A stretch of DNA of 64,000 nt from Acidimicrobiaceae bacterium. Lineage in GTDB: Bacteria > Actinomycetota > Acidimicrobiia > Acidimicrobiales > Aldehydirespiratoraceae. The stretch is taken from NCBI GenBank assembly GCA_009835735.1, contig VXWX01000010.1, forward strand, positions 29,772 to 93,771. Direction: 5' to 3'. Position numbers and translations under genes: made by a program. The notes beneath the pieces were generated by a model. The model did not search any database. It was not told the origin of the DNA and worked only from the letters and a program-made list of their open reading frames with translations. How positions within the stretch are numbered: the stretch's first letter is position 1; every line of letters begins with the position of its first letter. Of this stretch, positions 1 through 64,000 are shown piece by piece.

Positions 1-75
1 GATGGATGTCGAGGTCGTCGTCTCGGTGGTCGTGGATGTCTCGGTCGTCGTCTCGGTGATCGCGGTCGTCTCGGT
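1..75. repeat. 30-bp imperfect tandem repeat encoding an HRDDDRDIHD-like tail of the toxin
   Basis: 1-30 gatggatgtcgaggtcgtcgtctcggtggt vs 31-60 cgtggatgtctcggtcgtcgtctcggtgat, plus a partial third copy. Confidence 0.75.
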
Positions 76-1027
76 TGTGGGTGTGGTGTTGGTGGTGGGT
101 GGTGCTGGCTTGTCTGAGGGCGGCTATGGCGTTTTGGATTTGGTGGGTGTAGGCGCCGGTGGTGTCTGATGCCCATCGGTTCATGTCGGCGTTCATCAAC
201 TCGATGCAGAAGCCGTACCGCTCCGGCAGTGCGGTGAGCATGTCTGAGATGAGTTGTTGTTTGTCGTGGCGGGTGGTGGGGACATCGAATTGCAGTTCGT
301 TGGGGTTGAGGTCGCCGATGTCGGGGCCGTCGATGAGGCCTTCGAGCTCCACTGGGGCAGGTGAGGCGGTGGAGGGCCCCTTGGTGGGGTTGTGGAAGTC
401 CTGGTGGCTCTTGATCACATACATCTCACACACCGCCGCGGGGTCTTCGATGACGGGCCGCAGACTGGTGAGGTCATAGAGGTCGCGCACGGTTGGGCGG
501 CGCTGCCAGCGGGCGAGTTTCTCTGAGGCAACCTCGTCGGGGGTCATCACCGGCACCGCACAGGTGACATCGCTGCGGTAGTGGTCATGTATCGGCCGGG
601 GCAGCAGCCTGGCCGTCACGGGCTGCTGTATCGGAACGCTTGGCGCGAAGTCGCAGGCAACGCTGAGCGGCTCGGCTATGAACGGAACGTCGATACGGAC
701 GCGGCTGTGGCGCCCCAGCGCCAGCGTGCTGTTGAGGCCGCGGCCGCGGTCGCGGATTGACATGATCCGGGTCAGTCTGTCGCGGTCGGGGGCTGCGGTG
801 AGCGCGAAGTCCAGGTCATAGGAGATGCGCCGGTAGCGCTGCGGGTCGCAGTGGAACTTGCGCACCGCGGTGCCGCCCTTGAACACGAGACCGCCACGGG
901 CGAAGGCGTCGTTTTCGGCCAGCGCCATCAGATACAGGTCCAACGCGGCGTCACGGGCGACATCGCCCAGCCGCTGGGCGCTCAACCGCGGATGCAGACC
1001 CGCGATCACCCGGGGCGTCAACCCCAT
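1..1027 (-). CDS. AbiEii-family nucleotidyltransferase toxin (type IV TA), runs off the left edge
   Basis: Manual translation from ATG at 1027: MGLTPRVIAG...LVFKGGTAVRKFHCDPQRYRRISYDLDF, matching the AbiEii FKGGT..R.S.DLDF motif. No stop before base 1, so it is absent from the ORF track. Confidence 0.85.
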   Translation of the reverse strand, partial: MGLTPRVIAGLHPRLSAQRLGDVARDAALDLYLMALAENDAFARGGLVFKGGTAVRKFHCDPQRYRRISYDLDFALTAAPDRDRLTRIMSIRDRGRGLNSTLALGRHSRVRIDVPFIAEPLSVACDFAPSVPIQQPVTARLLPRPIHDHYRSDVTCAVPVMTPDEVASEKLARWQRRPTVRDLYDLTSLRPVIEDPAAVCEMYVIKSHQDFHNPTKGPSTASPAPVELEGLIDGPDIGDLNPNELQFDVPTTRHDKQQLISDMLTALPERYGFCIELMNADMNRWASDTTGAYTHQIQNAIAALRQASTTHHQHHTHNRDDRDHRDDDRDIHDHRDDDLDIH

Positions 1028-1056
1028 CGCTACAACCCCCCGCTACAGCGCCATCG

Positions 1057-1950
1057 CTACAACGACGACGAGGCCGCGCTGGAGGGCTCCCCATCCCAGC
1101 ACACGAAATGGCTGCCGGGGGGCTCCCAGTAGCGCTCGAAGATGTAGTCGACCACATCGAAATCCCCGTAGGTGCGCCCGCCCCAGCGGCGGCGGGGGAC
1201 ACCGAACTTGTACGGGCCGCGAGCACCCCCAGGCGCCAACGCCGACAACTCGGCCGCAGCCTCAGGCTGTTCGCCGCGCCACATGATGAACGCCGCCTTC
1301 ATCCACACCGACCGCGTCCGCCCCCCCAACTCGCACACCAACTCCTCGACCGCAGCGGCGCCGCACACCGCGTCAAGCCACTCGCCGACATCTTCGAAAC
1401 CGAACCTCGAAGGCCGAGCCGCCATAAAGGCCACCAACGTCGCCGGCGACCACACCGGCAGACCCTCCACGCTCCCCAACGGCGCCCGCGCCTGCCAGCG
1501 CAACAGATTGAACCCACCCAAACACCGCGGCACCAACACCCCAGCCGGCATCGCGATCGTCGGCTCCGTCGGCCTCTTGAGCCAGCCGCACACCTCCAAC
1601 ACAGAACGCCCCGCAACCACCGCCGGCGTCCGCGGATGAGTACGCAACCGCCCCAACAACTCATCAAAAGCCGCCGTCACATGAAACTCCCACACACCAC
1701 AACGCCACACCCCCCGAGCACGCATCGGAACCAACCAGCCACCCTCACGCAACACCCGCACCGCACGACGAGCCGCAACCTCACCGCCGCACCACACCGC
1801 CAAATCCCCCACAGTCACAACCCTCAAACCACTCGCCGCCATCGCCTCCACCACCGACCCCAACCCCACAGGCACTTCACGCAGACCCACATCAGACCGA
1901 CCCCCAGCACCCACCGGCACCCCAGCCACAGCCGCCTCAACCACCACCAC
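1057..1950 (-). CDS. AbiEi-family antitoxin / transcriptional regulator (type IV TA)
   Basis: 297 aa with a wHTH-like N-terminus (LREGGWLVPMRARGVW). Lies directly upstream of the AbiEii gene; AGGAGG RBS at 1952-1957. Confidence 0.7.
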   Translation of the reverse strand: MVVVEAAVAGVPVGAGGRSDVGLREVPVGLGSVVEAMAASGLRVVTVGDLAVWCGGEVAARRAVRVLREGGWLVPMRARGVWRCGVWEFHVTAAFDELLGRLRTHPRTPAVVAGRSVLEVCGWLKRPTEPTIAMPAGVLVPRCLGGFNLLRWQARAPLGSVEGLPVWSPATLVAFMAARPSRFGFEDVGEWLDAVCGAAAVEELVCELGGRTRSVWMKAAFIMWRGEQPEAAAELSALAPGGARGPYKFGVPRRRWGGRTYGDFDVVDYIFERYWEPPGSHFVCWDGEPSSAASSSL

Positions 1951-1971
1951 ACCTCCTGTCGTTCCAACACC

Positions 1972-2001
1972 ATTCTAGACGCAAACGCCGTCGCCGGGCA
2001 A
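1972..2001 (-). promoter_or_regulatory. Putative sigma70-type promoter of the AbiE operon
   Basis: TTGCCC-18 nt-TAGAAT on the minus strand upstream of the RBS. Confidence 0.55.
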
Positions 2002-2063
2002 GCCACCCGCCAGCCCAACCAACCCCCAGATCAAAAACACCGACATACACCGTCACCGCAACC

Positions 2064-2089
2064 GCGTTCCTCAGCGTTCGCATGCGTTC
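2064..2089 (+). repeat. Phased GCGTTC repeats, cluster 1
   Basis: GCGTTC at 2064, 2074, 2084. Confidence 0.8.
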
Positions 2090-2117
2090 CTCGGACCCCG
2101 GAGGCGTCGTTCGATAC

Positions 2118-2163
2118 TCGAACACCCGGGCTGTTCAAACCGTCGAACGGCCTAGGTGTTCGA
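2118..2163. promoter_or_regulatory. 46-bp imperfect inverted repeat (21-bp arms), candidate operator or recombination site
   Basis: tcgaacacccgggctgttcaa-accg-tcgaacggcctaggtgttcga; arms 17/21 complementary. Confidence 0.5.
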
Positions 2164-2543
2164 TGGCGGCACTGCAAGTGCAAACGTGTGGTGACCAAAC
2201 GACCCCACGAACGCACGCTGACGCCCCACACCCGGTCAACGACCCAGCCGCAACAGACACCGACACCAGCATCCCGGCCCGGCATTGGACCAAGAACCGC
2301 ACTCCCAACAACGAACGCAGCCTCAGCAATCCACCAGCACCCCTCGCAGAGCACATGCCCGCCGCGCCAGGTGACCGCGGGCCGGGCCGAGCGTCTGCGG
2401 CGGGCTACAGCACCAGTGTTCTTGTCGGGCGGCTCGGTGCTTGAAGTGGCCGATGCGACAGGGCTTCTTTGCGGCTTGCCAGTCTGTTCGGCTGTTACAA
2501 CTCCGCCGCCGCTGTTCCCAGCTGGGACCCGGCCGGCCAACTC

Positions 2544-3119
2544 CTATGTCTCTTCGAGCGGATCGTCGCAAATGCGCTCGAACTCCGTGTGAGCATGGCG
2601 GACGCCGGAGACCTCCGGCAGCAGCGATGCGAAGTTCCCCCAGTTCAGGACGTGGCAGTTGTCGTAGACATCGGTCTGCTCTTCCTTGATGCCGGAGATG
2701 CCCTGTTGGTTCCAGTGGGGGGTGTGTGCACAGATCAGCAGCTTCTCGGCCTTGTCGATGGACGTTCCCCACAGCTCGTTATCGATGCCGCCCCGGTCCT
2801 GGTCATCTTGCGTCGGGTGAACGCGTCCCGTGAAGAACCGCAGCAGCGCGGTGTTGTCTTCCCACACACCGTCATCGGAGTCGGGGTTCCACCACCGGTG
2901 ATCGCGGTTCGTGAACCTCGCGGCGAAGGTCTGATCGTTTGCCTTGCCGATGTAGAGCAGCGACTCGGTCCCGCTGGCTGGATGCGGGCCGTAGACCTGA
3001 TAGATCCCGAAGTCCGTGCCGCCATCCATCTCCAAGACATCACCGAAGGTGTGCGGACCGCTCCATAGAAGGTGAATGCGGGTCGGTTCGCGGCGCTCGG
3101 TGTCGGGGTCTACTGTCAT
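2544..3119 (-). CDS. GIY-YIG nuclease superfamily protein
   Basis: GIYQVYG...LLYIGKA, followed by Arg and later E...N (AEKLLI...HWN). Confidence 0.6.
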   Translation of the reverse strand: MTVDPDTERREPTRIHLLWSGPHTFGDVLEMDGGTDFGIYQVYGPHPASGTESLLYIGKANDQTFAARFTNRDHRWWNPDSDDGVWEDNTALLRFFTGRVHPTQDDQDRGGIDNELWGTSIDKAEKLLICAHTPHWNQQGISGIKEEQTDVYDNCHVLNWGNFASLLPEVSGVRHAHTEFERICDDPLEET

Positions 3120-3260
3120 CGACTAACGGGTGGTTTGCGCTCGGGCGCAGTCCTCACCAGCCTCGATCATCGGTCTCAGCTTATGCCTGCGCCGGGTAGA
3201 CCTACGCGTGGCCGTGATGGGCCCTGTCGAGCCGTTCGACAGGGCCGTCAGCGGCGTGGT

Positions 3261-3307
3261 GCGTTCGTTGGAGTGCCTGCGCGTTCGTGGGCGTTCCGGG
3301 GGCCTTC
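3261..3307 (+). repeat. Phased GCGTTC repeats, cluster 2
   Basis: GCGTTC at 3261, 3281, 3291; degenerate copies at 3271 (GAGTGC) and 3302 (GCCTTC). Confidence 0.8.
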
Positions 3308-3322
3308 GTAGCTTGCGGGGCC

Positions 3323-4297
3323 ATGGCGACCAGATCGAACGGCCCGGTTCCCACTGTGGTGGTGTACGGCGCTTCTGGCGGCGTGGGCACCACCACCGTG
3401 GCTGCGGCGATGGCCATGTTGACCCAGGCCAGCCACGACGGGGGCCACACCGTCCTGGTCGACTTCGACTCACGCGCCTTCGACGTGCTGGGCGAGCCGC
3501 CCTACAGCGACATCTCCGAGCCGGGGGCCACCCATCACGTCGGCGTTCATCTTGGCCTTGATGTGGTGTGCTGGCCCGGCGCCAGCTTCGATCCGATGGC
3601 TTTGCCCGGAGTGCTGGCCGCGGACCCGCAACCGGCCGGCGTGAACGCCGTAATCGTCGACGCCGCCACGGCCAGCCCGGCTGCCATGGGGGCACTGGGC
3701 CGCCACCAGCCTGCTGCGAGGACGGTGCTCGTCACGGCGAGCACCTACCCGGCGGCGTCGGCGGCGCGGGACCACGTGGCCGCCAGCGGCGCGCACCCTG
3801 ACGAGATCGTCGTGGTGGATGACTCCTCCAGGGCCTTCGGTGTGGCCCACTTCGCTACCTGGTGGCCGGCGGGCACCCAGCTGCGGGTGCTGCGACGCGA
3901 CCCGGCGGTGGCCGAGGTCATCGACGCCGGGCTGTTCGGGCTCGCCTCCAGGCCCGGGGAGCGGATCTTCCCCCACGCTTTGGCGGAGCTCCAGGCCTCG
4001 GCTGTGTTGTGCGACAGCACCGATCGGCGGCGTCTGTGGGCGGCGCTGCACGCCTCGCGCCCCGACAGCCCCGCCGCGGTCCACCAGATGCGCGAGTGGA
4101 CCCGACAGATCGACGGCGACCTCCCTTCGGCCACCGCTGCGGTGTCGTCCAACGGCAGTTCGTTGCGCGCTGGCTGCGCGGTTTGTGGCGTCGAGGGCGC
4201 CGGCCACGACCCCGGCTGCCCGGCCCGAACGGCTGTGCCGGGCCGTCGTGCCCTCAGCGCCGTGGGTGACAGCCGCAACGGGCTGAGCATCGTCTGA
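3323..4297 (+). CDS. ParA/MinD/CpaE-like P-loop protein with deviant Walker A and a C-terminal Cys/His motif
   Basis: YGASGGVGTTT, VLVDFD, VIVDA; C-terminal CAVCG..HDPGC. ATG at 3323 preferred. Confidence 0.6.
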   Translation: MATRSNGPVPTVVVYGASGGVGTTTVAAAMAMLTQASHDGGHTVLVDFDSRAFDVLGEPPYSDISEPGATHHVGVHLGLDVVCWPGASFDPMALPGVLAADPQPAGVNAVIVDAATASPAAMGALGRHQPAARTVLVTASTYPAASAARDHVAASGAHPDEIVVVDDSSRAFGVAHFATWWPAGTQLRVLRRDPAVAEVIDAGLFGLASRPGERIFPHALAELQASAVLCDSTDRRRLWAALHASRPDSPAAVHQMREWTRQIDGDLPSATAAVSSNGSSLRAGCAVCGVEGAGHDPGCPARTAVPGRRALSAVGDSRNGLSIV

Positions 4298-4370
4298 CGG
4301 GCCGCACAGGGGCTGCTGAAGGCCTCTTCGTGGTCTGCGACCTCGCTGCGGACGGGCTCGTCTGCTGGCT

Positions 4371-4417
4371 GCGTTCGTGAGCGTTCATGAGCGTTCCTGG
4401 TGCGTTCGTGGGCGTTC
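4371..4417 (+). repeat. Phased GCGTTC repeats, cluster 3
   Basis: GCGTTC at 4371, 4381, 4391, 4402, 4412. Confidence 0.9.
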
Positions 4418-4475
4418 GGGGTGCTGGTGCACGGTGAGGGTCGATACCGCAGCCCAGCGGAGAGGAGCACCCCTG

Positions 4476-4898
4476 ATGGGCACCAACGGAAGCCGAGGCC
4501 ACCTCCACAACGGCTCTGGGACCGCCGACTGGGCGGTCTGCGACACTGAGGAGCTGGAGGGGTCGGTGCTCGTGCAGGACCCGGCGGGGCCGGAGCTCCC
4601 GCCGTCGGTGATCGCCCCTGAGGGCTGGATGGCGGCCTGGGCGAACCGGTTCGACCCGGCTGCGCCCGACGCCGGCGAGGACCTGGCGGTGGCTTGGGAC
4701 CCTGAGCGGGTGGCGCAGGTGGCGATGACGCTTGAGCCTGTCACCGCCGCTGAGGAGACGGCGCTGGCCGAGACGGGCTGGCAGCGGCTGCGAGTGGACA
4801 GCCATGAGGTGTGGGCGAGGACCCCCGAGGCGGCCCAGCTAGAGATCGAGTCCCGGCGGCGGCACCCGTCGTCGCGGTCGATGGGGATCGGGCTGTGA
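4476..4898 (+). CDS. Hypothetical protein (element cargo)
   Basis: ATG 4476 with AGGAG RBS at 4463; ends RRRHPSSRSMGIGL. Confidence 0.6.
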   Translation: MGTNGSRGHLHNGSGTADWAVCDTEELEGSVLVQDPAGPELPPSVIAPEGWMAAWANRFDPAAPDAGEDLAVAWDPERVAQVAMTLEPVTAAEETALAETGWQRLRVDSHEVWARTPEAAQLEIESRRRHPSSRSMGIGL

Positions 4899-4974
4899 GC
4901 GCCGCGGCGATCATCGTCGCCGGCGTGGAACTGGCCGGCCCCGATGATGGCCCCCAGCGGGCCCGCTGCTGCCG

Positions 4975-5376
4975 GTGACTGGCCCCCAGCACCGCCACCG
5001 CAGCACCGCGGTGGTGCCGGTCAGCATCGAGGGTCTCGGCGACGAGGTGGTCACCGTCACCCCTGCGACCGCTCTGCGCTGGTACGGCTCCCAGGAGCGC
5101 GGCCAGCGCCACGGAGCGGTACAGGGCTTCGACATCACCGACTGCGCCGCCCAGCTGGCGGCCGCATCGATGCTGGGCCGGCGCAGCATCTGGTACCGCC
5201 GGATTGACGCTTGGTGCTTCGAGGTAGGCCCGCTGTCTCGTGGGCGGCGCCTCGCCGGCTATGTGGGCGTTGTGGGCGAACCCCCCGAGGCGTGCCTCGG
5301 GGTGCAGGAGTGCGCCGACGCGGTCACCGAGCGCCTAGAGGCAGCCCGCCGCAGCACCGGCCGCGCCGGCCGCTAG
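4975..5376 (+). CDS. Hypothetical protein, 5' end possibly frameshifted (alternative start GTG 4895)
   Basis: Follows the previous gene via a 27-codon ORF with GTGA overlaps at both ends. Confidence 0.4.
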   Translation: MTGPQHRHRSTAVVPVSIEGLGDEVVTVTPATALRWYGSQERGQRHGAVQGFDITDCAAQLAAASMLGRRSIWYRRIDAWCFEVGPLSRGRRLAGYVGVVGEPPEACLGVQECADAVTERLEAARRSTGRAGR

Positions 5377-5403
5377 AGCCGGCTCTGGCGCCGGGGGCAT
5401 CGG

Positions 5404-5970
5404 TCACATGTCAGTGGTGAGGTCTAGGTTGTGAGACGACGGAGGGGACCCGCCAGCGGCCAGCTGATCGAAGCGAGCCACGGTGGCTCCGTCGGGGACC
5501 TCGACGCGTTCGGTGCCGCCGGTGCCGGCCCGCGACGCCACCGCGTAGCGTTGCAGGTAGGAAATCACCGCCTCTGTGGAGGCGTCGAAGGCGGCCTCGA
5601 TCTGTTTGCGGGTGTCGTCATCGGAGACCGCCCACGCCACCGAGACGCTCTTGGGCACGCTGTAGGTCATGTCATAGGCCGACATGGCCTTGCGCCGGCG
5701 TCTCACCCCCAACGCGTCGGTGTAGCGGCCGGCGGGGTTGTATCTCCGGCCGAGTTGCTCGCCGGTGCCGGGATCCAAACAGGCCAGCACAGCCCGCAGC
5801 GCCGCCGAGGTGACGAGGGAGCCCTCGGTGACGTTCATCGCCCCGCGGGAGGCCCATCGGCCCGGTTTCTCGCCGGAGTCGGTGTAGTAGCCCTCGCGGC
5901 CAGACGCCCGGCCGGTGTAGTAGTCGGCGTGAGCGACCCCGATCTTCCCGATGGACAAGACCACGGCCAC
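5404..5970 (-). pseudogene. Truncated MobF (TrwC-type) relaxase, N-terminal fragment
   Basis: LSIGKI..DYY..GYY..PGRW, YDMTYSVPKSVS. Homology stops at ARFD (~5465), just before the H..R.DP.LH.H metal motif; no helicase domain. Confidence 0.85.
5409..5430 (+). promoter_or_regulatory. RecA-NDp / PafBC-type DNA-damage promoter
   Basis: TGTCAGTG-8 nt-TAGGTT fits the actinobacterial TGTCRGTG-N8-TAnnnT consensus; followed by GGAGG. Confidence 0.55.
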
Positions 5971-5990
5971 AGACAGTGCCCCAAGGCCGC

Positions 5991-6074
5991 GAACGCTCAG
6001 GAACGCACCAGCGCGAACGCTCAGGAACTCTCACGAACGCACCCAAGACGACACTCAGCAACGCTGGGGAACGC
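5991..6074 (-). repeat. Phased GCGTTC repeats, cluster 4 (upstream of the relaxase)
   Basis: GAACGC on + at 5991, 6001, 6015, 6035, 6069; degenerate copies at 6025 and 6059. Confidence 0.85.
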
Positions 6075-6634
6075 ACCCCCTCGGACCCTGCTGGTCACCC
6101 GGGCGAACCCATCCGGGCGTGGCGCTCAGATTCCGATGCCGTCTCGGCGCTGGTCCCGTGGGGTGTCGACGAGGGTCCGGCCGTCGGGACCGAGGTATTC
6201 GCAGGGGATCTCCATAAGCCGCTCCTCGGCTTTAGCGGCCCGCTCGACGTCTGGTTCTCTGTTCGGCTGTTCGAGGCTCCAGATCACCACCCGGCTGCGA
6301 ACGCAAGCGGCGGGGGCGTCGCTGAGTGAGAGTGATCGCCGAACTGACGGCAGTGGCGTCCGAACCCGATGGCCTCCTGCTGGCGGTGAAGGGCCACCGG
6401 CGTGATCCTTGGCACAAGAGGATCACTTACTCGACGGGGAGGACACCACCCAAAGCGGGGACTTGGAGCCAAAGATCCCCAAGCTGTGTAAGGGTAGCTT
6501 CCAGCCGTCGGTGCTTGAGCCGCGCCGTCGCGGCGATCGATGGGACTGCTGTCTGTCTGTCTGTGCTGTCGTGGTAGGTATGCCCGACCTGAAGGGCCGA
6601 CCTCGAGGGCCACGTCCGAGCCTAGAGTCGTGGG

Positions 6635-7603
6635 GTGCGCTGCTCGGAGTGCGATGAGGGCATTGGGCTCGCAGGGCCGTTCTCGGCGCCCCCACGCACC
6701 CGGATCCTGAGACTGGCCGCGGTCGGTCTTGCCCGGGTGATCGACGGCGCGGCCTGGGTCGGCTCACGCCTTCCTGGCTGGCTGGCCCACGCGCTGGCCG
6801 AGATCGCAGGCAACATCCAGTGGGCGCTGAGACCCAACAGGCGCAGGCAGTTGGCGTTCAACCTGTGCCATGCGGTGTCGCAGCCGCCCGACGATCGCGA
6901 GGTCGGTCGGCTGGTGCGCGAGGTAATGGTCAACGAGTCCCATGCCGCCGCCGACCTGCTGTGGGCCATCGGCCGGCCCCAGGAGTTCCTCGACACCGTC
7001 GTCTACAAGGACTGGCACCACGTGCAGGAGGCGGTCAACCAGGGCCGAGGCCTGATACTAGCCGGAACCCACCTCGGAGGATGGGAGGTGGCCACCGCGA
7101 TCCCCGGCGCCAGGGTGCCGGTGCCGACCAATGTGATCGTGGCCGACAACTGGATCGCGTGGGCCATCGAGCACGTGAGGGCCTCGGTCGGGTTGAGGAT
7201 CATGTATCGCCAGGTCGCGGCGTTGCGCAGCGTGAGGCGGCTTCAGGCCGGCGAGGCGGTGCTGCTGCTGGGCGACAACAGCGAGCTTGCCGGGCACACC
7301 CACCGGGTTCGCTTCTTGGACAGCGAGGTCCAGATGGCCGCAGGAGTAGCCGCGCTGGCCCGGCTGGCAGGCTCCCCGATCATCTCGTTCACGGTGCTGC
7401 CGCTGGGCCCGCGCCGCTGGCAGGCCGCGATGGACGCCCCCATCGACCCTCCACGGGCTGAGTCGGGCAGACAGGGCGAACAGGCCGTTCTGCAGCAACT
7501 GGCGGACCGCTGGTCCCAAGCGATCACAACCAACCCGGGACACTGGGCGATGGCCACCCCACTCCATTGGCTCGACAGCTCCCTGGACACGTCGCGGGAA
7601 TGA
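6635..7603 (+). CDS. Lysophospholipid acyltransferase family (PatA/HtrB-like)
   Basis: GRGLILAGTHLGGWE, LLGD, VRFLD, AITTNPGHW; start codon uncertain. Confidence 0.75.
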   Translation: MRCSECDEGIGLAGPFSAPPRTRILRLAAVGLARVIDGAAWVGSRLPGWLAHALAEIAGNIQWALRPNRRRQLAFNLCHAVSQPPDDREVGRLVREVMVNESHAAADLLWAIGRPQEFLDTVVYKDWHHVQEAVNQGRGLILAGTHLGGWEVATAIPGARVPVPTNVIVADNWIAWAIEHVRASVGLRIMYRQVAALRSVRRLQAGEAVLLLGDNSELAGHTHRVRFLDSEVQMAAGVAALARLAGSPIISFTVLPLGPRRWQAAMDAPIDPPRAESGRQGEQAVLQQLADRWSQAITTNPGHWAMATPLHWLDSSLDTSRE

Positions 7604-7727
7604 GCCCGGCTCGAGTCGCCATCGGTCCCGTGCGTTGGGCGGCTACCACAACGTGCGTCGACAGAGGTCCTCCTCGGTGTCCTCGCCGATGGAGGCGCTT
7701 CTGACGTGTGTAGTGGGTCGAACTCTC

Positions 7728-7733
7728 TATAAT
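7728..7733 (+). promoter_or_regulatory. -10 element of the hpn operon
   Basis: Perfect TATAAT in GC-rich DNA about 50 bp upstream of hpnH. Confidence 0.5.
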
Positions 7734-7779
7734 GTCGCGCGCGCAAGACTAGGTGATCGAAGGAACGGACTCGGCGCGT

Positions 7780-8802
7780 ATGGGGCTTCCCGCAGCACAG
7801 GCGTGGACGGTGGCGTCGTATGTGCTCAAACAGCGGTTGAGGGGCCGGGAGCGCTACCCGCTGGTGCTGATGCTCGAGCCGGTGCTGCGCTGCAACCTGG
7901 CCTGCGCCGGGTGCGGCAAGATCCAGTACCCGCCCCATGTGCTGAGACGGGCCCTCACCGTCGAGCAGTGCCTGGCCGCGGTCGAGGAGTGCGGGGCGCC
8001 GGTGGTGAGCATCCCCGGCGGTGAGCCGCTGCTGTACCCCCACATCGGCGAGTTGGTGCACGAGCTGACGAGCCGCAACAAGTACGTCTATTTGTGCACC
8101 AACGCGATCCGCCTGAAGCAGAAGCTCGAGGAGGGCGTGTTCGAGCCCTCCAAGCGGCTCAGCTTCAGCGTCCACATGGACGGCCTGCGGGCCGAGCACG
8201 ACCTGTCGGTGTGCCGCGACGGTGTGTACGACATCGCGGTGGACGCCATCGGTGAGGCGCTGCGGCGCGGCTTCCGGGTGACCACCAACACCACGCTGTT
8301 CAACACGGCCGAGCCCATGCGGGTGCGCGACTTCTTCGACGCCATGATGGATCTCGGAGTGGAGGGCATGATGGTGTCGCCCGGCTACAGCTACGACGCC
8401 GCCCCCGACCAGGACTCGTTCCTGGAGCGTGAGAAGACGGTCGAGCTGTTCTCGGCCATCATGGAGGGCAAGCCCAAGCGCTGGCGGTTCAACCAGTCGC
8501 CGCTGTTCCTGCAGTTCCTGATGGGCAAGCGGGATTACGAGTGCACACCGTGGGGCAACCCGCTGTACACGATCTTCGGGTGGCAGCGGCCCTGCTACCT
8601 GCTCCAGGACGGCTACGCCGCGACGTTCTCCGAGCTCATGGACGACACCCAGTGGGAGCAGTACGGGCGCAGCAGCGGCAACCCCAGCTGCCAGGACTGC
8701 ATGGTGCACTGCGGCTACGAGCCCTCGGCCGTGCACGCCACCTTCAGCTCCTGGCGGGGACTGCGCGACAGCGCGGTCGCAACCGTAACCGGCCGGCTCT
8801 AG
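7780..8802 (+). CDS. hpnH: Adenosyl-hopene transferase (radical SAM) HpnH
   Basis: YPLVLMLEP..RCNLACAGCGKI, CTPWGNP, CMVHCGYEP; shc nearby. Confidence 0.93.
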   Translation: MGLPAAQAWTVASYVLKQRLRGRERYPLVLMLEPVLRCNLACAGCGKIQYPPHVLRRALTVEQCLAAVEECGAPVVSIPGGEPLLYPHIGELVHELTSRNKYVYLCTNAIRLKQKLEEGVFEPSKRLSFSVHMDGLRAEHDLSVCRDGVYDIAVDAIGEALRRGFRVTTNTTLFNTAEPMRVRDFFDAMMDLGVEGMMVSPGYSYDAAPDQDSFLEREKTVELFSAIMEGKPKRWRFNQSPLFLQFLMGKRDYECTPWGNPLYTIFGWQRPCYLLQDGYAATFSELMDDTQWEQYGRSSGNPSCQDCMVHCGYEPSAVHATFSSWRGLRDSAVATVTGRL

Positions 8803-8807
8803 AGGCC

Positions 8808-9143
8808 ATGAGCGCGTCCGACGGCGGCGCCGGCGACGGCGGCGACGAGATCGCGGCTCTGGTGGAGCGGGCGTTCCACTACCGCGGCGACGTCACCGTG
8901 CGCACCGCGGCTGGCGTCGAGGTCGTCGGGTACCTGTTCAACCGCAACGACCGGGGGGAGGATCGGTGCGCGCAGCTCTTCGAGACCGGGACCGGCCGCG
9001 AGGTAGCCATCGCCTACCGCGACATCCGCGACGTGCTGTTCACCGGGCGTGACACCGCCGCGCCCAGACAGGACACCGGTGCGCCCGGACCGGTAGGCGG
9101 CAGCGACCCCGAGGCACCGGGGCGGACGGCCACGACGCCTTGA
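8808..9143 (+). CDS. Small hypothetical protein inside the hpn operon
   Basis: ATG 5 bp after the hpnH stop; AFHYRGDVTV..VVGYLFNR; overlaps the next start. Confidence 0.65.
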   Translation: MSASDGGAGDGGDEIAALVERAFHYRGDVTVRTAAGVEVVGYLFNRNDRGEDRCAQLFETGTGREVAIAYRDIRDVLFTGRDTAAPRQDTGAPGPVGGSDPEAPGRTATTP

Positions 9144-9958
9144 CCACCCACCGGTCGGCTCGCGGTGGCGTGCTGGTGGTCGCACCGACGCGCCGGGAAC
9201 TCGGCGGCCTCTCCCGCCGCGGCGGAAGGCTCGCTGCAGCGGGCCGGCCCGGCCGCGGACGCCGGCCGGCTAACGTTGGGCGGGTCGCCGTGGTAGGGAT
9301 CGGGCGTGCTGCGGGACCGCGCACCGCAGCCATGCTCGACGCCGAGCCGAAGGCGGTGCTGGTTTCGCTCGGGTTCGCCGGCGGGCTAGACCCCGCCCTG
9401 AGGCCAGGTGACCTCGTTGTCGCTGGCACGTACCGCCACGGCGACGGTGAGACCGTCGGCGACGCTAATCTTGCTGCCCGCGTCTCGATCCTGCTGGTGT
9501 GCCTCGGAATCGCCGCGCCCGCCGGAGTGGTGCTCACCACCGACGAGCCGCTGCTCACGCCCGACTCCAAGCAGCGGGCTCGCGCCGGCGGCGACCACCT
9601 GGTGGTGGACATGGAGGGCTACTGGATCGCCGGCGCCGCCCAGGCCCGGGGCGTGCCCCATATCGGGCTGCACTGCGTAGTCGACGAGGCTGATGTCGCT
9701 CTCCCCGACTTCGTGTCCAGAGTGGCCACGGCTCCTCATAGAAGAGAGTGGATCCACGCCCTCGGCGCGCTGAGATCGGTGGGCGCCGCCCGAGATCTCT
9801 CCATCCTGGCACGAAGGGCTCGAACCGCAGGTTGGGCTTTACAAGAAGCCGCCTGGGCTGTCCTTGAGGCCGTCGCCGACGGAGCCCTCCCCGGTGGCGC
9901 ACACGTCGCGCCCGAGAGCCCGTCCACTTCAACTATGCCTCCGTCCGGGGGCCGGTGA
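9140..9958 (+). CDS. hpnG: Hopanoid-associated nucleoside phosphorylase HpnG
   Basis: GIG..A, SLGFAGGLDPALRPGDLVV, VDME (PNP/MTAN fold); operon context. Confidence 0.75.
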   Translation: MTTHRSARGGVLVVAPTRRELGGLSRRGGRLAAAGRPGRGRRPANVGRVAVVGIGRAAGPRTAAMLDAEPKAVLVSLGFAGGLDPALRPGDLVVAGTYRHGDGETVGDANLAARVSILLVCLGIAAPAGVVLTTDEPLLTPDSKQRARAGGDHLVVDMEGYWIAGAAQARGVPHIGLHCVVDEADVALPDFVSRVATAPHRREWIHALGALRSVGAARDLSILARRARTAGWALQEAAWAVLEAVADGALPGGAHVAPESPSTSTMPPSGGR

Positions 9959-11001
9959 TGGCCCGGCTGTTGGTGACCGGCGGCTCGGGGTTCATCGGGG
10001 GCCATGTGGTGACCGCGGCGCTGCGCCGGGGCCACCACGTCGTCGCCCTGACCCGGGACGGGGCCTCGCCCGGGCCGGCCCATCCGCGGCTGGTCGTCGT
10101 ATCGGGAGACGTGCGCGACCCCGAAACGGTGCGGCACGCCGCGGAGGGCTGCGACGCCGTGCTGCATGTGGCCGGGCTCTACACCTTCGACCCGGCCCGA
10201 GCCGCAGAGATGCTCGAAGTCAACGCGCAGGGAACCCGCAACGTCATGGAGTGCGCCCTCGCGGCCGGCGTGGCGCGCATCGTTTACACGGGCACGGTGG
10301 GAACGACCGACTTCTCGGTCCGAAACACCGGTCGCCTCCCCAACGAGGACGACGTGGCCGGACCCGGCGCCGAGATGGGGCCCTACAAGCGCTCCAAACT
10401 CGAGGCCGAGCGCATCGTGGCCGAGATGGCGGCTCAGGGTGCTCCCATCGTCACCGTCTGCCCGACCGCGCCGGTGGGGCCCGGCGACCACAAGCCGACG
10501 CCGACGGGACGCATCGTCGTCGACTTCATGCGCGGCCGGATGTTCGCCTACGTCGAGACCGGGCTGAACTTCGTGCACGTCAGCGACGTCGCCGAGGGCC
10601 ACCTGCTGGCGCTGGAACGGGGACGCGACGGTGCCCGCTACCTGCTGGGCAGCCGCGACGGCAACCTCACGCTGGCGCAGGCCTTCGGCATCCTGTCCGG
10701 GATCACCGGCCGGCGGGCGCCCCGGGTGCGGGTGCCCTGCGCGGTGGCAGTGGGATTCGCCCACGCCACCGCAGTCGTCTGCCGGGCGTTGCGCCGGCCC
10801 CCGCTGGTCGGCCCCGAAGCGGCCCGGATGGCCTCGACGCCGATGTGGGTGGACCCGTCGCGCAGTGTCGCCGAGCTGGGCCTCCCCCAGACGCCGGTCG
10901 CCGAGGCGTTCCGGGAAGCCGTCGACTGGTTCGCCTACCACGGCTACGCCAACGCCCCCCGAAGCGCAGTCGCCGCCGGCTCAACGGCCGGGCGGACCTA
11001 G
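9955..11001 (+). CDS. hpnA: Hopanoid-associated NAD-dependent epimerase/dehydratase HpnA
   Basis: TGGSGFIG, YKRSK, PTAPVGPGDHKPTPTG. Confidence 0.85.
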   Translation: MMARLLVTGGSGFIGGHVVTAALRRGHHVVALTRDGASPGPAHPRLVVVSGDVRDPETVRHAAEGCDAVLHVAGLYTFDPARAAEMLEVNAQGTRNVMECALAAGVARIVYTGTVGTTDFSVRNTGRLPNEDDVAGPGAEMGPYKRSKLEAERIVAEMAAQGAPIVTVCPTAPVGPGDHKPTPTGRIVVDFMRGRMFAYVETGLNFVHVSDVAEGHLLALERGRDGARYLLGSRDGNLTLAQAFGILSGITGRRAPRVRVPCAVAVGFAHATAVVCRALRRPPLVGPEAARMASTPMWVDPSRSVAELGLPQTPVAEAFREAVDWFAYHGYANAPRSAVAAGSTAGRT

Positions 11002-11008
11002 CACCGCC

Positions 11009-13174
11009 ATGATGGACAACCATCAGGCTCACCAGAGCGTCCGCGAGGCGGTGGAGCGCACCCAGCAGTACTTCCTGCGCACCCAGCGCGATGACGGCTG
11101 CTGGTGGGGGGAGCTCGAGTCCAACCCCACCATCGAGGCCGAGTACATCATGCTCACCCGCTTCCTCGGATCCGACGAGGGCGACCGGACCGGACGGGTG
11201 GCCGCCGACATCCGCCGCCGCCAGCAGCCCGACGGCTCCTGGCGCATGTACTTCGGCGCGCCCGGAGACCTCAGCACCACCATCGAGTGCTACTTCGCCC
11301 TCAAGCTGGCCGGCGACCCGCCCGACGCGCCCCACATGGCCCAGGCCCGGGCCTTCATCATCGAGAACGGCGGCATCCCCAAATCCCGGGTGTTCACCAA
11401 GATCTGGCTGGCCCTGTTCGGTCAATGGGACTGGAGGGCGACCCCGTCCATGCCCCCCGAGATCATGCTGCTGCCGAAGTGGGCGCCCTTCAACATCTAC
11501 CGGTTCTCCAGCTGGGCCCGGGCCACCATCGTGCCGATGACCATCGTGTTGACCCTCAAACCGACCCGCCCGCCGCCCGCCGGCGCCGGGATCGAGGAGC
11601 TGCGCCGCGACGGCCCCGAAGCGCTGGCCGTGTCGCGTTTCAAGCCCAACCCGCTGTCGGTGCAGGGCGGGTTCCTGCTCATGGACCGCGCCCTGCGCCT
11701 GTGGCGGGGGCTGCGCCTGGTCCCCGGCCGCAGGCGGGCGCTGCGGGCCGCGGTCGACTGGATCGTCTCGCACCAGGAGGGCGACGGCTCGTGGGGCGGC
11801 ATCCAGCCGCCGTGGGTGTACTCGCTGATCGCGTTGAGCGCCCTCGGACACCCGCTCGACCATCCCGTGCTGGCCAAGGGGCTCCAGGGCTTCCGCAACG
11901 AGTGGAGCCTGCCGTCGCCCGACGGCGCCGCGCTGAGGGTCCAGGCCTGCCTGTCGCCCGCATGGGACACCGCGCTGGCCATGCGCGGGCTGATGGACTC
12001 CGGAGTGTCCCCCGACCACCCCGCCATCCAGCGGGCCGCCGAATGGCTGGTGGGCAAGGAGGTGCGCTACGCGGGCGACTGGGCGGTCAAGAGGCCCCAC
12101 CTCGAGCCCAGCGGCTGGGCCTTCGGGTTCGACAACGTCAACTACCCCGACATCGACGACTCGTCAGTGATCGTCGCCAACCTCGCCCTCACCAACCTCG
12201 CCGACCGGGCCAGCGACTCGGCCAAGGAGGCCACCATCGACCGCGCCGTGGACTGGCTCACCGGAATGCAGTCCTCCAACGGCGGTTGGGCCGCCTTCGA
12301 CTACAACAACGACTCCCGCTCGGTCACCAAGATCCCGTTCGCCGACTTCGGAGAGGTGCTCGACCCGCCCAGCGCCGACATCACCGCCCACATGCTCGAG
12401 ATGTACGGGATCCTCGGCTACTCACGGTGGCATCCAGCGGTGAGGCGGGGACTCCACTACCTGTGGCAGCAACAGGAACCCGACGGCTCCTGGTTCGGGC
12501 GGTGGGGAGTGAACTACCTGTACGGGACCGGTGCCGTGCTCCCCGCGCTGGAGGCCCTCGGCGTCGACATGGCCCAGCCCGCGGTGCGCAAGGCCGTGCA
12601 GTGGCTCGTCGACACCCAGAACCCCGACGGCGGATGGGGCGAAACGTGCGAGAGCTATGTGGACCCCACCCTCAGCGGCCAAGGCGACAGCACCGCCTCC
12701 CAGACCGCCTGGGCCCTCATCGCGCTCATCGCCGCCGGCGAAGCGGCCGGCGAGCCCGTCACCAGAGGCATCGAGTTCCTGGTGGCCACCCAGCAGGCCG
12801 ACGGCACCTGGGACGAGCCGCAGTTCACCGGCACCGGCTTCCCAGGCTACGGCCACGGCGACAGGCCCACCAAGAAGGGGGCTCCCGCCGACAGCCTCCA
12901 GGGCGCAGAGATGGGCGCCGCCTTCATGATCAACTACCACCTGTACCGGAACTACTTCCCGCTGTGGGCCCTGGGCCGCTACCTCGCAGCAGTCGCACCG
13001 AGAGTCGCCCAAGCCGTACCCCTAGGGCGCACCGAGACCGAAACAGACAAGTCACCCAACGCCATACAAGAGGTGATTGACTTACCTACAGGACCTAGCC
13101 GCCGGGCACGGCGCCAGCGATCACCAATGGGAAGTCATCGCGCAGTTCACCGACCTACAGCACCGCCCCCTTGA
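11009..13174 (+). CDS. shc: Squalene-hopene cyclase
   Basis: YPDIDD protonation motif, QW repeats (QxxDGSW), WGGIQP, YRNYFPLWALGRY. Real start is ATG 11009 or 11012. Confidence 0.95.
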   Translation: MMDNHQAHQSVREAVERTQQYFLRTQRDDGCWWGELESNPTIEAEYIMLTRFLGSDEGDRTGRVAADIRRRQQPDGSWRMYFGAPGDLSTTIECYFALKLAGDPPDAPHMAQARAFIIENGGIPKSRVFTKIWLALFGQWDWRATPSMPPEIMLLPKWAPFNIYRFSSWARATIVPMTIVLTLKPTRPPPAGAGIEELRRDGPEALAVSRFKPNPLSVQGGFLLMDRALRLWRGLRLVPGRRRALRAAVDWIVSHQEGDGSWGGIQPPWVYSLIALSALGHPLDHPVLAKGLQGFRNEWSLPSPDGAALRVQACLSPAWDTALAMRGLMDSGVSPDHPAIQRAAEWLVGKEVRYAGDWAVKRPHLEPSGWAFGFDNVNYPDIDDSSVIVANLALTNLADRASDSAKEATIDRAVDWLTGMQSSNGGWAAFDYNNDSRSVTKIPFADFGEVLDPPSADITAHMLEMYGILGYSRWHPAVRRGLHYLWQQQEPDGSWFGRWGVNYLYGTGAVLPALEALGVDMAQPAVRKAVQWLVDTQNPDGGWGETCESYVDPTLSGQGDSTASQTAWALIALIAAGEAAGEPVTRGIEFLVATQQADGTWDEPQFTGTGFPGYGHGDRPTKKGAPADSLQGAEMGAAFMINYHLYRNYFPLWALGRYLAAVAPRVAQAVPLGRTETETDKSPNAIQEVIDLPTGPSRRARRQRSPMGSHRAVHRPTAPPP

Positions 13175-13330
13175 CGACGCCCTGCGCCTGTTCAAGTTGC
13201 CGTCGCCTGTGCCGATCCCGAGTCGGTACTGGCGCGCAATCAGAATGCGATCCGGACCTGGTGGCCGAGCGGTGAAGCCTCCGGCCCGCCGACATCTTCG
13301 CGGCATGCGCTTTGGCGGCGGACGCCGGAG

Positions 13331-13954
13331 CTAGTCGATAAGGCCTTCTGCAGTTGCCTTGTGCACGCCGGCGGCTCGGCCTGACACCCCGAGCTTGTCC
13401 CACAGCCTGGAAAGTTCGCGGTACATCGAGCGCTCTGAGTAGCCCATCTCCGACGCCACGTCCGAGATCGCCGCCCCCGATGCGAGCTTCCCCAGCATCA
13501 GCCGCTCAGAGGCCTTCAGGGATTGAGGCGCCTCAGCATCAAGATACAGCTTCACCGCGACACAGGCGTCCTTCAGCCTGCGAGTGCCGCCCTTGGTGGT
13601 CAACGCAGCCAAGGCGTCCCAGTGGACAACCCTTGGAATGTCAGCCATCAGCTCCGGAGACACCGCCAGACCTGATCGGTCCGGCCGAGGCTCGCCCGAC
13701 GCCAGCCAGTCCTCGATCGCGTCGGCAGCCTCGCGCATGTAGGCGGTGACGATCGCCCAGTCCTCGGCCAACTCCGCGGGGATCAAACCCCCTGCCATGG
13801 CACTCAAGCTGTCACGGAACAGCTTTGCGATATCGCGCTGATATGTCCACGGCAAAGACTCGTTGTAGACGTGGACTGCCTCGCGGTGGTACTCGGCCCC
13901 CCAAGGCTCGCTGTGGGGGCCCTCGGGCACCCCGAAGCGATAACACTCCGACAT
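13331..13954 (-). CDS. LuxR-type C-terminal HTH regulator
   Basis: LASGAAISDVASEMGYSERSMYRELSRLWDKLGV..R..EGLID; GGAGG RBS before ATG 13954. Confidence 0.75.
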   Translation of the reverse strand: MSECYRFGVPEGPHSEPWGAEYHREAVHVYNESLPWTYQRDIAKLFRDSLSAMAGGLIPAELAEDWAIVTAYMREAADAIEDWLASGEPRPDRSGLAVSPELMADIPRVVHWDALAALTTKGGTRRLKDACVAVKLYLDAEAPQSLKASERLMLGKLASGAAISDVASEMGYSERSMYRELSRLWDKLGVSGRAAGVHKATAEGLID

Positions 13955-14328
13955 GGCGTTAACGCCTCCGACCATACGACCACAAGCCAGACGGACACGC
14001 GCCAAAGCCAGACCTTCGCGCAGTTCGACGCCCACGGCGCCCACAATAGCCAGCAGGCAAACCACATTGCATAGAAGCAGACGGGACCACGAGCCTCACC
14101 CGGTATAGCGCAGGCTCTGGGGCTGCCCCTGGGTGTCGCGCGGTCCGGACAATTGAAATCTCAAGCACATCACTACAGCATCCAAACACAATCTCCGATA
14201 CTCTCGATACATGACCGCTGATTCATCCGCCGGTGACGGGCAGCGTCCCACCAACAGATACAACAGGCGCACCCGGCGAAGCTGCTGAGCGATGCGTGAA
14301 GTGTTGAGCGGCTGGTTCGGGCCGGTCG

Positions 14329-14661
14329 TTGACAGCGGCGGCCGCCGGGTCCGCTTCCGGGTTAGCCGCCCAGTACTCGCGCTGTACGCCGCTCAGTTCG
14401 ACACGACCCACCACCACGACACCCACCGCATCTGCCGACGGCATCTACGAGATCGACGCGTGCTGGTCAGCCGATCGCAGCCGCTACTACGTCGTAATCG
14501 GCGGCGTTGATGCCCGCGCCTACTGCGAAGTCCACATGACCCTCGAGGGGCGCCGCACCGGCGACTGGGGCAACGACTACTGGGGCGGAGGCCGAACCCA
14601 GGTCACCATCGACGTGCTCGTCCAACACGAAGCCGACGGCTACGAAGTCGAATGTTCATGA
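14329..14661 (+). pseudogene. Probable C-terminal fragment of an exported protein
   Basis: PTTTTPT linker followed by a beta-rich Cys-containing domain; no convincing start. Confidence 0.3.
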
Positions 14662-14687
14662 TGGCTGCTGCTGATCGGACAGGAACC

Positions 14688-14849
14688 ATGCCTCGCACAC
14701 CCGACGACCGCAGATGGGACGGCTGGGACGTCCCCGACTACCAGCCCACCGAAGACGAACTCAACGAACCCGTCGTCATCGACGCACCTACTCCCGAATC
14801 ACTCGGCGAAGCACTCATGCGGCACAAGCCACGCCGCAAGAACCGATGA
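14688..14849 (+). CDS. Small hypothetical protein (DAPTPESLGEALMR motif)
   Basis: AGGA RBS; resembles the peptide at 34599. Confidence 0.5.
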   Translation: MPRTPDDRRWDGWDVPDYQPTEDELNEPVVIDAPTPESLGEALMRHKPRRKNR

Positions 14850-15461
14850 CCCGCTGCATCGAAGCTAGAACTCGGTGAAATGGTCTCCGACGGCCAAGGC
14901 GGCATGGTGCCGGCCGACAACGTGGACGAACACGGCCAATGCACCAACGAAGCCCATCCGGACCTCACGATCTGTATACGCTGCGCCCGCTTCTACGCAT
15001 CCGACGCGTTGGTTAGCTGGGATGAGCGTCGATCCCCAACGGTGACGATCTTGGCACCATCCGATATAGGCCCCCGATACTGTCAGCACGCGAGATCCAT
15101 CGGATTCTTGTGACCTATGTGATTGAGCAGTAGTGCATTGGCGTGCAACCCCACGCCCTGGCCTCGGACGCGCGCTGAAGGAAGCTGTCGGCTAACCGAA
15201 CCGGGCGTGCCTATTGCATGCTCCCATTGCAGCGCTGCCCAGCGAGCGCCTGTCGACTTCAGGGACTTCTCCTGATCTGCCAGTCGCGCCATTCGTCTGC
15301 GTCACAGCACAGAATGACCGAGTGTGTCGACTAGTCGAGGACGTGGCTCGGTCCAACATCTGCGGCGTCCCATACTGCGTCGTTGTGTCGCAGGTAATCC
15401 ACTCCAAATCGTCTAGTCCGGCATGCCTCAAGAAGTACATCCCGTCGGCTCTGCCCCCGAC

Positions 15462-16622
15462 CTATGCGATGTAGTCGTTCCATTGCTGCATCAGCGTGCG
15501 GCGGCGCTCGAGCATGTCAGAGCGAGCGTATGCGCCCTCGACGCCCGCAACGGCGTGGCCCAGTGCCATCTCGGCGAGGTCTCGGGGCACGCCGGCATCT
15601 GAGCACCACGAACGGAACGTGGCTCGCAGCCCGTGCGCTGAGCTTGGGATATCGAGGTCGCGCAGCAGCTTCACGTAGGTGTTCTCTGACACCGCTCGCC
15701 CCGTCACCGGCGACGGGAACACCAGCGCGTCGACGGTGGTGCCGTTGCGGGCTTCGGTGAGCACCTCAACAGCTCGTTTGCTGAGTGGCACGCGGAACTG
15801 TGTGCTGGTCTTGTAGCGGGCTGCGGGGATGGTCCACACCGCGGTGTCGAGGTCGAACTCGTCCCAGGTGGCACAGCGGACCTCGCCGGGTCGGGTCGCG
15901 GTCAAAGCCAGCAGCTCAAGAGCCAGCTTGGTGGCTGCGGCTGCGGCTGATGCGCGGACCATTTGGAGCGCGTAGGGGAGGTCGCTGTGGTGCAGCGCCC
16001 GCTGGTGGTTGGTGCGGTGGCGCAGTTTGGGCATCGCGGCCACAGCCGCCGCGGTGGGGTCGCTCTCTCGTAGGCCGCGGCCCATCGCGTATTTCATGGT
16101 GGTGGAGATCCGTTGTGCGGTTCTGCGGGCGAGTTCGGGGCGGTCCCACACCCGGTCAAGCACCGCCACCACATCGGCTGCGGCCACCTCTGCGACTGGC
16201 ATCGGCCCGATCGTGGCGTCGATGTGGTTCGCCAGCAGTGACCGCCACGACTGTTCGGTGTTGCTGGTGGGCTTCCAGTTGGTGCGGTGCAACTCGATCA
16301 CCGACACCATCGCGTCTGAGAAGGTCACCGCGTGGCGTCGGCGCGGGTCGCGTCCCTCCTCCACGGCCTGGCGGTTGGCCAGCGCCCGCTCACGCGCCAG
16401 CGCCAACGACACCGCCGGATAGGCGCCCAGCCCGAGGCTCACGACCCGGCCCCCGATGCGGATGCGCTGGGCCCAGGTCTTTGACCAGCGGCCGTTCACG
16501 GTCGGCTTCACCAGTAGGCTCAGCCCATGTCCGCCTCTGCCGTCTCCGTAGCGACCGGCCCGGTTGATGGTGCGCACGAAGGCCGCGGTCAGCACCTTCG
16601 GACGGGAGGAACTCGAACTCAT
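15462..16622 (-). CDS. P4-type tyrosine integrase with arm-DNA-binding domain
   Basis: N-terminal GRYGDG..GLSLLVKP..SKTW; catalytic R (TATRPGE), K, HGLR, LGH and Y intact. Confidence 0.93.
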   Translation of the reverse strand: MSSSSSRPKVLTAAFVRTINRAGRYGDGRGGHGLSLLVKPTVNGRWSKTWAQRIRIGGRVVSLGLGAYPAVSLALARERALANRQAVEEGRDPRRRHAVTFSDAMVSVIELHRTNWKPTSNTEQSWRSLLANHIDATIGPMPVAEVAAADVVAVLDRVWDRPELARRTAQRISTTMKYAMGRGLRESDPTAAAVAAMPKLRHRTNHQRALHHSDLPYALQMVRASAAAAATKLALELLALTATRPGEVRCATWDEFDLDTAVWTIPAARYKTSTQFRVPLSKRAVEVLTEARNGTTVDALVFPSPVTGRAVSENTYVKLLRDLDIPSSAHGLRATFRSWCSDAGVPRDLAEMALGHAVAGVEGAYARSDMLERRRTLMQQWNDYIA

Positions 16623-16783
16623 GGCTACCCTTCATGTTACCACTTTTCGTCTGGCATTGTACGCTACAGCGTGGCACACGCCGGCACAAACACATGGGCA
16701 TTAAATACCTCTGACGTGGGCTTTGACCTCCTACTTTTAGCCCGTCACAGCCCGGCATGGCACCACCTGTCACAGTAGGGTAT

Positions 16784-16801
16784 GAGTCCTGTCTCGGGCT
16801 C
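16784..16801 (+). other. Candidate att core: 3' half of a tRNA (T-arm 3' strand plus acceptor strand)
   Basis: GAGTCCTGTCTCGGGCTC, 160 bp upstream of the integrase, preceded by GGCAC/GGCAT short repeats (possible arm sites). Confidence 0.5.
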
Positions 16802-16893
16802 AGAAGAGACCTGGTTCGGAACCAGCCCCCTGAACCGTGGTCCAATGGTGGAACAGGTTCTGTGTTCTTCTGACGAAGAGAAACGAGATCATC

Positions 16894-17862
16894 ATGCCGC
16901 GGAAGAAACTCGCAATCGATGAGGCGACCCGTTCGAAGGACCTCACTGGCAAGACCTACATCGTTACCGGCGCGAACTCCGGCATCGGCCTCGAGACCAC
17001 CCGCCAGCTCGTGAAGCAGGCGGGCCATGTGGTCATGGCCTGCCGCCGGACCGAGGCCGCCGAGGAGGCGGCTCGGAGCTTCGCCGGCCTCCGCGGAACG
17101 TATGAGGTCATGCGGCTCGACCTCGCTGACCTCCAGTCGGTTCGCGAGTTCGTCGCCGCGTTCACCGCCAAGCACGACCGCCTCGACGGGCTCGCGTGCA
17201 ACGCCGGCATGGTGAACATGCGCGGTGACCTCCAGTGCACCAAGGACGGATTCGAGTCGACCATCGGAGTGAGCTACTTCGGCCACTTCCTGCTGACCGA
17301 ACTCCTCCTCGACACACTCCAGGCGACCGCGCCCTCGCGAATGGCGATCGTGTCGTCGGTCGTCCACGCCGGAAGCCCCAGGAACCGGCCGCAGCTGGTA
17401 CTCGACGACCTCAACTACGAGCGGCGCGACTTCAGCAACATGCGTGCCTACGGCGAGGCGAAGGTGGCGACGGTCCTCTACGCCAGGGAACTCGCCGAGC
17501 GGCTGACGGGCACCGGCGTCTCGACGTTCTCTGTCCACCCCGGATGGGCCCGTTCCAACTTCGGGTCGGGCGGCAGCCTGCCGATGCGCGTCGCCATGAC
17601 GATCATGCGCCCTTTGACCCGGTTGGTGTCCGACAGCAACGAGGAGTCGGCCCAGACGACAATCCACTGCCTCTTGTCGGACGACGCACCCCGGCACTCC
17701 GGCGCCTACTTCAGCCAGTGGAGCATCCTCTACCGCGACAAGGAGTGCCGGGCTGGCGGCTGGCCCATGGAGACCCCGAACCCGAACGCCAAGAACATGG
17801 ACACCGCACGGCGGCTAGTCGCCATCAGCTACGACCTCGTCGGGCTGGCCAAGCCCTCATGA
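16894..17862 (+). CDS. SDR oxidoreductase (retinol dehydrogenase/WWOX-like)
   Basis: TGANSGIG, NAG, GHFLLT, YGEAK, VHPG. Confidence 0.88.
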   Translation: MPRKKLAIDEATRSKDLTGKTYIVTGANSGIGLETTRQLVKQAGHVVMACRRTEAAEEAARSFAGLRGTYEVMRLDLADLQSVREFVAAFTAKHDRLDGLACNAGMVNMRGDLQCTKDGFESTIGVSYFGHFLLTELLLDTLQATAPSRMAIVSSVVHAGSPRNRPQLVLDDLNYERRDFSNMRAYGEAKVATVLYARELAERLTGTGVSTFSVHPGWARSNFGSGGSLPMRVAMTIMRPLTRLVSDSNEESAQTTIHCLLSDDAPRHSGAYFSQWSILYRDKECRAGGWPMETPNPNAKNMDTARRLVAISYDLVGLAKPS

Positions 17863-17930
17863 CCTAGCCGGGATCACGGACTATCGAATGGCCCAGTTGA
17901 AGGGGGCTCACCCCGCGGCTGGGATGCGGG

Positions 17931-18710
17931 TCACGCTGGCACCGTCGATAGCAAGGCCGCGGCGAAGGCGGACGCGGTCGCTTCCAGGGGCACTCTGCCG
18001 TTCTGGATGACCTCGACTCGCGACGCGTTCATGTGCAGCTGCAGGACTGCTGTGTGCGGGCTGGCGAAAGGATCAGCGCTGTGTTCGACGAGCGTCACGG
18101 GACAGCGGACCCGGTTGGCGACGTTCTCCATCCGGTACCGTCCGACGGCTCGATGGCCCGCTGCAGGGTCGTCCGCTCGAAGAGCGTCACTGACGAACCG
18201 GGTCAGCTGATCGGTGCTGCCGCCATAGAAGGGCGCTCGCTGGTTCCACAGGTCCAGCAGATGTGAGCCGTCCGACCGGGGCTCCACGGTGTCGATCGGC
18301 TGCTTGCCGGCCCGACGCGCCCGCTCGGTGCCATCGATCCACGGCGTCGATGACAGGACCAAGCGATCGACGAGATGGGGATGGCGGGCCGCCAGCTCGA
18401 CGGCCACTACCCCGCCGGTGTGATGGCCGCACACCGGCATCGGGCTGCGGCCCGACTGCTCGATGACAGCTGCCGCCGCGGCGGCGTAGTTCTCGATCGA
18501 CGGTCCGTCCGGATGCTGGTCGGAGGAACCCATGCCTGGGAGGTCCATCGCGATCAAGTGGAGGCGGTCTTCCAGCGCGATCATCACTTCGCGGAACTCG
18601 TCCCAGCTTCTCGGAGTCTGGTGGAGCAGCAGCACGCACGGGCCCCGGCCCGCCTCTGCCACGTGGATCTGGCCTGACGGTCCGTCGATGTAGCGCCTGA
18701 CGATGCTCAT
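17931..18710 (-). CDS. Alpha/beta hydrolase-fold protein with atypical GHHTG elbow
   Basis: LLHQTP, DLPGMGSS, GHHTGG. Confidence 0.8.
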   Translation of the reverse strand: MSIVRRYIDGPSGQIHVAEAGRGPCVLLLHQTPRSWDEFREVMIALEDRLHLIAMDLPGMGSSDQHPDGPSIENYAAAAAAVIEQSGRSPMPVCGHHTGGVVAVELAARHPHLVDRLVLSSTPWIDGTERARRAGKQPIDTVEPRSDGSHLLDLWNQRAPFYGGSTDQLTRFVSDALRADDPAAGHRAVGRYRMENVANRVRCPVTLVEHSADPFASPHTAVLQLHMNASRVEVIQNGRVPLEATASAFAAALLSTVPA

Positions 18711-18713
18711 CGC

Positions 18714-19568
18714 CTACGGGTGCGATGCGATGAAGTCGATGCTGAGGCGGTTGTACTCCTCGGCGTGCTCGTGCTGGGGCCAGTGTCCGCAGTTGTTGAA
18801 GATCTTCAGCTCAGACCCCTCGACAAGCTCGTGCATCCTCTGAGCTTCGGGCACGTCGCCGAAGGGGTTCTGGCTGCCCCAGACGATCAGCGTGGGAGCG
18901 GCGATGCGTTGCAGGCGCTCGGGTCGCATGAGGTTGCGCTGGCGGACGTCCATCTCTTGCAGGCACAGCAGGTTGTGGAGGTTCTGCTGGAACTCGGACT
19001 GGTGGTAGATGCGGTAGCGGATCTCGACCAGCTCCTCCGAGACGTCCCGCTCGCCGTCGTGCATCAGCAGATGCAGGCGGTCACGGGTCAGGGCGACATC
19101 GTCTTCAAGGGCGGCTCTGGTCGTGGTGGCCTTGATGCGTTCCATCACCTCGGGATTGGCCTTGGTGCCTCCCGCCGCCACGAGCTGAAGAGTCTGGACC
19201 CGATCGGGCTGCTCGCTGGCCAGCCATCCGGCTGTCCATCCGCCCAGCGACTCGCCGACGAGATGGGCTCGAGCGATGCCCATCGCGTCGAGATAGCCGA
19301 CCAGGTGCTCCACGTACCGTGGGATCTCGTAGGGGTAGTCGGGCTTGGCCGTGTACCCGTGGCCGAGGGCGTCGATGGCGTGGCAGCGCAGACCGGCGGA
19401 GACATGGGGCACGAAGTTACGGGAGAAGGCCTCCAAGTGGCCGCTGGTCCCGTGGAGGAACACCACGTCGGCCCCTTCACCCGCGATGAGCGCCCTCGTC
19501 GGCACGCCGGCGGCTTCGACGGTCCTCACCTCGAAGTCGATTCCGGTCAGATCAGTCCAAACGGTCAC
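18714..19568 (-). CDS. Meta-cleavage product hydrolase (MhpC/BphD-like)
   Basis: HGTSG, GESLGG, CGHWPQHE; GTG 19568 after AGGAGG. Confidence 0.82.
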   Translation of the reverse strand: MTVWTDLTGIDFEVRTVEAAGVPTRALIAGEGADVVFLHGTSGHLEAFSRNFVPHVSAGLRCHAIDALGHGYTAKPDYPYEIPRYVEHLVGYLDAMGIARAHLVGESLGGWTAGWLASEQPDRVQTLQLVAAGGTKANPEVMERIKATTTRAALEDDVALTRDRLHLLMHDGERDVSEELVEIRYRIYHQSEFQQNLHNLLCLQEMDVRQRNLMRPERLQRIAAPTLIVWGSQNPFGDVPEAQRMHELVEGSELKIFNNCGHWPQHEHAEEYNRLSIDFIASHP

Positions 19569-20526
19569 GGTCGTCCTCCTGTTCGCTCGACGGATCGTCG
19601 GGGGTGAAGACGGCGACGGCCATGCCGGTGAGCCATTCCGGCACGGCCGCATAGGACAGAACGTCGCCTTTGGCCGAGCCGACCGCGGCTCGCATGGCCA
19701 GCCACGCCCTGATCTCATTGCCGCCGTTGCCGGCCGCGGCTACGAGTGCTCGGTTGCCGAGCTGCTGGGCGAACGTCTCGTGTTCGCCGGCGACCAGGCT
19801 GGCCAGGAACGCCTGGTCGAAACCGCTGTTGATGACGGCGGGCGAATCGAGGATGATCCGGCGCCGGCGCGACTCGTTCGTGGACCAGCCGGTGCGGGCC
19901 TGCCGCCACGACTCGACGAGGAACCGGTCGTCGTCGGTGCTGGGGCTCGACCAGTCGGGGAAGGGCAGCGTGTGGCTGAGGCCGCCCGTGGCGATCATCA
20001 CCACTCGCCTGTCGCCCGGCAGGGCGTGGGCGGCGGACCTGAGCGCGTGTCCGAACCGGCAGGTCCTGAGCAGGGTCGGCAGTGGCGGTGCGAAGACGTT
20101 GATGACGACGGCCACCACGGGAACGCCTTCAGGCAACAGGTACTGGATGGCGTGGCTGATGCCGTGGTCCACCATCAGCTCGGTGGAGAAGGCCATGTCG
20201 ATTCCACCGTCGACGAGCCGCTCGCAGAGTCGCAGCGCGGCCGGCGGGTCGGTGATCTGCGGGCCGGCCGGAGTGCCGTGCTCGCCCGTGCCGATCAGGT
20301 CCCCCACCCCGATCGTGAAAGCGGGCATGAGGTCCAGGCCCGTGCCTCTGAAGTGGTTGGAGCCGACTATCACCGCGAGGTCCGGGGCCCGATGTTCGAG
20401 CCGCCCGCTGGCGTCGCTCAGGGCGTCGCGGAATTGACGGGCCCGGTCGAGGTGGGCCACCTCGTCCCAGCGGGTGTTCATGAGAGTGGTGTGCGACGCG
20501 CCCACACCGAGCACGACCCGGCTCAT
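19552..20526 (-). CDS. Type II extradiol ring-cleavage dioxygenase (LigB/MhpB family)
   Basis: ASH, NHF, VDHG, TGGLSH, GNEIRAW. Confidence 0.88.
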   Translation of the reverse strand: MSRVVLGVGASHTTLMNTRWDEVAHLDRARQFRDALSDASGRLEHRAPDLAVIVGSNHFRGTGLDLMPAFTIGVGDLIGTGEHGTPAGPQITDPPAALRLCERLVDGGIDMAFSTELMVDHGISHAIQYLLPEGVPVVAVVINVFAPPLPTLLRTCRFGHALRSAAHALPGDRRVVMIATGGLSHTLPFPDWSSPSTDDDRFLVESWRQARTGWSTNESRRRRIILDSPAVINSGFDQAFLASLVAGEHETFAQQLGNRALVAAAGNGGNEIRAWLAMRAAVGSAKGDVLSYAAVPEWLTGMAVAVFTPDDPSSEQEDDRDRLD

Positions 20527-21785
20527 GTGTCGCCTCCGAAGTAGCCGAAGACGGTCCGGATGAGGAGGCGCGACAGGGCGACCTGGTCGCTGGGCGCGAC
20601 CGCGTTCATGCCGTACTGGAAGTCGACGTCGACGCCGGGCTTGGAGACCTTGGGAAGGCCGACCCGCGCCGTGGGGATGCCGCTGGCGCGGAGGATATTG
20701 GCGTCCGTGGCACCGGACAGGCCCCGTACCGGCTGGTGCAGCCGGCCGGTCTCGGCCTCCCAGGCCTTGACAGCCGCCTGCACGACCGGCTCCGAGGGGT
20801 CGGTGCAGGTGCCACCGATCGCAACCGTGCGGGTCACGGTGGCGTCGATGCCGGCGGCAGTCGCTCGCCGGCCGACGCGTTCTGCCAGCGCCCGCTCGGC
20901 TGAGTCGGCATCGACTCCGGGCGGGATGCGGAGATCAACCGTGAACTCACATGTGCAGCCGGTGAACGCGGCCGCGGAAGGGTCTCCACCTCGGACTGCG
21001 GCCACGATGCCCTGCGGCCGGTTGAACTCATCGGATCGAGCCTCGGCCCATTCTTCGATCCAGGACTCCAGGTCGAGGATCAGGTCGGCGGCGTCGGCGA
21101 TGGCGCTGCGGTATGCGAGCAGGTGGCGGCTGCCGGCATACGTGTGGATGCCCGACACCCGCACGGTGAACCAGGCCAGGCCGACCTCGCTCCACGACAC
21201 CGCCCAGCCGGACTTGGCGATCACGGCCGCGTCCGGGCGGACGGCGTCGATGAGCGCCTCGCACCCCGCGCCGTGGCCGTCCCGCAGGTGCGGCGCACGC
21301 CGGTTCACCGGCATGCCCAGGCATCCGAAGCCGGCGATGACCCGGCCCGGCAGGTCGGCTCCGGCGGACAAGAGCGCTTCGACCGCCATGAGCACACATG
21401 CGGCATGGCCCTTGGGGTTCTGAGCACCCAACCCAACCATCCAGCCGTGCTCTTGACGGGCTTCAGGCTCCATGTCGGGTCGGGCCTGCGGGCTGGCCCA
21501 GGGGAGGCCCAGATCCGGATCCCCCGCGGTGAGCGTGTCGATCGGCGAGTACAGCAGCAGCGACGGGCCGCACCCGTCCGATCCCAGGACGCCCCAGGAG
21601 TTGGCCGCATTGGCATCGAGCCACTGGGTGCGGCCCTGCATGCCGACCGCGTTGAGCGACTCCGCTATCTGCGCGGCTAGGGCACCTTCTTCGCCCGTCG
21701 GCGAAGGCGTGGCGACGAGCATCCCGGTGAGCTCGCGCAGCCGGGACGCCGACACCCGGTCGAGGGCGTCGTCGAGCGCGCTCAT
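20523..21785 (-). CDS. M20/ArgE-DapE fold protein lacking canonical metal ligands
   Basis: SPTGEE, dimerisation domain and GATDA are present; the metal-ligand positions are substituted. Confidence 0.7.
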   Translation of the reverse strand: MSALDDALDRVSASRLRELTGMLVATPSPTGEEGALAAQIAESLNAVGMQGRTQWLDANAANSWGVLGSDGCGPSLLLYSPIDTLTAGDPDLGLPWASPQARPDMEPEARQEHGWMVGLGAQNPKGHAACVLMAVEALLSAGADLPGRVIAGFGCLGMPVNRRAPHLRDGHGAGCEALIDAVRPDAAVIAKSGWAVSWSEVGLAWFTVRVSGIHTYAGSRHLLAYRSAIADAADLILDLESWIEEWAEARSDEFNRPQGIVAAVRGGDPSAAAFTGCTCEFTVDLRIPPGVDADSAERALAERVGRRATAAGIDATVTRTVAIGGTCTDPSEPVVQAAVKAWEAETGRLHQPVRGLSGATDANILRASGIPTARVGLPKVSKPGVDVDFQYGMNAVAPSDQVALSRLLIRTVFGYFGGDT

Positions 21786-21876
21786 GGCTGCGATGGCGGT
21801 CGCACGGATCCGATCCAGGTGCCGGTGGTCCTGGTGAGGAGACGCACGAACAGCCGCATCAGGAAGGACAAGGGGT

Positions 21877-22770
21877 TCATGACACGTCGGTGACACCCGG
21901 CCGGTCGGCCTGGTCAAGGAAGCCGGCGACCACCGAGTGGAAGTGCTGGGGGCGTTCCTCCTGCAGATGGTGAGACGCCTTGTCCATCACGTAGAGCTGG
22001 CCGTGCTCGATCATGCTGGCCAGCATCAGCGGGTAGTCGGGAGTGAGGAAGGCGTCGTGCATGCCCCAGGCGAACAGCACCGGGCAGCGGATGGCGCCCA
22101 GTTCGGCGGTGAGGTCCTGCCACTCGCCCCTGGGGCTGTCGCTGCGGGCGGCGAGGCTCATCTCCTCGGTATCGATGGACTGCCGGTAGCGGCGCTCGAC
22201 GGTCTCGTCGGGGATGGCGTCGGGGTCGTACCACTCCAGTGCCGCCATCAGCGCCCGCATCTTGGCCTCGGTGGGGCCCTCGCCGCCGAAGTAGGCATCG
22301 CGAGCTCTCCGACCCCTTCGGCCACCTTCGGGCAGCGGCGCCAACGGCCCCCTGAACACCGGCATCGACCCGGTCACGACCAGCGACCGGACGTTGTGCT
22401 GGTGCTTGGCGGCCAGATTCAAGGCGATGGAGCCGCCCCAGGAGTTGCACACGAAGTCGGCCCGAGGCACGCCCAGCGCCGCCAGCAGGTCCGAGATGGT
22501 GCGGGCGTGGAAGTCCCACATGGGGCCGCGGATAGTGCGCTTGTCGGACTGGCCGTACTGGAGCAGGTCCACGAGATGGCAGACCCGGTCAGCCGCGAAC
22601 AGCGGGGCCACCGCTCCGAAGTCGGTCCAGGCCGTGCAGCCCGGCCCGCCGCCGTGCAGGAACACGGTCGGCGGTCCGGCGTCGCCCAAGGTGATCACGT
22701 GGTATGCGACGCCTCCGGCGTCGACCATGCGGCCCGCGGGCTCAGGCCCGATCGGCTCAGGACCGATCAT
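21877..22770 (-). CDS. Alpha/beta hydrolase (MhpC/HsaD/OxoH-like)
   Basis: HGGGPG, CNSWGG, WGMHD, SHHLQEE. Confidence 0.85.
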   Translation of the reverse strand: MIGPEPIGPEPAGRMVDAGGVAYHVITLGDAGPPTVFLHGGGPGCTAWTDFGAVAPLFAADRVCHLVDLLQYGQSDKRTIRGPMWDFHARTISDLLAALGVPRADFVCNSWGGSIALNLAAKHQHNVRSLVVTGSMPVFRGPLAPLPEGGRRGRRARDAYFGGEGPTEAKMRALMAALEWYDPDAIPDETVERRYRQSIDTEEMSLAARSDSPRGEWQDLTAELGAIRCPVLFAWGMHDAFLTPDYPLMLASMIEHGQLYVMDKASHHLQEERPQHFHSVVAGFLDQADRPGVTDVS

Positions 22771-23917
22771 TGCCCACCGCCTCCTCCACCAGTCGGCGCC
22801 ATTCGATCAGCGAGATGTCGGGCCGGTAGAGCCGCTCAGGCGGGGCGTCGGTCTCGGCCACCATCCAATGGTCCTGGCGGGAGAACTGGCCGTGGAACAG
22901 CCACCGGATCCCGGCCAGGTACTTGAAGTAGAACAGGGCTCTGGCCAAGCCGGTCTTGAACTGGACCATGACACCCACGTACTTGGTGCGCCCGGCCTCG
23001 ATCGGGACGTAGAACTCGTAGTGGATGAACTGCGGGTAGGCGATCCGGAGCATCCCCGGCACGGCTAGCGAGGCGAAGCCGGGGAACTCCTGGGACAGGA
23101 TGTACGGGTCGTTGCGCCTGGCTCCTCCGGTGTTGCCAAGCATCGAGCCCTGGCGCTGCTTGGGCTTGATCTTCCACCAGCGGTGGTTGGACCAGGTGCC
23201 GAGGTCACCGAAGTCGGCCTCCCAGTGGCGCTCGTCCTCCACCCGATAGAGCCATCGTCCGTGGCGCTCGATGTGAATCTTGTTCCAGGTGGGCATGACC
23301 TTGAAGGTCCTCCACCACGATGTGCGGTGCAGGTACTTGGCGTGGCCCTCGTCGAACCCGTTCTCGGCGAACAGGCGCCAGTCGCCATCGCGGTCCTCGA
23401 TGCGTCCACCGACGGCGTACGGCGGCGGATCGACAAGTTCCTCGGGCAGTTGCTCGGCCAGTGGATGGGGCTCGGCGTCGCCCACGAACACCCAGACGAG
23501 CCCCACGGCTTCGGCCGTCGGGTAGGTGCGCACCGCGGCCTTGCCGCACATGGGTGAGTCAGGACCGTCGGTGATCACCGCCACCAGCTCGCCGTCTCTC
23601 AACCGGTAGGTCCAGCCGTGGTACGGGCACGAGACGGTTCCCGGAAACTCCTGGGTGCCCTGGCTGAGCTTGACACCGCGGTGAAGGCAGCGGTCGTGCA
23701 GGGCGTACACCGACCCTCCTAGGCCTCGCTGCAGGACGATGTCGTGCCCGCAAACCCGCCGGGCCACCGGCGAGTCGGAGACCTCGTTGGCCCACAGGAT
23801 CGGGTACCAGTAGCCCTCCAGGCCCGAGGCCGCCGCGTCGTAGGTGGGCCAGGTCGACCAGTCGGCACGTCCAGTCGACCTCCTGGCCTCCTCGGAGCTT
23901 CTGTGAGCGGCTGCCAT
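22757..23917 (-). CDS. Homotrimeric Rieske ring-hydroxylating oxygenase (OxoO/CarAa type)
   Basis: DRCLHRG..CPYHGW Rieske motif; ENGFDEGH...H mononuclear Fe site; no beta-subunit gene. Confidence 0.88.
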   Translation of the reverse strand: MAAAHRSSEEARRSTGRADWSTWPTYDAAASGLEGYWYPILWANEVSDSPVARRVCGHDIVLQRGLGGSVYALHDRCLHRGVKLSQGTQEFPGTVSCPYHGWTYRLRDGELVAVITDGPDSPMCGKAAVRTYPTAEAVGLVWVFVGDAEPHPLAEQLPEELVDPPPYAVGGRIEDRDGDWRLFAENGFDEGHAKYLHRTSWWRTFKVMPTWNKIHIERHGRWLYRVEDERHWEADFGDLGTWSNHRWWKIKPKQRQGSMLGNTGGARRNDPYILSQEFPGFASLAVPGMLRIAYPQFIHYEFYVPIEAGRTKYVGVMVQFKTGLARALFYFKYLAGIRWLFHGQFSRQDHWMVAETDAPPERLYRPDISLIEWRRLVEEAVGNDRS

Positions 23918-23933
23918 CAGTGGTATGCGGCCC

Positions 23934-25298
23934 CTACAGGCCGGGAGCCTTCGTGTGGTGGTCGGTTCTGCGCTGGAAGGCTTCGCCCACCGCTGCCAGG
24001 GTGCGGTCGGCGAAAGGCCGCCCGATGATCTGGAAGCCGATCGGCATCCCGTCGCCGGCGAACCCGCCGGGGAGGGCGATCGCCGGCAGTCCCGCGGCGT
24101 TGACCGGGAACGTGAACTGTGTCGTCGCGGGGATCAGCGGGACACCGCCGAGTTCGACCGCGCCGTGGTCGAGCACCTGGTTGGGGTTGACGGGGGCGAC
24201 GATCAAGTCGACGCCCTGTTCGTCGAACACGTCGAGGTAGGCGCGCTCGAACGACATCCGTTGGGCTTGGGCGGCGGCCAGCGCGGTACCCGGGATCGCA
24301 GCTCCGGAATCCATGATCGCCCGAGGCTCCTCGCCGATCAGCTCGTTGCTGGAGGACCGCAACTCCTCCAGCAGGGCGGCCGACTCGGCGAACACGATGG
24401 CCGCGCCCGCGTCAAAGTGCTTCGCGGTGTGGGGCACCCGCACGGTACGCACCTCGGCCACCACGGATCCGAGCACGTCGACGGCCTCCTCCAGTACCGC
24501 CCGCACCTCGGGATCGGTCTCGAACCCGTCGAAGAAGTCCTCGTCGGGAACTCCCAGCACGAGGGTGCCGGGCGTCTCCGCGGGCGCGAGCGCGGTCTTG
24601 GCCGAGTACGGATCCAACCGGGAGAAGCCGGCCATGACGTCGAGCAGCACCCCGCAGTCGGCGGCCGTGCGGGCCATCGGGCCGACGGTGTCGTAGGTCC
24701 AGGAGATGAGATGGACGCCGTCTCGCGGTACCGCGCCCCGGGTGGTCTTGATGCCGGTCGTGCCGCAGCAGTTCGACGGGATCCGCACCGACCCCCCGGT
24801 GTCGGTTCCCAGCGCGCCGAACACCTGGCGGGCAGCCAGGCTGGCCGCGCTTCCCCCCGACGACCCGCCCGTCATCCGCTGGGAGTTCCATGGATTGCGC
24901 GACGCCGGGCACGACACGCCGTAGGCCAGCTCATGGGTGTTGGTCTTTCCCACGATGACTGCTCCGGCGTCGCGCAGGCGGCTGACCACGGTCGCGTCGG
25001 CGTCGGGCGTGAAGCCTCTGAGTGCGTCGCAGTTGGCTTCCGTGGCCACCCCCTGGGTGAAGAAGAGGTCCTTGAGCGCGACCGGGACTCCGTGAAGGGG
25101 GCCACCAACCTCGCCCCGGTCGAGGCGGGCCGCGTCTGCTCGGGCCGCGTCGGCCTGGACCGACGCGAACGCCCCGACCGCCGGGTCGGTCTGCTCGATC
25201 CGGGCCAGGGACGCCTCCAGCAGTTCGGAGGCGGTCACCGTCTTGGACCTCACCGCTTCGGCCGCCTCGGTGAGGCTCATCTGTGTCAGGTCGGTCAT
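23934..25298 (-). CDS. Amidase-signature family amidase
   Basis: GPLHGVPVALKD, GGSSGGS, GTDTGGSVRIP. Confidence 0.92.
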   Translation of the reverse strand: MTDLTQMSLTEAAEAVRSKTVTASELLEASLARIEQTDPAVGAFASVQADAARADAARLDRGEVGGPLHGVPVALKDLFFTQGVATEANCDALRGFTPDADATVVSRLRDAGAVIVGKTNTHELAYGVSCPASRNPWNSQRMTGGSSGGSAASLAARQVFGALGTDTGGSVRIPSNCCGTTGIKTTRGAVPRDGVHLISWTYDTVGPMARTAADCGVLLDVMAGFSRLDPYSAKTALAPAETPGTLVLGVPDEDFFDGFETDPEVRAVLEEAVDVLGSVVAEVRTVRVPHTAKHFDAGAAIVFAESAALLEELRSSSNELIGEEPRAIMDSGAAIPGTALAAAQAQRMSFERAYLDVFDEQGVDLIVAPVNPNQVLDHGAVELGGVPLIPATTQFTFPVNAAGLPAIALPGGFAGDGMPIGFQIIGRPFADRTLAAVGEAFQRRTDHHTKAPGL

Positions 25299-25328
25299 GG
25301 GATTCCTTCCTTTCTTCGTGCCGCTCTC

Positions 25329-26015
25329 TCAGATCAACAACCGCCGAGCGACTCGCGCCGCCAGGTCGGGGTCGGAGGCCGGTCCGCTGTCGACGATCTC
25401 GCCCTTCTCAAGGACGATGAAGCGGTCGGCGAGCCGCTTGGCCAGCTCGAGGTGCTGCTCGATGAGGAGCACTCCCCGCCCCGCATCTCGCGCCGATTCG
25501 ATGTGATCGCCCAACAGGGCGACGTTGGAGGGCTGCAAACCCTCGGTGGGCTCGTCCATCACCAGCAGCGACGCGTCCGTGGACAGCGCGATGGCGGCGG
25601 CGAGCATCTTCTGCTCGCCGCCCGACAGTGTTCCCGTCCTCTGGGAGCCGCGCCCGGACAGCGCTGGACCGAACGCGTCGAGCATCCGATCGTGGCTCTC
25701 GGAACCGAAGCCGCTGAGGCGAAGGTTGTCGCTGACCGTGAGCGCGCCGAACAGGGCCCGCTCCTGGAAGGTCGCACGCAGCCCGGCCCGCACCCGCCGC
25801 GAGGGCGGCATCCGGGTGATGTCGACACCGTCGAGGTGCAGAGCGCCTCCGGTGGAGCGCAGCACACCGAGAACGGTCCTCACCAGCGTGGTCTTGCCCG
25901 CGCCGTTGCGGCCCACCAGCGCGACGATCTCGCCGCTCGACACGGTGAGGCTCACGCCGTGAAGCACCGGCACCGTGCCGTAGCCGGAGCGCAGGTCGGT
26001 GGCTTCGAGGCGCAT
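25329..26015 (-). CDS. ABC transporter ATP-binding protein (UrtE/LivF-like)
   Basis: GRNGAGKT, LSGGE, DEPTEGLQP, EQ. Confidence 0.9.
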   Translation of the reverse strand: MRLEATDLRSGYGTVPVLHGVSLTVSSGEIVALVGRNGAGKTTLVRTVLGVLRSTGGALHLDGVDITRMPPSRRVRAGLRATFQERALFGALTVSDNLRLSGFGSESHDRMLDAFGPALSGRGSQRTGTLSGGEQKMLAAAIALSTDASLLVMDEPTEGLQPSNVALLGDHIESARDAGRGVLLIEQHLELAKRLADRFIVLEKGEIVDSGPASDPDLAARVARRLLI

Positions 26016-27754
26016 CAGCGGTCGACTCCGCCGTACACGGCCACCACTTCGGGGGCGTTCTCGACCTCGGCCACGGTTCCGTCGGCCAGCAGTGATCCCC
26101 TTGCCAGCACGGTCACCCGGTCCGCCACTGCCCGGATGAACGCCATGTCGTGCTCAACGATCAGCACCGGCAGCCCGTAGTCGGTGTGCACCTCCCGCAG
26201 GAGCTCGGCCGCCGCGAGGCTCTCCGCCGCTGTCATGCCGGCGGTCGGCTCGTCGAGCAGCAGGACGCGGCAATGCCCCGCCATCGCCATGGCGATCTCC
26301 AGCCACTGCTTGTCGCCGTGTGAGAGCCCCCCGGCACCGGAGCCGGCCCGTGCGTCGAGACCGGTGCGCTCCAGTATCCGCAGCGATGCCTGCGGCACCG
26401 GGGCCTCCCAGGCAGCGAAGGTCAGTCGCCAGGGCGAGGGGTCGGCTCCCCAGGCCGCCACCGCGATGTTCTCGGCCACCGACAGCGAACCGATGACCTG
26501 GGGCGACTGGAACTTGCGGCTCACGCCGTGGCGGGCGAACTCCCAGGCTTTCAGCCCTGTGCAGTCCCGTCTGAGCATGGTGATCGAGCCGTTCTGGCAG
26601 TCCTGCTGGCCGCAGAGGATGTCCAGGAGGGTGGACTTGCCCGCGCCGTTGGGGCCGATGAGGCAGCGCAGCTCCGGTTCGTCCATGGTGAGGGTGACGT
26701 TGTCGAGGACCTTGAAGAACCCGAAGGTCTTGTCCACGCCGGTGGCCTCGAACACCGCTGAACCGCTGCCGGCGGCGATGGTGGGGGCGGTGGCCGACAG
26801 CGGCAGGTCGCGGCTGCGCCTCGGTGGGCGTCCCGCCATTCTCAGGAGGCTGGGGACCAGCCCTTCGGGGACGAGGGCCACCGCCGCGACGAAGATCACG
26901 CCGGTGGCCAGGGTCCAGTACTGCAGCCACACGTCGGCGAGGGTCGCCGTGGCGAAGTTGATGGCCAAGGTGCCGATGACGGGTCCGATGATCGTTCCCC
27001 GACCGCCGACGAGCGTCCACAGCACCACGTTGGTGGCGAGGGCGAAGCCGAAGATCTGGGGAGACACGAAGCCGGTCCGGTGCACGTAGAGGGCGCCGGC
27101 CAGGCCGGCTACGGCCCCTCCGACGGTGAAGACCCACACCTTGAGGGCAACGGTGTCGTAGCCCAGCGCCTCCATGCGGCGCTCGTTGTCGCGGATGCCG
27201 ATGAGCACCGCTCCGATGGGCCTGCTCACCAACAGACCTACGCATGTGATGACGAGGACGGCCACGACCGAGATGAACAGGTCCTGGGCGCTGTCGGACC
27301 ACTCCGACCCGAATGCGGTGATGCGTGGGATGTCGGTCAGGCCGTTGAAACCGCCGGTCACGTCGCGCCACTGCTCCGCGACCTGCTCGAGGGTGAGCGA
27401 CAGCACCAGGGTCAACAGCCCGATTACGACCGGTGTGGGCCGGCGCCGGAACGCGGCGATACCGACACCGGCCGCGACGGTCGCGCCGACCAGCGTCCCC
27501 ACCAGCAGCGCGGGCAGGGTCAGGGCCGGTGCGGCCGCGGCCATTCGGGCGGTGGTGTAGGCCGCGATCCCGAAGGGCAGCAGTTGGCCCAGCGAGAGGA
27601 TCCCCGCGTAACCCCAGACCAGGTCGAGGCTGACGGCTAGCACGGCGAGGCTCAGGAACAGCGATAGCTGCCCGGCCCGGAAGTCACCCAGAGTGACGCT
27701 GGCGACGGCCGCGGCCACCGCCGCGGTCGCGCCGTAGCTGAGGGGCCGCTTCAC
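26015..27754 (-). CDS. Fused ABC permease-ATPase (UrtC+UrtD / LivM+LivG-like)
   Basis: LDLVWGYAGILSLG, IRDNERR..LGY, then GPNGAGKS, LSHG, DEPTAG; GTG 27754 overlaps the upstream stop. Confidence 0.85.
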   Translation of the reverse strand: MKRPLSYGATAAVAAAVASVTLGDFRAGQLSLFLSLAVLAVSLDLVWGYAGILSLGQLLPFGIAAYTTARMAAAAPALTLPALLVGTLVGATVAAGVGIAAFRRRPTPVVIGLLTLVLSLTLEQVAEQWRDVTGGFNGLTDIPRITAFGSEWSDSAQDLFISVVAVLVITCVGLLVSRPIGAVLIGIRDNERRMEALGYDTVALKVWVFTVGGAVAGLAGALYVHRTGFVSPQIFGFALATNVVLWTLVGGRGTIIGPVIGTLAINFATATLADVWLQYWTLATGVIFVAAVALVPEGLVPSLLRMAGRPPRRSRDLPLSATAPTIAAGSGSAVFEATGVDKTFGFFKVLDNVTLTMDEPELRCLIGPNGAGKSTLLDILCGQQDCQNGSITMLRRDCTGLKAWEFARHGVSRKFQSPQVIGSLSVAENIAVAAWGADPSPWRLTFAAWEAPVPQASLRILERTGLDARAGSGAGGLSHGDKQWLEIAMAMAGHCRVLLLDEPTAGMTAAESLAAAELLREVHTDYGLPVLIVEHDMAFIRAVADRVTVLARGSLLADGTVAEVENAPEVVAVYGGVDR

Positions 27755-28605
27755 GCCACCGCTCCGGCCGGTGTGGGCCGCCGGAACTGAAGGACCAGCA
27801 CCGCCAGCGCCAGGGACGCGATCTGGGCCCACACCGCGTCGTAGAAGTGGATGACACCCGTCTGGACCGCGGCCACGGCCAGCGCGCCCACCGCCACGCC
27901 CCAGAGCCGGTTGTAGCCCCCGACGATCACCACCAGGAAGGCGCCCGGGAGATAGGCGAGACCGGCCTGCGGCTCGACGGCACCCAGCGGCGCCACCAGC
28001 GCTCCGGCTATCCCTGCTGTGGCGGCGCCCACACCGAACGCGCAGAGGTTGGTCATCCCGGTGCGGATGCCCGCCGATTCGGCCAGGTCGCGATCGGCGA
28101 CGATGGCCCGCACCACCAAGCCGAAACGGGACCGGGTGAACGCCAACAGGGTGGCCGCCACAATCACGGCTGCGATCGCGATGAGCAGGTAGCGGTATGT
28201 CGGGAACAGGACGCCGAAGGCCCTTGTTGCGCCCGGTACCGGGTTGGGGACGCTCTGGAAGTCCTTGCTGAACACCAGCTCGGCGATCTGGCGGAGGCAC
28301 ACCGACAGCCCGAACGTGGCCAGGATCGTCAGCTCGGGCTGGCGATGAATACGCCGGATCAGGCCCACCTCGATAACCACGCCCAACACGAACAGCACGA
28401 CCGCGGCCAGCGGCACGCTCAGCCAGTGGTTGAGCCCGACGGTGTGCACTACGTAGGCGACGTAGGCGCCGAGCATCACGAACTCGCCGTGGGCGAGGTT
28501 GATCACGCCCATGAGGCCGAAGACGATTCCGAGTCCGAGCGCGACGATGGCGAGGATCGCGAAGAGGCTGACGCCATTCAGCAGTTCGAGTGTCAGCGCG
28601 TCCAA
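27751..28605 (-). CDS. ABC permease (UrtB/LivH-like)
   Basis: FGLMGVINLAHGEFVMLGAY. Confidence 0.9.
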   Translation of the reverse strand: MDALTLELLNGVSLFAILAIVALGLGIVFGLMGVINLAHGEFVMLGAYVAYVVHTVGLNHWLSVPLAAVVLFVLGVVIEVGLIRRIHRQPELTILATFGLSVCLRQIAELVFSKDFQSVPNPVPGATRAFGVLFPTYRYLLIAIAAVIVAATLLAFTRSRFGLVVRAIVADRDLAESAGIRTGMTNLCAFGVGAATAGIAGALVAPLGAVEPQAGLAYLPGAFLVVIVGGYNRLWGVAVGALAVAAVQTGVIHFYDAVWAQIASLALAVLVLQFRRPTPAGAVA

Positions 28606-28641
28606 GTGCTCTCGTTCCGGTTTGTGGGGCGCTCAGGGTCT

Positions 28642-28685
28642 GAGTCGGTGCGGGCGCTGGAAGAAGACTGCGCCCGCACCGACTC
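28642..28685. terminator. 16-bp perfect stem-loop after the SBP gene (mRNA stabiliser or partial terminator)
   Basis: gagtcggtgcgggcgc-12 nt-gcgcccgcaccgactc. Confidence 0.7.
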
Positions 28686-28717
28686 TCAACCGGCTGCGAC
28701 GAAGGCCCTACTTGGGG

Positions 28718-30109
28718 CTAGGCCGGGTCGCAGGTCTCGTCGGGCTCCACCGAGGCGAACGACTGCACGATCAGCTGCGAGCCGTCGGCCTGTATCTCAG
28801 CCACGTAGATGGGCTGGGCCAGATGACGGCTGCCGGTGATCGATATGTCTCCGGTCGGTGTGGTCATCGACAGACCCTCCATGGCGGCCGCCACCGCTGC
28901 GGTGTCGGTGGTTCCCGCTGCATTGGCTGCGGCCGCATACAGCAGCGCGGCGTCGTAGATGTGGGAGCTGAACGTCATGTGGGGAGGCGCGTCCGCTCCG
29001 AAGCGCTCGAAGTAGCGGCCCACGAACGCGTTGTTTAGGGCGCTGTCGACCTCCTTGAAGTAGCCGAGGGTGACCCGCATGCCTGCGGTGACCGCCGGTC
29101 CCATCGCTCCCAGGACGTTCTCCTCATAGATATTCGCCAGTCTCGGGATGGCGTCCTGGCCGATGCCGAAGTCCACTGCCTGGGTCTCGAAGGCGATGGC
29201 GTCGCCGCCTACAAGCGCTGGGAAGATCAGGTCAGCGCCAGATCCTGCGATGATCTGGGCAACCGACGAGAAGTCTTGAGTGCCCAGCGGGACGTACTCC
29301 TCGCCGACCACCTCGCCGCCGGCCGCCTCGATGTACTGGCGAGCCCACTCGAAGCTGCGGCGGGGCCACACGTAGTCGTTGCCGAGCAGGAACCAGGTCT
29401 GGCCGCCGGTCTGCTCCATCATCCACGGGATCACGGGCGCAAGTTGCTGGCTGGGCACCTCGCCGGTGTTGAACATCACCGAAGAGCACTCGCCGCCCTC
29501 GTACAGGGCCGCGTAGATGTAGAGGACATTGGCGTCCTCCGCCAGCGGCTTGGCGGCCTGGCGCGTCGCGCTCGAGTGGGTGCCGAGGACCACGTCGACG
29601 TTGTCGGAGTCGATCAGCTGCTCCATGGCCTGCCGGCCGACGGCAGGATCGGTGGCGTCGTCGGCCAGGTACGTCTCCACGGGCCGGCCGTTGATGCCTC
29701 CGGCCGCGTTGATGTCCTCTTCGATGAATTCGGCGATGTTGGAAGTGGGCGGACCGAAGAGGCCGGCCGGACCGCTGTTCGAGAACAGGATCCCGATGCG
29801 CACGGGCTCTCCCGAAGGCTCGGCCGGCTCCTGCGGCTCAGGCTCGTCGGGCGCCTCGGTGGTCTCAGGCTCGGGAGCCTCGGTCGTCTCCGGCTCGTCG
29901 GGTTCCGGCACCTCGGGAGCCTCGGTCGTCTCGGGCTCGGGTGCTTCCTCTGAGTCGGTGGATTCGGCGCCCGTGTCGGTCGCGGCCGGAGCATCCGGGG
30001 TCCCGTCGTCATCTTCTCCGCAGGCCGCGGCGACTAGAGCAAGGAGCGCGACGAGCGCGGCCACGAACCACAAGCGAGACCGCGAGCGGGAGTCCTGTAT
30101 TGTTCTCAT
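28718..30109 (-). CDS. Amide/urea ABC substrate-binding lipoprotein (UrtA/AmiC/FmdD family)
   Basis: Lipobox VAAAC, YEGGE, GNDYVWP, LVGGD. Confidence 0.88.
   Translation of the reverse strand: MRTIQDSRSRSRLWFVAALVALLALVAAACGEDDDGTPDAPAATDTGAESTDSEEAPEPETTEAPEVPEPDEPETTEAPEPETTEAPDEPEPQEPAEPSGEPVRIGILFSNSGPAGLFGPPTSNIAEFIEEDINAAGGINGRPVETYLADDATDPAVGRQAMEQLIDSDNVDVVLGTHSSATRQAAKPLAEDANVLYIYAALYEGGECSSVMFNTGEVPSQQLAPVIPWMMEQTGGQTWFLLGNDYVWPRRSFEWARQYIEAAGGEVVGEEYVPLGTQDFSSVAQIIAGSGADLIFPALVGGDAIAFETQAVDFGIGQDAIPRLANIYEENVLGAMGPAVTAGMRVTLGYFKEVDSALNNAFVGRYFERFGADAPPHMTFSSHIYDAALLYAAAANAAGTTDTAAVAAAMEGLSMTTPTGDISITGSRHLAQPIYVAEIQADGSQLIVQSFASVEPDETCDPA
29841..29950. repeat. Coding repeats (EPETTEAP x3) forming an acidic linker in the SBP
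   Basis: Visible in the translation and DNA. Confidence 0.75.
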
Positions 30110-30126
30110 AACAAAGCCCTCCTATA

Positions 30127-30144
30127 TGTGAGCAGTTATTGACA
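30127..30144. promoter_or_regulatory. 18-bp operator A (putative ArsR site)
   Basis: TGTCAATAACTGCTCACA (minus strand); 15/18 identical to 32051-32068. Confidence 0.65.
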
Positions 30145-30218
30145 TATTGTCGGATAGGAGGGGCGCGGTCAAGTCTCGAAAGGTCACCCGCCGGCGACGG
30201 GCAACCGGTGCCGGCAAG

Positions 30219-31658
30219 TCAGGACGCTTGGGTGGCGGCCGGGAGTTCGTCCAGGACCCGCACGCCAGAACGGGTCGCTTCGCCCAGCAGCAGCGACTCG
30301 AGGGAGCCGCCCAGGGTGCAGCGCCGAGGACCGTTGAACCTGGATCTGCGCAGGCCGCTCAGCAGTGCGGTCGGCTCCACTCCCCCGCCGGCCCGGCACG
30401 AGCGGGCCCAGGTGTGGATCGCTTCGTACACGCCCTCCGCGGCTGCCGAGACCGGCGGTGAGCAGGACCCGAACCGGTCCGAGTAGCGCCGGAGGAACTC
30501 GCGGTTCTCCGAGGTGTCGAGCGCGACGAAGTAGCCCAGCGCGTTCCAGGTGCCCTCACCGGACTCGCCGAGATGCTCGACCACGGCGTCGTCCATGAGC
30601 GGGGCGAACGTTCGGATGCTGTCTCTGAGGCCGGATGCCGCGAAGTCGCGCTGGAAGCCGACATGGTCCTGGCCGACGAAGCTCGACACCACGTGGTCGA
30701 CACCGCTCCGCTGGATGGCTGCCAGCAGCGGTTCGAAATTCTGCGATCCCAACGGCAGGTAGCCCTCACCGGCGACATGGCCGTCCATGCGTTCGATGAC
30801 GGCCCTCGCTGTCGCGCCGACCGCTCGGGGCCACGAGTAGTCGTTGCCGGCCAGGAACCAGCGGGACCCGCCCGTCTGTGCCGCCATGAGCGGCAGGGCC
30901 CGGTGGAGCTGATCCATCGGCGTCTCGCCGAAGCGGACGAGCAGTGGATGTTCTGCGGTCGGCTCACTGGTCGGCGTGTAGAGATACGGGATGCCCTTCG
31001 CTACCGCCATGGGAGCGGTGACCGCGTAAGTGGCCGAGGAGTGCATCCCGATCACGGCGGCCAGACCCGGTGTGCGGCACAGGCGGCGCATGGCGATCGC
31101 GCCTACGCCTGGGTCGGTGGCGTCATCGCCTACGACCAGTCTGACGGCTCGGCCCATCACACCACCGTCGGCGTTGATCTCCTCGACAGCGAGCTGTGCG
31201 CAGTTCGCAGTCGAGCGGCCCAGGATCCCCGCAGGACCTGACAGGGAGATCAGGAGCCCAAGAGGCACCTCCCACCATCCCGTCTCGTAGCCGCCGAGCA
31301 GCCCCAACTCAGCGCCGAGGCGAGCCACTTCGACGTCATCGATCGTCACACGTACCCGCAGCCGTGTGCCCCCGCTGTCCAACGGGTCGAAGCGGCAAAC
31401 GACACGGCCCGCCCACGGTGTCTCGTGCATCAGGTCGATACGACGGTTCGGCTGGCACGAGAGCACCCGGGCCGTCCCCGGCGACCGGGCCAGGCCGCCG
31501 AGGGGAAGCGCCAGGCGGACCAGTGAACCGGGCCTCAGCAGGGGTGCCTCAGACCCGAACAGCCACCCGACGGCCGCGTCGCCCTGGCCGAAGAGCGCGA
31601 ACAGTTCGCTGGGGCAGGCCTCCAGCCGGAGTTCGTTGTTGAGGATGAGCTCACCCAT
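30219..31658 (-). CDS. SRPBCC domain fused to an AmiC-like amide-binding domain (cytoplasmic sensor)
   Basis: START/AHSA1-like N-terminus with no signal peptide; C-terminal domain paralogous to the SBP (DDATDP, HSSAT, GNDYSWP). Confidence 0.72.
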   Translation of the reverse strand: MGELILNNELRLEACPSELFALFGQGDAAVGWLFGSEAPLLRPGSLVRLALPLGGLARSPGTARVLSCQPNRRIDLMHETPWAGRVVCRFDPLDSGGTRLRVRVTIDDVEVARLGAELGLLGGYETGWWEVPLGLLISLSGPAGILGRSTANCAQLAVEEINADGGVMGRAVRLVVGDDATDPGVGAIAMRRLCRTPGLAAVIGMHSSATYAVTAPMAVAKGIPYLYTPTSEPTAEHPLLVRFGETPMDQLHRALPLMAAQTGGSRWFLAGNDYSWPRAVGATARAVIERMDGHVAGEGYLPLGSQNFEPLLAAIQRSGVDHVVSSFVGQDHVGFQRDFAASGLRDSIRTFAPLMDDAVVEHLGESGEGTWNALGYFVALDTSENREFLRRYSDRFGSCSPPVSAAAEGVYEAIHTWARSCRAGGGVEPTALLSGLRRSRFNGPRRCTLGGSLESLLLGEATRSGVRVLDELPAATQAS

Positions 31659-31668
31659 GAGACCGCGT

Positions 31669-32034
31669 CTAGGCGCTGCGCTCTTCGACTCGGCCAGCAG
31701 GGGTGTCCTCCGAGGTGGCCGCGCCCTGCACGGCCGACGCGAGCTGCTCCAAGGAGTTCTGGTACACGGAGGTGAGGAAGGCCACCACCGCGTCTGCCGG
31801 GGTAGGGGTGACCGAGTAGTGCCGGAACCGGCCGTCGCGGCGCTCTGCCACCAGCCCGGCGAGGCGGAGAATACGCAGGTGCGACGACACGGCGGTACGT
31901 CCCAACGAGTCGAAATGCGCGGCGATCTCGCCCGCGGTCAACTCCTCATGCTCGCCGATCAGGCTGAGGATGGCCCGTCGGGTGGGGTCGGCGAGAGCCG
32001 AGAAGATGGCGTCACTGTCGGAGGGGGCCATCAC
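31669..32034 (-). CDS. ArsR/SmtB family regulator
   Basis: FSALADPTRRAIL..TAGEIA..AVSSHLRILRLAGLV..RDGR..Y. Confidence 0.92.
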   Translation of the reverse strand: MMAPSDSDAIFSALADPTRRAILSLIGEHEELTAGEIAAHFDSLGRTAVSSHLRILRLAGLVAERRDGRFRHYSVTPTPADAVVAFLTSVYQNSLEQLASAVQGAATSEDTPAGRVEERSA

Positions 32035-32050
32035 GCCTCCTGTGTCTGCT

Positions 32051-32068
32051 TGTCAATACTTGCGCACA
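32051..32068. promoter_or_regulatory. 18-bp operator B upstream of arsR
   Basis: TGTCAATACTTGCGCACA. Confidence 0.65.
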
Positions 32069-32195
32069 CATACTGTCACACTGTCGATCAGCCCGTCCTG
32101 TGATCCGGCGAACGCCTCAGGCTGAGTTCGTGCTTTTTTACGGGAATTATATACGAAGGTTGCGAAATGGCGTACCCCGGTGGTAGAGTGAAGCC

Positions 32196-33203
32196 ATGAA
32201 CACCGAGGTAGAGACACATAAAGCACCCGGCCGGAGCCACCGGCAGGGTATCGATCTGATCGAGTTGATGGACCGCTTCGACAGCGACGACGCGGCCCGT
32301 GTCTGGTTCGAGTCGATCATCTGGCCCGACGGCCGCATCTGCGGTCACTGCGACTCGACGAACACCATCGAGGCGGTGCATCGGTCGATGCCCTACCGGT
32401 GCCGCGACTGCTCGGGCTACTTCTCGGTCAAGACCGGCACCGCTATTGAGTCGTCCAAGATCGGGCTGCGCAAGTGGGCCATCGCCATCTACCTCGAACT
32501 GACCAGCCTCAAAGGCGTCAGCTCCATGAAGCTGCACCGAGACCTAGGAGTGACTCAGAAGACGGCGTGGTACATGCTGCACCGCATCCGCGAGAGCTTC
32601 GCAGTCCTCGCCGACGTCGTGGCGATGCAAGGCCCGATAGAGGTGGACACCACCTACATCGGCGGCCTGGAGAAGAACAAGCACGCCAACAAGAAGCTCC
32701 GCGCCGGTCGCGGACCCGTCGGCAAGGCCGCAGTGATCGGTGCAGCCGACCGAGCCACCGGCAAGGTCACCGCCGCGGTCGTCGACGCCGAGACAGCCGC
32801 CACCGCGGACGCGTTCCTAGCGGACCACGCAGCCGAAGGCGCGGCCGTCTACACCGACGAAGCCAGCGCCTACCAGCATCTGCCGAACCACGAAGCGGTC
32901 AGCCACTCAGCGGGCGAGTACGTCAAGTACCTCGACGGGGTGAACATCGACACCAACGCCGTCGAGTCGCTGTGGTCCACGATCAAGCGAGCCCACAAAG
33001 GCGTCTACCACCACCTGTCAGCCAAGCACCTGCAGCGCTACATCGACAGCTTCGCAGCGAAGCGCAACATCCGCGACGCCGACACGGCGGACCAGATGGC
33101 CGCTGTAGTGGCGTCGATGTTCGGCCGACACATCACCTACCGGGAACTGGTCGGGGCGCCTCAGCCGCTCGGCCAGACGCAACTAGCGCTCGAACCCTGG
33201 TAG
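32196..33203 (+). CDS. IS1595-family transposase
   Basis: Zn ribbon CGHC..CRDC, KGVSSMKLHRDLGVTQKTAW, EVDTTYIGG, YTDE, TNAVES. Confidence 0.95.
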   Translation: MNTEVETHKAPGRSHRQGIDLIELMDRFDSDDAARVWFESIIWPDGRICGHCDSTNTIEAVHRSMPYRCRDCSGYFSVKTGTAIESSKIGLRKWAIAIYLELTSLKGVSSMKLHRDLGVTQKTAWYMLHRIRESFAVLADVVAMQGPIEVDTTYIGGLEKNKHANKKLRAGRGPVGKAAVIGAADRATGKVTAAVVDAETAATADAFLADHAAEGAAVYTDEASAYQHLPNHEAVSHSAGEYVKYLDGVNIDTNAVESLWSTIKRAHKGVYHHLSAKHLQRYIDSFAAKRNIRDADTADQMAAVVASMFGRHITYRELVGAPQPLGQTQLALEPW

Positions 33204-33225
33204 ACCTCAGCCGCCGAGGGGTCGC

Positions 33226-33477
33226 TCAAATGCCCAAATGGTCCTCGATCTTGTCGAGACGCCGGTTGTTTAGTATCTGCCGCTGAACAATCGACGACTG
33301 CGCGAACTCGATGCTGTCCAAGCGCGTCTCAACACCCGATACGCGCTCTGAGACCTGCCCAAGCTCTTGCTCGATGCGGTCTAGTTGCTCACGGATCTGG
33401 CGCTGCCCGTCCGCAACGCTGGCAAGCAACTGATAAACCTGATCGATTGTGTGTTCTTCCACAGCCTTTTGCACCAC
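33226..33477 (-). CDS. Small coiled-coil hypothetical protein (IS passenger)
   Basis: Heptad pattern; lower GC. Confidence 0.55.
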   Translation of the reverse strand: MVQKAVEEHTIDQVYQLLASVADGQRQIREQLDRIEQELGQVSERVSGVETRLDSIEFAQSSIVQRQILNNRRLDKIEDHLGI

Positions 33478-33719
33478 CCTACTTTGCTGGCTGGTTCGAC
33501 TGTAGCGCTCGCCGCGCGGGGCGCGGCCACACCGGGCTTGTCGGCGCGCCTCCGTGGTGTCTTATGGTGCTGGTTGCCGTGCAGCATCGCAGGCTCAGCC
33601 GGAGCCCGCTTCAAGACCTAGCCGCCCGAGAACGGGGCTTGTCGTCATGGTTCCCTTCGGGGCTAGGTCACAAGGTGTTGCACGGCAAACGACACCCCGA
33701 CTCTCCGAAGGGAACCACC

Positions 33720-34535
33720 ATGCGCCGACTCATCTCAGTCGCCCTAATCGTTGTCGCCGTGCTCGTTGTAGGCGGCACCGTGGCCGCCCAGAGCGTGCAG
33801 CGCTTCTCGGACGTGCCCGCGAACCATCCAGCAGCCGAAGCCATCGAGTGGGCTGCGGTGTCGGGGGTGACCGTCGGTTACGGCGATGGCACGTTCCGGC
33901 CCGAGGTGCCGCTGTCGAAACAGCATGCGGTGATCTTCATGGAACGCTTCTACGACGACATCCTCGGAGCCGAATCCTCACCCGATTTCACTCGCGGCGA
34001 CATGATGATGGTGCTGCACAACATGTCCGGCCCGACCAACATCGAGCCCGACGACGCTCTCGGCGACGCGTTCGATCTGGTGACGTTGCCGCCGACCACC
34101 TCCATCTACGGCGTCAATCTGCAATATGACGGCGGGGTGCGGCTCATTCTGTCCGCCACCCAGTTGCTTGGCCCTGAGAACCGCAGGCCGTCGGGTGGGT
34201 GGCTGCGGCTCATCTGCTCAACCACGACGGGGTGGGCATGGTTGGCGACGTTCGACATCGGAGGTGCGGACGCTGTTCTGCCGCAACTCTATGAGGGCCT
34301 CAACATCCGTGTGGACGGCGGTGCGTGGCGGGGGTTGCGCACCACCCAGAGCCAAGCACCAGGCCGGCCCCCGGCCCATGACAGTTGGGAGGTCACCGAC
34401 GCCGATGCGCTGATGTCGGTGATCGTCGCCGGAGCGACGCTCGAGGTGCAGGTGCTCAACAACAAGGGTGCCGTCTTTGATGTCTCGGAGTTGCGGCTGT
34501 TCCGCGACTTCGTGCCCGACCGGTGCCGATGGTGA
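33720..34535 (+). CDS. Exported S-layer-homology (SLH) domain protein (IS passenger)
   Basis: Signal peptide MRRLISVALI..AAQ, then FSDVP..HPAAEAIEWA..GVTVGYGDGTFRP. Confidence 0.82.
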   Translation: MRRLISVALIVVAVLVVGGTVAAQSVQRFSDVPANHPAAEAIEWAAVSGVTVGYGDGTFRPEVPLSKQHAVIFMERFYDDILGAESSPDFTRGDMMMVLHNMSGPTNIEPDDALGDAFDLVTLPPTTSIYGVNLQYDGGVRLILSATQLLGPENRRPSGGWLRLICSTTTGWAWLATFDIGGADAVLPQLYEGLNIRVDGGAWRGLRTTQSQAPGRPPAHDSWEVTDADALMSVIVAGATLEVQVLNNKGAVFDVSELRLFRDFVPDRCRW

Positions 34536-34598
34536 CTTCCCACAGGTACGGGCTGCTATGCTTCCGTACAGATGTACGGCGCGAGAAGGGAGACTTCG

Positions 34599-34733
34599 AT
34601 GAGCACCAAGAAGCGTGAGCACAAGCGACGGTCAATGCCGTCGCCGGTACTCCAACAGGATGCCGAAGCGACACCAGAACAGGTAGCTGCGGCGTTGCTT
34701 CGTCGCACCGCGAAGCCTCAGGCGTCGGGCTAG
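34599..34733 (+). CDS. 44-aa peptide near the IS right end
   Basis: Manual translation MSTKKREHKRRSMPSPVLQQDAEATPEQVAAALLRRTAKPQASG; GGAG RBS. Confidence 0.5.
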   Translation: MSTKKREHKRRSMPSPVLQQDAEATPEQVAAALLRRTAKPQASG

Positions 34734-34751
34734 AGCGGTCACACGACCAGG

Positions 34752-36236
34752 CTACCGGCCACCGACCCGCTCGCAACCTTCGTATATAATCCCCTTTTTT
34801 ACCTTGCCCAGCGACGTGCGCGGCAGGTCGTCGACGAAGATCCACTCTCGTGGCCGCTTGTAGACCGCAAGCCGCTGCCCGCACCATTGCTCGAGGGTCG
34901 CCGCATCGGGCAGCGCCCCGGCTTCAGGGACTATGTAGGCCGCCGGCACCTCGCCCCAGCGCTGGTCGGGCCGTCCGATGACGGCTGCCTGGGCCACCGC
35001 GGGATGTTCGCCCAGTACCCGCTCCACCTCCGCGGGATAGACGTTCTCCCCGCCGGAGATGATGAGCTCGCGGACGCGGCCGGTGATGTAGACGAATCCG
35101 TCTTCGTCGAGGCGGCCGACATCCCCGGTCCGGTACCACCCGCCCGCGAAGGCTCGGGCTGTTTCGTCGGGACGGTTCCAGTAGTGGGTGAACAGGTTGG
35201 GCCCCCGCAGCCACAGCTCCCCCGTCCGGCCCGGCGCGACGTCGGCTCCAGCGGCGTCGACGAGCCGTAGCTGGCAGTGCTGTGCGGGTCGACCGCATGA
35301 GCCGATCCGATCCGCGTCGCCGTAGCCGAGGACGACCGCGGTCGGGCCGGTCTCGGTCGACCCATAGACCTGCACGACCCGCACGCCGTAGGCGTTGAAG
35401 CGCCGGATGAGTTCTTCGGGAACGATCGAGGACCCGCAGTTGAGAGCACCGAGGGAGCTGAGGTCTTCGGGGGTCAGCGCGCCGCAGCCCAGTAGGGCCT
35501 CCATGGCCGTCGGCACGAGCAACAGGTGCGTCGGTCGATGGCGGCGCAGGATCGCCACGAGGCCGTCGGGATCGAACCTCTCGGCCAGCACGACCGCGCC
35601 GCCGGCAAAGAGGCAGGGGACGGTCTGGATGTTGAGCCCGCCGACATGGAACAGCGGCAGGACCGAGGCGACGACCGAGCCGGTGCCGAACCCCTCGTGA
35701 GCCACCCCGTTCAACACGGTGTAGTGGAGCGACCGCTGCGTCAGCACCGCACCCTTGGGCGTGCCGGTCGTGCCCGATGTGTAGACCAGCAGCAAGGGGT
35801 GCTCCGGTGCGCCCTTCTCCTGAGCGCCCGGTACGGCGTCGAGAGCCTGAGCGGCGAAGGCATCAAGATCTTCTGGTTCGGTGCCGGCACGGCGGAGCAG
35901 GTCCTCAAGGGCCGGCTCGGCCAAGACTACGGACGGCTCGCAGTCCCCAAGCTGGAAGCGAACCTCGGGAGCGGTCAGCCGGTTGTTGACAGGAACCAGG
36001 ATCGCTCCCACGTGGGCGCAGGCGAAGAGCAGTTCCAGCATTTCAACGCGATTGAGGGCGCACACCGCCACGCGGTCGCCCACATCCACGTCGCGGCTGC
36101 GAAGTTGCGCCGCCATGCCTCGAACTCGGGCAGCCAACCCGGCATAAGTGACCTGCCCGCGATCGCTGACGACGGCCGTGCGCTGCGGCGTCCACTGGGC
36201 CCAGTGATCGATCCAGCCGAAGATGCTCGCTCTCAT
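34752..36236 (-). CDS. AMP-dependent acyl-CoA synthetase, extreme C-terminus replaced by IS sequence
   Basis: YTSGTTGTPKG, YGSTE, YRTGD, SGGENVYP, LPRTSLGK. The native tail lies at 32088-32141. Confidence 0.92.
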   Translation of the reverse strand: MRASIFGWIDHWAQWTPQRTAVVSDRGQVTYAGLAARVRGMAAQLRSRDVDVGDRVAVCALNRVEMLELLFACAHVGAILVPVNNRLTAPEVRFQLGDCEPSVVLAEPALEDLLRRAGTEPEDLDAFAAQALDAVPGAQEKGAPEHPLLLVYTSGTTGTPKGAVLTQRSLHYTVLNGVAHEGFGTGSVVASVLPLFHVGGLNIQTVPCLFAGGAVVLAERFDPDGLVAILRRHRPTHLLLVPTAMEALLGCGALTPEDLSSLGALNCGSSIVPEELIRRFNAYGVRVVQVYGSTETGPTAVVLGYGDADRIGSCGRPAQHCQLRLVDAAGADVAPGRTGELWLRGPNLFTHYWNRPDETARAFAGGWYRTGDVGRLDEDGFVYITGRVRELIISGGENVYPAEVERVLGEHPAVAQAAVIGRPDQRWGEVPAAYIVPEAGALPDAATLEQWCGQRLAVYKRPREWIFVDDLPRTSLGKVKKGIIYEGCERVGGR

Positions 36237-36259
36237 CGCCGGGCCGCGCCCAAGAGCTG

Positions 36260-36727
36260 CTATTCCATCCGGGCGAGCGCCACCGACAGGACGGCGTCGA
36301 TGATCTTGCTGTACCCGGTGCAGCGGCAGAGATTGCCGGCCAAGCCTTCACGTATGGCGGCACCGTCCGGTTCCACGCCGTCGCGCAGCAGCTGTTCGGC
36401 GGCCACAACCATGCCCGGAGTGCAGAACCCGCACTGGGCGGCGCCGTGGGTGACGAAGGCCTCCTGCAGGTCGTTCATCATCCGCCCGCGTCCCGCGATC
36501 CCCTCGATGGTGGTGATTTCGGCACCGTCGATCTGTCCGACGGTCTGCAGGCACGACACCACCGATCTACCGTCGACGATCACGGTGCATGCGCCGCAGT
36601 CGCCGGTGAGGCATCCCCACTTCGTGCCGATCAGGTGGAGTTGCCCGCGCAGCACCGACAGCAAGGTGTCGGACGGATCAACCGGCCGGACCACGGGATC
36701 GCCGTTGACGGTGATGCTGATCCTCAT
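36260..36727 (-). CDS. Mo-hydroxylase small [2Fe-2S] subunit
   Basis: GCLTGDCGACT, QCGFCTPG, NLCRCTGY. Confidence 0.93.
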   Translation of the reverse strand: MRISITVNGDPVVRPVDPSDTLLSVLRGQLHLIGTKWGCLTGDCGACTVIVDGRSVVSCLQTVGQIDGAEITTIEGIAGRGRMMNDLQEAFVTHGAAQCGFCTPGMVVAAEQLLRDGVEPDGAAIREGLAGNLCRCTGYSKIIDAVLSVALARME

Positions 36728-37659
36728 GCCCTCGCCCCCGAGGAAGCCGCGGCCGGCGCCCGACCGTTCACCGGAGCCAGCCCACCCGGCCACAGCCCTG
36801 CGGCCCTGGCGTGGGCGATCGACAGGGCCCTCGCTGCCAGCACCCCGGCGACGTGGCGGCGATGCTCGGCCGTTCCGCGGGTGTCGCTGATCGGTTCGCA
36901 TGCGGCCGACGCGGCCGCGCTCACTGCGCCGAGTCGCTCGGTTGTGGGTGGCGCGCCGGCCAGCAGCGATTCGAGTCCGGGTACCAGCACCGCGGTGGGT
37001 GCGACTGCGCCGAGCGCCACCCGCGCCTCCTGGACTGCTGCCTCGCGGCCCGTTCTGTCAGTCAGGACCCAGGCAGCGACGCCAACTCCGGCGAGATCCA
37101 TCGCCCAGCGGACCGTCTGGCGCAGATAGCACGAGCCGCTGAGGGCAGGAGCCCGCAGGCGCACGTTCGTCAGGATCTCGCCGGTCCCCAGGATCGTGGT
37201 CCGGGGTCCGGTGGCGAAGTCAGCGACAGCCTGCCGACGCTCGCCGTTAGGGCCCTGGATCGCCGCGACGGCGTCGTGAACCATCAGCGGCGGCGCCAGT
37301 TCAGCGGCTGGAGAGGCGGTGCAGAGATTCCCGCCCAGCGTGGCCATGTTGCGGATCTGCACCGAGCCGAGGACCCTGGCCGCCTCGGCCAGAGCCGAGG
37401 CTCGGACGATGACCGCCGGATCGGATTCGATCTCCCTGACAGTGGCCGTCGCGCCGAGGTGCAGCTCGTCGCCATCCCAGCGAACGCCCCGGAGTTCGTC
37501 GATTCCGGTCACGTCCACCAGCGGCGCCTGGGGATCGGCGCGACCGAGCCGGCGGTCGATCACCAGATCGGTGCCGCCCGCGATGACCACCGCCTCCGGA
37601 TTGCCGGCCAGGAATGCCACGGCCTCTCGCACCGACCCCGGCCGGTAGTAGCCGTTCAC
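36724..37659 (-). CDS. Mo-hydroxylase FAD subunit
   Basis: IAGGTDL, QIRNMATLGGNL..ASPAAE; GTG 37659. Confidence 0.92.
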   Translation of the reverse strand: MNGYYRPGSVREAVAFLAGNPEAVVIAGGTDLVIDRRLGRADPQAPLVDVTGIDELRGVRWDGDELHLGATATVREIESDPAVIVRASALAEAARVLGSVQIRNMATLGGNLCTASPAAELAPPLMVHDAVAAIQGPNGERRQAVADFATGPRTTILGTGEILTNVRLRAPALSGSCYLRQTVRWAMDLAGVGVAAWVLTDRTGREAAVQEARVALGAVAPTAVLVPGLESLLAGAPPTTERLGAVSAAASAACEPISDTRGTAEHRRHVAGVLAARALSIAHARAAGLWPGGLAPVNGRAPAAASSGARA

Positions 37660-39980
37660 CGTGCGTTCTCGTCCGGCACGGGATGCGGGTGCTTGTCCAC
37701 ATGGGAGCGCTCGCCGGTCTCGATCCATCGGCGCAGCCTCCAGGGCCGGATCGGATAGGACCGGGGCCGCACCCCTACCGCGTCGGCCACTGCGTTGGCG
37801 ATCGCCGCGGGGGGAAGAATGATCCCTCCCTCGCCGATCCCCTTGGCACCGAAGGGTCCGAGTTCGTCGGCGGTCTCGATGAGGGTCACATCGATCGGTG
37901 GGGCGTCCATGGCGGTGGGCATGCCGTAGTCGTGGAGGTTCGGCGCCGGGAACCGGCCGTCCTCCACGGGGAGTTCCTCGCTCAGCGCGAGGCCGACGCC
38001 CATGACCGCGCCGCCCTCGATCTGGCCCTCGCAGCTCATGGGGTTGATGGCCCGTCCCACGTCGTGCGCGGCCCACAGCCCGAGGACCCGCACCATCCCG
38101 GTGTCCGGGTCGACCTCGACCTCGGCCACATGAGCCCCGAAGCCGTAACTGGCGGAGATGTTGCCGATGTGGTTCTCGTCCTGGCGCTGGGTGGGTGGGT
38201 CATAGAAGGCAGAGGTCATGATGATCGAGCTGCCCTCTCGCAGCAGCCGCCGGCGCACGGCCTTCTCGTAGCGCAGGGTTGCGGTGGGCTCTCCGGGCAC
38301 CGAGATGACCCCGTCCCGGATGGTGAGCGACCGGGCCGGACGGTCGAGCACCTCTGCTGCCGCCTCCAGGAGCTCGTCGCGGGCCTTGGCCGCGGCCATG
38401 CGGGCCGCGTTGCCGGCGACGAAGGTGGTACGGCTGGCGTGAACGCCCACATCCCAGGGCTTGACGTCGGTGTCGTCGTGGCTGACGCTGACCGCTTCGA
38501 GCGGCACCCCCAGCGTCTCAGCCACGATCATGGCGAGCGCCGTCTCGGAACCCTGCCCGAGTTCCGAGGATCCGGAGATGAGGGCGACTCGTCCCGAGTC
38601 GTCGATCTTGATCATGGCCCCGCAGCCGTCCGATCCGTAGATGCGGGCACCGCCGCCGACGTGCACATACGCCGCCGCGCCGAGCCCCCGGTGCTGGCTG
38701 CGCATCCGGCCGCGGCGCTGGTCCCAGCCGGACTTGCGTCTCACCGTCTCCAGGCACTCACTGAGCCCGCAGGACGTGATCTCCAGGCCTTGGGGGGTCA
38801 CGTCGCCGGGGCGGTTGGCGTTCTTGAGCCTCAGGTCCATCGGGTCCATGCCCAGGGCGTCGGCCAGTTCCTCCATCTGCTGCTCGACTGCGAATGTGGC
38901 CTGGGGATTGCCGAAGCCCCTCACCGAGCCGCCGTAGTTCTTGTTGGTGTAGACGACTTTGGCGGCCAGCCGCGACGTGCCGACCCGGTACATGGAGGTG
39001 ACGGTGTTCATCGCCACCAGCAGCGCGTGCGAGCCCCAGGCGTTGTAGGCGCCATTGTCGGAGACGACCTCGGCGTGGCGAAACTGCAGGGTGCCGTCGG
39101 CGGCGGCGCCCGTTCGCAGCCGGAAGTGGATCGGCTGGCGGGTGCGGGTGCCGGTGAACTCTTCCTCGCGGCTCATGGCCAGCTTGACCGGACGCCCGGC
39201 AGCCCTGGCGAGCATCACCGCGATGAAGTCGTGGGCGTCGATGTCGATCTTGCCGCCGAAGCTCCCGCCTACTGGGGGCTGCCTCACGGTGACGCGCCGC
39301 CAGTCCAGTCCGAGGCAGTCGGCCAGCTCCTTGCGGTACATGAACACCATGTGCACCGGGCTGATGACCTCCAGGTGGCCGTCAGCATCGAAGCCAGCGA
39401 TGACCACATGCGTCTCGATCGGCGCGGGAGCCGCCTGAGGGCTCGAGTAGCTGCCACTCACGATCACCGCCGACCGCCGCTCGGCCTCGGCCAGATCGCC
39501 GGTCTGGAAGTTCCACTCCATTGACACGTTGCCTTCGATGTCGAGCTCGTCGTGGATCCGGGGAGCGCCCGGTTGCAGGGCTTCGAAGGGATCGTCCACG
39601 GCGGGCAGCAACTCGTACTCCACGCTGATCAGGTCGAGGGCGCTCTGGGCGGTCGCCGCGTCCACGGCGGCGACGGCGGCCACCTCGTCCCCGACGCAGC
39701 GGACTACCCGGTCCTTGAGCGGGATGTTGTCGTGGCCGTACCCGAACGGTCGCTGGGTGACGTTGCCGGCGTGGACCACCGCATAGACGCCCGGGACGGC
39801 TTCCGCCGCGGAGGCGTCGACGCTCAGGATCCGGGCATGGGGATACGGGCTGCGCTTGATGGCCCCGGCCAGCAGCCCGCTCATCTTCAGGTCGTCGGCG
39901 TAGGTGGTGCGCCCTGTGACCTTGTCGGGAGCATCGAGTTTCGGGATCCGCTTGCCCACGACTGCGTAGTCGGACCGCAT
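37656..39980 (-). CDS. Xanthine-dehydrogenase-family molybdopterin large subunit
   Basis: GGSFGGK, SVRGFG, ELGQG, GQIEG, PFGAKGIGE. Confidence 0.92.
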   Translation of the reverse strand: MRSDYAVVGKRIPKLDAPDKVTGRTTYADDLKMSGLLAGAIKRSPYPHARILSVDASAAEAVPGVYAVVHAGNVTQRPFGYGHDNIPLKDRVVRCVGDEVAAVAAVDAATAQSALDLISVEYELLPAVDDPFEALQPGAPRIHDELDIEGNVSMEWNFQTGDLAEAERRSAVIVSGSYSSPQAAPAPIETHVVIAGFDADGHLEVISPVHMVFMYRKELADCLGLDWRRVTVRQPPVGGSFGGKIDIDAHDFIAVMLARAAGRPVKLAMSREEEFTGTRTRQPIHFRLRTGAAADGTLQFRHAEVVSDNGAYNAWGSHALLVAMNTVTSMYRVGTSRLAAKVVYTNKNYGGSVRGFGNPQATFAVEQQMEELADALGMDPMDLRLKNANRPGDVTPQGLEITSCGLSECLETVRRKSGWDQRRGRMRSQHRGLGAAAYVHVGGGARIYGSDGCGAMIKIDDSGRVALISGSSELGQGSETALAMIVAETLGVPLEAVSVSHDDTDVKPWDVGVHASRTTFVAGNAARMAAAKARDELLEAAAEVLDRPARSLTIRDGVISVPGEPTATLRYEKAVRRRLLREGSSIIMTSAFYDPPTQRQDENHIGNISASYGFGAHVAEVEVDPDTGMVRVLGLWAAHDVGRAINPMSCEGQIEGGAVMGVGLALSEELPVEDGRFPAPNLHDYGMPTAMDAPPIDVTLIETADELGPFGAKGIGEGGIILPPAAIANAVADAVGVRPRSYPIRPWRLRRWIETGERSHVDKHPHPVPDENAR

Positions 39981-39995
39981 TGACCGGCGAGTATG

Positions 39996-40013
39996 TTTCA
40001 ATATGTAGTGACA
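39996..40013. promoter_or_regulatory. 18-bp operator C in the divergent promoter
   Basis: TTTCAATATGTAGTGACA, related to operators A and B. Confidence 0.5.
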
Positions 40014-40064
40014 TGTCAAACTTATTGCGCCGCGGTCGACCGGGTGTGCCGTGCGCGTTGAGCC

Positions 40065-42098
40065 GTGGCTGAGACTCCGGACCTGAACCCGCTATTCCTG
40101 CCCCGGTCAGTGGCGGTGTACGGCGCTTCTACCCGGGATCCGTCCAGACTCGGGAACCGCCTGCTGCGCAATGCCATCGGTTCGGCATTGGACAAGGTGA
40201 GGGTGATCAGCCCGACCTCTGGCACCGCTGAGGGGCTACGCACCACTCGTTCACTGGCCGGTGGTGTGGACCTGGCGTTGATCTCCGTGCCGGCGGTGTC
40301 CGTGGAGGCCGCCATGAATGACGCCGCGGCCGGAGGCGCACGGGCCGCGATCGTGCTGACGTCCGGTTTCGCCGAGACAGGCCAGGAGGGTCGGGCTGCT
40401 CAAGAACGGCTCCGAGCAATCGCTTCCGGAGCGGGAATGCGGTTCCTGGGCCCCAACTGCATGGGGGTGATCAGCCGGCTGGACGGCGGGCGGTGGATGA
40501 ACGGCTCCTACTTCTGGGACGTCGACCTCGCGCCGGGCGGGGTGACCATGCTCAGCCAGTCCGGCGCGTTCGGCGGCATGTTCCTCGCGGAGATGAGCCG
40601 GAGGGGTCTGGGAGTCTGCCGGTTCGCCAGCCTCGGCAATGCTGCCGACGTTGACGAGACACAGGTCTTGCGGTGGCTCGCCCAGGACGACCAGACCAGG
40701 GTCATCGGCCTCTTCGCGGAGGCGCTGTCCGGAGGCCGCGGCTTCGTTGAGACAGTGAGTTCGATATCGGCCCAGAGACCGGTAGTGGTGCTGAAGGCCG
40801 GCAAGACAGCCACCGGCGCCCGGGCCGCCATCAGCCACACCGGCTCCATCGCCGGCGCCCACGGAGCGGCGGCGGCCGCACTCAGGCGAGCAGGCGCGAT
40901 GGAGGCGCAGACGGCCGACGAGTTCTTCGACCTGCTGGCAGTGGCCGCCTCCCCCATGCATCCCCCCGCCGGTCCGCGACTAGCCGTCGTGACGATCTCG
41001 GGGGGACCGTCAGTGCTGGCCGCCGACGAGGCAGAACGGCTGGGCCTCGTCCTGCCACGGCTGGCTGACTCGACGCTGAGGGCCCTCAAGGCCGTCGTGC
41101 CCTCGTTCGCCGCGACCGGCAACCCTGTCGATCTCACCCCTCAATGCCCACCTGAGGCGTACGCGCCCGCTGTGAATGCGGTCTACCGCGACCCGACCGT
41201 CGACGGAGTTGTGGTGATCGACTGCGGCCTCGACGTCGTAGAGCTCGCTGACGGCGTGGCCGCAGCCCACAAGCACACCGGCAAGCCGACGGTGGCATTC
41301 ACAACCGACACGCCCATCGTGTCCGGGAGGCTCGCGGCGGCCGGTGTACCCCTGCTGCCCTCGCCCGAACGGGCGGTGAGAGCCTTCGCGTCACTGATGC
41401 GACGATCGCCGAGACAGCGCTCGATGCGCGGGACGGGCCGACCGGAGCCCGAAGCAAGCACAGCTGAGCCCCGAGACCTCACGGCTCTGACGGAATGGGA
41501 GTCCAAGCAGAGGCTGCGCGGCCTTCCCCTGGTTCCGGAGCGTCGGACCAGATCGCCGGCCGAAGCCGCCCGCGCCGTCGCGGAGCTGCGAGCCCCGCTC
41601 GTCGCGAAGGCCTCCGGCGTCGCCCACAAGTCGGAACAAGGCCTAGTGAGGTTGGACCTGTCCCCCGAAGAGGTTCTCGACGTCTGGCAGGAGCTTGCCG
41701 ACACAGGCGACGGGGCCGTCCTCGTTGCCGAGTTCATCCGAGGCGAGCTGGAACTCGTTGTCGGTGGTCTTCGCGATCCGCACTTCGGGCCGGCCGTCAC
41801 GATCGGGCTGGGAGGCACAGCGGCCGAGATCCTCGACGACACCGTCACCGTCCTCGTCCCGCCCGAGCCGGGAGAGGTCGAGTCCGCGGTCAGGGCGCTC
41901 AAGGGTGCTCCGCTGCTCCACGGCTACCGGGGCGCCAACCCCCTAGACCTCGACGCGCTCGAGGCAATCGTCCAAGCCGTGGCCGACGCCCTCGACAAGC
42001 AGGACGAGATCATCGAGATCGACTGCAACCCCGTGATCATCTGCGGAGGCTCTCCGAGAGTCGCAGACGCCCTAGTGGTCATCAGACGCTCTGATTAA
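40065..42098 (+). CDS. ADP-forming acyl/aryl-CoA ligase (fused alpha-beta)
   Basis: GPNCMG, SQSG, SLGN, SHTGS, NPVD; ATP-grasp HKSE..G. Confidence 0.88.
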   Translation: MAETPDLNPLFLPRSVAVYGASTRDPSRLGNRLLRNAIGSALDKVRVISPTSGTAEGLRTTRSLAGGVDLALISVPAVSVEAAMNDAAAGGARAAIVLTSGFAETGQEGRAAQERLRAIASGAGMRFLGPNCMGVISRLDGGRWMNGSYFWDVDLAPGGVTMLSQSGAFGGMFLAEMSRRGLGVCRFASLGNAADVDETQVLRWLAQDDQTRVIGLFAEALSGGRGFVETVSSISAQRPVVVLKAGKTATGARAAISHTGSIAGAHGAAAAALRRAGAMEAQTADEFFDLLAVAASPMHPPAGPRLAVVTISGGPSVLAADEAERLGLVLPRLADSTLRALKAVVPSFAATGNPVDLTPQCPPEAYAPAVNAVYRDPTVDGVVVIDCGLDVVELADGVAAAHKHTGKPTVAFTTDTPIVSGRLAAAGVPLLPSPERAVRAFASLMRRSPRQRSMRGTGRPEPEASTAEPRDLTALTEWESKQRLRGLPLVPERRTRSPAEAARAVAELRAPLVAKASGVAHKSEQGLVRLDLSPEEVLDVWQELADTGDGAVLVAEFIRGELELVVGGLRDPHFGPAVTIGLGGTAAEILDDTVTVLVPPEPGEVESAVRALKGAPLLHGYRGANPLDLDALEAIVQAVADALDKQDEIIEIDCNPVIICGGSPRVADALVVIRRSD

Positions 42099-42161
42099 TA
42101 ATTCAACTAGTTGATACATCTTGAGAAGGCTTGCTCCCTTCTCGGGCTCCCCAGCGTCCCG

Positions 42162-42962
42162 TCAGCGGGCCAGGCGGGTTGACACGCGGCCCAGCGGACC
42201 CAGGTCGGCGGACACCTCGGCGCCGGGGCCGACCGGCCTCATCGGGCCGAGCGACCCGGTCATGAGGCACTCACCTGCTCGCAGGGGCGTGCCGCGCTCG
42301 CACATCACATCGGCCAGCCACACCGCGGCGTTCAGCGGGTTGCCGAGGCACGCAGCGCCGGTTCCTGTAGCGGCGAGTTCACCGTTGATCGTCATGCTCA
42401 TCTCGATGTCCCGCAGGTCCACGGCTTCGAGGCTCACCGGACGGGTACCCACCACATAGAGCCCGCAGCTGGCGTTGTCGGCGACGGTGTCGACGATGGT
42501 GATGTCCCACCCCGAGATGCGGCTGTCGACGATCTCCAGCGCAGGCAGCACATAGGCCGTCGCGTCGATGACGTCCACCACGCAGTGTCCGTCCTTGTCA
42601 AGGTCACGGTCGATGACCAGCGCCACCTCGGCCTCGACCCGGGGCTGCAGCAGCCGGCCCGCCTCGATGTCGGCGCCGTCAGCCAGGCACATATCAGCGA
42701 ACAGAACGCCATAGTCGGGCTGGTCCACGCCCAGCTGCTCCTGCACCACCTTGGCCGTGAGTCCGATCTTGTGGCCGCTCACCCGGCGGCCGGCGGCCAC
42801 ATCCAGCTCGACATTGTGCTGCTGCACTGCATAGGCGGCATCAACATCGGTCGATGTACCCAACACCTCGCGAACGGGGTCGCACGGCACACCGGTCTCC
42901 GCCGCTGTACGCAACTGATCCGCCGCGGCCTCAACCAGCTCCAGACTCATGCCTTCCATCAC
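42162..42962 (-). CDS. mhpD: 2-keto-4-pentenoate hydratase
   Basis: KIGLT, QPRVEAE, LEIVDSRI..WDI..DTVADNAS, ACLGNP. Confidence 0.85.
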   Translation of the reverse strand: MMEGMSLELVEAAADQLRTAAETGVPCDPVREVLGTSTDVDAAYAVQQHNVELDVAAGRRVSGHKIGLTAKVVQEQLGVDQPDYGVLFADMCLADGADIEAGRLLQPRVEAEVALVIDRDLDKDGHCVVDVIDATAYVLPALEIVDSRISGWDITIVDTVADNASCGLYVVGTRPVSLEAVDLRDIEMSMTINGELAATGTGAACLGNPLNAAVWLADVMCERGTPLRAGECLMTGSLGPMRPVGPGAEVSADLGPLGRVSTRLAR

Positions 42963-42999
42963 TCCCGCACCGGCCGGGTCACCCTGTCCCGGAGCGCAC

Positions 43000-43977
43000 T
43001 CAACCCGGGGAGCGGGTGATCTGGGCGGCGAGTGCCAGGTCCTCGGCCGCAGTGTTGAGATCGTTGACCGACACCTGGAACTCGTCGATCCTGTGGGCGT
43101 CCATCAGCGCCTTCAGCTCTGAACGGCACTCGTCCACCGATCCCGAGATCACGAAGGCGTCGACCCAGTCGTCGAGCACGAAGCGGGCCGCAGCCCCGGG
43201 CCCGCCCTCGGAGAGGCCCCGGCGGATGGACGCCTCGGTCCGGGCGTCCAGGCCGATCCGGGCCTTGATGTGGTCGGGGGAATCCACAAGACGGAACGTC
43301 AAGGCAGCCCGGGCTGCCTCGCGGGCCCGATCCGTCGTGGCCAGGATGGTCATGTAGCACAGCCTCGGGCGGGGACGGCCGTGCTCCTCGGCAGCCGCGC
43401 GGATCGCCCCGATGTGCTCGCCGATCAGCTCCTTGTGGACGAACGACAGGATGAAACCGTCGGCCAACTCTCCCGCCAGCCGCATCACCCTCGGGCCGCG
43501 CCCGGCCAGCCAGACGGGAATGTCGGGCCGGCCGTAGCCGAGGCGGGCTCGGCGGAACCCGCCAGCCACACCGGTGTGATCGACGGTCTCGCCCGACCAC
43601 AGCGCCCGGCTGGTCGTCACCAGCTCCCGCATGGCCGCGATCGGCGACCGGCGTTCGATGGCCAGCGCGGTGAGCGTGAGGGCCCCGCCCGCTCCGATCC
43701 CCAGCGCGGCCCGCCCACCGGAGGCCTCGTCCAGCGTGGCGACCGCCGCGGCGGTCATGCCCGGATGGCGGGTGTAGGCGTTGGTGATGCCGGTGCCGAC
43801 CTCCACCGAGCTTGTAGCCGCGGCGACCGCGCCCAAGGTCACCCAGCACTCCCTGGCCGCCAGACCCTCGTCGGGGATCCACACCCGGCTGCACCCCAGC
43901 GCCTCGGCGGCCACTGCGGCATTCACGACCTGGTCGACCGGTCCCTCGGGCATCACCATGCAAGCCAGCTCAACCAC
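43000..43977 (-). CDS. LLM-class (probably F420-dependent, Mer-like) oxidoreductase
   Basis: GTGITNAYTRHP, TLDEASGGRA.LGIGAG, GPR..LAGELADG. Confidence 0.85.
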   Translation of the reverse strand: MVELACMVMPEGPVDQVVNAAVAAEALGCSRVWIPDEGLAARECWVTLGAVAAATSSVEVGTGITNAYTRHPGMTAAAVATLDEASGGRAALGIGAGGALTLTALAIERRSPIAAMRELVTTSRALWSGETVDHTGVAGGFRRARLGYGRPDIPVWLAGRGPRVMRLAGELADGFILSFVHKELIGEHIGAIRAAAEEHGRPRPRLCYMTILATTDRAREAARAALTFRLVDSPDHIKARIGLDARTEASIRRGLSEGGPGAAARFVLDDWVDAFVISGSVDECRSELKALMDAHRIDEFQVSVNDLNTAAEDLALAAQITRSPG

Positions 43978-44039
43978 CGCGCCGACAATAGAGGCGCCCG
44001 GTCGGAACTGTGCGAACCGCGGTCTGCCATGCTCTATAC

Positions 44040-44804
44040 ATGGAGTTGGCAGGACGGGTCGCGTTGGTTACCGGCGGCGCCCACCGGGTGGGGCGAGCCA
44101 TCGCTCTGGAGCTCGCGGCGGCAGGCGCCGGTGTGGCCATCGCATACCACCGGTCCGGGGATCGGGCCACCGAGACGGTCACCGAGTTGCGCAGCTGCGG
44201 TGTAGACGCCGGCGCATTCAAGGCCGATCTGGCCGTGCCGGCCGAAGCCGCCGAACTCGCTGAAGCCGTCGCCGGCCGACTGGGACCCATCGACGCCCTG
44301 GTCAACAGCGCGTCGTGGTTCGCCCGCGACGAGTTCCCCACCGGCGACACCGACACCTGGTACCGAACCCTCGACGTGGTGCTCCACGGGCCGTTCCATC
44401 TCACCAACGCCGTCGCGCCGTCGATGCTCGAGCGGGGCGGCGGGGCGATCGTCAACATCGTGGACCTGTCGGCCTGGCAGCCGTGGCCCGGCCGCGCCGC
44501 CCACAGCGTGGCCAAGGCCGCGCTGCTGGCCCTGACCCGCCAGGTGGCGGTGGAGCTCGCCCCGACCGTGCGCTGCAACGCGGTAGCGCTCGGCCCGACG
44601 ATCGCGCCCGCCAAGTTCGGGCCCGATCAGGTCGAGAGACTGAGACGGCGCACGCTGCTCGGCCGCTGGAGCGGAGGTACCGAAGCCGGAAGGGCCGTGC
44701 GTTACCTCCTCGAAGCGGGGGCGGTCACCGGCGAGTGCCTGACTGTCGACGGCGGCGAGCAGTACGGCCACGTGCGCGACCGCTTCACCGACACCGCCGG
44801 CTGA
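44040..44804 (+). CDS. SDR, pteridine reductase-like
   Basis: TGGAHRVG, NSAS, VNIVD; the catalytic Y position reads H (HSVAK). Confidence 0.78.
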   Translation: MELAGRVALVTGGAHRVGRAIALELAAAGAGVAIAYHRSGDRATETVTELRSCGVDAGAFKADLAVPAEAAELAEAVAGRLGPIDALVNSASWFARDEFPTGDTDTWYRTLDVVLHGPFHLTNAVAPSMLERGGGAIVNIVDLSAWQPWPGRAAHSVAKAALLALTRQVAVELAPTVRCNAVALGPTIAPAKFGPDQVERLRRRTLLGRWSGGTEAGRAVRYLLEAGAVTGECLTVDGGEQYGHVRDRFTDTAG

Positions 44805-44816
44805 GAGCGACGAGGG

Positions 44817-46370
44817 TCAGGTCCCGGTGGAGCGGCCCCTGAGGATGTCGTCGTATCCCCGGATCAGGGTGTGCTCGGTCTCCTGCACATCCTCGGGGCT
44901 GGCCGCGAAATAGCCGGTCGCCATCCCCATGTCGGACGCGGCGTCCAGGTACTCGGGCACGCTCGACAGGTACAGGCAGTCGTAGAGGTCCACCGACATC
45001 ACCCGGCGGGTCGCCTCGAACAGCGACCGCTCGGGAAGCACAGCTCCCACATCGCCGCTCACCAGCCACGACGACACAGAGTCCTCCAGCTCGGCCATGC
45101 GCCTCAACCGCAGCCCCCACTCTCGGGGCTGGTTGCCGACCGCCGCCACCGGCAGGCTCCGGCTGGCGACCCGGTCGAGGAACTGGTGCAGGCCCGGCAC
45201 CAGCTTGAACGACGACAGGTAGCGGGTCTCCACGTCCCGGCCGATCGGACCGAGCCCGAGGTCGCTCCAGAACTCCTCGGCGGTGAGCCTGCCCAGCACC
45301 AGCATGCGATGCCGGTCGCGGATCAGCTCCGGATCGATGTCGGGGTTCTCGCCCAGGATCACCGGCAGCAGCAGGCCCTCCCGAGGGTCGGTGGGCCGCA
45401 CGATCACACCGTGCACGTCCACCACCAGCAGGCGCAGCAGGCGCTTGCGGGGGCGGCTGGCCTCCGCCTCCCGGGCCGCAACCCGCTGTTGGCGGCGCCG
45501 CGTGGCCCGGCGGCCACGTCCCCGGGGAGCGCGCAGCAGTGCCACCAACCTGGCGACGATCACGCCCAGCAGCACTGCACCGAAGACGATGCCGGCCACC
45601 CGGGCGATGTTGAGCCACAGCGGCGCCAAGGTGTCGGAGATCATCGTGGAGGCGCCCACTCTCACCGGCTGGTCCCCGTAGGAGAAACGCCAAGTGGCCG
45701 TGGAGCCGTCGACCGCGGGCGACAGCTCCCCCATCGCGTCCTCGAGCTCCCCCTCTGCCCCGAAGGCAGACGAAGAGGCGTCGAAGGCCTCGTCGGAGTC
45801 GATCAGCGTCAACAGGAACTCGAAGCCCAGCGAGTCCGCGGGGGTGCCGGCCTCCGCGATCAGATCCTGAAGCGGGCGCCCGAAGGGCTGACCCTCGAAG
45901 ATCGCGGCGAGCGCGTCATCGCTGAAATCGTCCAGCGGCGGGGTCGGATTGATGTCGGCCTGGAAGCGGTAGGAGGTCTCAGCGAACGAGCGGGTCTGCT
46001 CCAGGACCACGCCGGTGAAGATCACATCCTTGCCGGCCAGCTCCTCGAGGACCTGGGGCAGCTGCGCGGCCGACTCGAACCGCTTGACCGCCCGGATCTG
46101 CACACCGCCGTCGGCGCGGAACAAGGGGCCCTCCACCGCCCATCCGGCGTCCCGCGCATCGTCGAGGCGCAGCCCTCCGGCCAGTTCAGGGACGCGGGAC
46201 ACCGCCACCGCGTCGGCGTTGAACACCACCGTCACCGTGCCCGAGCCGACATCCTCCACCTCGACGTGCACGCTGGTGTCGACCCGGCAAGCCGCGACCA
46301 GCAACGCCAGCCCAAGGACCAGCACGGCCGATCGCAACACCGCAACCGCACGCCGACGCTGTGCGGCCAT
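44817..46370 (-). CDS. Lipoprotein (LppM-like) - TM helix - degenerate HAD domain fusion
   Basis: Lipobox LVAAC, extracellular domain, hydrophobic helix, Arg-rich stop-transfer, VVDVHGVI..HAD fold. Confidence 0.6.
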   Translation of the reverse strand: MAAQRRRAVAVLRSAVLVLGLALLVAACRVDTSVHVEVEDVGSGTVTVVFNADAVAVSRVPELAGGLRLDDARDAGWAVEGPLFRADGGVQIRAVKRFESAAQLPQVLEELAGKDVIFTGVVLEQTRSFAETSYRFQADINPTPPLDDFSDDALAAIFEGQPFGRPLQDLIAEAGTPADSLGFEFLLTLIDSDEAFDASSSAFGAEGELEDAMGELSPAVDGSTATWRFSYGDQPVRVGASTMISDTLAPLWLNIARVAGIVFGAVLLGVIVARLVALLRAPRGRGRRATRRRQQRVAAREAEASRPRKRLLRLLVVDVHGVIVRPTDPREGLLLPVILGENPDIDPELIRDRHRMLVLGRLTAEEFWSDLGLGPIGRDVETRYLSSFKLVPGLHQFLDRVASRSLPVAAVGNQPREWGLRLRRMAELEDSVSSWLVSGDVGAVLPERSLFEATRRVMSVDLYDCLYLSSVPEYLDAASDMGMATGYFAASPEDVQETEHTLIRGYDDILRGRSTGT

Positions 46371-46417
46371 GGCCCTGGTCCCCCGACCCAATCTCAGCTG
46401 CCCCCGGAAGGGGAAGC

Positions 46418-48949
46418 CTAGAAGTGGCCCTCGCCGGCGGTCGGCTCCAGTTCGGGCTCGGGAGGCTCGAATCCCTCGATGGCGCGGAACACGATCACCT
46501 TCTTGCCCTCTTCGAGCGGATCGTCCTCCACGTCGACGATGACTATCTCTCCGGCCCGGAACTCCTTGTGCAGCAGCCGTTCCGACAGCGGATCCTCCAC
46601 CAGCCGCTGGATGGCCCGGCGCAGCGGCCGCGCCCCCAGCGTGGGGTCGTACCCGGTGGCGGCGAGGTAGTCCTTGGACGCGTCGGTCAGCTCCAGGCCC
46701 ATGCCCTGACCGGCCAGTTGGTCGGCGGTGCGCACGATCATCAGGTCGACGATGCGGCGCACCTCCTCCTGGGTCAGCTCGTGGAACACGATCACGTCGT
46801 CGATCCGGTTGAGGAACTCGGGCCGGAAGTGCTGCTTGAGCGCATCCTGAACCTTGGACTTCATCCGCTCGTAGGTGACCCGCTCGTCGGCCTTGGTGAA
46901 GCCCAGGTTGGCCTTGCGCAGATCGGCGGTGCCCAGGTTGGACGTCATGATCAGCACCGTGTTGCGGAAGTCCACCGAACGGCCGTGGCTGTCGGTCAGG
47001 CGGCCCTCCTCGAGGATCTGCAGCAGGGTGTTGAACACATCAGGGTGGGCCTTCTCGATCTCGTCGAACAGCACCACCGAGAACGGCTTGCGCCTGACCC
47101 GCTCGGTGAGCTGGCCGCCCTCCTCGTAGCCCACGTAGCCCGGCGGCGAGCCGATCAGGCGGCTGACCGTGTGCTTCTGCATGTACTCGGACATGTCCAG
47201 AGCGATGAGGGAGTCCTCGTTGCCGAATAGGAACTCGGCCAGGGTCTTGGCCAGCTCGGTCTTGCCCACGCCCGAGGGGCCCAGGAAGATGAACGAGCCG
47301 CTCGGCCGCTTGGGATCCTTGAGGCCGGCCCGGGTGCGGCGGATGGCCTGCGAGACGGCGGAGATGGCGTCGTGCTGGGACACCACCCGCTTGTGCATCT
47401 CGTCCTCCATGCGCAGCAGCTTCTTGGTCTCCTCCTCGGTGAGCTTGTAGACCGGGATACCAGTCCACAGCGACAGCACCTCGGCGATGGCCTCCTCGTC
47501 GACCTCGTCGAAGAGGTCGACCCCGGACGCCTTGGCCTCGCCCTCGAGGGTCTCGCGACGAGCCAGGAGCTCCTTCTCCTTGTCGCGCAGCTCGCCGGCG
47601 TCCTCGAAGCGCTGGGCGTCCACCGCGTCCTTCTTGCGGGAGATCACCTCGGCCAGCTCCGCCTCGAGCTCCTTGAACTGCGGCGGCGTGGACATGCGCT
47701 TCATGCGCAGGCGCGACCCGGCCTCGTCGATCAGATCGATGGCCTTGTCGGGCAGATGCCGGTCGGAGATGTAGCGGTCGGCGAGGTTGGCCGCGGCCAC
47801 CAGCGCCTGGTCGGTGATGGTGACCCGGTGATGGGACTCGTAGCGGTCGCGCAGGCCCTTGAGGATCTCGATGGTGTGGGCCACGGTCGGCTCGTCCACG
47901 ACCACCTTCTGGAAGCGGCGCTCCAGCGCGGCGTCCTTCTCCAGGTGCTTGCGGTACTCGTCGAGGGTGGTGGCCCCGATCGTCTGGAGCTCGCCCCGGG
48001 CCAGCATGGGCTTGAGGATCGAGGCCGCGTCTATGGCGCCCTCGGCCGCGCCCGCGCCGACGAGGGTGTGGATCTCGTCGATGAACAGGATGATGTCGCC
48101 CCGGCTCTGGATCTCCTTGAGGACCTTCTTGAGCCTCTCCTCGAAGTCGCCCCGGTAGCGACTTCCCGCGACCAGCGCACCCAGGTCGAGGGTGTAGAGC
48201 TGGCGGTCGCGGAGGGTCTCGGGCACATCGTCGGAGGCGATGGACTGGGCCAGACCCTCCACGATCGCGGTCTTGCCCACGCCCGGCTCGCCCACCAGCA
48301 CCGGGTTGTTCTTGGTGCGCCTCGAGAGGATCTGCATGACCCGCTCGGACTCCCGGCCCCTGCCGATCACCGGGTCGAGGGCCTTCTCGCGGGCGAGCTG
48401 GGTGAGGTTCCGGCCGAACTGGTCGAGCACGTGCGAGCCCGAGGACGACTCGCCGCTGCCCCCGCCGGTGGTGGCGCCGGGCTTATCGCCTGGAGCCGAT
48501 CCCGAGACACCGCCGTAGGCCGACAGCAGTTGGATGACCTGCTCGCGCACCCGCGCCAGGTCGGCGCCCAGCTTCACCAGGACCTGCGCGGCGACGCCCT
48601 CGCCCTCGCGGATCAACCCGAGCAGGATGTGCTCGGTGCCGATGTAGTTGTGGCCGAGTTGCAGAGCCTCGCGCAGGCTGAGTTCGAGAACCTTCTTGGC
48701 CCTGGGCGTGAACGGGATGTGGCCGCTGGGAGAGCTGCCGCCCTGGCCGATGATCTCCTCGACCTGGCCCCGCACCGACTCAAGGCTGATGCCGAGGGAC
48801 TCCAGGGCCTTGGCCGCGACCCCCTCGCCCTCGTGGATGAGGCCGAGAAGGATGTGCTCGGTGCCGATGTAGTTGTGGTTGAGGAGGCGCGCCTCTTCCT
48901 GGGCCAGAACCACGACGCGACGTGCCCTGTCGGTGAACCGCTCAAACAT
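46418..48949 (-). CDS. clpC: ATP-dependent Clp protease ATPase ClpC
   Basis: [27 protein letters not shown]. Confidence 0.97.
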
Positions 48950-49095
48950 CGCATACACCTCCTGGCCAGTTGGGCTGCCTTCCCGCGGTCAGTGTAACCC
49001 GGACCCGTGACATGAGTTGCGTCGCCGAGGCAGCCCAGACCGTGACATTCGCCACGCCGCGCCCACGGCCGCGCGGTCCCCATTACCCTCGCGAT

Positions 49096-50091
49096 GTGGC
49101 CAACACCTCGCCGTTCGCTCTGCTGCCGTGCCTAGAGGACGACCTGCGGCGTGTCGAGGAGGAGCTGCTCAGGGCCGCCACGGCCCCCGACGACTTCGTC
49201 ACCGAGTTGGCCCAGCATCTGATCACGGTCGGCGGGAAACTGGTCCGGCCCGGCTTCTGCCTCGCCTCGTCGCTGGTGTGCGACGCCGCGCCGAGGAGAT
49301 CGTCCGATGCCGCGGTGCGGGGCGGTGCCTCGGTCGAACTGGTCCACATCGGCTCGCTCTATCACGACGACGTCATGGACGAGGCCACGACCCGGCGCTC
49401 GGTGGCCAGCGTCAACGCACAGTGGGGCAACCTGCGGGCCATCCTGGCCGGCGACTACCTGCTGGGGAGGGCCTCCGCCATGGCGGCCTCGCTCGGGGCC
49501 GAGGTCGCGGAACTGCTGGCCGAGGCGATCACCCAGCTCTGCGAGGGCCAGATCATCGAACTCGAGAACGGCTACGACACCGAGCGCAACGAGCAGCGCT
49601 ACGAGAAGGCCGTATCGGGCAAGACCGCCGCGCTGCTGTCCATCTCCTGCCGGATCGGGGCCACGGTGGGTGACGTGCCCCGGGCTGTGGTGGAGGCGCT
49701 CGGAGAATTCGGCTTCTCCTACGGCATGGCCTTCCAGATCGTCGACGACATCCTGGACCTGGTGGCCACCGAGTCGCAGCTGGGCAAACCGACCGGCAAC
49801 GACCTGGCCGAGGGCACCTACACGCTTCCGGTCATCCGGGCGCTGGCCGACCCGGCGACGGGCGACGAGCTGCGCTCGATCCTCGGACGGCCCATCGACG
49901 CCGCGGCCCGCGACCGGGCCGCTCAGCTGGTCCGGTCCACCAGCGGTGTGGACGAGGCCCGCGACACCGCCCGCATGTGGGCCGACAAGGCCCAGGCCGC
50001 GCTCACGTCGTTGCCCGACACCCCCGCCACCGCCGTGCTGCGCCTGGCGGCCGACCGTCTGACCGCAACCCCCGCCCTAATCGCCGGCTAG
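49096..50091 (+). CDS. Long-chain polyprenyl diphosphate synthase
   Basis: GGK..RP, HDDVMD, FQIVDDILD; GTG 49096 after a TACCCT -10 (likely leaderless). Confidence 0.9.
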   Translation: MANTSPFALLPCLEDDLRRVEEELLRAATAPDDFVTELAQHLITVGGKLVRPGFCLASSLVCDAAPRRSSDAAVRGGASVELVHIGSLYHDDVMDEATTRRSVASVNAQWGNLRAILAGDYLLGRASAMAASLGAEVAELLAEAITQLCEGQIIELENGYDTERNEQRYEKAVSGKTAALLSISCRIGATVGDVPRAVVEALGEFGFSYGMAFQIVDDILDLVATESQLGKPTGNDLAEGTYTLPVIRALADPATGDELRSILGRPIDAAARDRAAQLVRSTSGVDEARDTARMWADKAQAALTSLPDTPATAVLRLAADRLTATPALIAG

Positions 50092-50106
50092 CCCGGCGAA
50101 TCCGAC

Positions 50107-51522
<1,416 letters not shown>

Positions 51523-51610
51523 CGGGGTGCCGCTTCGATGCGGGCGGACTTCAGCAAGCGGCCCACCGCATGGGTGGCGAAGCTGCAGCGCATTCGCCGG
51601 CGAAGGTCGC

Positions 51611-52408
51611 TCATCGGTCCTGGTTTCGCTCGTAGACGATGCGCAGGCCGTGCAGGGTCAGGAACGGCTCGACGTGCTCGATCGTCTGCGAGATGGGGGC
51701 GATCGCGTAGGCCAGACCGCCGGTGGCTACGACGTTGGCCTCGCCCAACTCGGCCAGGAAGCGGGCGTTCATGCCGTCGATCATGGCAGTGAACCCGTAC
51801 AGGGCGCCGGACTGGATGGACTCGACAGTGGTCTTGCCGATCACACTGCGGGGCTCGACCAGCTCGACCGCGCCGAGGGCGGCGGCCCGGCCGATGAGCG
51901 CATCCAGGCTGATCTCGATGCCGGGTGCGATGGCGCCTCCCATGAAGGCTCCGTCGGCCGAAATGACGTCGAAGTTGTTGCCGGTGCCGAAGTCGACCAC
52001 GATGGTGGGGCCGCCGTAGAGGTCGTAGGCCGCCACTGCGTTGGCGATCCGGTCGGCGCCGACCTCCTTGGGGTTGTCGTAGTGGATCGGCATGCCGGTC
52101 TTGACGCCCGGCCCGACTACCACGGGTGAGAATCCGAGCTGGCGCCGCACCATCTCCCGCAAGCCTGCGAGCAGTCGGGGCACGCCCGAGCAGATGGAAA
52201 CCCCGGTGACATCACTGTCGAAGTCGATGTCGATCACATGGAGCAGCGACCTGATCACCACGCCGAGCTCGTCGGCCGTGCGACTCGGGTCGGTGGAGAG
52301 CCTCCAGTGGTCGACCAGCCCGTCCGCCGCGGCCGAACCGTGGACCGCGCCCGGGTCGTAGATGCCGACGACGGTCTGGGTGTTGCCGACATCGATAGCA
52401 AGCAGCAC
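51611..52408 (-). CDS. coaX: Type III pantothenate kinase
   Basis: IDVGNT, GADR, VDFGT, ATGG. Confidence 0.95.
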
Positions 52409-52556
52409 CGCCGCAGGATACGGCGGATCGGCCCGAGGCCGAGCGGGCAGGCGAGCAAATCGGGTTCATACGGGCGAGGCCGTGGCCCGAGCGGCCCGTG
52501 AGCGCAGCGAACAAGAGCGGGAAACACCCCGCCCCGACGCGACGGGCTTGCGCCGC

Positions 52557-53426
52557 TCAGCCGGCGCGGCAGCCGGTGTTGTCTATCAGGCGGGCCTTGC
52601 CGAACCGGACGGCCACCAGCAGCCGAACATCGCCTCGCAATGGTCCGTCCGCAACGAGGGTGGACGACGGCACCGCCGCGGTGTAGTCGATCTCCGCCAG
52701 CGGGGCGGTGGCGATCATCGAGGCCATCTCGGCTTCAACCGCCGTGGGGTCGGTCTCACCTGACTGCACCAGGGCCGCTCCGGCCTCGAGGGCGCGGCGC
52801 AGCACCGGAGCCTGGCTGCGCTCAGCCTCGCTCAAGTATGCGTTCCGGCTGGAGAGGGCGAGCCCGTCGGACTCCCGCACGGTGGAACAGCCCACCACCC
52901 GCACCGGCAGCGACAGGTCCGCGGCCATGCGGCTCACGATCGTGAGCTGCTGGAAGTCCTTCTCACCGAAGTAGGCCGAGCACTCGCCCACGATCGAGAA
53001 CAGCTTGGCCACGACGGTGGCGACCCCGTCGAAGTGACCGGGGCGGGATGCGCCGCACAGCATGTCGGCAAGCTTCCCCAGGCGCACGGTGGTCACCACC
53101 GGCTCGGGGTACATCTCGCGGGTGTCGGGAACGAACACGAGGTCGGCGCCGGCCTTCGCGCACATCTCGAGATCACGGTCCAGATCCCGGGGGTAGTCGT
53201 CGAAGTCCTCGCCCGGATTGAACTGCAGGGGGTTGACGAAGATCGACACCACCACAACGTCGTTCTCGGCCCGGGCCCGCTCGACCAGGGAACAGTGCCC
53301 CGAGTGGAGGAAGCCCATCGTGGGCACGAGCCCGACGGTGCGGCCCGCCGCTCGGGCCTCAGCAAGCCGGACGCGTAGACCGCGGATCGTGACCTCGCAT
53401 TCGGGAGTGGGGCGACTGGTGCTCAT
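52557..53426 (-). CDS. panC: Pantoate-beta-alanine ligase
   Basis: PTMGFLHSGH, FVNPLQF, FGEKD, LSSRN, RLIDN. Confidence 0.96.
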   Translation of the reverse strand: MSTSRPTPECEVTIRGLRVRLAEARAAGRTVGLVPTMGFLHSGHCSLVERARAENDVVVVSIFVNPLQFNPGEDFDDYPRDLDRDLEMCAKAGADLVFVPDTREMYPEPVVTTVRLGKLADMLCGASRPGHFDGVATVVAKLFSIVGECSAYFGEKDFQQLTIVSRMAADLSLPVRVVGCSTVRESDGLALSSRNAYLSEAERSQAPVLRRALEAGAALVQSGETDPTAVEAEMASMIATAPLAEIDYTAAVPSSTLVADGPLRGDVRLLVAVRFGKARLIDNTGCRAG

Positions 53427-54145
53427 GCCTGTTCCGCGAGACGGCGGGCCTGCTGGCAGAGTGCCTCGTATGCGGCCCGCTCGTCGGGGCCGATCGCTTC
53501 CAGGTGCCGCCTGATCGTCTCGGTGTCGCCCCGGGCCGCGGGGCCGGTGAGGGCCGCGGCCGGACCCAACTCGTCGACGTTGGCCACGGTGGCTCCGACC
53601 AGGTCCATGAGGGCCGCGAAGGGCACTCCGGCCACCGAAGCGATGCGCTCGGCCTGGCCGAGGAGCGCCACCAGATGGTTGGAGGCCACCACCGCGGCCG
53701 CGTGGTAGGCGGACCGGTCGGCGTCGGCCACCTCGAACGCACGCCCGCCTAGATCGGCGACGACCTGCCGGACGATCGGATCGCCCGCCACCGCGAACCA
53801 CCCGCCCGCGAGCAGGCGTCGAGCGCCGACAGCAGCGTCCGGCAGCGCCACCAAGGGATGCAGAGCTGCCGGCCGCGGGTGCCCGGCGACGGCATCAAGA
53901 CCGAGCGACCCGGCGAGGTGGGCCACCGCCGCGGTCGCAGCGGGTTCGATTGCGGCCGACACCTCTGCCACGGCGTTGTCGGGAGTGGCGATCAGCACCA
54001 GATCCACTCCGGCGGCGGCCCCCGATAGGGCGTCAGGCGTAGCCGACCGGCCCAGGATGGGGTGCAGGTGCCAGCCGACTTCGGTCAGGGCGGCAGCCAT
54101 GGCTCCGCCCGCCCGGCCGCCGCCGATGATCCGAACCGACCGCAC
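53423..54145 (-). CDS. Rossmann/DUF2520 protein (PanG-type ketopantoate reductase)
   Basis: GGGRAG, HP, YHAAAVVASN, LTGPAARGD. Confidence 0.85.
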   Translation of the reverse strand: MRSVRIIGGGRAGGAMAAALTEVGWHLHPILGRSATPDALSGAAAGVDLVLIATPDNAVAEVSAAIEPAATAAVAHLAGSLGLDAVAGHPRPAALHPLVALPDAAVGARRLLAGGWFAVAGDPIVRQVVADLGGRAFEVADADRSAYHAAAVVASNHLVALLGQAERIASVAGVPFAALMDLVGATVANVDELGPAAALTGPAARGDTETIRRHLEAIGPDERAAYEALCQQARRLAEQA

Positions 54146-54147
54146 CG

Positions 54148-54630
54148 TTATACGTCTAGGGGTCCGAGGTTGACGATGCCGTCAGCGGCTCCGGGTACAT
54201 AGCCGTCGGGCAGCAGGTCGGGACCCACGTCCGCGAGGGGCACGAGCACGAAGTCCCGCTCATGCATGCGAGGATGCGGAACGACGAGGTCGGGCGTGCT
54301 CACACGCTCGCCGTCGATCCACAGCAAGTCCGCGTCGAGGGTGCGAGGCCCCCAGCGCACCACCCTCACCCGGCCTGCCTCGAGTTCTCTGGCCCGGCAC
54401 TGGGCCAGCAGCTCCTGAGCACTGGCCGCGGTCCGAAGCCTGACCACCATGTTGAGGTACGCCCCCTGCTCCGGACCGCCCACCGGCTTGGTCTCGTACA
54501 CGTCGGAGACCCCGTCGACGTCGTCGAACCCGTCCACCGCGCCCCGCAGGTAGGCCATCCGGTCTCCCAGGTTGGACCCCAGCGCCACGAACACCCTCCG
54601 AGTCGGCCCTCCATGATCCGGTGCGGTCAT
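54148..54630 (-). CDS. folK: HPPK (dihydropteridine diphosphokinase)
   Basis: LGSNLGD, WGPRTLD, PHPR..ER.FVLVP. Confidence 0.95.
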   Translation of the reverse strand: MTAPDHGGPTRRVFVALGSNLGDRMAYLRGAVDGFDDVDGVSDVYETKPVGGPEQGAYLNMVVRLRTAASAQELLAQCRARELEAGRVRVVRWGPRTLDADLLWIDGERVSTPDLVVPHPRMHERDFVLVPLADVGPDLLPDGYVPGAADGIVNLGPLDV

Positions 54631-55130
54631 GAGGCGGGCTTGAGCTGCTGGGCCATCGACACGATCTCACGAGCCATGGGACCGAGCTCGCGCTCCAGCA
54701 GCCGCTCGGCAATGGTGATGGCCTCGGGGCCGGTGTCGACCAGGCCCGACCACAGCAGGTAGCCCGCCACCACACCCGACACCCGGTCCCCGATTGAATC
54801 GTGGTGGAGCACCACCCGCTGGTCGGTCGAGCGGTCCCGGATCGTGGTCAGAATCTGCTCGAGACGCTCGGCGCCGTCGCCGGGCTCCGAGAAGGGCAGG
54901 TGGGCATAGGCCAGCCCGTGCTCGTCGTAGTCGTGGAGGTTGTAGGGAATCGACGTGATGCTCACGATCAAGCCGATCTCGTTGCGGCTCAGCCAGATGA
55001 TCTCCTCGACGCGCCGCACCCGCCGGTGGCCGACGCCATAGCCGCCGGGCCGCTCGCACACGCCGAAGCGATCGGTGATGATCCACCGGAAGCCCCGAGG
55101 CTCGATCCCTTCCGACCACTTGCTGCTCAT
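54627..55130 (-). CDS. Dual-specificity-phosphatase-like protein without the catalytic Cys
   Basis: VVLHHDSIGDR in place of HCxxGxxR; coupled to hpt and folK. Confidence 0.55.
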   Translation of the reverse strand: MSSKWSEGIEPRGFRWIITDRFGVCERPGGYGVGHRRVRRVEEIIWLSRNEIGLIVSITSIPYNLHDYDEHGLAYAHLPFSEPGDGAERLEQILTTIRDRSTDQRVVLHHDSIGDRVSGVVAGYLLWSGLVDTGPEAITIAERLLERELGPMAREIVSMAQQLKPAS

Positions 55131-55696
55131 GCATCTTCCAGATCGAAGAGATGCACCGAGGGCAGCTCCCGGTAGCGCTCGCCCACATCCAGCCCGTAAC
55201 CCACCAGCCAGTCGGCCGGAACGGAGAATCCGACGTAGCGGATGCCCTCGGTGCGAGCGTCCTCCCGCACGAGCAGGGCGCACATCTCGAAGCTGGCCGG
55301 ACGCCTGGCCCTCAACAACTCGGCCAGGTAGTCGGTGGTGAGGCCGGAGTCGACTATGTCCTCCACCAGCACGACGTGACGGTCCCGCACGTCGGTGTCG
55401 AGATCCTTGATGATGCGGACCACTCCGCTGGACTCGGTGCTGAGTCCGTAGGAGGACACGGCCATGAAGTCGATCTCGACCGGCAGGTCGATCGCCCGGG
55501 CCAAGTCGCTCATGAACACGAAGGCGCCCTTGAGAACGCCGACCAGCAACGGGGGACGACCCTGGTAGTCGGCCGTGATCTCGGCACCGATCGCCTCCAC
55601 GCGGGCTCGCAGCTCCTCGGGAGTGATGATGGCGCGCCCGACCGACCCCGGCGGCTTCGGCATCTGCGCCGCGGGCTGCTCCGGCGCCAAGCTCAT
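55127..55696 (-). CDS. hpt: Hypoxanthine phosphoribosyltransferase
   Basis: VLKGA, VEDIVDSGLT, VGYGLD. Confidence 0.96.
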   Translation of the reverse strand: MSLAPEQPAAQMPKPPGSVGRAIITPEELRARVEAIGAEITADYQGRPPLLVGVLKGAFVFMSDLARAIDLPVEIDFMAVSSYGLSTESSGVVRIIKDLDTDVRDRHVVLVEDIVDSGLTTDYLAELLRARRPASFEMCALLVREDARTEGIRYVGFSVPADWLVGYGLDVGERYRELPSVHLFDLEDA

Positions 55697-55735
55697 CCTC
55701 GCACCATACCGGGCGCTGCCCGGGCCTCTACGGGG

Positions 55736-56620
55736 TCAATCCGGCGGTTGGTCCCGATGTCGGGGCTCGATGCGGAGGCGGCCCGCAGTGCGGGCCACTC
55801 GATGACCTCCGGTGATCTCGGTCGCGATGCCGCGACCCGCCGCGACGTCTAGCACCCGGCCGATCGAGGCGGCCGTCGGGGCCGAGCCGACGGCCTCAGC
55901 GATCCAGCTCCTCAGCGCCTCGGCCGCCACCGCTCGCGGTGCGGCGGCGAGGGCGGCCGCGCTGGTGGGATCGATCTCTGCAGCCAACCCGGCGATCACG
56001 TCCAGCGCTTGGGAGGCCAGATCGGCGTGGCGATTCAGAAGGGGAACCGGGTCGCGTCCGAGAGCGTTCGCCAGTGCGGGCATCACCTCGTTGCGGATGG
56101 CCACCCGGGCGAAGGACGGGTCGTCGTTCATGGGATCGCGCACGGTTGGAAGCCCGAGCCGCTCACACAGGGCGTGCGTCTCGAAGCGGCGCAGTCCCAG
56201 CAGGGGACGGCCGACCCCCGCGTGGGGCGCAGCCGCGCCAGCCAGTCCCCCGCCCCGGCCGACGTTGAACAGCACGGTCTCGGCCCGATCGTCCGCCGTG
56301 TGGCCGACCAGCACGTCGCCGGGCAGCGCCCCGTAGCGGGCGGCACGCGCTCTCGCCTCCAGGTTGGGGCCGGGATCCACACGCACCCGGCGCAGCTCGA
56401 AACCTGCCTCGAAGTGGTCCGCGATGGCTCGGGCCGCCTCGGCGTCGCGGCGCGCCGAGGGCCGCAGACCGTGGTCGACGTGCCAGGCGGTGACCTCCAG
56501 CCCGGTTGCGGTCGCCAGCGCGACCAGGGCGGCGGAATCGGGACCACCCGACAGGCCACAGGCCACGGCGGTGCCGGGCGCCGGGAAGGTGCAGCGCGCC
56601 AGCAGAGAATCGACGCTCAC
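55736..56620 (-). CDS. tilS: tRNA(Ile)-lysidine synthase
   Basis: SGGPDS, VDHGLR, EARAR.ARY, GHTADDRAET. Confidence 0.94.
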   Translation of the reverse strand: MSVDSLLARCTFPAPGTAVACGLSGGPDSAALVALATATGLEVTAWHVDHGLRPSARRDAEAARAIADHFEAGFELRRVRVDPGPNLEARARAARYGALPGDVLVGHTADDRAETVLFNVGRGGGLAGAAAPHAGVGRPLLGLRRFETHALCERLGLPTVRDPMNDDPSFARVAIRNEVMPALANALGRDPVPLLNRHADLASQALDVIAGLAAEIDPTSAAALAAAPRAVAAEALRSWIAEAVGSAPTAASIGRVLDVAAGRGIATEITGGHRVARTAGRLRIEPRHRDQPPD

Positions 56621-56636
56621 ACCAGGCGTTGCCGTC

Positions 56637-57779
56637 TCAGGCTGCCGCCTCGGTGACGCTCATGCGGCTGACCCAATCGCTCGGGCTGCGGATCTCGGCG
56701 ATGCCGGGAACGTTCCCGGGGCTCTCCCAGACACGGTCGAGCAAGGCCGCGCCACCGACCTCCTCGACCGACGAGATGAAGTGTTCGCCCTCGGCGTACT
56801 GCTTGATCTTGGCATCGAGGCCGATCACCCGCTGGAAGACCTTGGCGAACCCCCGCACCGACTCCCGTCGCCTGCGCATCACCCGCCCGAACCGGGGAGC
56901 GGAAGGGACGAGGCCCTTGCCGGCTCGATCCATGGTCACGTCGCCGTGGCCCTCGAGAAGGCTCATGAGACCGGCGAGCTGCTCCAGAGTCTCCACCTGT
57001 GCCTCTGAGGCGAACAGGGCCATGATCCCGCCGGCCGCCAGCGGGTCCTCGCCGCGGCGCCGGGCCTCCACCACCCGGCGCACGGCCGCCGCGATCCGCT
57101 TCGGGTCGGGATCCACCGAGTCGAGCACCGATTCGACCAGGCCGATGAAGTGCGGCCGCATCCATTCCACGCCGGTGAACTGGGCCCGATGGGTCACCTC
57201 GTGGAGCGCCAGCCAGAGCCGGAACTCGGCCGGGTCGAAGGCGTACTTGTTCTCCAGCGACAGGACATTGGGGGCCACGTAGTAGACGATGTCCTGGTCT
57301 TCGGGCTTGTCGTCCTCGATGATCAGCAGGTCGTACTGGCCCAGCACCCGCGTGGACATCCAGCCCAGCATGACGCCGAGCTCGGCTCCGGCCACCCGCC
57401 GGGTGATCGGGGCCAGCATCCCGTCCGAGCCCGTGCCGAGCTTGGCCGCGAGGGGCTTCAGCAGACGCTGGAACGAGGCCAGGTTGGCGTCGATCCAACC
57501 GACCCGGTCGGTCACCCTGCCCCGGGCCGGTCCCGACAGCGACCGCAGGCCGGTGAAATCGGCTACCAGCCCCTCAGCCCTCTGGGTGCAGTCGGCGAAG
57601 TCCTCGGCCAGGCCGTCACGCCAGCGCGGCGCGGTGTAGGGCTCGCGCCGGGCGGTGCGCACCGCAACCCGGCGGGCCAGGTCCCAGTCGATGGGGTCGT
57701 CAAGGTCTCCAGGATCGTTGGGACCGTCGACATCGACGGCACCTTCGAGTTCGACGGAGCCCTCGGCGTGGGCGCCCAT
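56637..57779 (-). CDS. Zincin-like metalloprotease (DUF2342 type)
   Basis: LGQYD, HEVTH, EGH, K..QY; typical position upstream of tilS. Confidence 0.85.
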   Translation of the reverse strand: MGAHAEGSVELEGAVDVDGPNDPGDLDDPIDWDLARRVAVRTARREPYTAPRWRDGLAEDFADCTQRAEGLVADFTGLRSLSGPARGRVTDRVGWIDANLASFQRLLKPLAAKLGTGSDGMLAPITRRVAGAELGVMLGWMSTRVLGQYDLLIIEDDKPEDQDIVYYVAPNVLSLENKYAFDPAEFRLWLALHEVTHRAQFTGVEWMRPHFIGLVESVLDSVDPDPKRIAAAVRRVVEARRRGEDPLAAGGIMALFASEAQVETLEQLAGLMSLLEGHGDVTMDRAGKGLVPSAPRFGRVMRRRRESVRGFAKVFQRVIGLDAKIKQYAEGEHFISSVEEVGGAALLDRVWESPGNVPGIAEIRSPSDWVSRMSVTEAAA

Positions 57780-57789
57780 GGGCTAGGGC

Positions 57790-57921
57790 TCAGTCCCTCG
57801 GGTATCGCTTGTAGGTGACCTTCTGGAGGTAGCCGGCGATGGTCGCCACGATGGCGACGATGCCCGCCACGGCCAGCGGGACCGCGATCCAGAAGTGCCA
57901 TACGACACCGGCGAAGGTCAT
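57790..57921 (-). CDS. 43-aa membrane peptide
   Basis: MTFAGVVWHFWIAVPL..GYLQKVTYKRYPRD; ATGA overlap with rsrA. Confidence 0.65.
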   Translation of the reverse strand: MTFAGVVWHFWIAVPLAVAGIVAIVATIAGYLQKVTYKRYPRD

Positions 57922-58154
57922 GGGTTCGCAGTGTAGATGGCTCGTAGGACGCGCACTCGCAGCGATTCCGGGACCTGCTCCTCGCAGCAGCAGCGGGCCA
58001 CTGTCATCCGGACCTGGGCCTCGAAGTGGAACGCGTCGGCGCAGGAAGGACAGCACTCGAGGTGCGCGGAGATAGCAGTGCGGACCGCAACGGTGGCCTC
58101 ACCGTCGAGGTAGAGGTGAAGGTCTCGGCAAGCGTCGTCGCAGTTGCAGACCAC
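57918..58154 (-). CDS. rsrA: Zinc anti-sigma factor RsrA/RshA
   Basis: C..YLDGE..HLECCPSC (HxxxCxxC). Confidence 0.88.
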   Translation of the reverse strand: MVCNCDDACRDLHLYLDGEATVAVRTAISAHLECCPSCADAFHFEAQVRMTVARCCCEEQVPESLRVRVLRAIYTANP

Positions 58155-58157
58155 GGG

Positions 58158-58751
58158 TCAACTCCTGTCGTCCGGACCGGCCTCTGGCTCCTGGGGGAGG
58201 AGCCGGTGGCGGGCGGCAAAGTCGTACAACCTCTTGTGGAGCTGTTTTCTTCCCCGATGCAGGCGGCTCATTACGGTGCCGATGGGGACATCGAGGATCT
58301 CCGCGATCTCCGAGTAGGAGAAGCCCTCCACATCGGCGAGCAGTACGGGCAGGCGGTAGTAGTCGGGAAGGTCCTCCACAGCCTGCTTCACCTCGTGCTC
58401 GGTGAACAGCGAGGACAGCTCGTCCTCGACGCTGCGGCCGAGCCGTGCCGCTGTGTCACCGCCGAGGCGGCGGTACAGATAGAGGTGCTCCACATCGCCC
58501 AGGTCGGTCTCGGCGGGTCGCCGCTGGCGGCGCCGGTACTCGCTGATGTAGGCGTTGGTGAGGATGCGATACATCCACGCCTTCAGGTTGGTTCCCGCCG
58601 TGAAGGTGCCGTAGGACCGGTAGGCCCGCAGGTAGGTCTCCGACACCAGGTCCTCGGCGTCGGCCGGGTTGCGGGTCAGCCGCATGGCCGCCGAGTACAA
58701 CGACGGCATCAGCGGCAGGGCGTCGTCCGCGAAGGTTGCCTGGTCGGCCAC
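58158..58751 (-). CDS. sigH: ECF sigma factor SigH/SigR
   Basis: [33 protein letters not shown]. Confidence 0.9.
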
Positions 58752-58777
58752 TCACCGCCTCTTTGGCTGGGGTTGGG

Positions 58778-58850
58778 AGCCCGAAAGGGGATTTGAACCC
58801 CTGACCTACGCTTTACGAGAGCGTCGCTCTACCGACTGAGCTATTCGGGC
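58778..58850 (-). tRNA. tRNA-Thr(CGT)
   Basis: Cloverleaf GCCCGAA..ACGCT-CTCGTAA-AGCGT..AGGGG-TTCAAAT-CCCCT-TTCGGGC-T; CCA not encoded. Confidence 0.96.
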
Positions 58851-58873
58851 CTGTACGCCGCGGGCGGAGCCGC

Positions 58874-60013
58874 CTAGCGCCCGCTCAGGCTATCGCCCAG
58901 GGGCGGCAGGTCGAGCAGCAGCGCCTGGAGGGCCAGGGCCTCGTTCGGGGAGCGGATCAGGCTCTCAGCGGTGGCCCGCAAGCGGTCTACGGCCCGCATG
59001 GCCGCAGTGACTCGCCGGTTCGCCGCCGGATCGTCGGGCACCGAGGTGATCTCATCGCGGTATCGGGCGCCGAGAGTGGACAGTCCGAATCGGATCTCGT
59101 CGGTGCGGAACTGGCGGTGCTCGCGCTTGTGCTGCGCTTCGATGATGCTGCGGCCCGAGCCCCTCACACCGAAGTGCTCCTCACGTTGCTCCAGGGTGAC
59201 GATCTCGGCTCTGTGGCGCTCGGTGAGGGCTCCGCCGGCCTCGTCGATCATGGCACGCAGTTCGGCTACCAGCAGCGCGACGGCGGCCCCGGTTCCATCG
59301 AGGCGGTCCGGCACCATCCACCACGCCTCGCGCCGGGCCGCCACCCGCTCGTCGGTGGCCAGGACCCTGGCCCGATGGAGGTTGCCAGCAGCCGCGGCCG
59401 CCACCAGCGGGGCCCGGTCGGCCGCGACCAGACCCTCCGACACCAGCACCCGGGCGATCTCGGCGTTGGGAACCGGGCTGAAGTCGACTCTTGTGCAGCG
59501 CGACGCGATGGTGACGTGCTCGGGCAGCACCTGCTCGGCCAGCAGCACCCACACCACCGAGCCGGCCGGCTCCTCGACCGGTTTGAGCAGGGCCGCCGCC
59601 GCGGCCGGTGTGGCGGTGTGGAAACGGTCGACGACCAGCACCTTGCGGGGGCCCTCCACGGGTGTGCGGCTGGCCTCGACGATGAGCTGGGACACCTCCT
59701 CCTCGCGGCGCAGGCTCGGGCCGGATGGGCTGAGCACGAAGACGTCGGGGTGCTCACGGCTGGCAGCCAGACGACGATGTCTGGCGGACCGCGCCGGATC
59801 GGAGCCTGCCCGCTGGTCCGCGGCCGCGATCAGCTCCCCCGCGAAGGCGCCGGCAGCGGCCTGCCTGCCCGAGCCCCGCGGGCCGACCAGCAGGTACGCG
59901 TGCACCGGCGATGCCACTGCCGCCGCCAAGGCAGCCACCGCCTGCGGCTGGCCCACCACCGCCGACCAAGGATCCGCGGATGCAGTCTCGGCGTCGGCAT
60001 CGAGAAGGGTCAT
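58874..60013 (-). CDS. holB: DNA polymerase III delta' subunit
   Basis: HAYLLVGPRGSG, HPDV, LLKPVEEP, TIASRC; follows tmk. Confidence 0.9.
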   Translation of the reverse strand: MTLLDADAETASADPWSAVVGQPQAVAALAAAVASPVHAYLLVGPRGSGRQAAAGAFAGELIAAADQRAGSDPARSARHRRLAASREHPDVFVLSPSGPSLRREEEVSQLIVEASRTPVEGPRKVLVVDRFHTATPAAAAALLKPVEEPAGSVVWVLLAEQVLPEHVTIASRCTRVDFSPVPNAEIARVLVSEGLVAADRAPLVAAAAAGNLHRARVLATDERVAARREAWWMVPDRLDGTGAAVALLVAELRAMIDEAGGALTERHRAEIVTLEQREEHFGVRGSGRSIIEAQHKREHRQFRTDEIRFGLSTLGARYRDEITSVPDDPAANRRVTAAMRAVDRLRATAESLIRSPNEALALQALLLDLPPLGDSLSGR

Positions 60014-60618
60014 CGCATACCGCCGAGACGTTCTTGCACGGCGGCCATTACCCGGGCGGCTACGTCATCCACCGAGCCGTCGGCATCGACCACCACCCAG
60101 TGGTCCGGGTCGGCCTCGGCCATGGCCAGGTAGCCAGCCCGGACCCGATCGAGGAAGCCGTCACCGGTTCCCTCGAAGCGGTCGAGTGACGACCCCAGCC
60201 GCCGCGACGCCAATTCGAGGGGGATGTCAAGGAGCAAGTTCAAATCTGGTTCGATCCCTCCGGTGGCGAAGCGCATCATCGTCTGCAACTCCGCGAGATC
60301 GAGACCGCGCCCGTAGCCCTGGTAGGCGAGCGTCGACGCGGTGAAGCGGTCGGTGACTACGTCCCGACCGGCTTCCAGCGCGGGACCGACGATCTGGGCA
60401 ACATGCTGGGCCTTGTCCGCGATTATCAGCAGCGCCTCGGTGCGGTCGTCGAGAGAATCGTTGTCCGGATCGAGCAACGCCCGCCTGATGACCCCGCCCA
60501 CGTCGGTAGCGCCGAACTGGAAGGTGAACACCGCACCCAGAGACACGGCCAACATCTGGGCCTGGGTGGACTTTCCCGATGCGTCCACCCCCTCGACCGC
60601 GATGAGCCGGCCGGTCAC
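60010..60618 (-). CDS. tmk: Thymidylate kinase
   Basis: EGVDASGKSTQ, DRF..S.LAYQGYGRG. Confidence 0.95.
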   Translation of the reverse strand: MTGRLIAVEGVDASGKSTQAQMLAVSLGAVFTFQFGATDVGGVIRRALLDPDNDSLDDRTEALLIIADKAQHVAQIVGPALEAGRDVVTDRFTASTLAYQGYGRGLDLAELQTMMRFATGGIEPDLNLLLDIPLELASRRLGSSLDRFEGTGDGFLDRVRAGYLAMAEADPDHWVVVDADGSVDDVAARVMAAVQERLGGMR

Positions 60619-62060
60619 TGCGCCGACGCCTCGCTCTCGGACGCCACTACGCCCTGCTCGCGAGCCCCGGATCGCAGGCTCAATGTTGCCAGGGCGCCGG
60701 CGACAACGATGATCACACCAGCGATCCACATCGTTAGGCGCGATCCGGGCAACTCAACCACCGCTCCGAGCACCGTGACCTCCTGGTCCCACCAGCGGTC
60801 CGACAGGCCGTCGAGCAGGTCGGCCAGCACGCCGCCGACGGCCAGCGCGATCAGCGCGCACAGCCGCACCAGCACCAGCAGGGCTGCGAACACCCGGCCC
60901 CGGATCTCGTTGTCGACGTTCTCGTGCAGCAGCGTGAACCCGAGCACATACGAGGGCCCGGCCAGCATCCCGAGCAGGACCACCAGTGGGATCATCAGCG
61001 ACAGCCGGTCCACCGACGCAGCGGCCAGCAGTACCACACCCGCGCCGATGAGCGCTGATGTGAACCCGCGGAGCCGGTTGATGCGATTCTGCAGCGCAGC
61101 GGCCGAGGCCACGCCCACCGCCATGCCCACTCCGAGCGAGAACAGCACGGCATGGAAGTCGGCCTCCCGCCCGACGATCACTTCGTCGACGAACCGGGCG
61201 CCCAGAACCACCACCATCCCCGCGCCCATCACCGCAGTGGCCAACCCCACGTTCACCGACCGCACGATGCGGTTCCTGCCCACCAGGCGCCAGCCTTCCC
61301 TGAGCTCGCGGATGGCCCCGCCGAGATCAAGGCTCCCCCGCTCGGTCGCCTGACGCTCGTTGCGGGAGCGCACCGGGATGGCGATGCGCCAGATGATCAG
61401 CGCGGTCACCAGGAACGTCAGCGCGTCCACATAGAAGGCCAGCCCCTCCTCGTTGAGCCGCAGGTTCGTCACCCATCCCTCGTCCGGCACCGCCTCCGCC
61501 GCCTTGGCCAGCAGCGCGGCCGCCCCGGCGGCTACCGGGAACATGCCGTAGGCCGCGGTCACATTGAGCGAGTTAGCCGCGGTGAGCTTCTCGCGAGGCA
61601 CGAGATTCGGGACGGTCGCCTCCTTGGCCGGCTGCCACATCATCGTGAGCAGCTCAAGCAGGAAGCTGGCCACCACCAGGCCGACAATGGTGTCGACGAA
61701 CGGCAGCGTCACCAGGACCAGCGCACGACCCACGTCGCAGGCCACCATCACCCGTTTGCGGTTCAGCCGATCAACAATCACGCCCGCCGCGGTGGCCAGG
61801 AAGAAGCCCGGCGCCACTCGGGCGGCCAGCACCAAGGCAATGGCGGTGCCCTTGGACCCTTCGGGGGCGAGCTGGTCAGCCAAGGCAATGGTGGCGAACA
61901 GTCCGAGCCAGTCGCCGGTGGCCGACACCACCTGGGCGATCCAGAGCCTGAAGAAGTCCCGTGTGCCGAAGATCCGCTCCAGGCGCCCCGACGGTCGGGC
62001 TGCCTCGAAGGCCTCGTCGAGCCGGGTGCCGGCCGAAGATCGGGGCGCAGCCTCATCCAC
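60615..62060 (-). CDS. MFS transporter
   Basis: About 12 TM helices, DRLNRKRVM motif; start uncertain; conserved topA-MFS-tmk context. Confidence 0.88.
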   Translation of the reverse strand: MDEAAPRSSAGTRLDEAFEAARPSGRLERIFGTRDFFRLWIAQVVSATGDWLGLFATIALADQLAPEGSKGTAIALVLAARVAPGFFLATAAGVIVDRLNRKRVMVACDVGRALVLVTLPFVDTIVGLVVASFLLELLTMMWQPAKEATVPNLVPREKLTAANSLNVTAAYGMFPVAAGAAALLAKAAEAVPDEGWVTNLRLNEEGLAFYVDALTFLVTALIIWRIAIPVRSRNERQATERGSLDLGGAIRELREGWRLVGRNRIVRSVNVGLATAVMGAGMVVVLGARFVDEVIVGREADFHAVLFSLGVGMAVGVASAAALQNRINRLRGFTSALIGAGVVLLAAASVDRLSLMIPLVVLLGMLAGPSYVLGFTLLHENVDNEIRGRVFAALLVLVRLCALIALAVGGVLADLLDGLSDRWWDQEVTVLGAVVELPGSRLTMWIAGVIIVVAGALATLSLRSGAREQGVVASESEASAQ

Positions 62061-62143
62061 GACATCTGAGGCTACGCGTTGTGACCCGCCCGTGGCTTGC
62101 TGCCGTTCGGGACCGCTCGGGCGTACCTGCGCTCGCCCGTGGA

Positions 62144-64000
62144 TTACTTGCGCTTGCCGGTCGACCTCCGGCGGGCGGGGCGCTTCTTGGCCGGACCCTT
62201 GGCCCGCCGTTCCGCCAGCAATTCGCAGGCCCGCTCCAGGGTGAGCCCCTCGACGGTGTCGCCGGACCGCAGCGAGGCGTTGGTCTCGCCGTCGGTGACG
62301 TAGTGGCCGTAGCGGCCGTCCTTCACCACGACCGCCCGGCCGGTGTCGGGATCCTCCCCCAGTTCTCTCAGCGGTGCGGCCGGGGCTTGGCGACCCCGGC
62401 TCTTCGGCTGGGCCAGCAGCTTGAGGCACTCTTCGAGGGTCACCGTGAACAGCTTGTCCTCGCTGGGCAGGCTGCGACTGTCAGAACCCTTGCGCACGAA
62501 CGGCCCGTAGCGGCCGTTCTGAACGGTGATCTCCACCCCGTCGGCGGGGTCTGCGCCGACGGTGCGCGGCAGCGACAGCAGTTGCAGCGCATCCTCCAAC
62601 GTGACCGTCTCCAACACCATGGTCTTGAACAGCGACGCGAACTTCGGCTTGTCGGGAACCTCCTCGCCCAGTCCGAGCTGGACGTAGGGCCCGTAGCGGC
62701 CCGTCCTGGCGACCACGGTCAGCCCGGTGACGGGATCGGTGCCGAGAACCCGCTCGTCGCGGCCGGCGGCCAGCAGTTCCAACGCCCGCTCGACGGTGAG
62801 CTCGTCGGGAGCGGTGCCGTCGGGCACGGAGGCCGAGTCATCGCCCCTCTGCACGGTCGGGCCGTAGCGCCCCACGCGGACCTCCAGCTCGACGCCGTTG
62901 GCATCGTTGCCCAGCGGGATCGAGTTCACCAACCGGGCGTCGATGTCGCTGAGGCGACTGGAGACCTTCTCCTTGAGGCCGGGATCGTCGTCTCCGCCGA
63001 AGTAGAACCGGTGCAGCCACGGAACCTGCTCCTCCACGCCGGTTGCGATCCGGTCGAGGTCGTCCTCCATCTCGGCGGTGAAGGCGTAGTCGACCAGCTT
63101 CGGGAAGTGGCGTTCCAGCAGATTGACCACCGAGAAAGCAGTGAACGACGGCACCAGCGCCGAGCCCTTCTTCCACACGTACCCCCGGTCGATGATGGTG
63201 CCCATGATCGACGAGTAGGTAGAGGGCCGACCCACGCCGAGCTGCTCCAGGCGCCGCACCAGCGAAGCCTCGGTGTAGCGGGCCGGTGGCTGGGTTTCGT
63301 GCCCGGACGCCTCCAGACCGCGGCAGTCAGCGCCGTCTCCCTCGTTCAGCGGCGGCAGACGAAGCTCGGCCTCAGCCTCGCTCGCGTCTCCGGCGTCGGT
63401 CCCCTCGGTGTACACCTCCCGGAAGCCCAGATGGGTAATCACCGTGCCGCTGGCCGCGAATTCGGCGTCGCGGCCCGAGGCGCTTCTGGCCCCGAGGCGC
63501 AGCTGCACCGTCTCGCCGGTGCAGTCGGTCATCTGGCTGGCCAGCGTCCGCTTCCACACCAACTCGTAGAGCCGGGCCTCGGGCGGGGGCAGTTGATCGG
63601 CCACCGTCGATGGGTCAGCGAAGGTGTCCCCGGCGGGTCGGATGGCCTCGTGGGCCTCCTGGGCGTTCTTCACCCTGCTGGCGTACGCCCTCGGTTCCGG
63701 CGGTAGCACGCTTGAGCCGTAGCGCCTCTCCACCTCGGAGCGGGCCGCAGCCACCGCGTCCGCCGACAGCGACGTGCTGTCGGTGCGCATGTAGGTGATG
63801 TAGCCCTTCTCGTACAGTGACTGAGCCGTGCGCATGGCCGCCGCCGAGGTCATGTGAAGCTTCCGGGCCGCCTCCTGCTGCATGGTCGACGTGATGAAGG
63901 GCGCGGCCGGGCGCCGCCGGTAGGGCTTGGAGGTGCGGGCCCGAACCGCGAATGCCGCGTCCTGAAGATCCGAGACCAGCGACATGGCCGCCGCCTCATT
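62144..64000 (-). CDS. topA: DNA topoisomerase I (5' part outside the window)
   Basis: LYEKGYITYMRTDS, AQEAHEAIRP, GRPSTY, actinobacterial GRYGP C-terminal repeats. Confidence 0.97.
   Translation of the reverse strand, partial: NEAAAMSLVSDLQDAAFAVRARTSKPYRRRPAAPFITSTMQQEAARKLHMTSAAAMRTAQSLYEKGYITYMRTDSTSLSADAVAAARSEVERRYGSSVLPPEPRAYASRVKNAQEAHEAIRPAGDTFADPSTVADQLPPPEARLYELVWKRTLASQMTDCTGETVQLRLGARSASGRDAEFAASGTVITHLGFREVYTEGTDAGDASEAEAELRLPPLNEGDGADCRGLEASGHETQPPARYTEASLVRRLEQLGVGRPSTYSSIMGTIIDRGYVWKKGSALVPSFTAFSVVNLLERHFPKLVDYAFTAEMEDDLDRIATGVEEQVPWLHRFYFGGDDDPGLKEKVSSRLSDIDARLVNSIPLGNDANGVELEVRVGRYGPTVQRGDDSASVPDGTAPDELTVERALELLAAGRDERVLGTDPVTGLTVVARTGRYGPYVQLGLGEEVPDKPKFASLFKTMVLETVTLEDALQLLSLPRTVGADPADGVEITVQNGRYGPFVRKGSDSRSLPSEDKLFTVTLEECLKLLAQPKSRGRQAPAAPLRELGEDPDTGRAVVVKDGRYGHYVTDGETNASLRSGDTVEGLTLERACELLAERRAKGPAKKRPARRRSTGKRK

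Follow-up and report, generated by a model that had tools for sequence, protein, structure and literature searches.

Helically phased GCGTTC arrays characterise a family of mobile defence islands within a single bacterial genus

Genes and arrays of the locus

Four rows of the hexamer GCGTTC lie among the genes of a mobile element in the window, by which we mean the whole 64-kb stretch of DNA analysed (Table 1). The right edge of the element falls past the 54-aa ORF and before the hopanoid genes at 6635. All four arrays had been proposed from the letters of the window alone, and each was confirmed at its position, as were two degenerate copies then given in brackets, GAGTGC at 3271 (4/6 match) and GAGTTC at 6025 on the minus strand (5/6); a further degenerate copy, GCGTTG, lies at 6059. 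The remaining 58 kb of the window were scanned and contain no additional GCGTTC array, in agreement with that sequence-only reading.

Table 1. Features of the element, in window coordinates.
Feature	Position	Strand	Description	Remark
Box (ACATACACCGTCACCGCAACC type)	2034..2063	+	directly 5' of array 1	conserved block, 38-module alignment
Array 1	2064..2089	+	GCGTTC at 2064, 2074 and 2084, 10-bp spacing	5' arm of module
Variable part of module	2090..2162	+	palindromes of GTTCGA-N3-TCGAAC type	
Core of module	2163..2200	+	hairpin GCACT-GCA-AGTGC (2169-2181), then AAACGTGTGG and GTGACCAAAC	recombination junction
3' arm of module	2205..2225	-	inverted hexamer GAACGC (2209-2214) and one degenerate copy	
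191-aa protein	2544..3119	-	converges on core side of module	no known family
Array 2	3261..3296	+	perfect GCGTTC at 3261, 3281 and 3291; degenerate copy at 3271	promoter-type
ParA-like protein, 324 aa	3323..4297	+	P-loop GASGGVGTTT, without lysine	
Array 3	4371..4417	+	five GCGTTC at 4371, 4381, 4391, 4402 and 4412	spacings 10, 10, 11, 10
Two ORFs, 140 and 133 aa	4476..5376	+	no known family	found only in the window's genome and G061
TrwC-type relaxase remnant, 188 aa	5404..5970	-	profile positions 5-147 of 286	
Array 4	5991..6074	-	five perfect hexamers (5991, 6001, 6015, 6035, 6069) and two degenerate	upstream of relaxase start
54-aa ORF	6126..6290	-	upstream of array 4	conserved with array 4 in G026 and G061

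The arrays are not a product of chance. Single GCGTTC hexamers number 71 in the window against 47.9 +/- 7.6 in shuffled sequence, and the exact pair GCGTTC-N4-GCGTTC, expected 0.01 times, occurs seven times, a figure reached in none of 100 shuffles; all seven pairs lie inside the four arrays. Across the whole assembly (3.29 Mb) the most frequent short spacing of the hexamer is 10 bp (16 pairs). Eight clusters of at least three same-strand hexamers are present there, five on the window's contig and one each on contigs C149, C29 and C32, the last lacking phase, with spacings of 16 and 23, and probably fortuitous.

The proposal that the arrays mark the genes of the element, three of them in sense orientation 20-60 bp upstream of a start codon, holds for arrays 2, 3 and 4, whose last hexamers precede the start by 26 nt (ATG 3323), 58 nt (ATG 4476) and 20 nt (GTG 5970, minus strand), respectively. 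Array 1 is instead one arm of a module of about 200 bp and is not in sense orientation upstream of any gene. The name ParA-like was likewise justified in part: a BcsQ/MinD-type match is confined to residues 10-50 and scores 25.6 bits, where the cut-off is 157.85, no Pfam or PDB match was found and the P-loop lacks both Walker lysines. Most relatives have an ORF shortened to 50-90 aa; arrays are present at 8 of the 11 loci with homologues of the N-terminus, directly upstream in six. The relaxase is of TrwC type but is a deletion remnant, cut at 5465, of which only the N-terminal 188 aa persist. Intact relaxases are found in two related genomes, G026 (1663 aa, comprising TrwC, helicase and primase domains) and G061, each preceded by an array identical to array 4. 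The 191-aa protein, which has no Pfam or NCBIfam match, has a homologue at the matching position in G026, and a fragment of it adjoins the left module copy.

Array 2 ends 12 nt 5' of the sequence TAGCTT (3309-3314), with the ATG 8 nt beyond, and the ParA-like ORF is probably leaderless. In 20 of the 103 distinct arrays the last hexamer similarly stands 11-12 nt before a -10 box, TANNNT, and an ATG follows 6-8 nt on. These promoter-type arrays fall into two unrelated downstream contexts, the leaderless ATG seen at array 2 and the leader of alpA. One genome, G022, retains the alpA leader, but other sequence takes the place of the array and -10 box, the changeover falling precisely at the predicted start point. 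Arrays 3 (scanned at 9-15 nt) and 4 show no recognisable TANNNT box at this fixed distance, which speaks against a uniform promoter role; array 3 is common only to the window's genome and G061.

The module and the spread of the arrays

The centre of the module is an invariant core of about 30 bp that bears a hairpin and is approached by converging arrays on either side. Array 1 has many counterparts, since 41 of the 103 distinct arrays sit 5' of the core, and at least 17 other modules have inverted arrays adjoining it. The variable part (2090..2162) is predicted to fold, as single-stranded DNA, into a long hairpin (-25.5 kcal/mol, z -2.36). The core itself consists of a hairpin with 5-nt arms and a 3-nt loop, then 9 nt and a purine; among 38 modules neither its proximal arm nor its tail varies, and the distal arm reads GCACT in 27 and GCTCT in 11. 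At least nine pairs of modules are 0.86-1.00 identical in one flank and at the baseline of 0.64 in the other, the switch falling within the core. Since its flanks reassort between genomes in this manner, the core is a recombination junction. Close pairs of modules are inverted in 10 of 10 cases.

The host genus is one of uncultured sponge bacteria. Triple arrays occur in 22 of its 39 genomes, which as members of one genus cannot be counted as independent; the reversed control gave no match, and beyond the genus a single genome among 299 of the same order was positive. The core motif is present in 21 of the 39, every one of them array-bearing, leaving one genome with arrays alone, none with the core alone and 17 free of arrays. 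Copies per array range from 2 to 5, and the 4-nt spacers vary freely while hexamer and 10-bp register are kept, in at least five unrelated sequence contexts. The array-bearing loci are integrase/AlpA islands rich in defence genes, a family of mobile elements of which the GCGTTC arrays are a hallmark. The arrays are restricted to mobile DNA, and homologous genes retain them upstream, as the sequence-only reading had expected.

A candidate binder and competing explanations

As an account of the whole, we tentatively retain the cooperative one-face binding already put forward by that reading and add a model for it, to which we give somewhat less than an even chance: the GCGTTC rows would be cooperative, same-face sites for a small sequence-specific DNA-binding protein, in the style of the recombination directionality factor TorI. 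We infer both the binding and a role of the binder in island regulation. The putative protein would belong to, or act on, the integrase/AlpA-bearing islands of the genus, its monomers following one another head to tail at each turn of the helix. A row at a promoter would span about -26 to -60 and set the output of the parA-like/alpA operon; to judge by position, the relaxase gene and the 4476 operon would come under its influence too. In the module, the two converging rows would bend or wrap the DNA around the core, where a recombinase or relaxase would then exchange or nick strands.

By position only, the leading candidate for the binder is the AlpA-family protein whose gene lies downstream of many arrays, on mixed evidence. 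AlpA (PF05930) is present in 12 of 16 array loci of 20 kb, and at 19 of 30 AlpA loci the gene is preceded, at a distance of 110-870 bp, by an array in sense orientation. By genome, 18 have both arrays and AlpA, four arrays only, five AlpA only and 12 neither. However, GCGTTC arrays stand before two types of AlpA whose recognition helices differ (SRTTIWRLRR and SRRTLCRWRA), proteins with the former helix and 74-91% identity occur without arrays, and the sole AlpA of the window's own genome (on contig C94, 57% identical) has no array upstream, all of which count against AlpA as the reader of the arrays. In the five genomes with AlpA only, GCGTTC pairs are at background level, a further point against it.

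Of the alternatives, one that comes near the sequence-only reading is unlikely, though quite conceivable: a TrwC-type (MOBF) relaxase would use the module as its origin of transfer, with the core hairpin and its single-stranded tail as the nic region. A relaxosome accessory protein would bind the rows and control the relaxase gene as well as operons nearby, and islands free of a relaxase would be mobilised in trans. PMC4176350 gives the rules for the R388 nic site as 5-nt arms, a 4-nt loop, essential positions 12-25, a tolerant distal arm and a purine after the nick, and describes recombination of two nic sites by TrwC, which would yield junctions at the core. The putative nic site fits these rules, with its 5-nt-arm hairpin, invariant proximal arm, single-stranded tail of about 9 nt, purine and variable distal arm; in addition, the module region folds into hairpins as single-stranded DNA, and array 4 directly precedes a TrwC-family gene in the window's genome, G026 and G061. 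Yet TrwC occurs in 6 of the 39 genomes and is array-linked in these three, against 21 genomes with the core, most of which have no TrwC, and 22 with arrays, so that a general transfer regulon, as originally suggested, does not hold. Moreover, the G026 relaxase has no core next to it, a gene for an accessory protein was not found, the loci read show no coupling protein or mating-pore genes, and nothing similar precedes the closest plasmid relaxase, that of Iamia (35% identical). Transfer origins also do not predict the inversion of all close module pairs, and rows of hexamers at a 10-bp period are, to our knowledge, no described feature of the R388 origin. In layout the module resembles phage lambda attP, where a conserved core is flanked by two arms with tandem sites of opposite orientation and palindromes lie in between. 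The rows might on this model be arm sites read by the N-terminal arm-binding domain of the islands' P4-type tyrosine integrase, reused at promoters as operators; Arm-DNA-bind_3 integrases do lie 0.4-17 kb from most modules, and a recombination junction at the core would suit an attP-like site. We consider this very unlikely. The core, at up to one mismatch, is absent from all 17 array-free genomes, so that no attB is evident; nine of these genomes have integrase homologues; the core bears no likeness to the tRNA-Met or tmRNA ends used by the islands; the tRNA-proximal junction beside the C149 integrase has, instead of GCGTTC, a repeat TGTGCCA spaced at 10 bp; and an intact attP within a chromosome is unexpected.

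Less credible still is a partition locus. Arrays upstream of the ParA-like gene would then serve both as a centromere of parC/parS type and as an operator for autoregulation, and their ligand would be the small product of the gene that follows the ATPase, either AlpA or the 140-aa protein. Partition loci of types Ib and II typically carry phased short iterons ahead of their ATPase gene, and the array directly upstream of the ParA-like start in the window's genome and six further loci, with the small DNA-binding gene alpA following the ORF in several, resembles them. A parS role, also entertained by the sequence-only reading, is nevertheless weakened by a ParA-like protein without Walker lysines and far below family cut-offs, and by its truncation in most relatives; besides, the elements are chromosomal islands, and arrays are also present where no ParA-like gene exists. 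Replication iterons, two hexamer sets flanking a region that an island initiator opens after excision, are highly improbable. Short repeat sets do flank a conserved stretch less rich in G+C, and the G026 relaxase has a primase domain, but the modules have no conserved neighbour that encodes an initiator or helicase, an AT-rich unwinding element is lacking and the promoter-linked arrays would be left unexplained. Just as improbable is a cassette with no dedicated binder, its rows inherited parts of one promoter/junction unit, perhaps intrinsically curved, and spread by recombination among islands. The conserved order of array, leader and alpA may reflect simple descent of one cassette, and no candidate binder was confirmed; against this stand the retention of hexamer and register amid varying spacers and copy numbers, the diversity of contexts and the absence of an A-tract from GCGTTC.

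Comparison with known systems

Short direct-repeat rows upstream of several operons, including that of an ATPase, and read by one small protein are known from plasmids, where the omega heptads of pSM19035, the ParR iterons of parC and the StbA repeats of R388 are operators doubling as centromeres. The islands resemble these in having rows upstream of several operons, one with an ATPase gene, but differ in their 10-bp period, chromosomal context and degenerate ATPase, and no ribbon-helix-helix gene was found in them. In P2-like phages a single small excisionase-repressor, Cox or Apl, recognises direct repeats arranged in rows, roughly one to a turn, at both the switch promoter and the attachment site; unlike those phages, the islands lack phage functions, and the motif of their putative binder is a different one.

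Cooperative same-face binding, the reading we prefer, has its counterpart in TorI of the E. coli prophage KplE1 (CPS-53), a small winged-helix directionality factor that binds cooperatively, with sites I1-I5, according to PMC2951348 and PMC3509656. The former describes three sites within 28 bp, separated by 2 nt, that adjoin the -35 box of PintS, which TorI represses, and lie also inside attL; the site letters mutated were GTTCG, GATCG and GTCCG. TorI has a weak match to HTH_17 rather than to PF05930, and BLASTP did not pair it with the islands' AlpA proteins; with no detectable relationship, the shared GTTCG may be coincidence. The islands differ in having up to five copies of their predicted sites, arrays on both sides of a non-tRNA core and several promoters per island. 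The likeness lies in direct sites repeated every 10 bp, 8 bp long in the case of TorI, a motif with GTTCG, and a position both next to a -35 region and within a recombination region.

Phased GCGTTC arrays and the islands that carry them

The window contains four same-strand rows of GCGTTC hexamers about one helical turn apart, and every perfect copy claimed in the sequence-only reading was found in place (see table). Enrichment of the single hexamer is slight (71 copies, shuffles giving 47.9 ± 7.6), and the phasing is non-random: a GCGTTC pair at exactly 10 bp occurs seven times in the window against 0.01 expected. All seven pairs fall inside the four arrays, leaving the rest of the window without any, and the sense-oriented arrays 2, 3 and 4 lie 26, 58 and 20 nt, respectively, before the start codons ATG 3323, ATG 4476 and GTG 5970; both points had been anticipated. 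Spacings of 10 or 11 bp predominate among direct repeats of a single orientation, the form sought for the site of a recombination directionality factor (RDF), for which the repeats would be of about 8 bp. The 3.29-Mb assembly holds eight clusters of at least three same-strand copies: five on the contig of the window (including one that lies 11.4 kb beyond its left end) and one each on contigs C149, C29 and C32, the last of which is unphased and probably due to chance.

Arrays of GCGTTC hexamers in the window
Array	GCGTTC positions	Degenerate copies	Strand	Remarks
1	2064/2074/2084		+	perfect copies; 5' arm of module 2022-2204
2	3261/3281/3291	3271	+	promoter setting
3	4371/4381/4391/4402/4412		+	perfect copies
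4	5991/6001/6015/6035/6069	6025, 6059	-	upstream of relaxase start

Triple arrays occur in 22 of the 39 genomes of the genus, with 75 matches in total, counts that are not independent because the genomes are related; the reversed pattern, used as a control, gave no match in any of the 39. The commonest form is GCGTTC-GCGA-GCGTTC-CTCA-GCGTTC. Confinement to the genus proved nearly complete. A scan of 301 genomes of the order found triple arrays in the genome of the window, in a second genus member and in a single genome from a different family. Outside the genus the count is one of 299 genomes, and five genomes from other genera of the family to which the genus belongs had none. Across all species genomes at least 119 stretches matched, near the level due to chance and other tandem repeats. 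The exception within the order (genome G225, locus L066 10068-10093) is a lone triple array of the commonest form, situated before a SURF1-family gene and without the core described below; it represents either transfer from the genus or chance. Among the matches listed, the genus members are Acidimicrobiia metagenome bins, several of them sponge-derived and one labelled Candidatus Aldehydirespirator. Window sequence was found in sponge-metagenome runs, with no RNA run among 22 public runs, and full-text literature searching by genus name returned only a passing mention in work on sponge Actinobacteriota genomics.

In complete genomes the 20-kb contexts of the arrays contain P4-type integrases with an arm-binding domain, 65-70-aa proteins of the AlpA family (PF05930) and defence cargo comprising AbiE, HEPN/nucleotidyltransferase pairs, type I restriction-modification, helicases and a SMODS protein. 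No protein-coding conservation was found around the arrays apart from integrase, AlpA and the N-terminus of the ParA-like protein encoded from ATG 3323, and clustering of 7030 ORFs from 37 loci in search of small conserved ORFs returned only translated repeats, integrase and AlpA; gene calls in the other genomes came from a crude third-position G+C ORF filter that misses genes. The arrays are real and specific to one island family, and they are almost certainly bound by protein. Control of promoters and of recombination sites by small proteins through rows of phased short direct repeats is a known arrangement.

In this uncultured Acidimicrobiia genus associated with sponges, the islands make up most of the mobile DNA that can be seen, and defence genes of the genus are carried on them. 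As a cis-marker, the array allows promoters and the borders of islands to be traced cheaply in metagenome bins, and it gives access to the exchange of defence cargo and a short list of candidate binding proteins.

Promoter setting, module setting and the junction at the core

The extracted loci yielded 103 distinct arrays, defined as at least two hexamers at 9-13 bp. In the promoter setting (20 of 103) the array ends 11-12 nt before TANNNT, with an ATG 6-8 nt beyond. One group of these precedes homologues of the ParA-like N-terminus and includes window array 2 (TAGCTT at 3309-3314); an array stands directly before the ParA-like gene there and at six further loci, the adjacency looked for at a partition locus. 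The other group precedes a 100-520-nt alpA leader. Two ORFs between arrays and alpA, of 154 and 158 aa, were considered as genes; they look non-coding and are therefore read as leaders. At locus L080 (G022:C2:1944135-1947326) an alpA leader is 98% like the array-linked leaders, but up to precisely the predicted start point a 27-bp copy of a tmRNA 3' end stands in place of the array and -10 box; immediately upstream is a fragment of an integrase gene.

In the module setting (41 of 103) a conserved core follows within the next 220 nt, and of the other 42 arrays no fewer than 17 are inverted and abut the same core from the opposite side. The classification rule places window arrays 3 and 4 in neither the promoter nor the module class. 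Alignment of 38 modules gives the order of elements as a box of about 22 nt, three to five hexamers, 60-90 variable bases, the core and two or three inverted hexamers. The variable part contains GTTCGA-N3-TCGAAC palindromes in some modules and a longer GC-rich hairpin in others, and the core consensus is GGCGGCACT-NNN-AGTGCAARCGTGTGGYGGCCAAACC. The window module has three further copies in its own genome, 76-81% identical. With up to one mismatch allowed, the core motif is present in 21 of the 39 genomes, all of them with arrays; a single genome has arrays only and none has the core only.

Core pairs less than 14 kb apart are oriented core-outward and box-inward in ten cases out of ten, fewer than ten of which are independent since at least two pairs are orthologous. 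When 350-bp flanks were compared over 741 module pairs, at least nine pairs had one flank 0.86-1.00 identical and the other at the 0.64 baseline, and alignments place the switch in the interval from the hairpin loop to the last base of CCAAACCACC, inside about 30 invariant bases. Between the genome of the window and its relative G061 an 11.4-kb cargo block differs, abutting the 5' side of the window module, with identity returning at 2165. The reassortment of flanks, the switch inside the core and this difference together identify the core as a recombination junction, by site-specific or merely by homologous exchange within the conserved stretch.

Inverted module copies at window -11529..-11335 (C123:18242-18436, on the contig of the window) and 2022-2204 flank 13.4 kb of cargo encoding a 1139-aa Calx-beta repeat protein, an enoyl-CoA hydratase, a HepT-like gene and AbiE, 11.4 kb of which is absent from G061. 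Contigs from four sponge-metagenome runs were compared with C123:17600-37500. They end or begin at both module cores, as expected of a multi-copy repeat; one omits about 5.7 kb of repeat-protein genes, and no joint inside a core was found in these runs over this stretch. One contig (run X5) connects position 282 of locus L247 (window about -11890) to position 15084 (window about 2912) with a change of strand. The two positions belong to the two inverted copies of the gene for a 191-aa protein, and inversion of the whole segment would give such a joint. The 191-aa protein (2544-3119, minus strand), which recurs on the core side of modules, has what we take to be a GIY...YIG-like motif pair (FGIYQVYG, LLYIGKA), spotted by eye and without family support.

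The uniform orientation of the ten close pairs and the switch of flank identity within the 30-bp core (at least nine pairs) have led us to consider whether the module is a site-specific exchange platform for defence islands. This we regard as unlikely. Blocks of AbiE, HEPN/MNT, restriction-modification or the GIY-YIG-like gene would change places or orientation at the core through a recombinase or relaxase supplied in trans, with the hexamer rows as synaptic scaffold; a core dedicated to exchange would, if this were true, constitute a new recombination system. What is new is the GCGTTC motif, the module of convergent arrays and its junction role in defence islands, the kind of element being already known; the islands that carry them are likewise not known to have been described.

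Neighbouring genes and candidate binding proteins

For the ORF following array 4 (5404-5970, minus strand), the match to the TrwC relaxase profile is confined to its first half. Two close relatives (G026 and G061) have an intact relaxase gene at the same chromosomal site, with the same hopanoid genes adjoining and the same array. The G026 product is of 1663 aa, with TrwC, helicase and primase, while that of G061 has at least 999 aa and reaches the contig end; the window copy is broken at 5465, the divergence point of both G061 contigs. The 324-aa product from ATG 3323 had been called ParA-like, a description that family thresholds do not uphold: it has no Pfam match and no PDB sequence match, its likeness to BcsQ/MinD/ParA is limited to residues 10-50, its best NCBIfam score is 25.6 bits against a cut-off of 157.85, and its P-loop lacks the lysine. 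No family was found for the 140- and 133-aa products of the ORFs from 4476, which occur in the genome of the window and G061 only, or for the 191-aa product.

An AbiEi/AbiEii pair lies left of array 1. The plus strand is A+C-rich across the AbiEi-like ORF and the post-module spacer (1000-2350), a strong strand bias with a GC skew of -0.37 and an AT skew of +0.44 over 1001-2000. A 'tRNA-???' called by ARAGORN at 1434-1527 is probably false, and Rfam gave no family near threshold over window 1-8000. Directly right of the element is a hopanoid cluster (6635-13174: acyltransferase, radical-SAM protein with DUF3463, epimerase, squalene-hopene cyclase), and a further P4-type integrase gene occupies 15465-16604 (minus strand), with neither a tRNA gene nor an array nearby.

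By position, AlpA is the candidate binder. Of 16 array loci, 12 encode it, as do 18 of the 22 genomes with arrays, and a sense-oriented array precedes the gene at 19 of 30 AlpA loci; among the 39 genomes, 18 have both, four arrays only, five AlpA only and 12 neither. None is encoded near the window arrays, the sole copy in that genome being on contig C94. AlpA is doubtful as the specific reader because two types with different recognition helices stand behind the same GCGTTC motif, AlpAs with the first helix type are also found where arrays are absent, and in five genomes with AlpA the GCGTTC pairs do not exceed background. A 98-aa protein with a C-terminal HTH was also considered (L025 1766-2059, minus; L065 9605-9898, minus; C149:26717-26830). 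Its gene immediately precedes four modules on their box side and in two cases is the sole gene between an inverted module pair; its presence in only 4 of 39 genomes excludes it as the general binder. In genome G017 an element with TrwC, AlpA and integrase has no phased hexamer row; four 21-bp tandem repeats are present there (joined loci L245 and L246, about 21490-21570; G017:C1 about 2655490).

Possible roles of the arrays and related systems

The general idea of the sequence-only reading, a row of protein-binding sites, stands, while its proposals of a transfer regulon and of parS are both weak. We rank highest, tentatively and by analogy, a dual role in the style of an RDF, with the arrays possibly acting both at promoters and around the recombination core; accessory sites of a relaxosome come next, followed by integrase arm sites and then the remaining readings. 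The arrays do flank a recombination junction, yet in the C149 island the junction on the tRNA side shows a different repeat and no GCGTTC array. There, between tRNA-Met and int (L002 4393-4587), TGTGCCA recurs at 10-bp spacing beside the integrase start and may be a candidate row of arm-type sites for the C149 integrase.

It is rather doubtful that the arrays serve a relaxosome at an origin of transfer of TrwC (MOBF) type. The TrwC gene follows array 4, and the core fits, in architecture only, the R388 nic-site rules of hairpin, single-stranded tail of about 9 nt, nick and purine, with the proximal arm conserved (PMC4176350). However, TrwC is found in 6 of 39 genomes and is array-linked in three, against arrays in 22 and the core in 21, so that most core-bearing genomes are without the cognate relaxase that an origin of this type would need in the same element or genome. 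No similar motif was seen upstream of the Iamia plasmid relaxase. Use of the arrays as integrase arm sites appears very improbable: 29 of the 39 genomes contain integrase homologues, among them 9 of the 17 that are array-free, and a lambda-type attP is disfavoured by the absence of the core motif from all 17 array-free genomes, hence of a matching host attB, and by the lack of resemblance of the core to tRNA-Met and tmRNA ends. An iteron replication origin is less probable still, there being no conserved initiator among the clustered proteins and ORFs around the arrays and no AT-rich unwinding element. Also set aside as a model was the Pseudomonas aeruginosa AlpA antiterminator, a different protein of greater size whose single 6-bp binding element is situated between the -35 and -10 boxes (PMC9371919).

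The RDF-style dual role finds its nearest parallel in TorI, the RDF of prophage KplE1. TorI has five cooperative sites, three of which span 28 bp at 2-nt separations within attL and next to the PintS -35 box; GTTCG is among the site letters, and intS is repressed when TorI binds (PMC2951348, PMC3509656). The AlpAs described here differ in having no detectable kinship to TorI. TorI of KplE1 is the closest documented case, and the likeness is one of mechanism rather than of membership.
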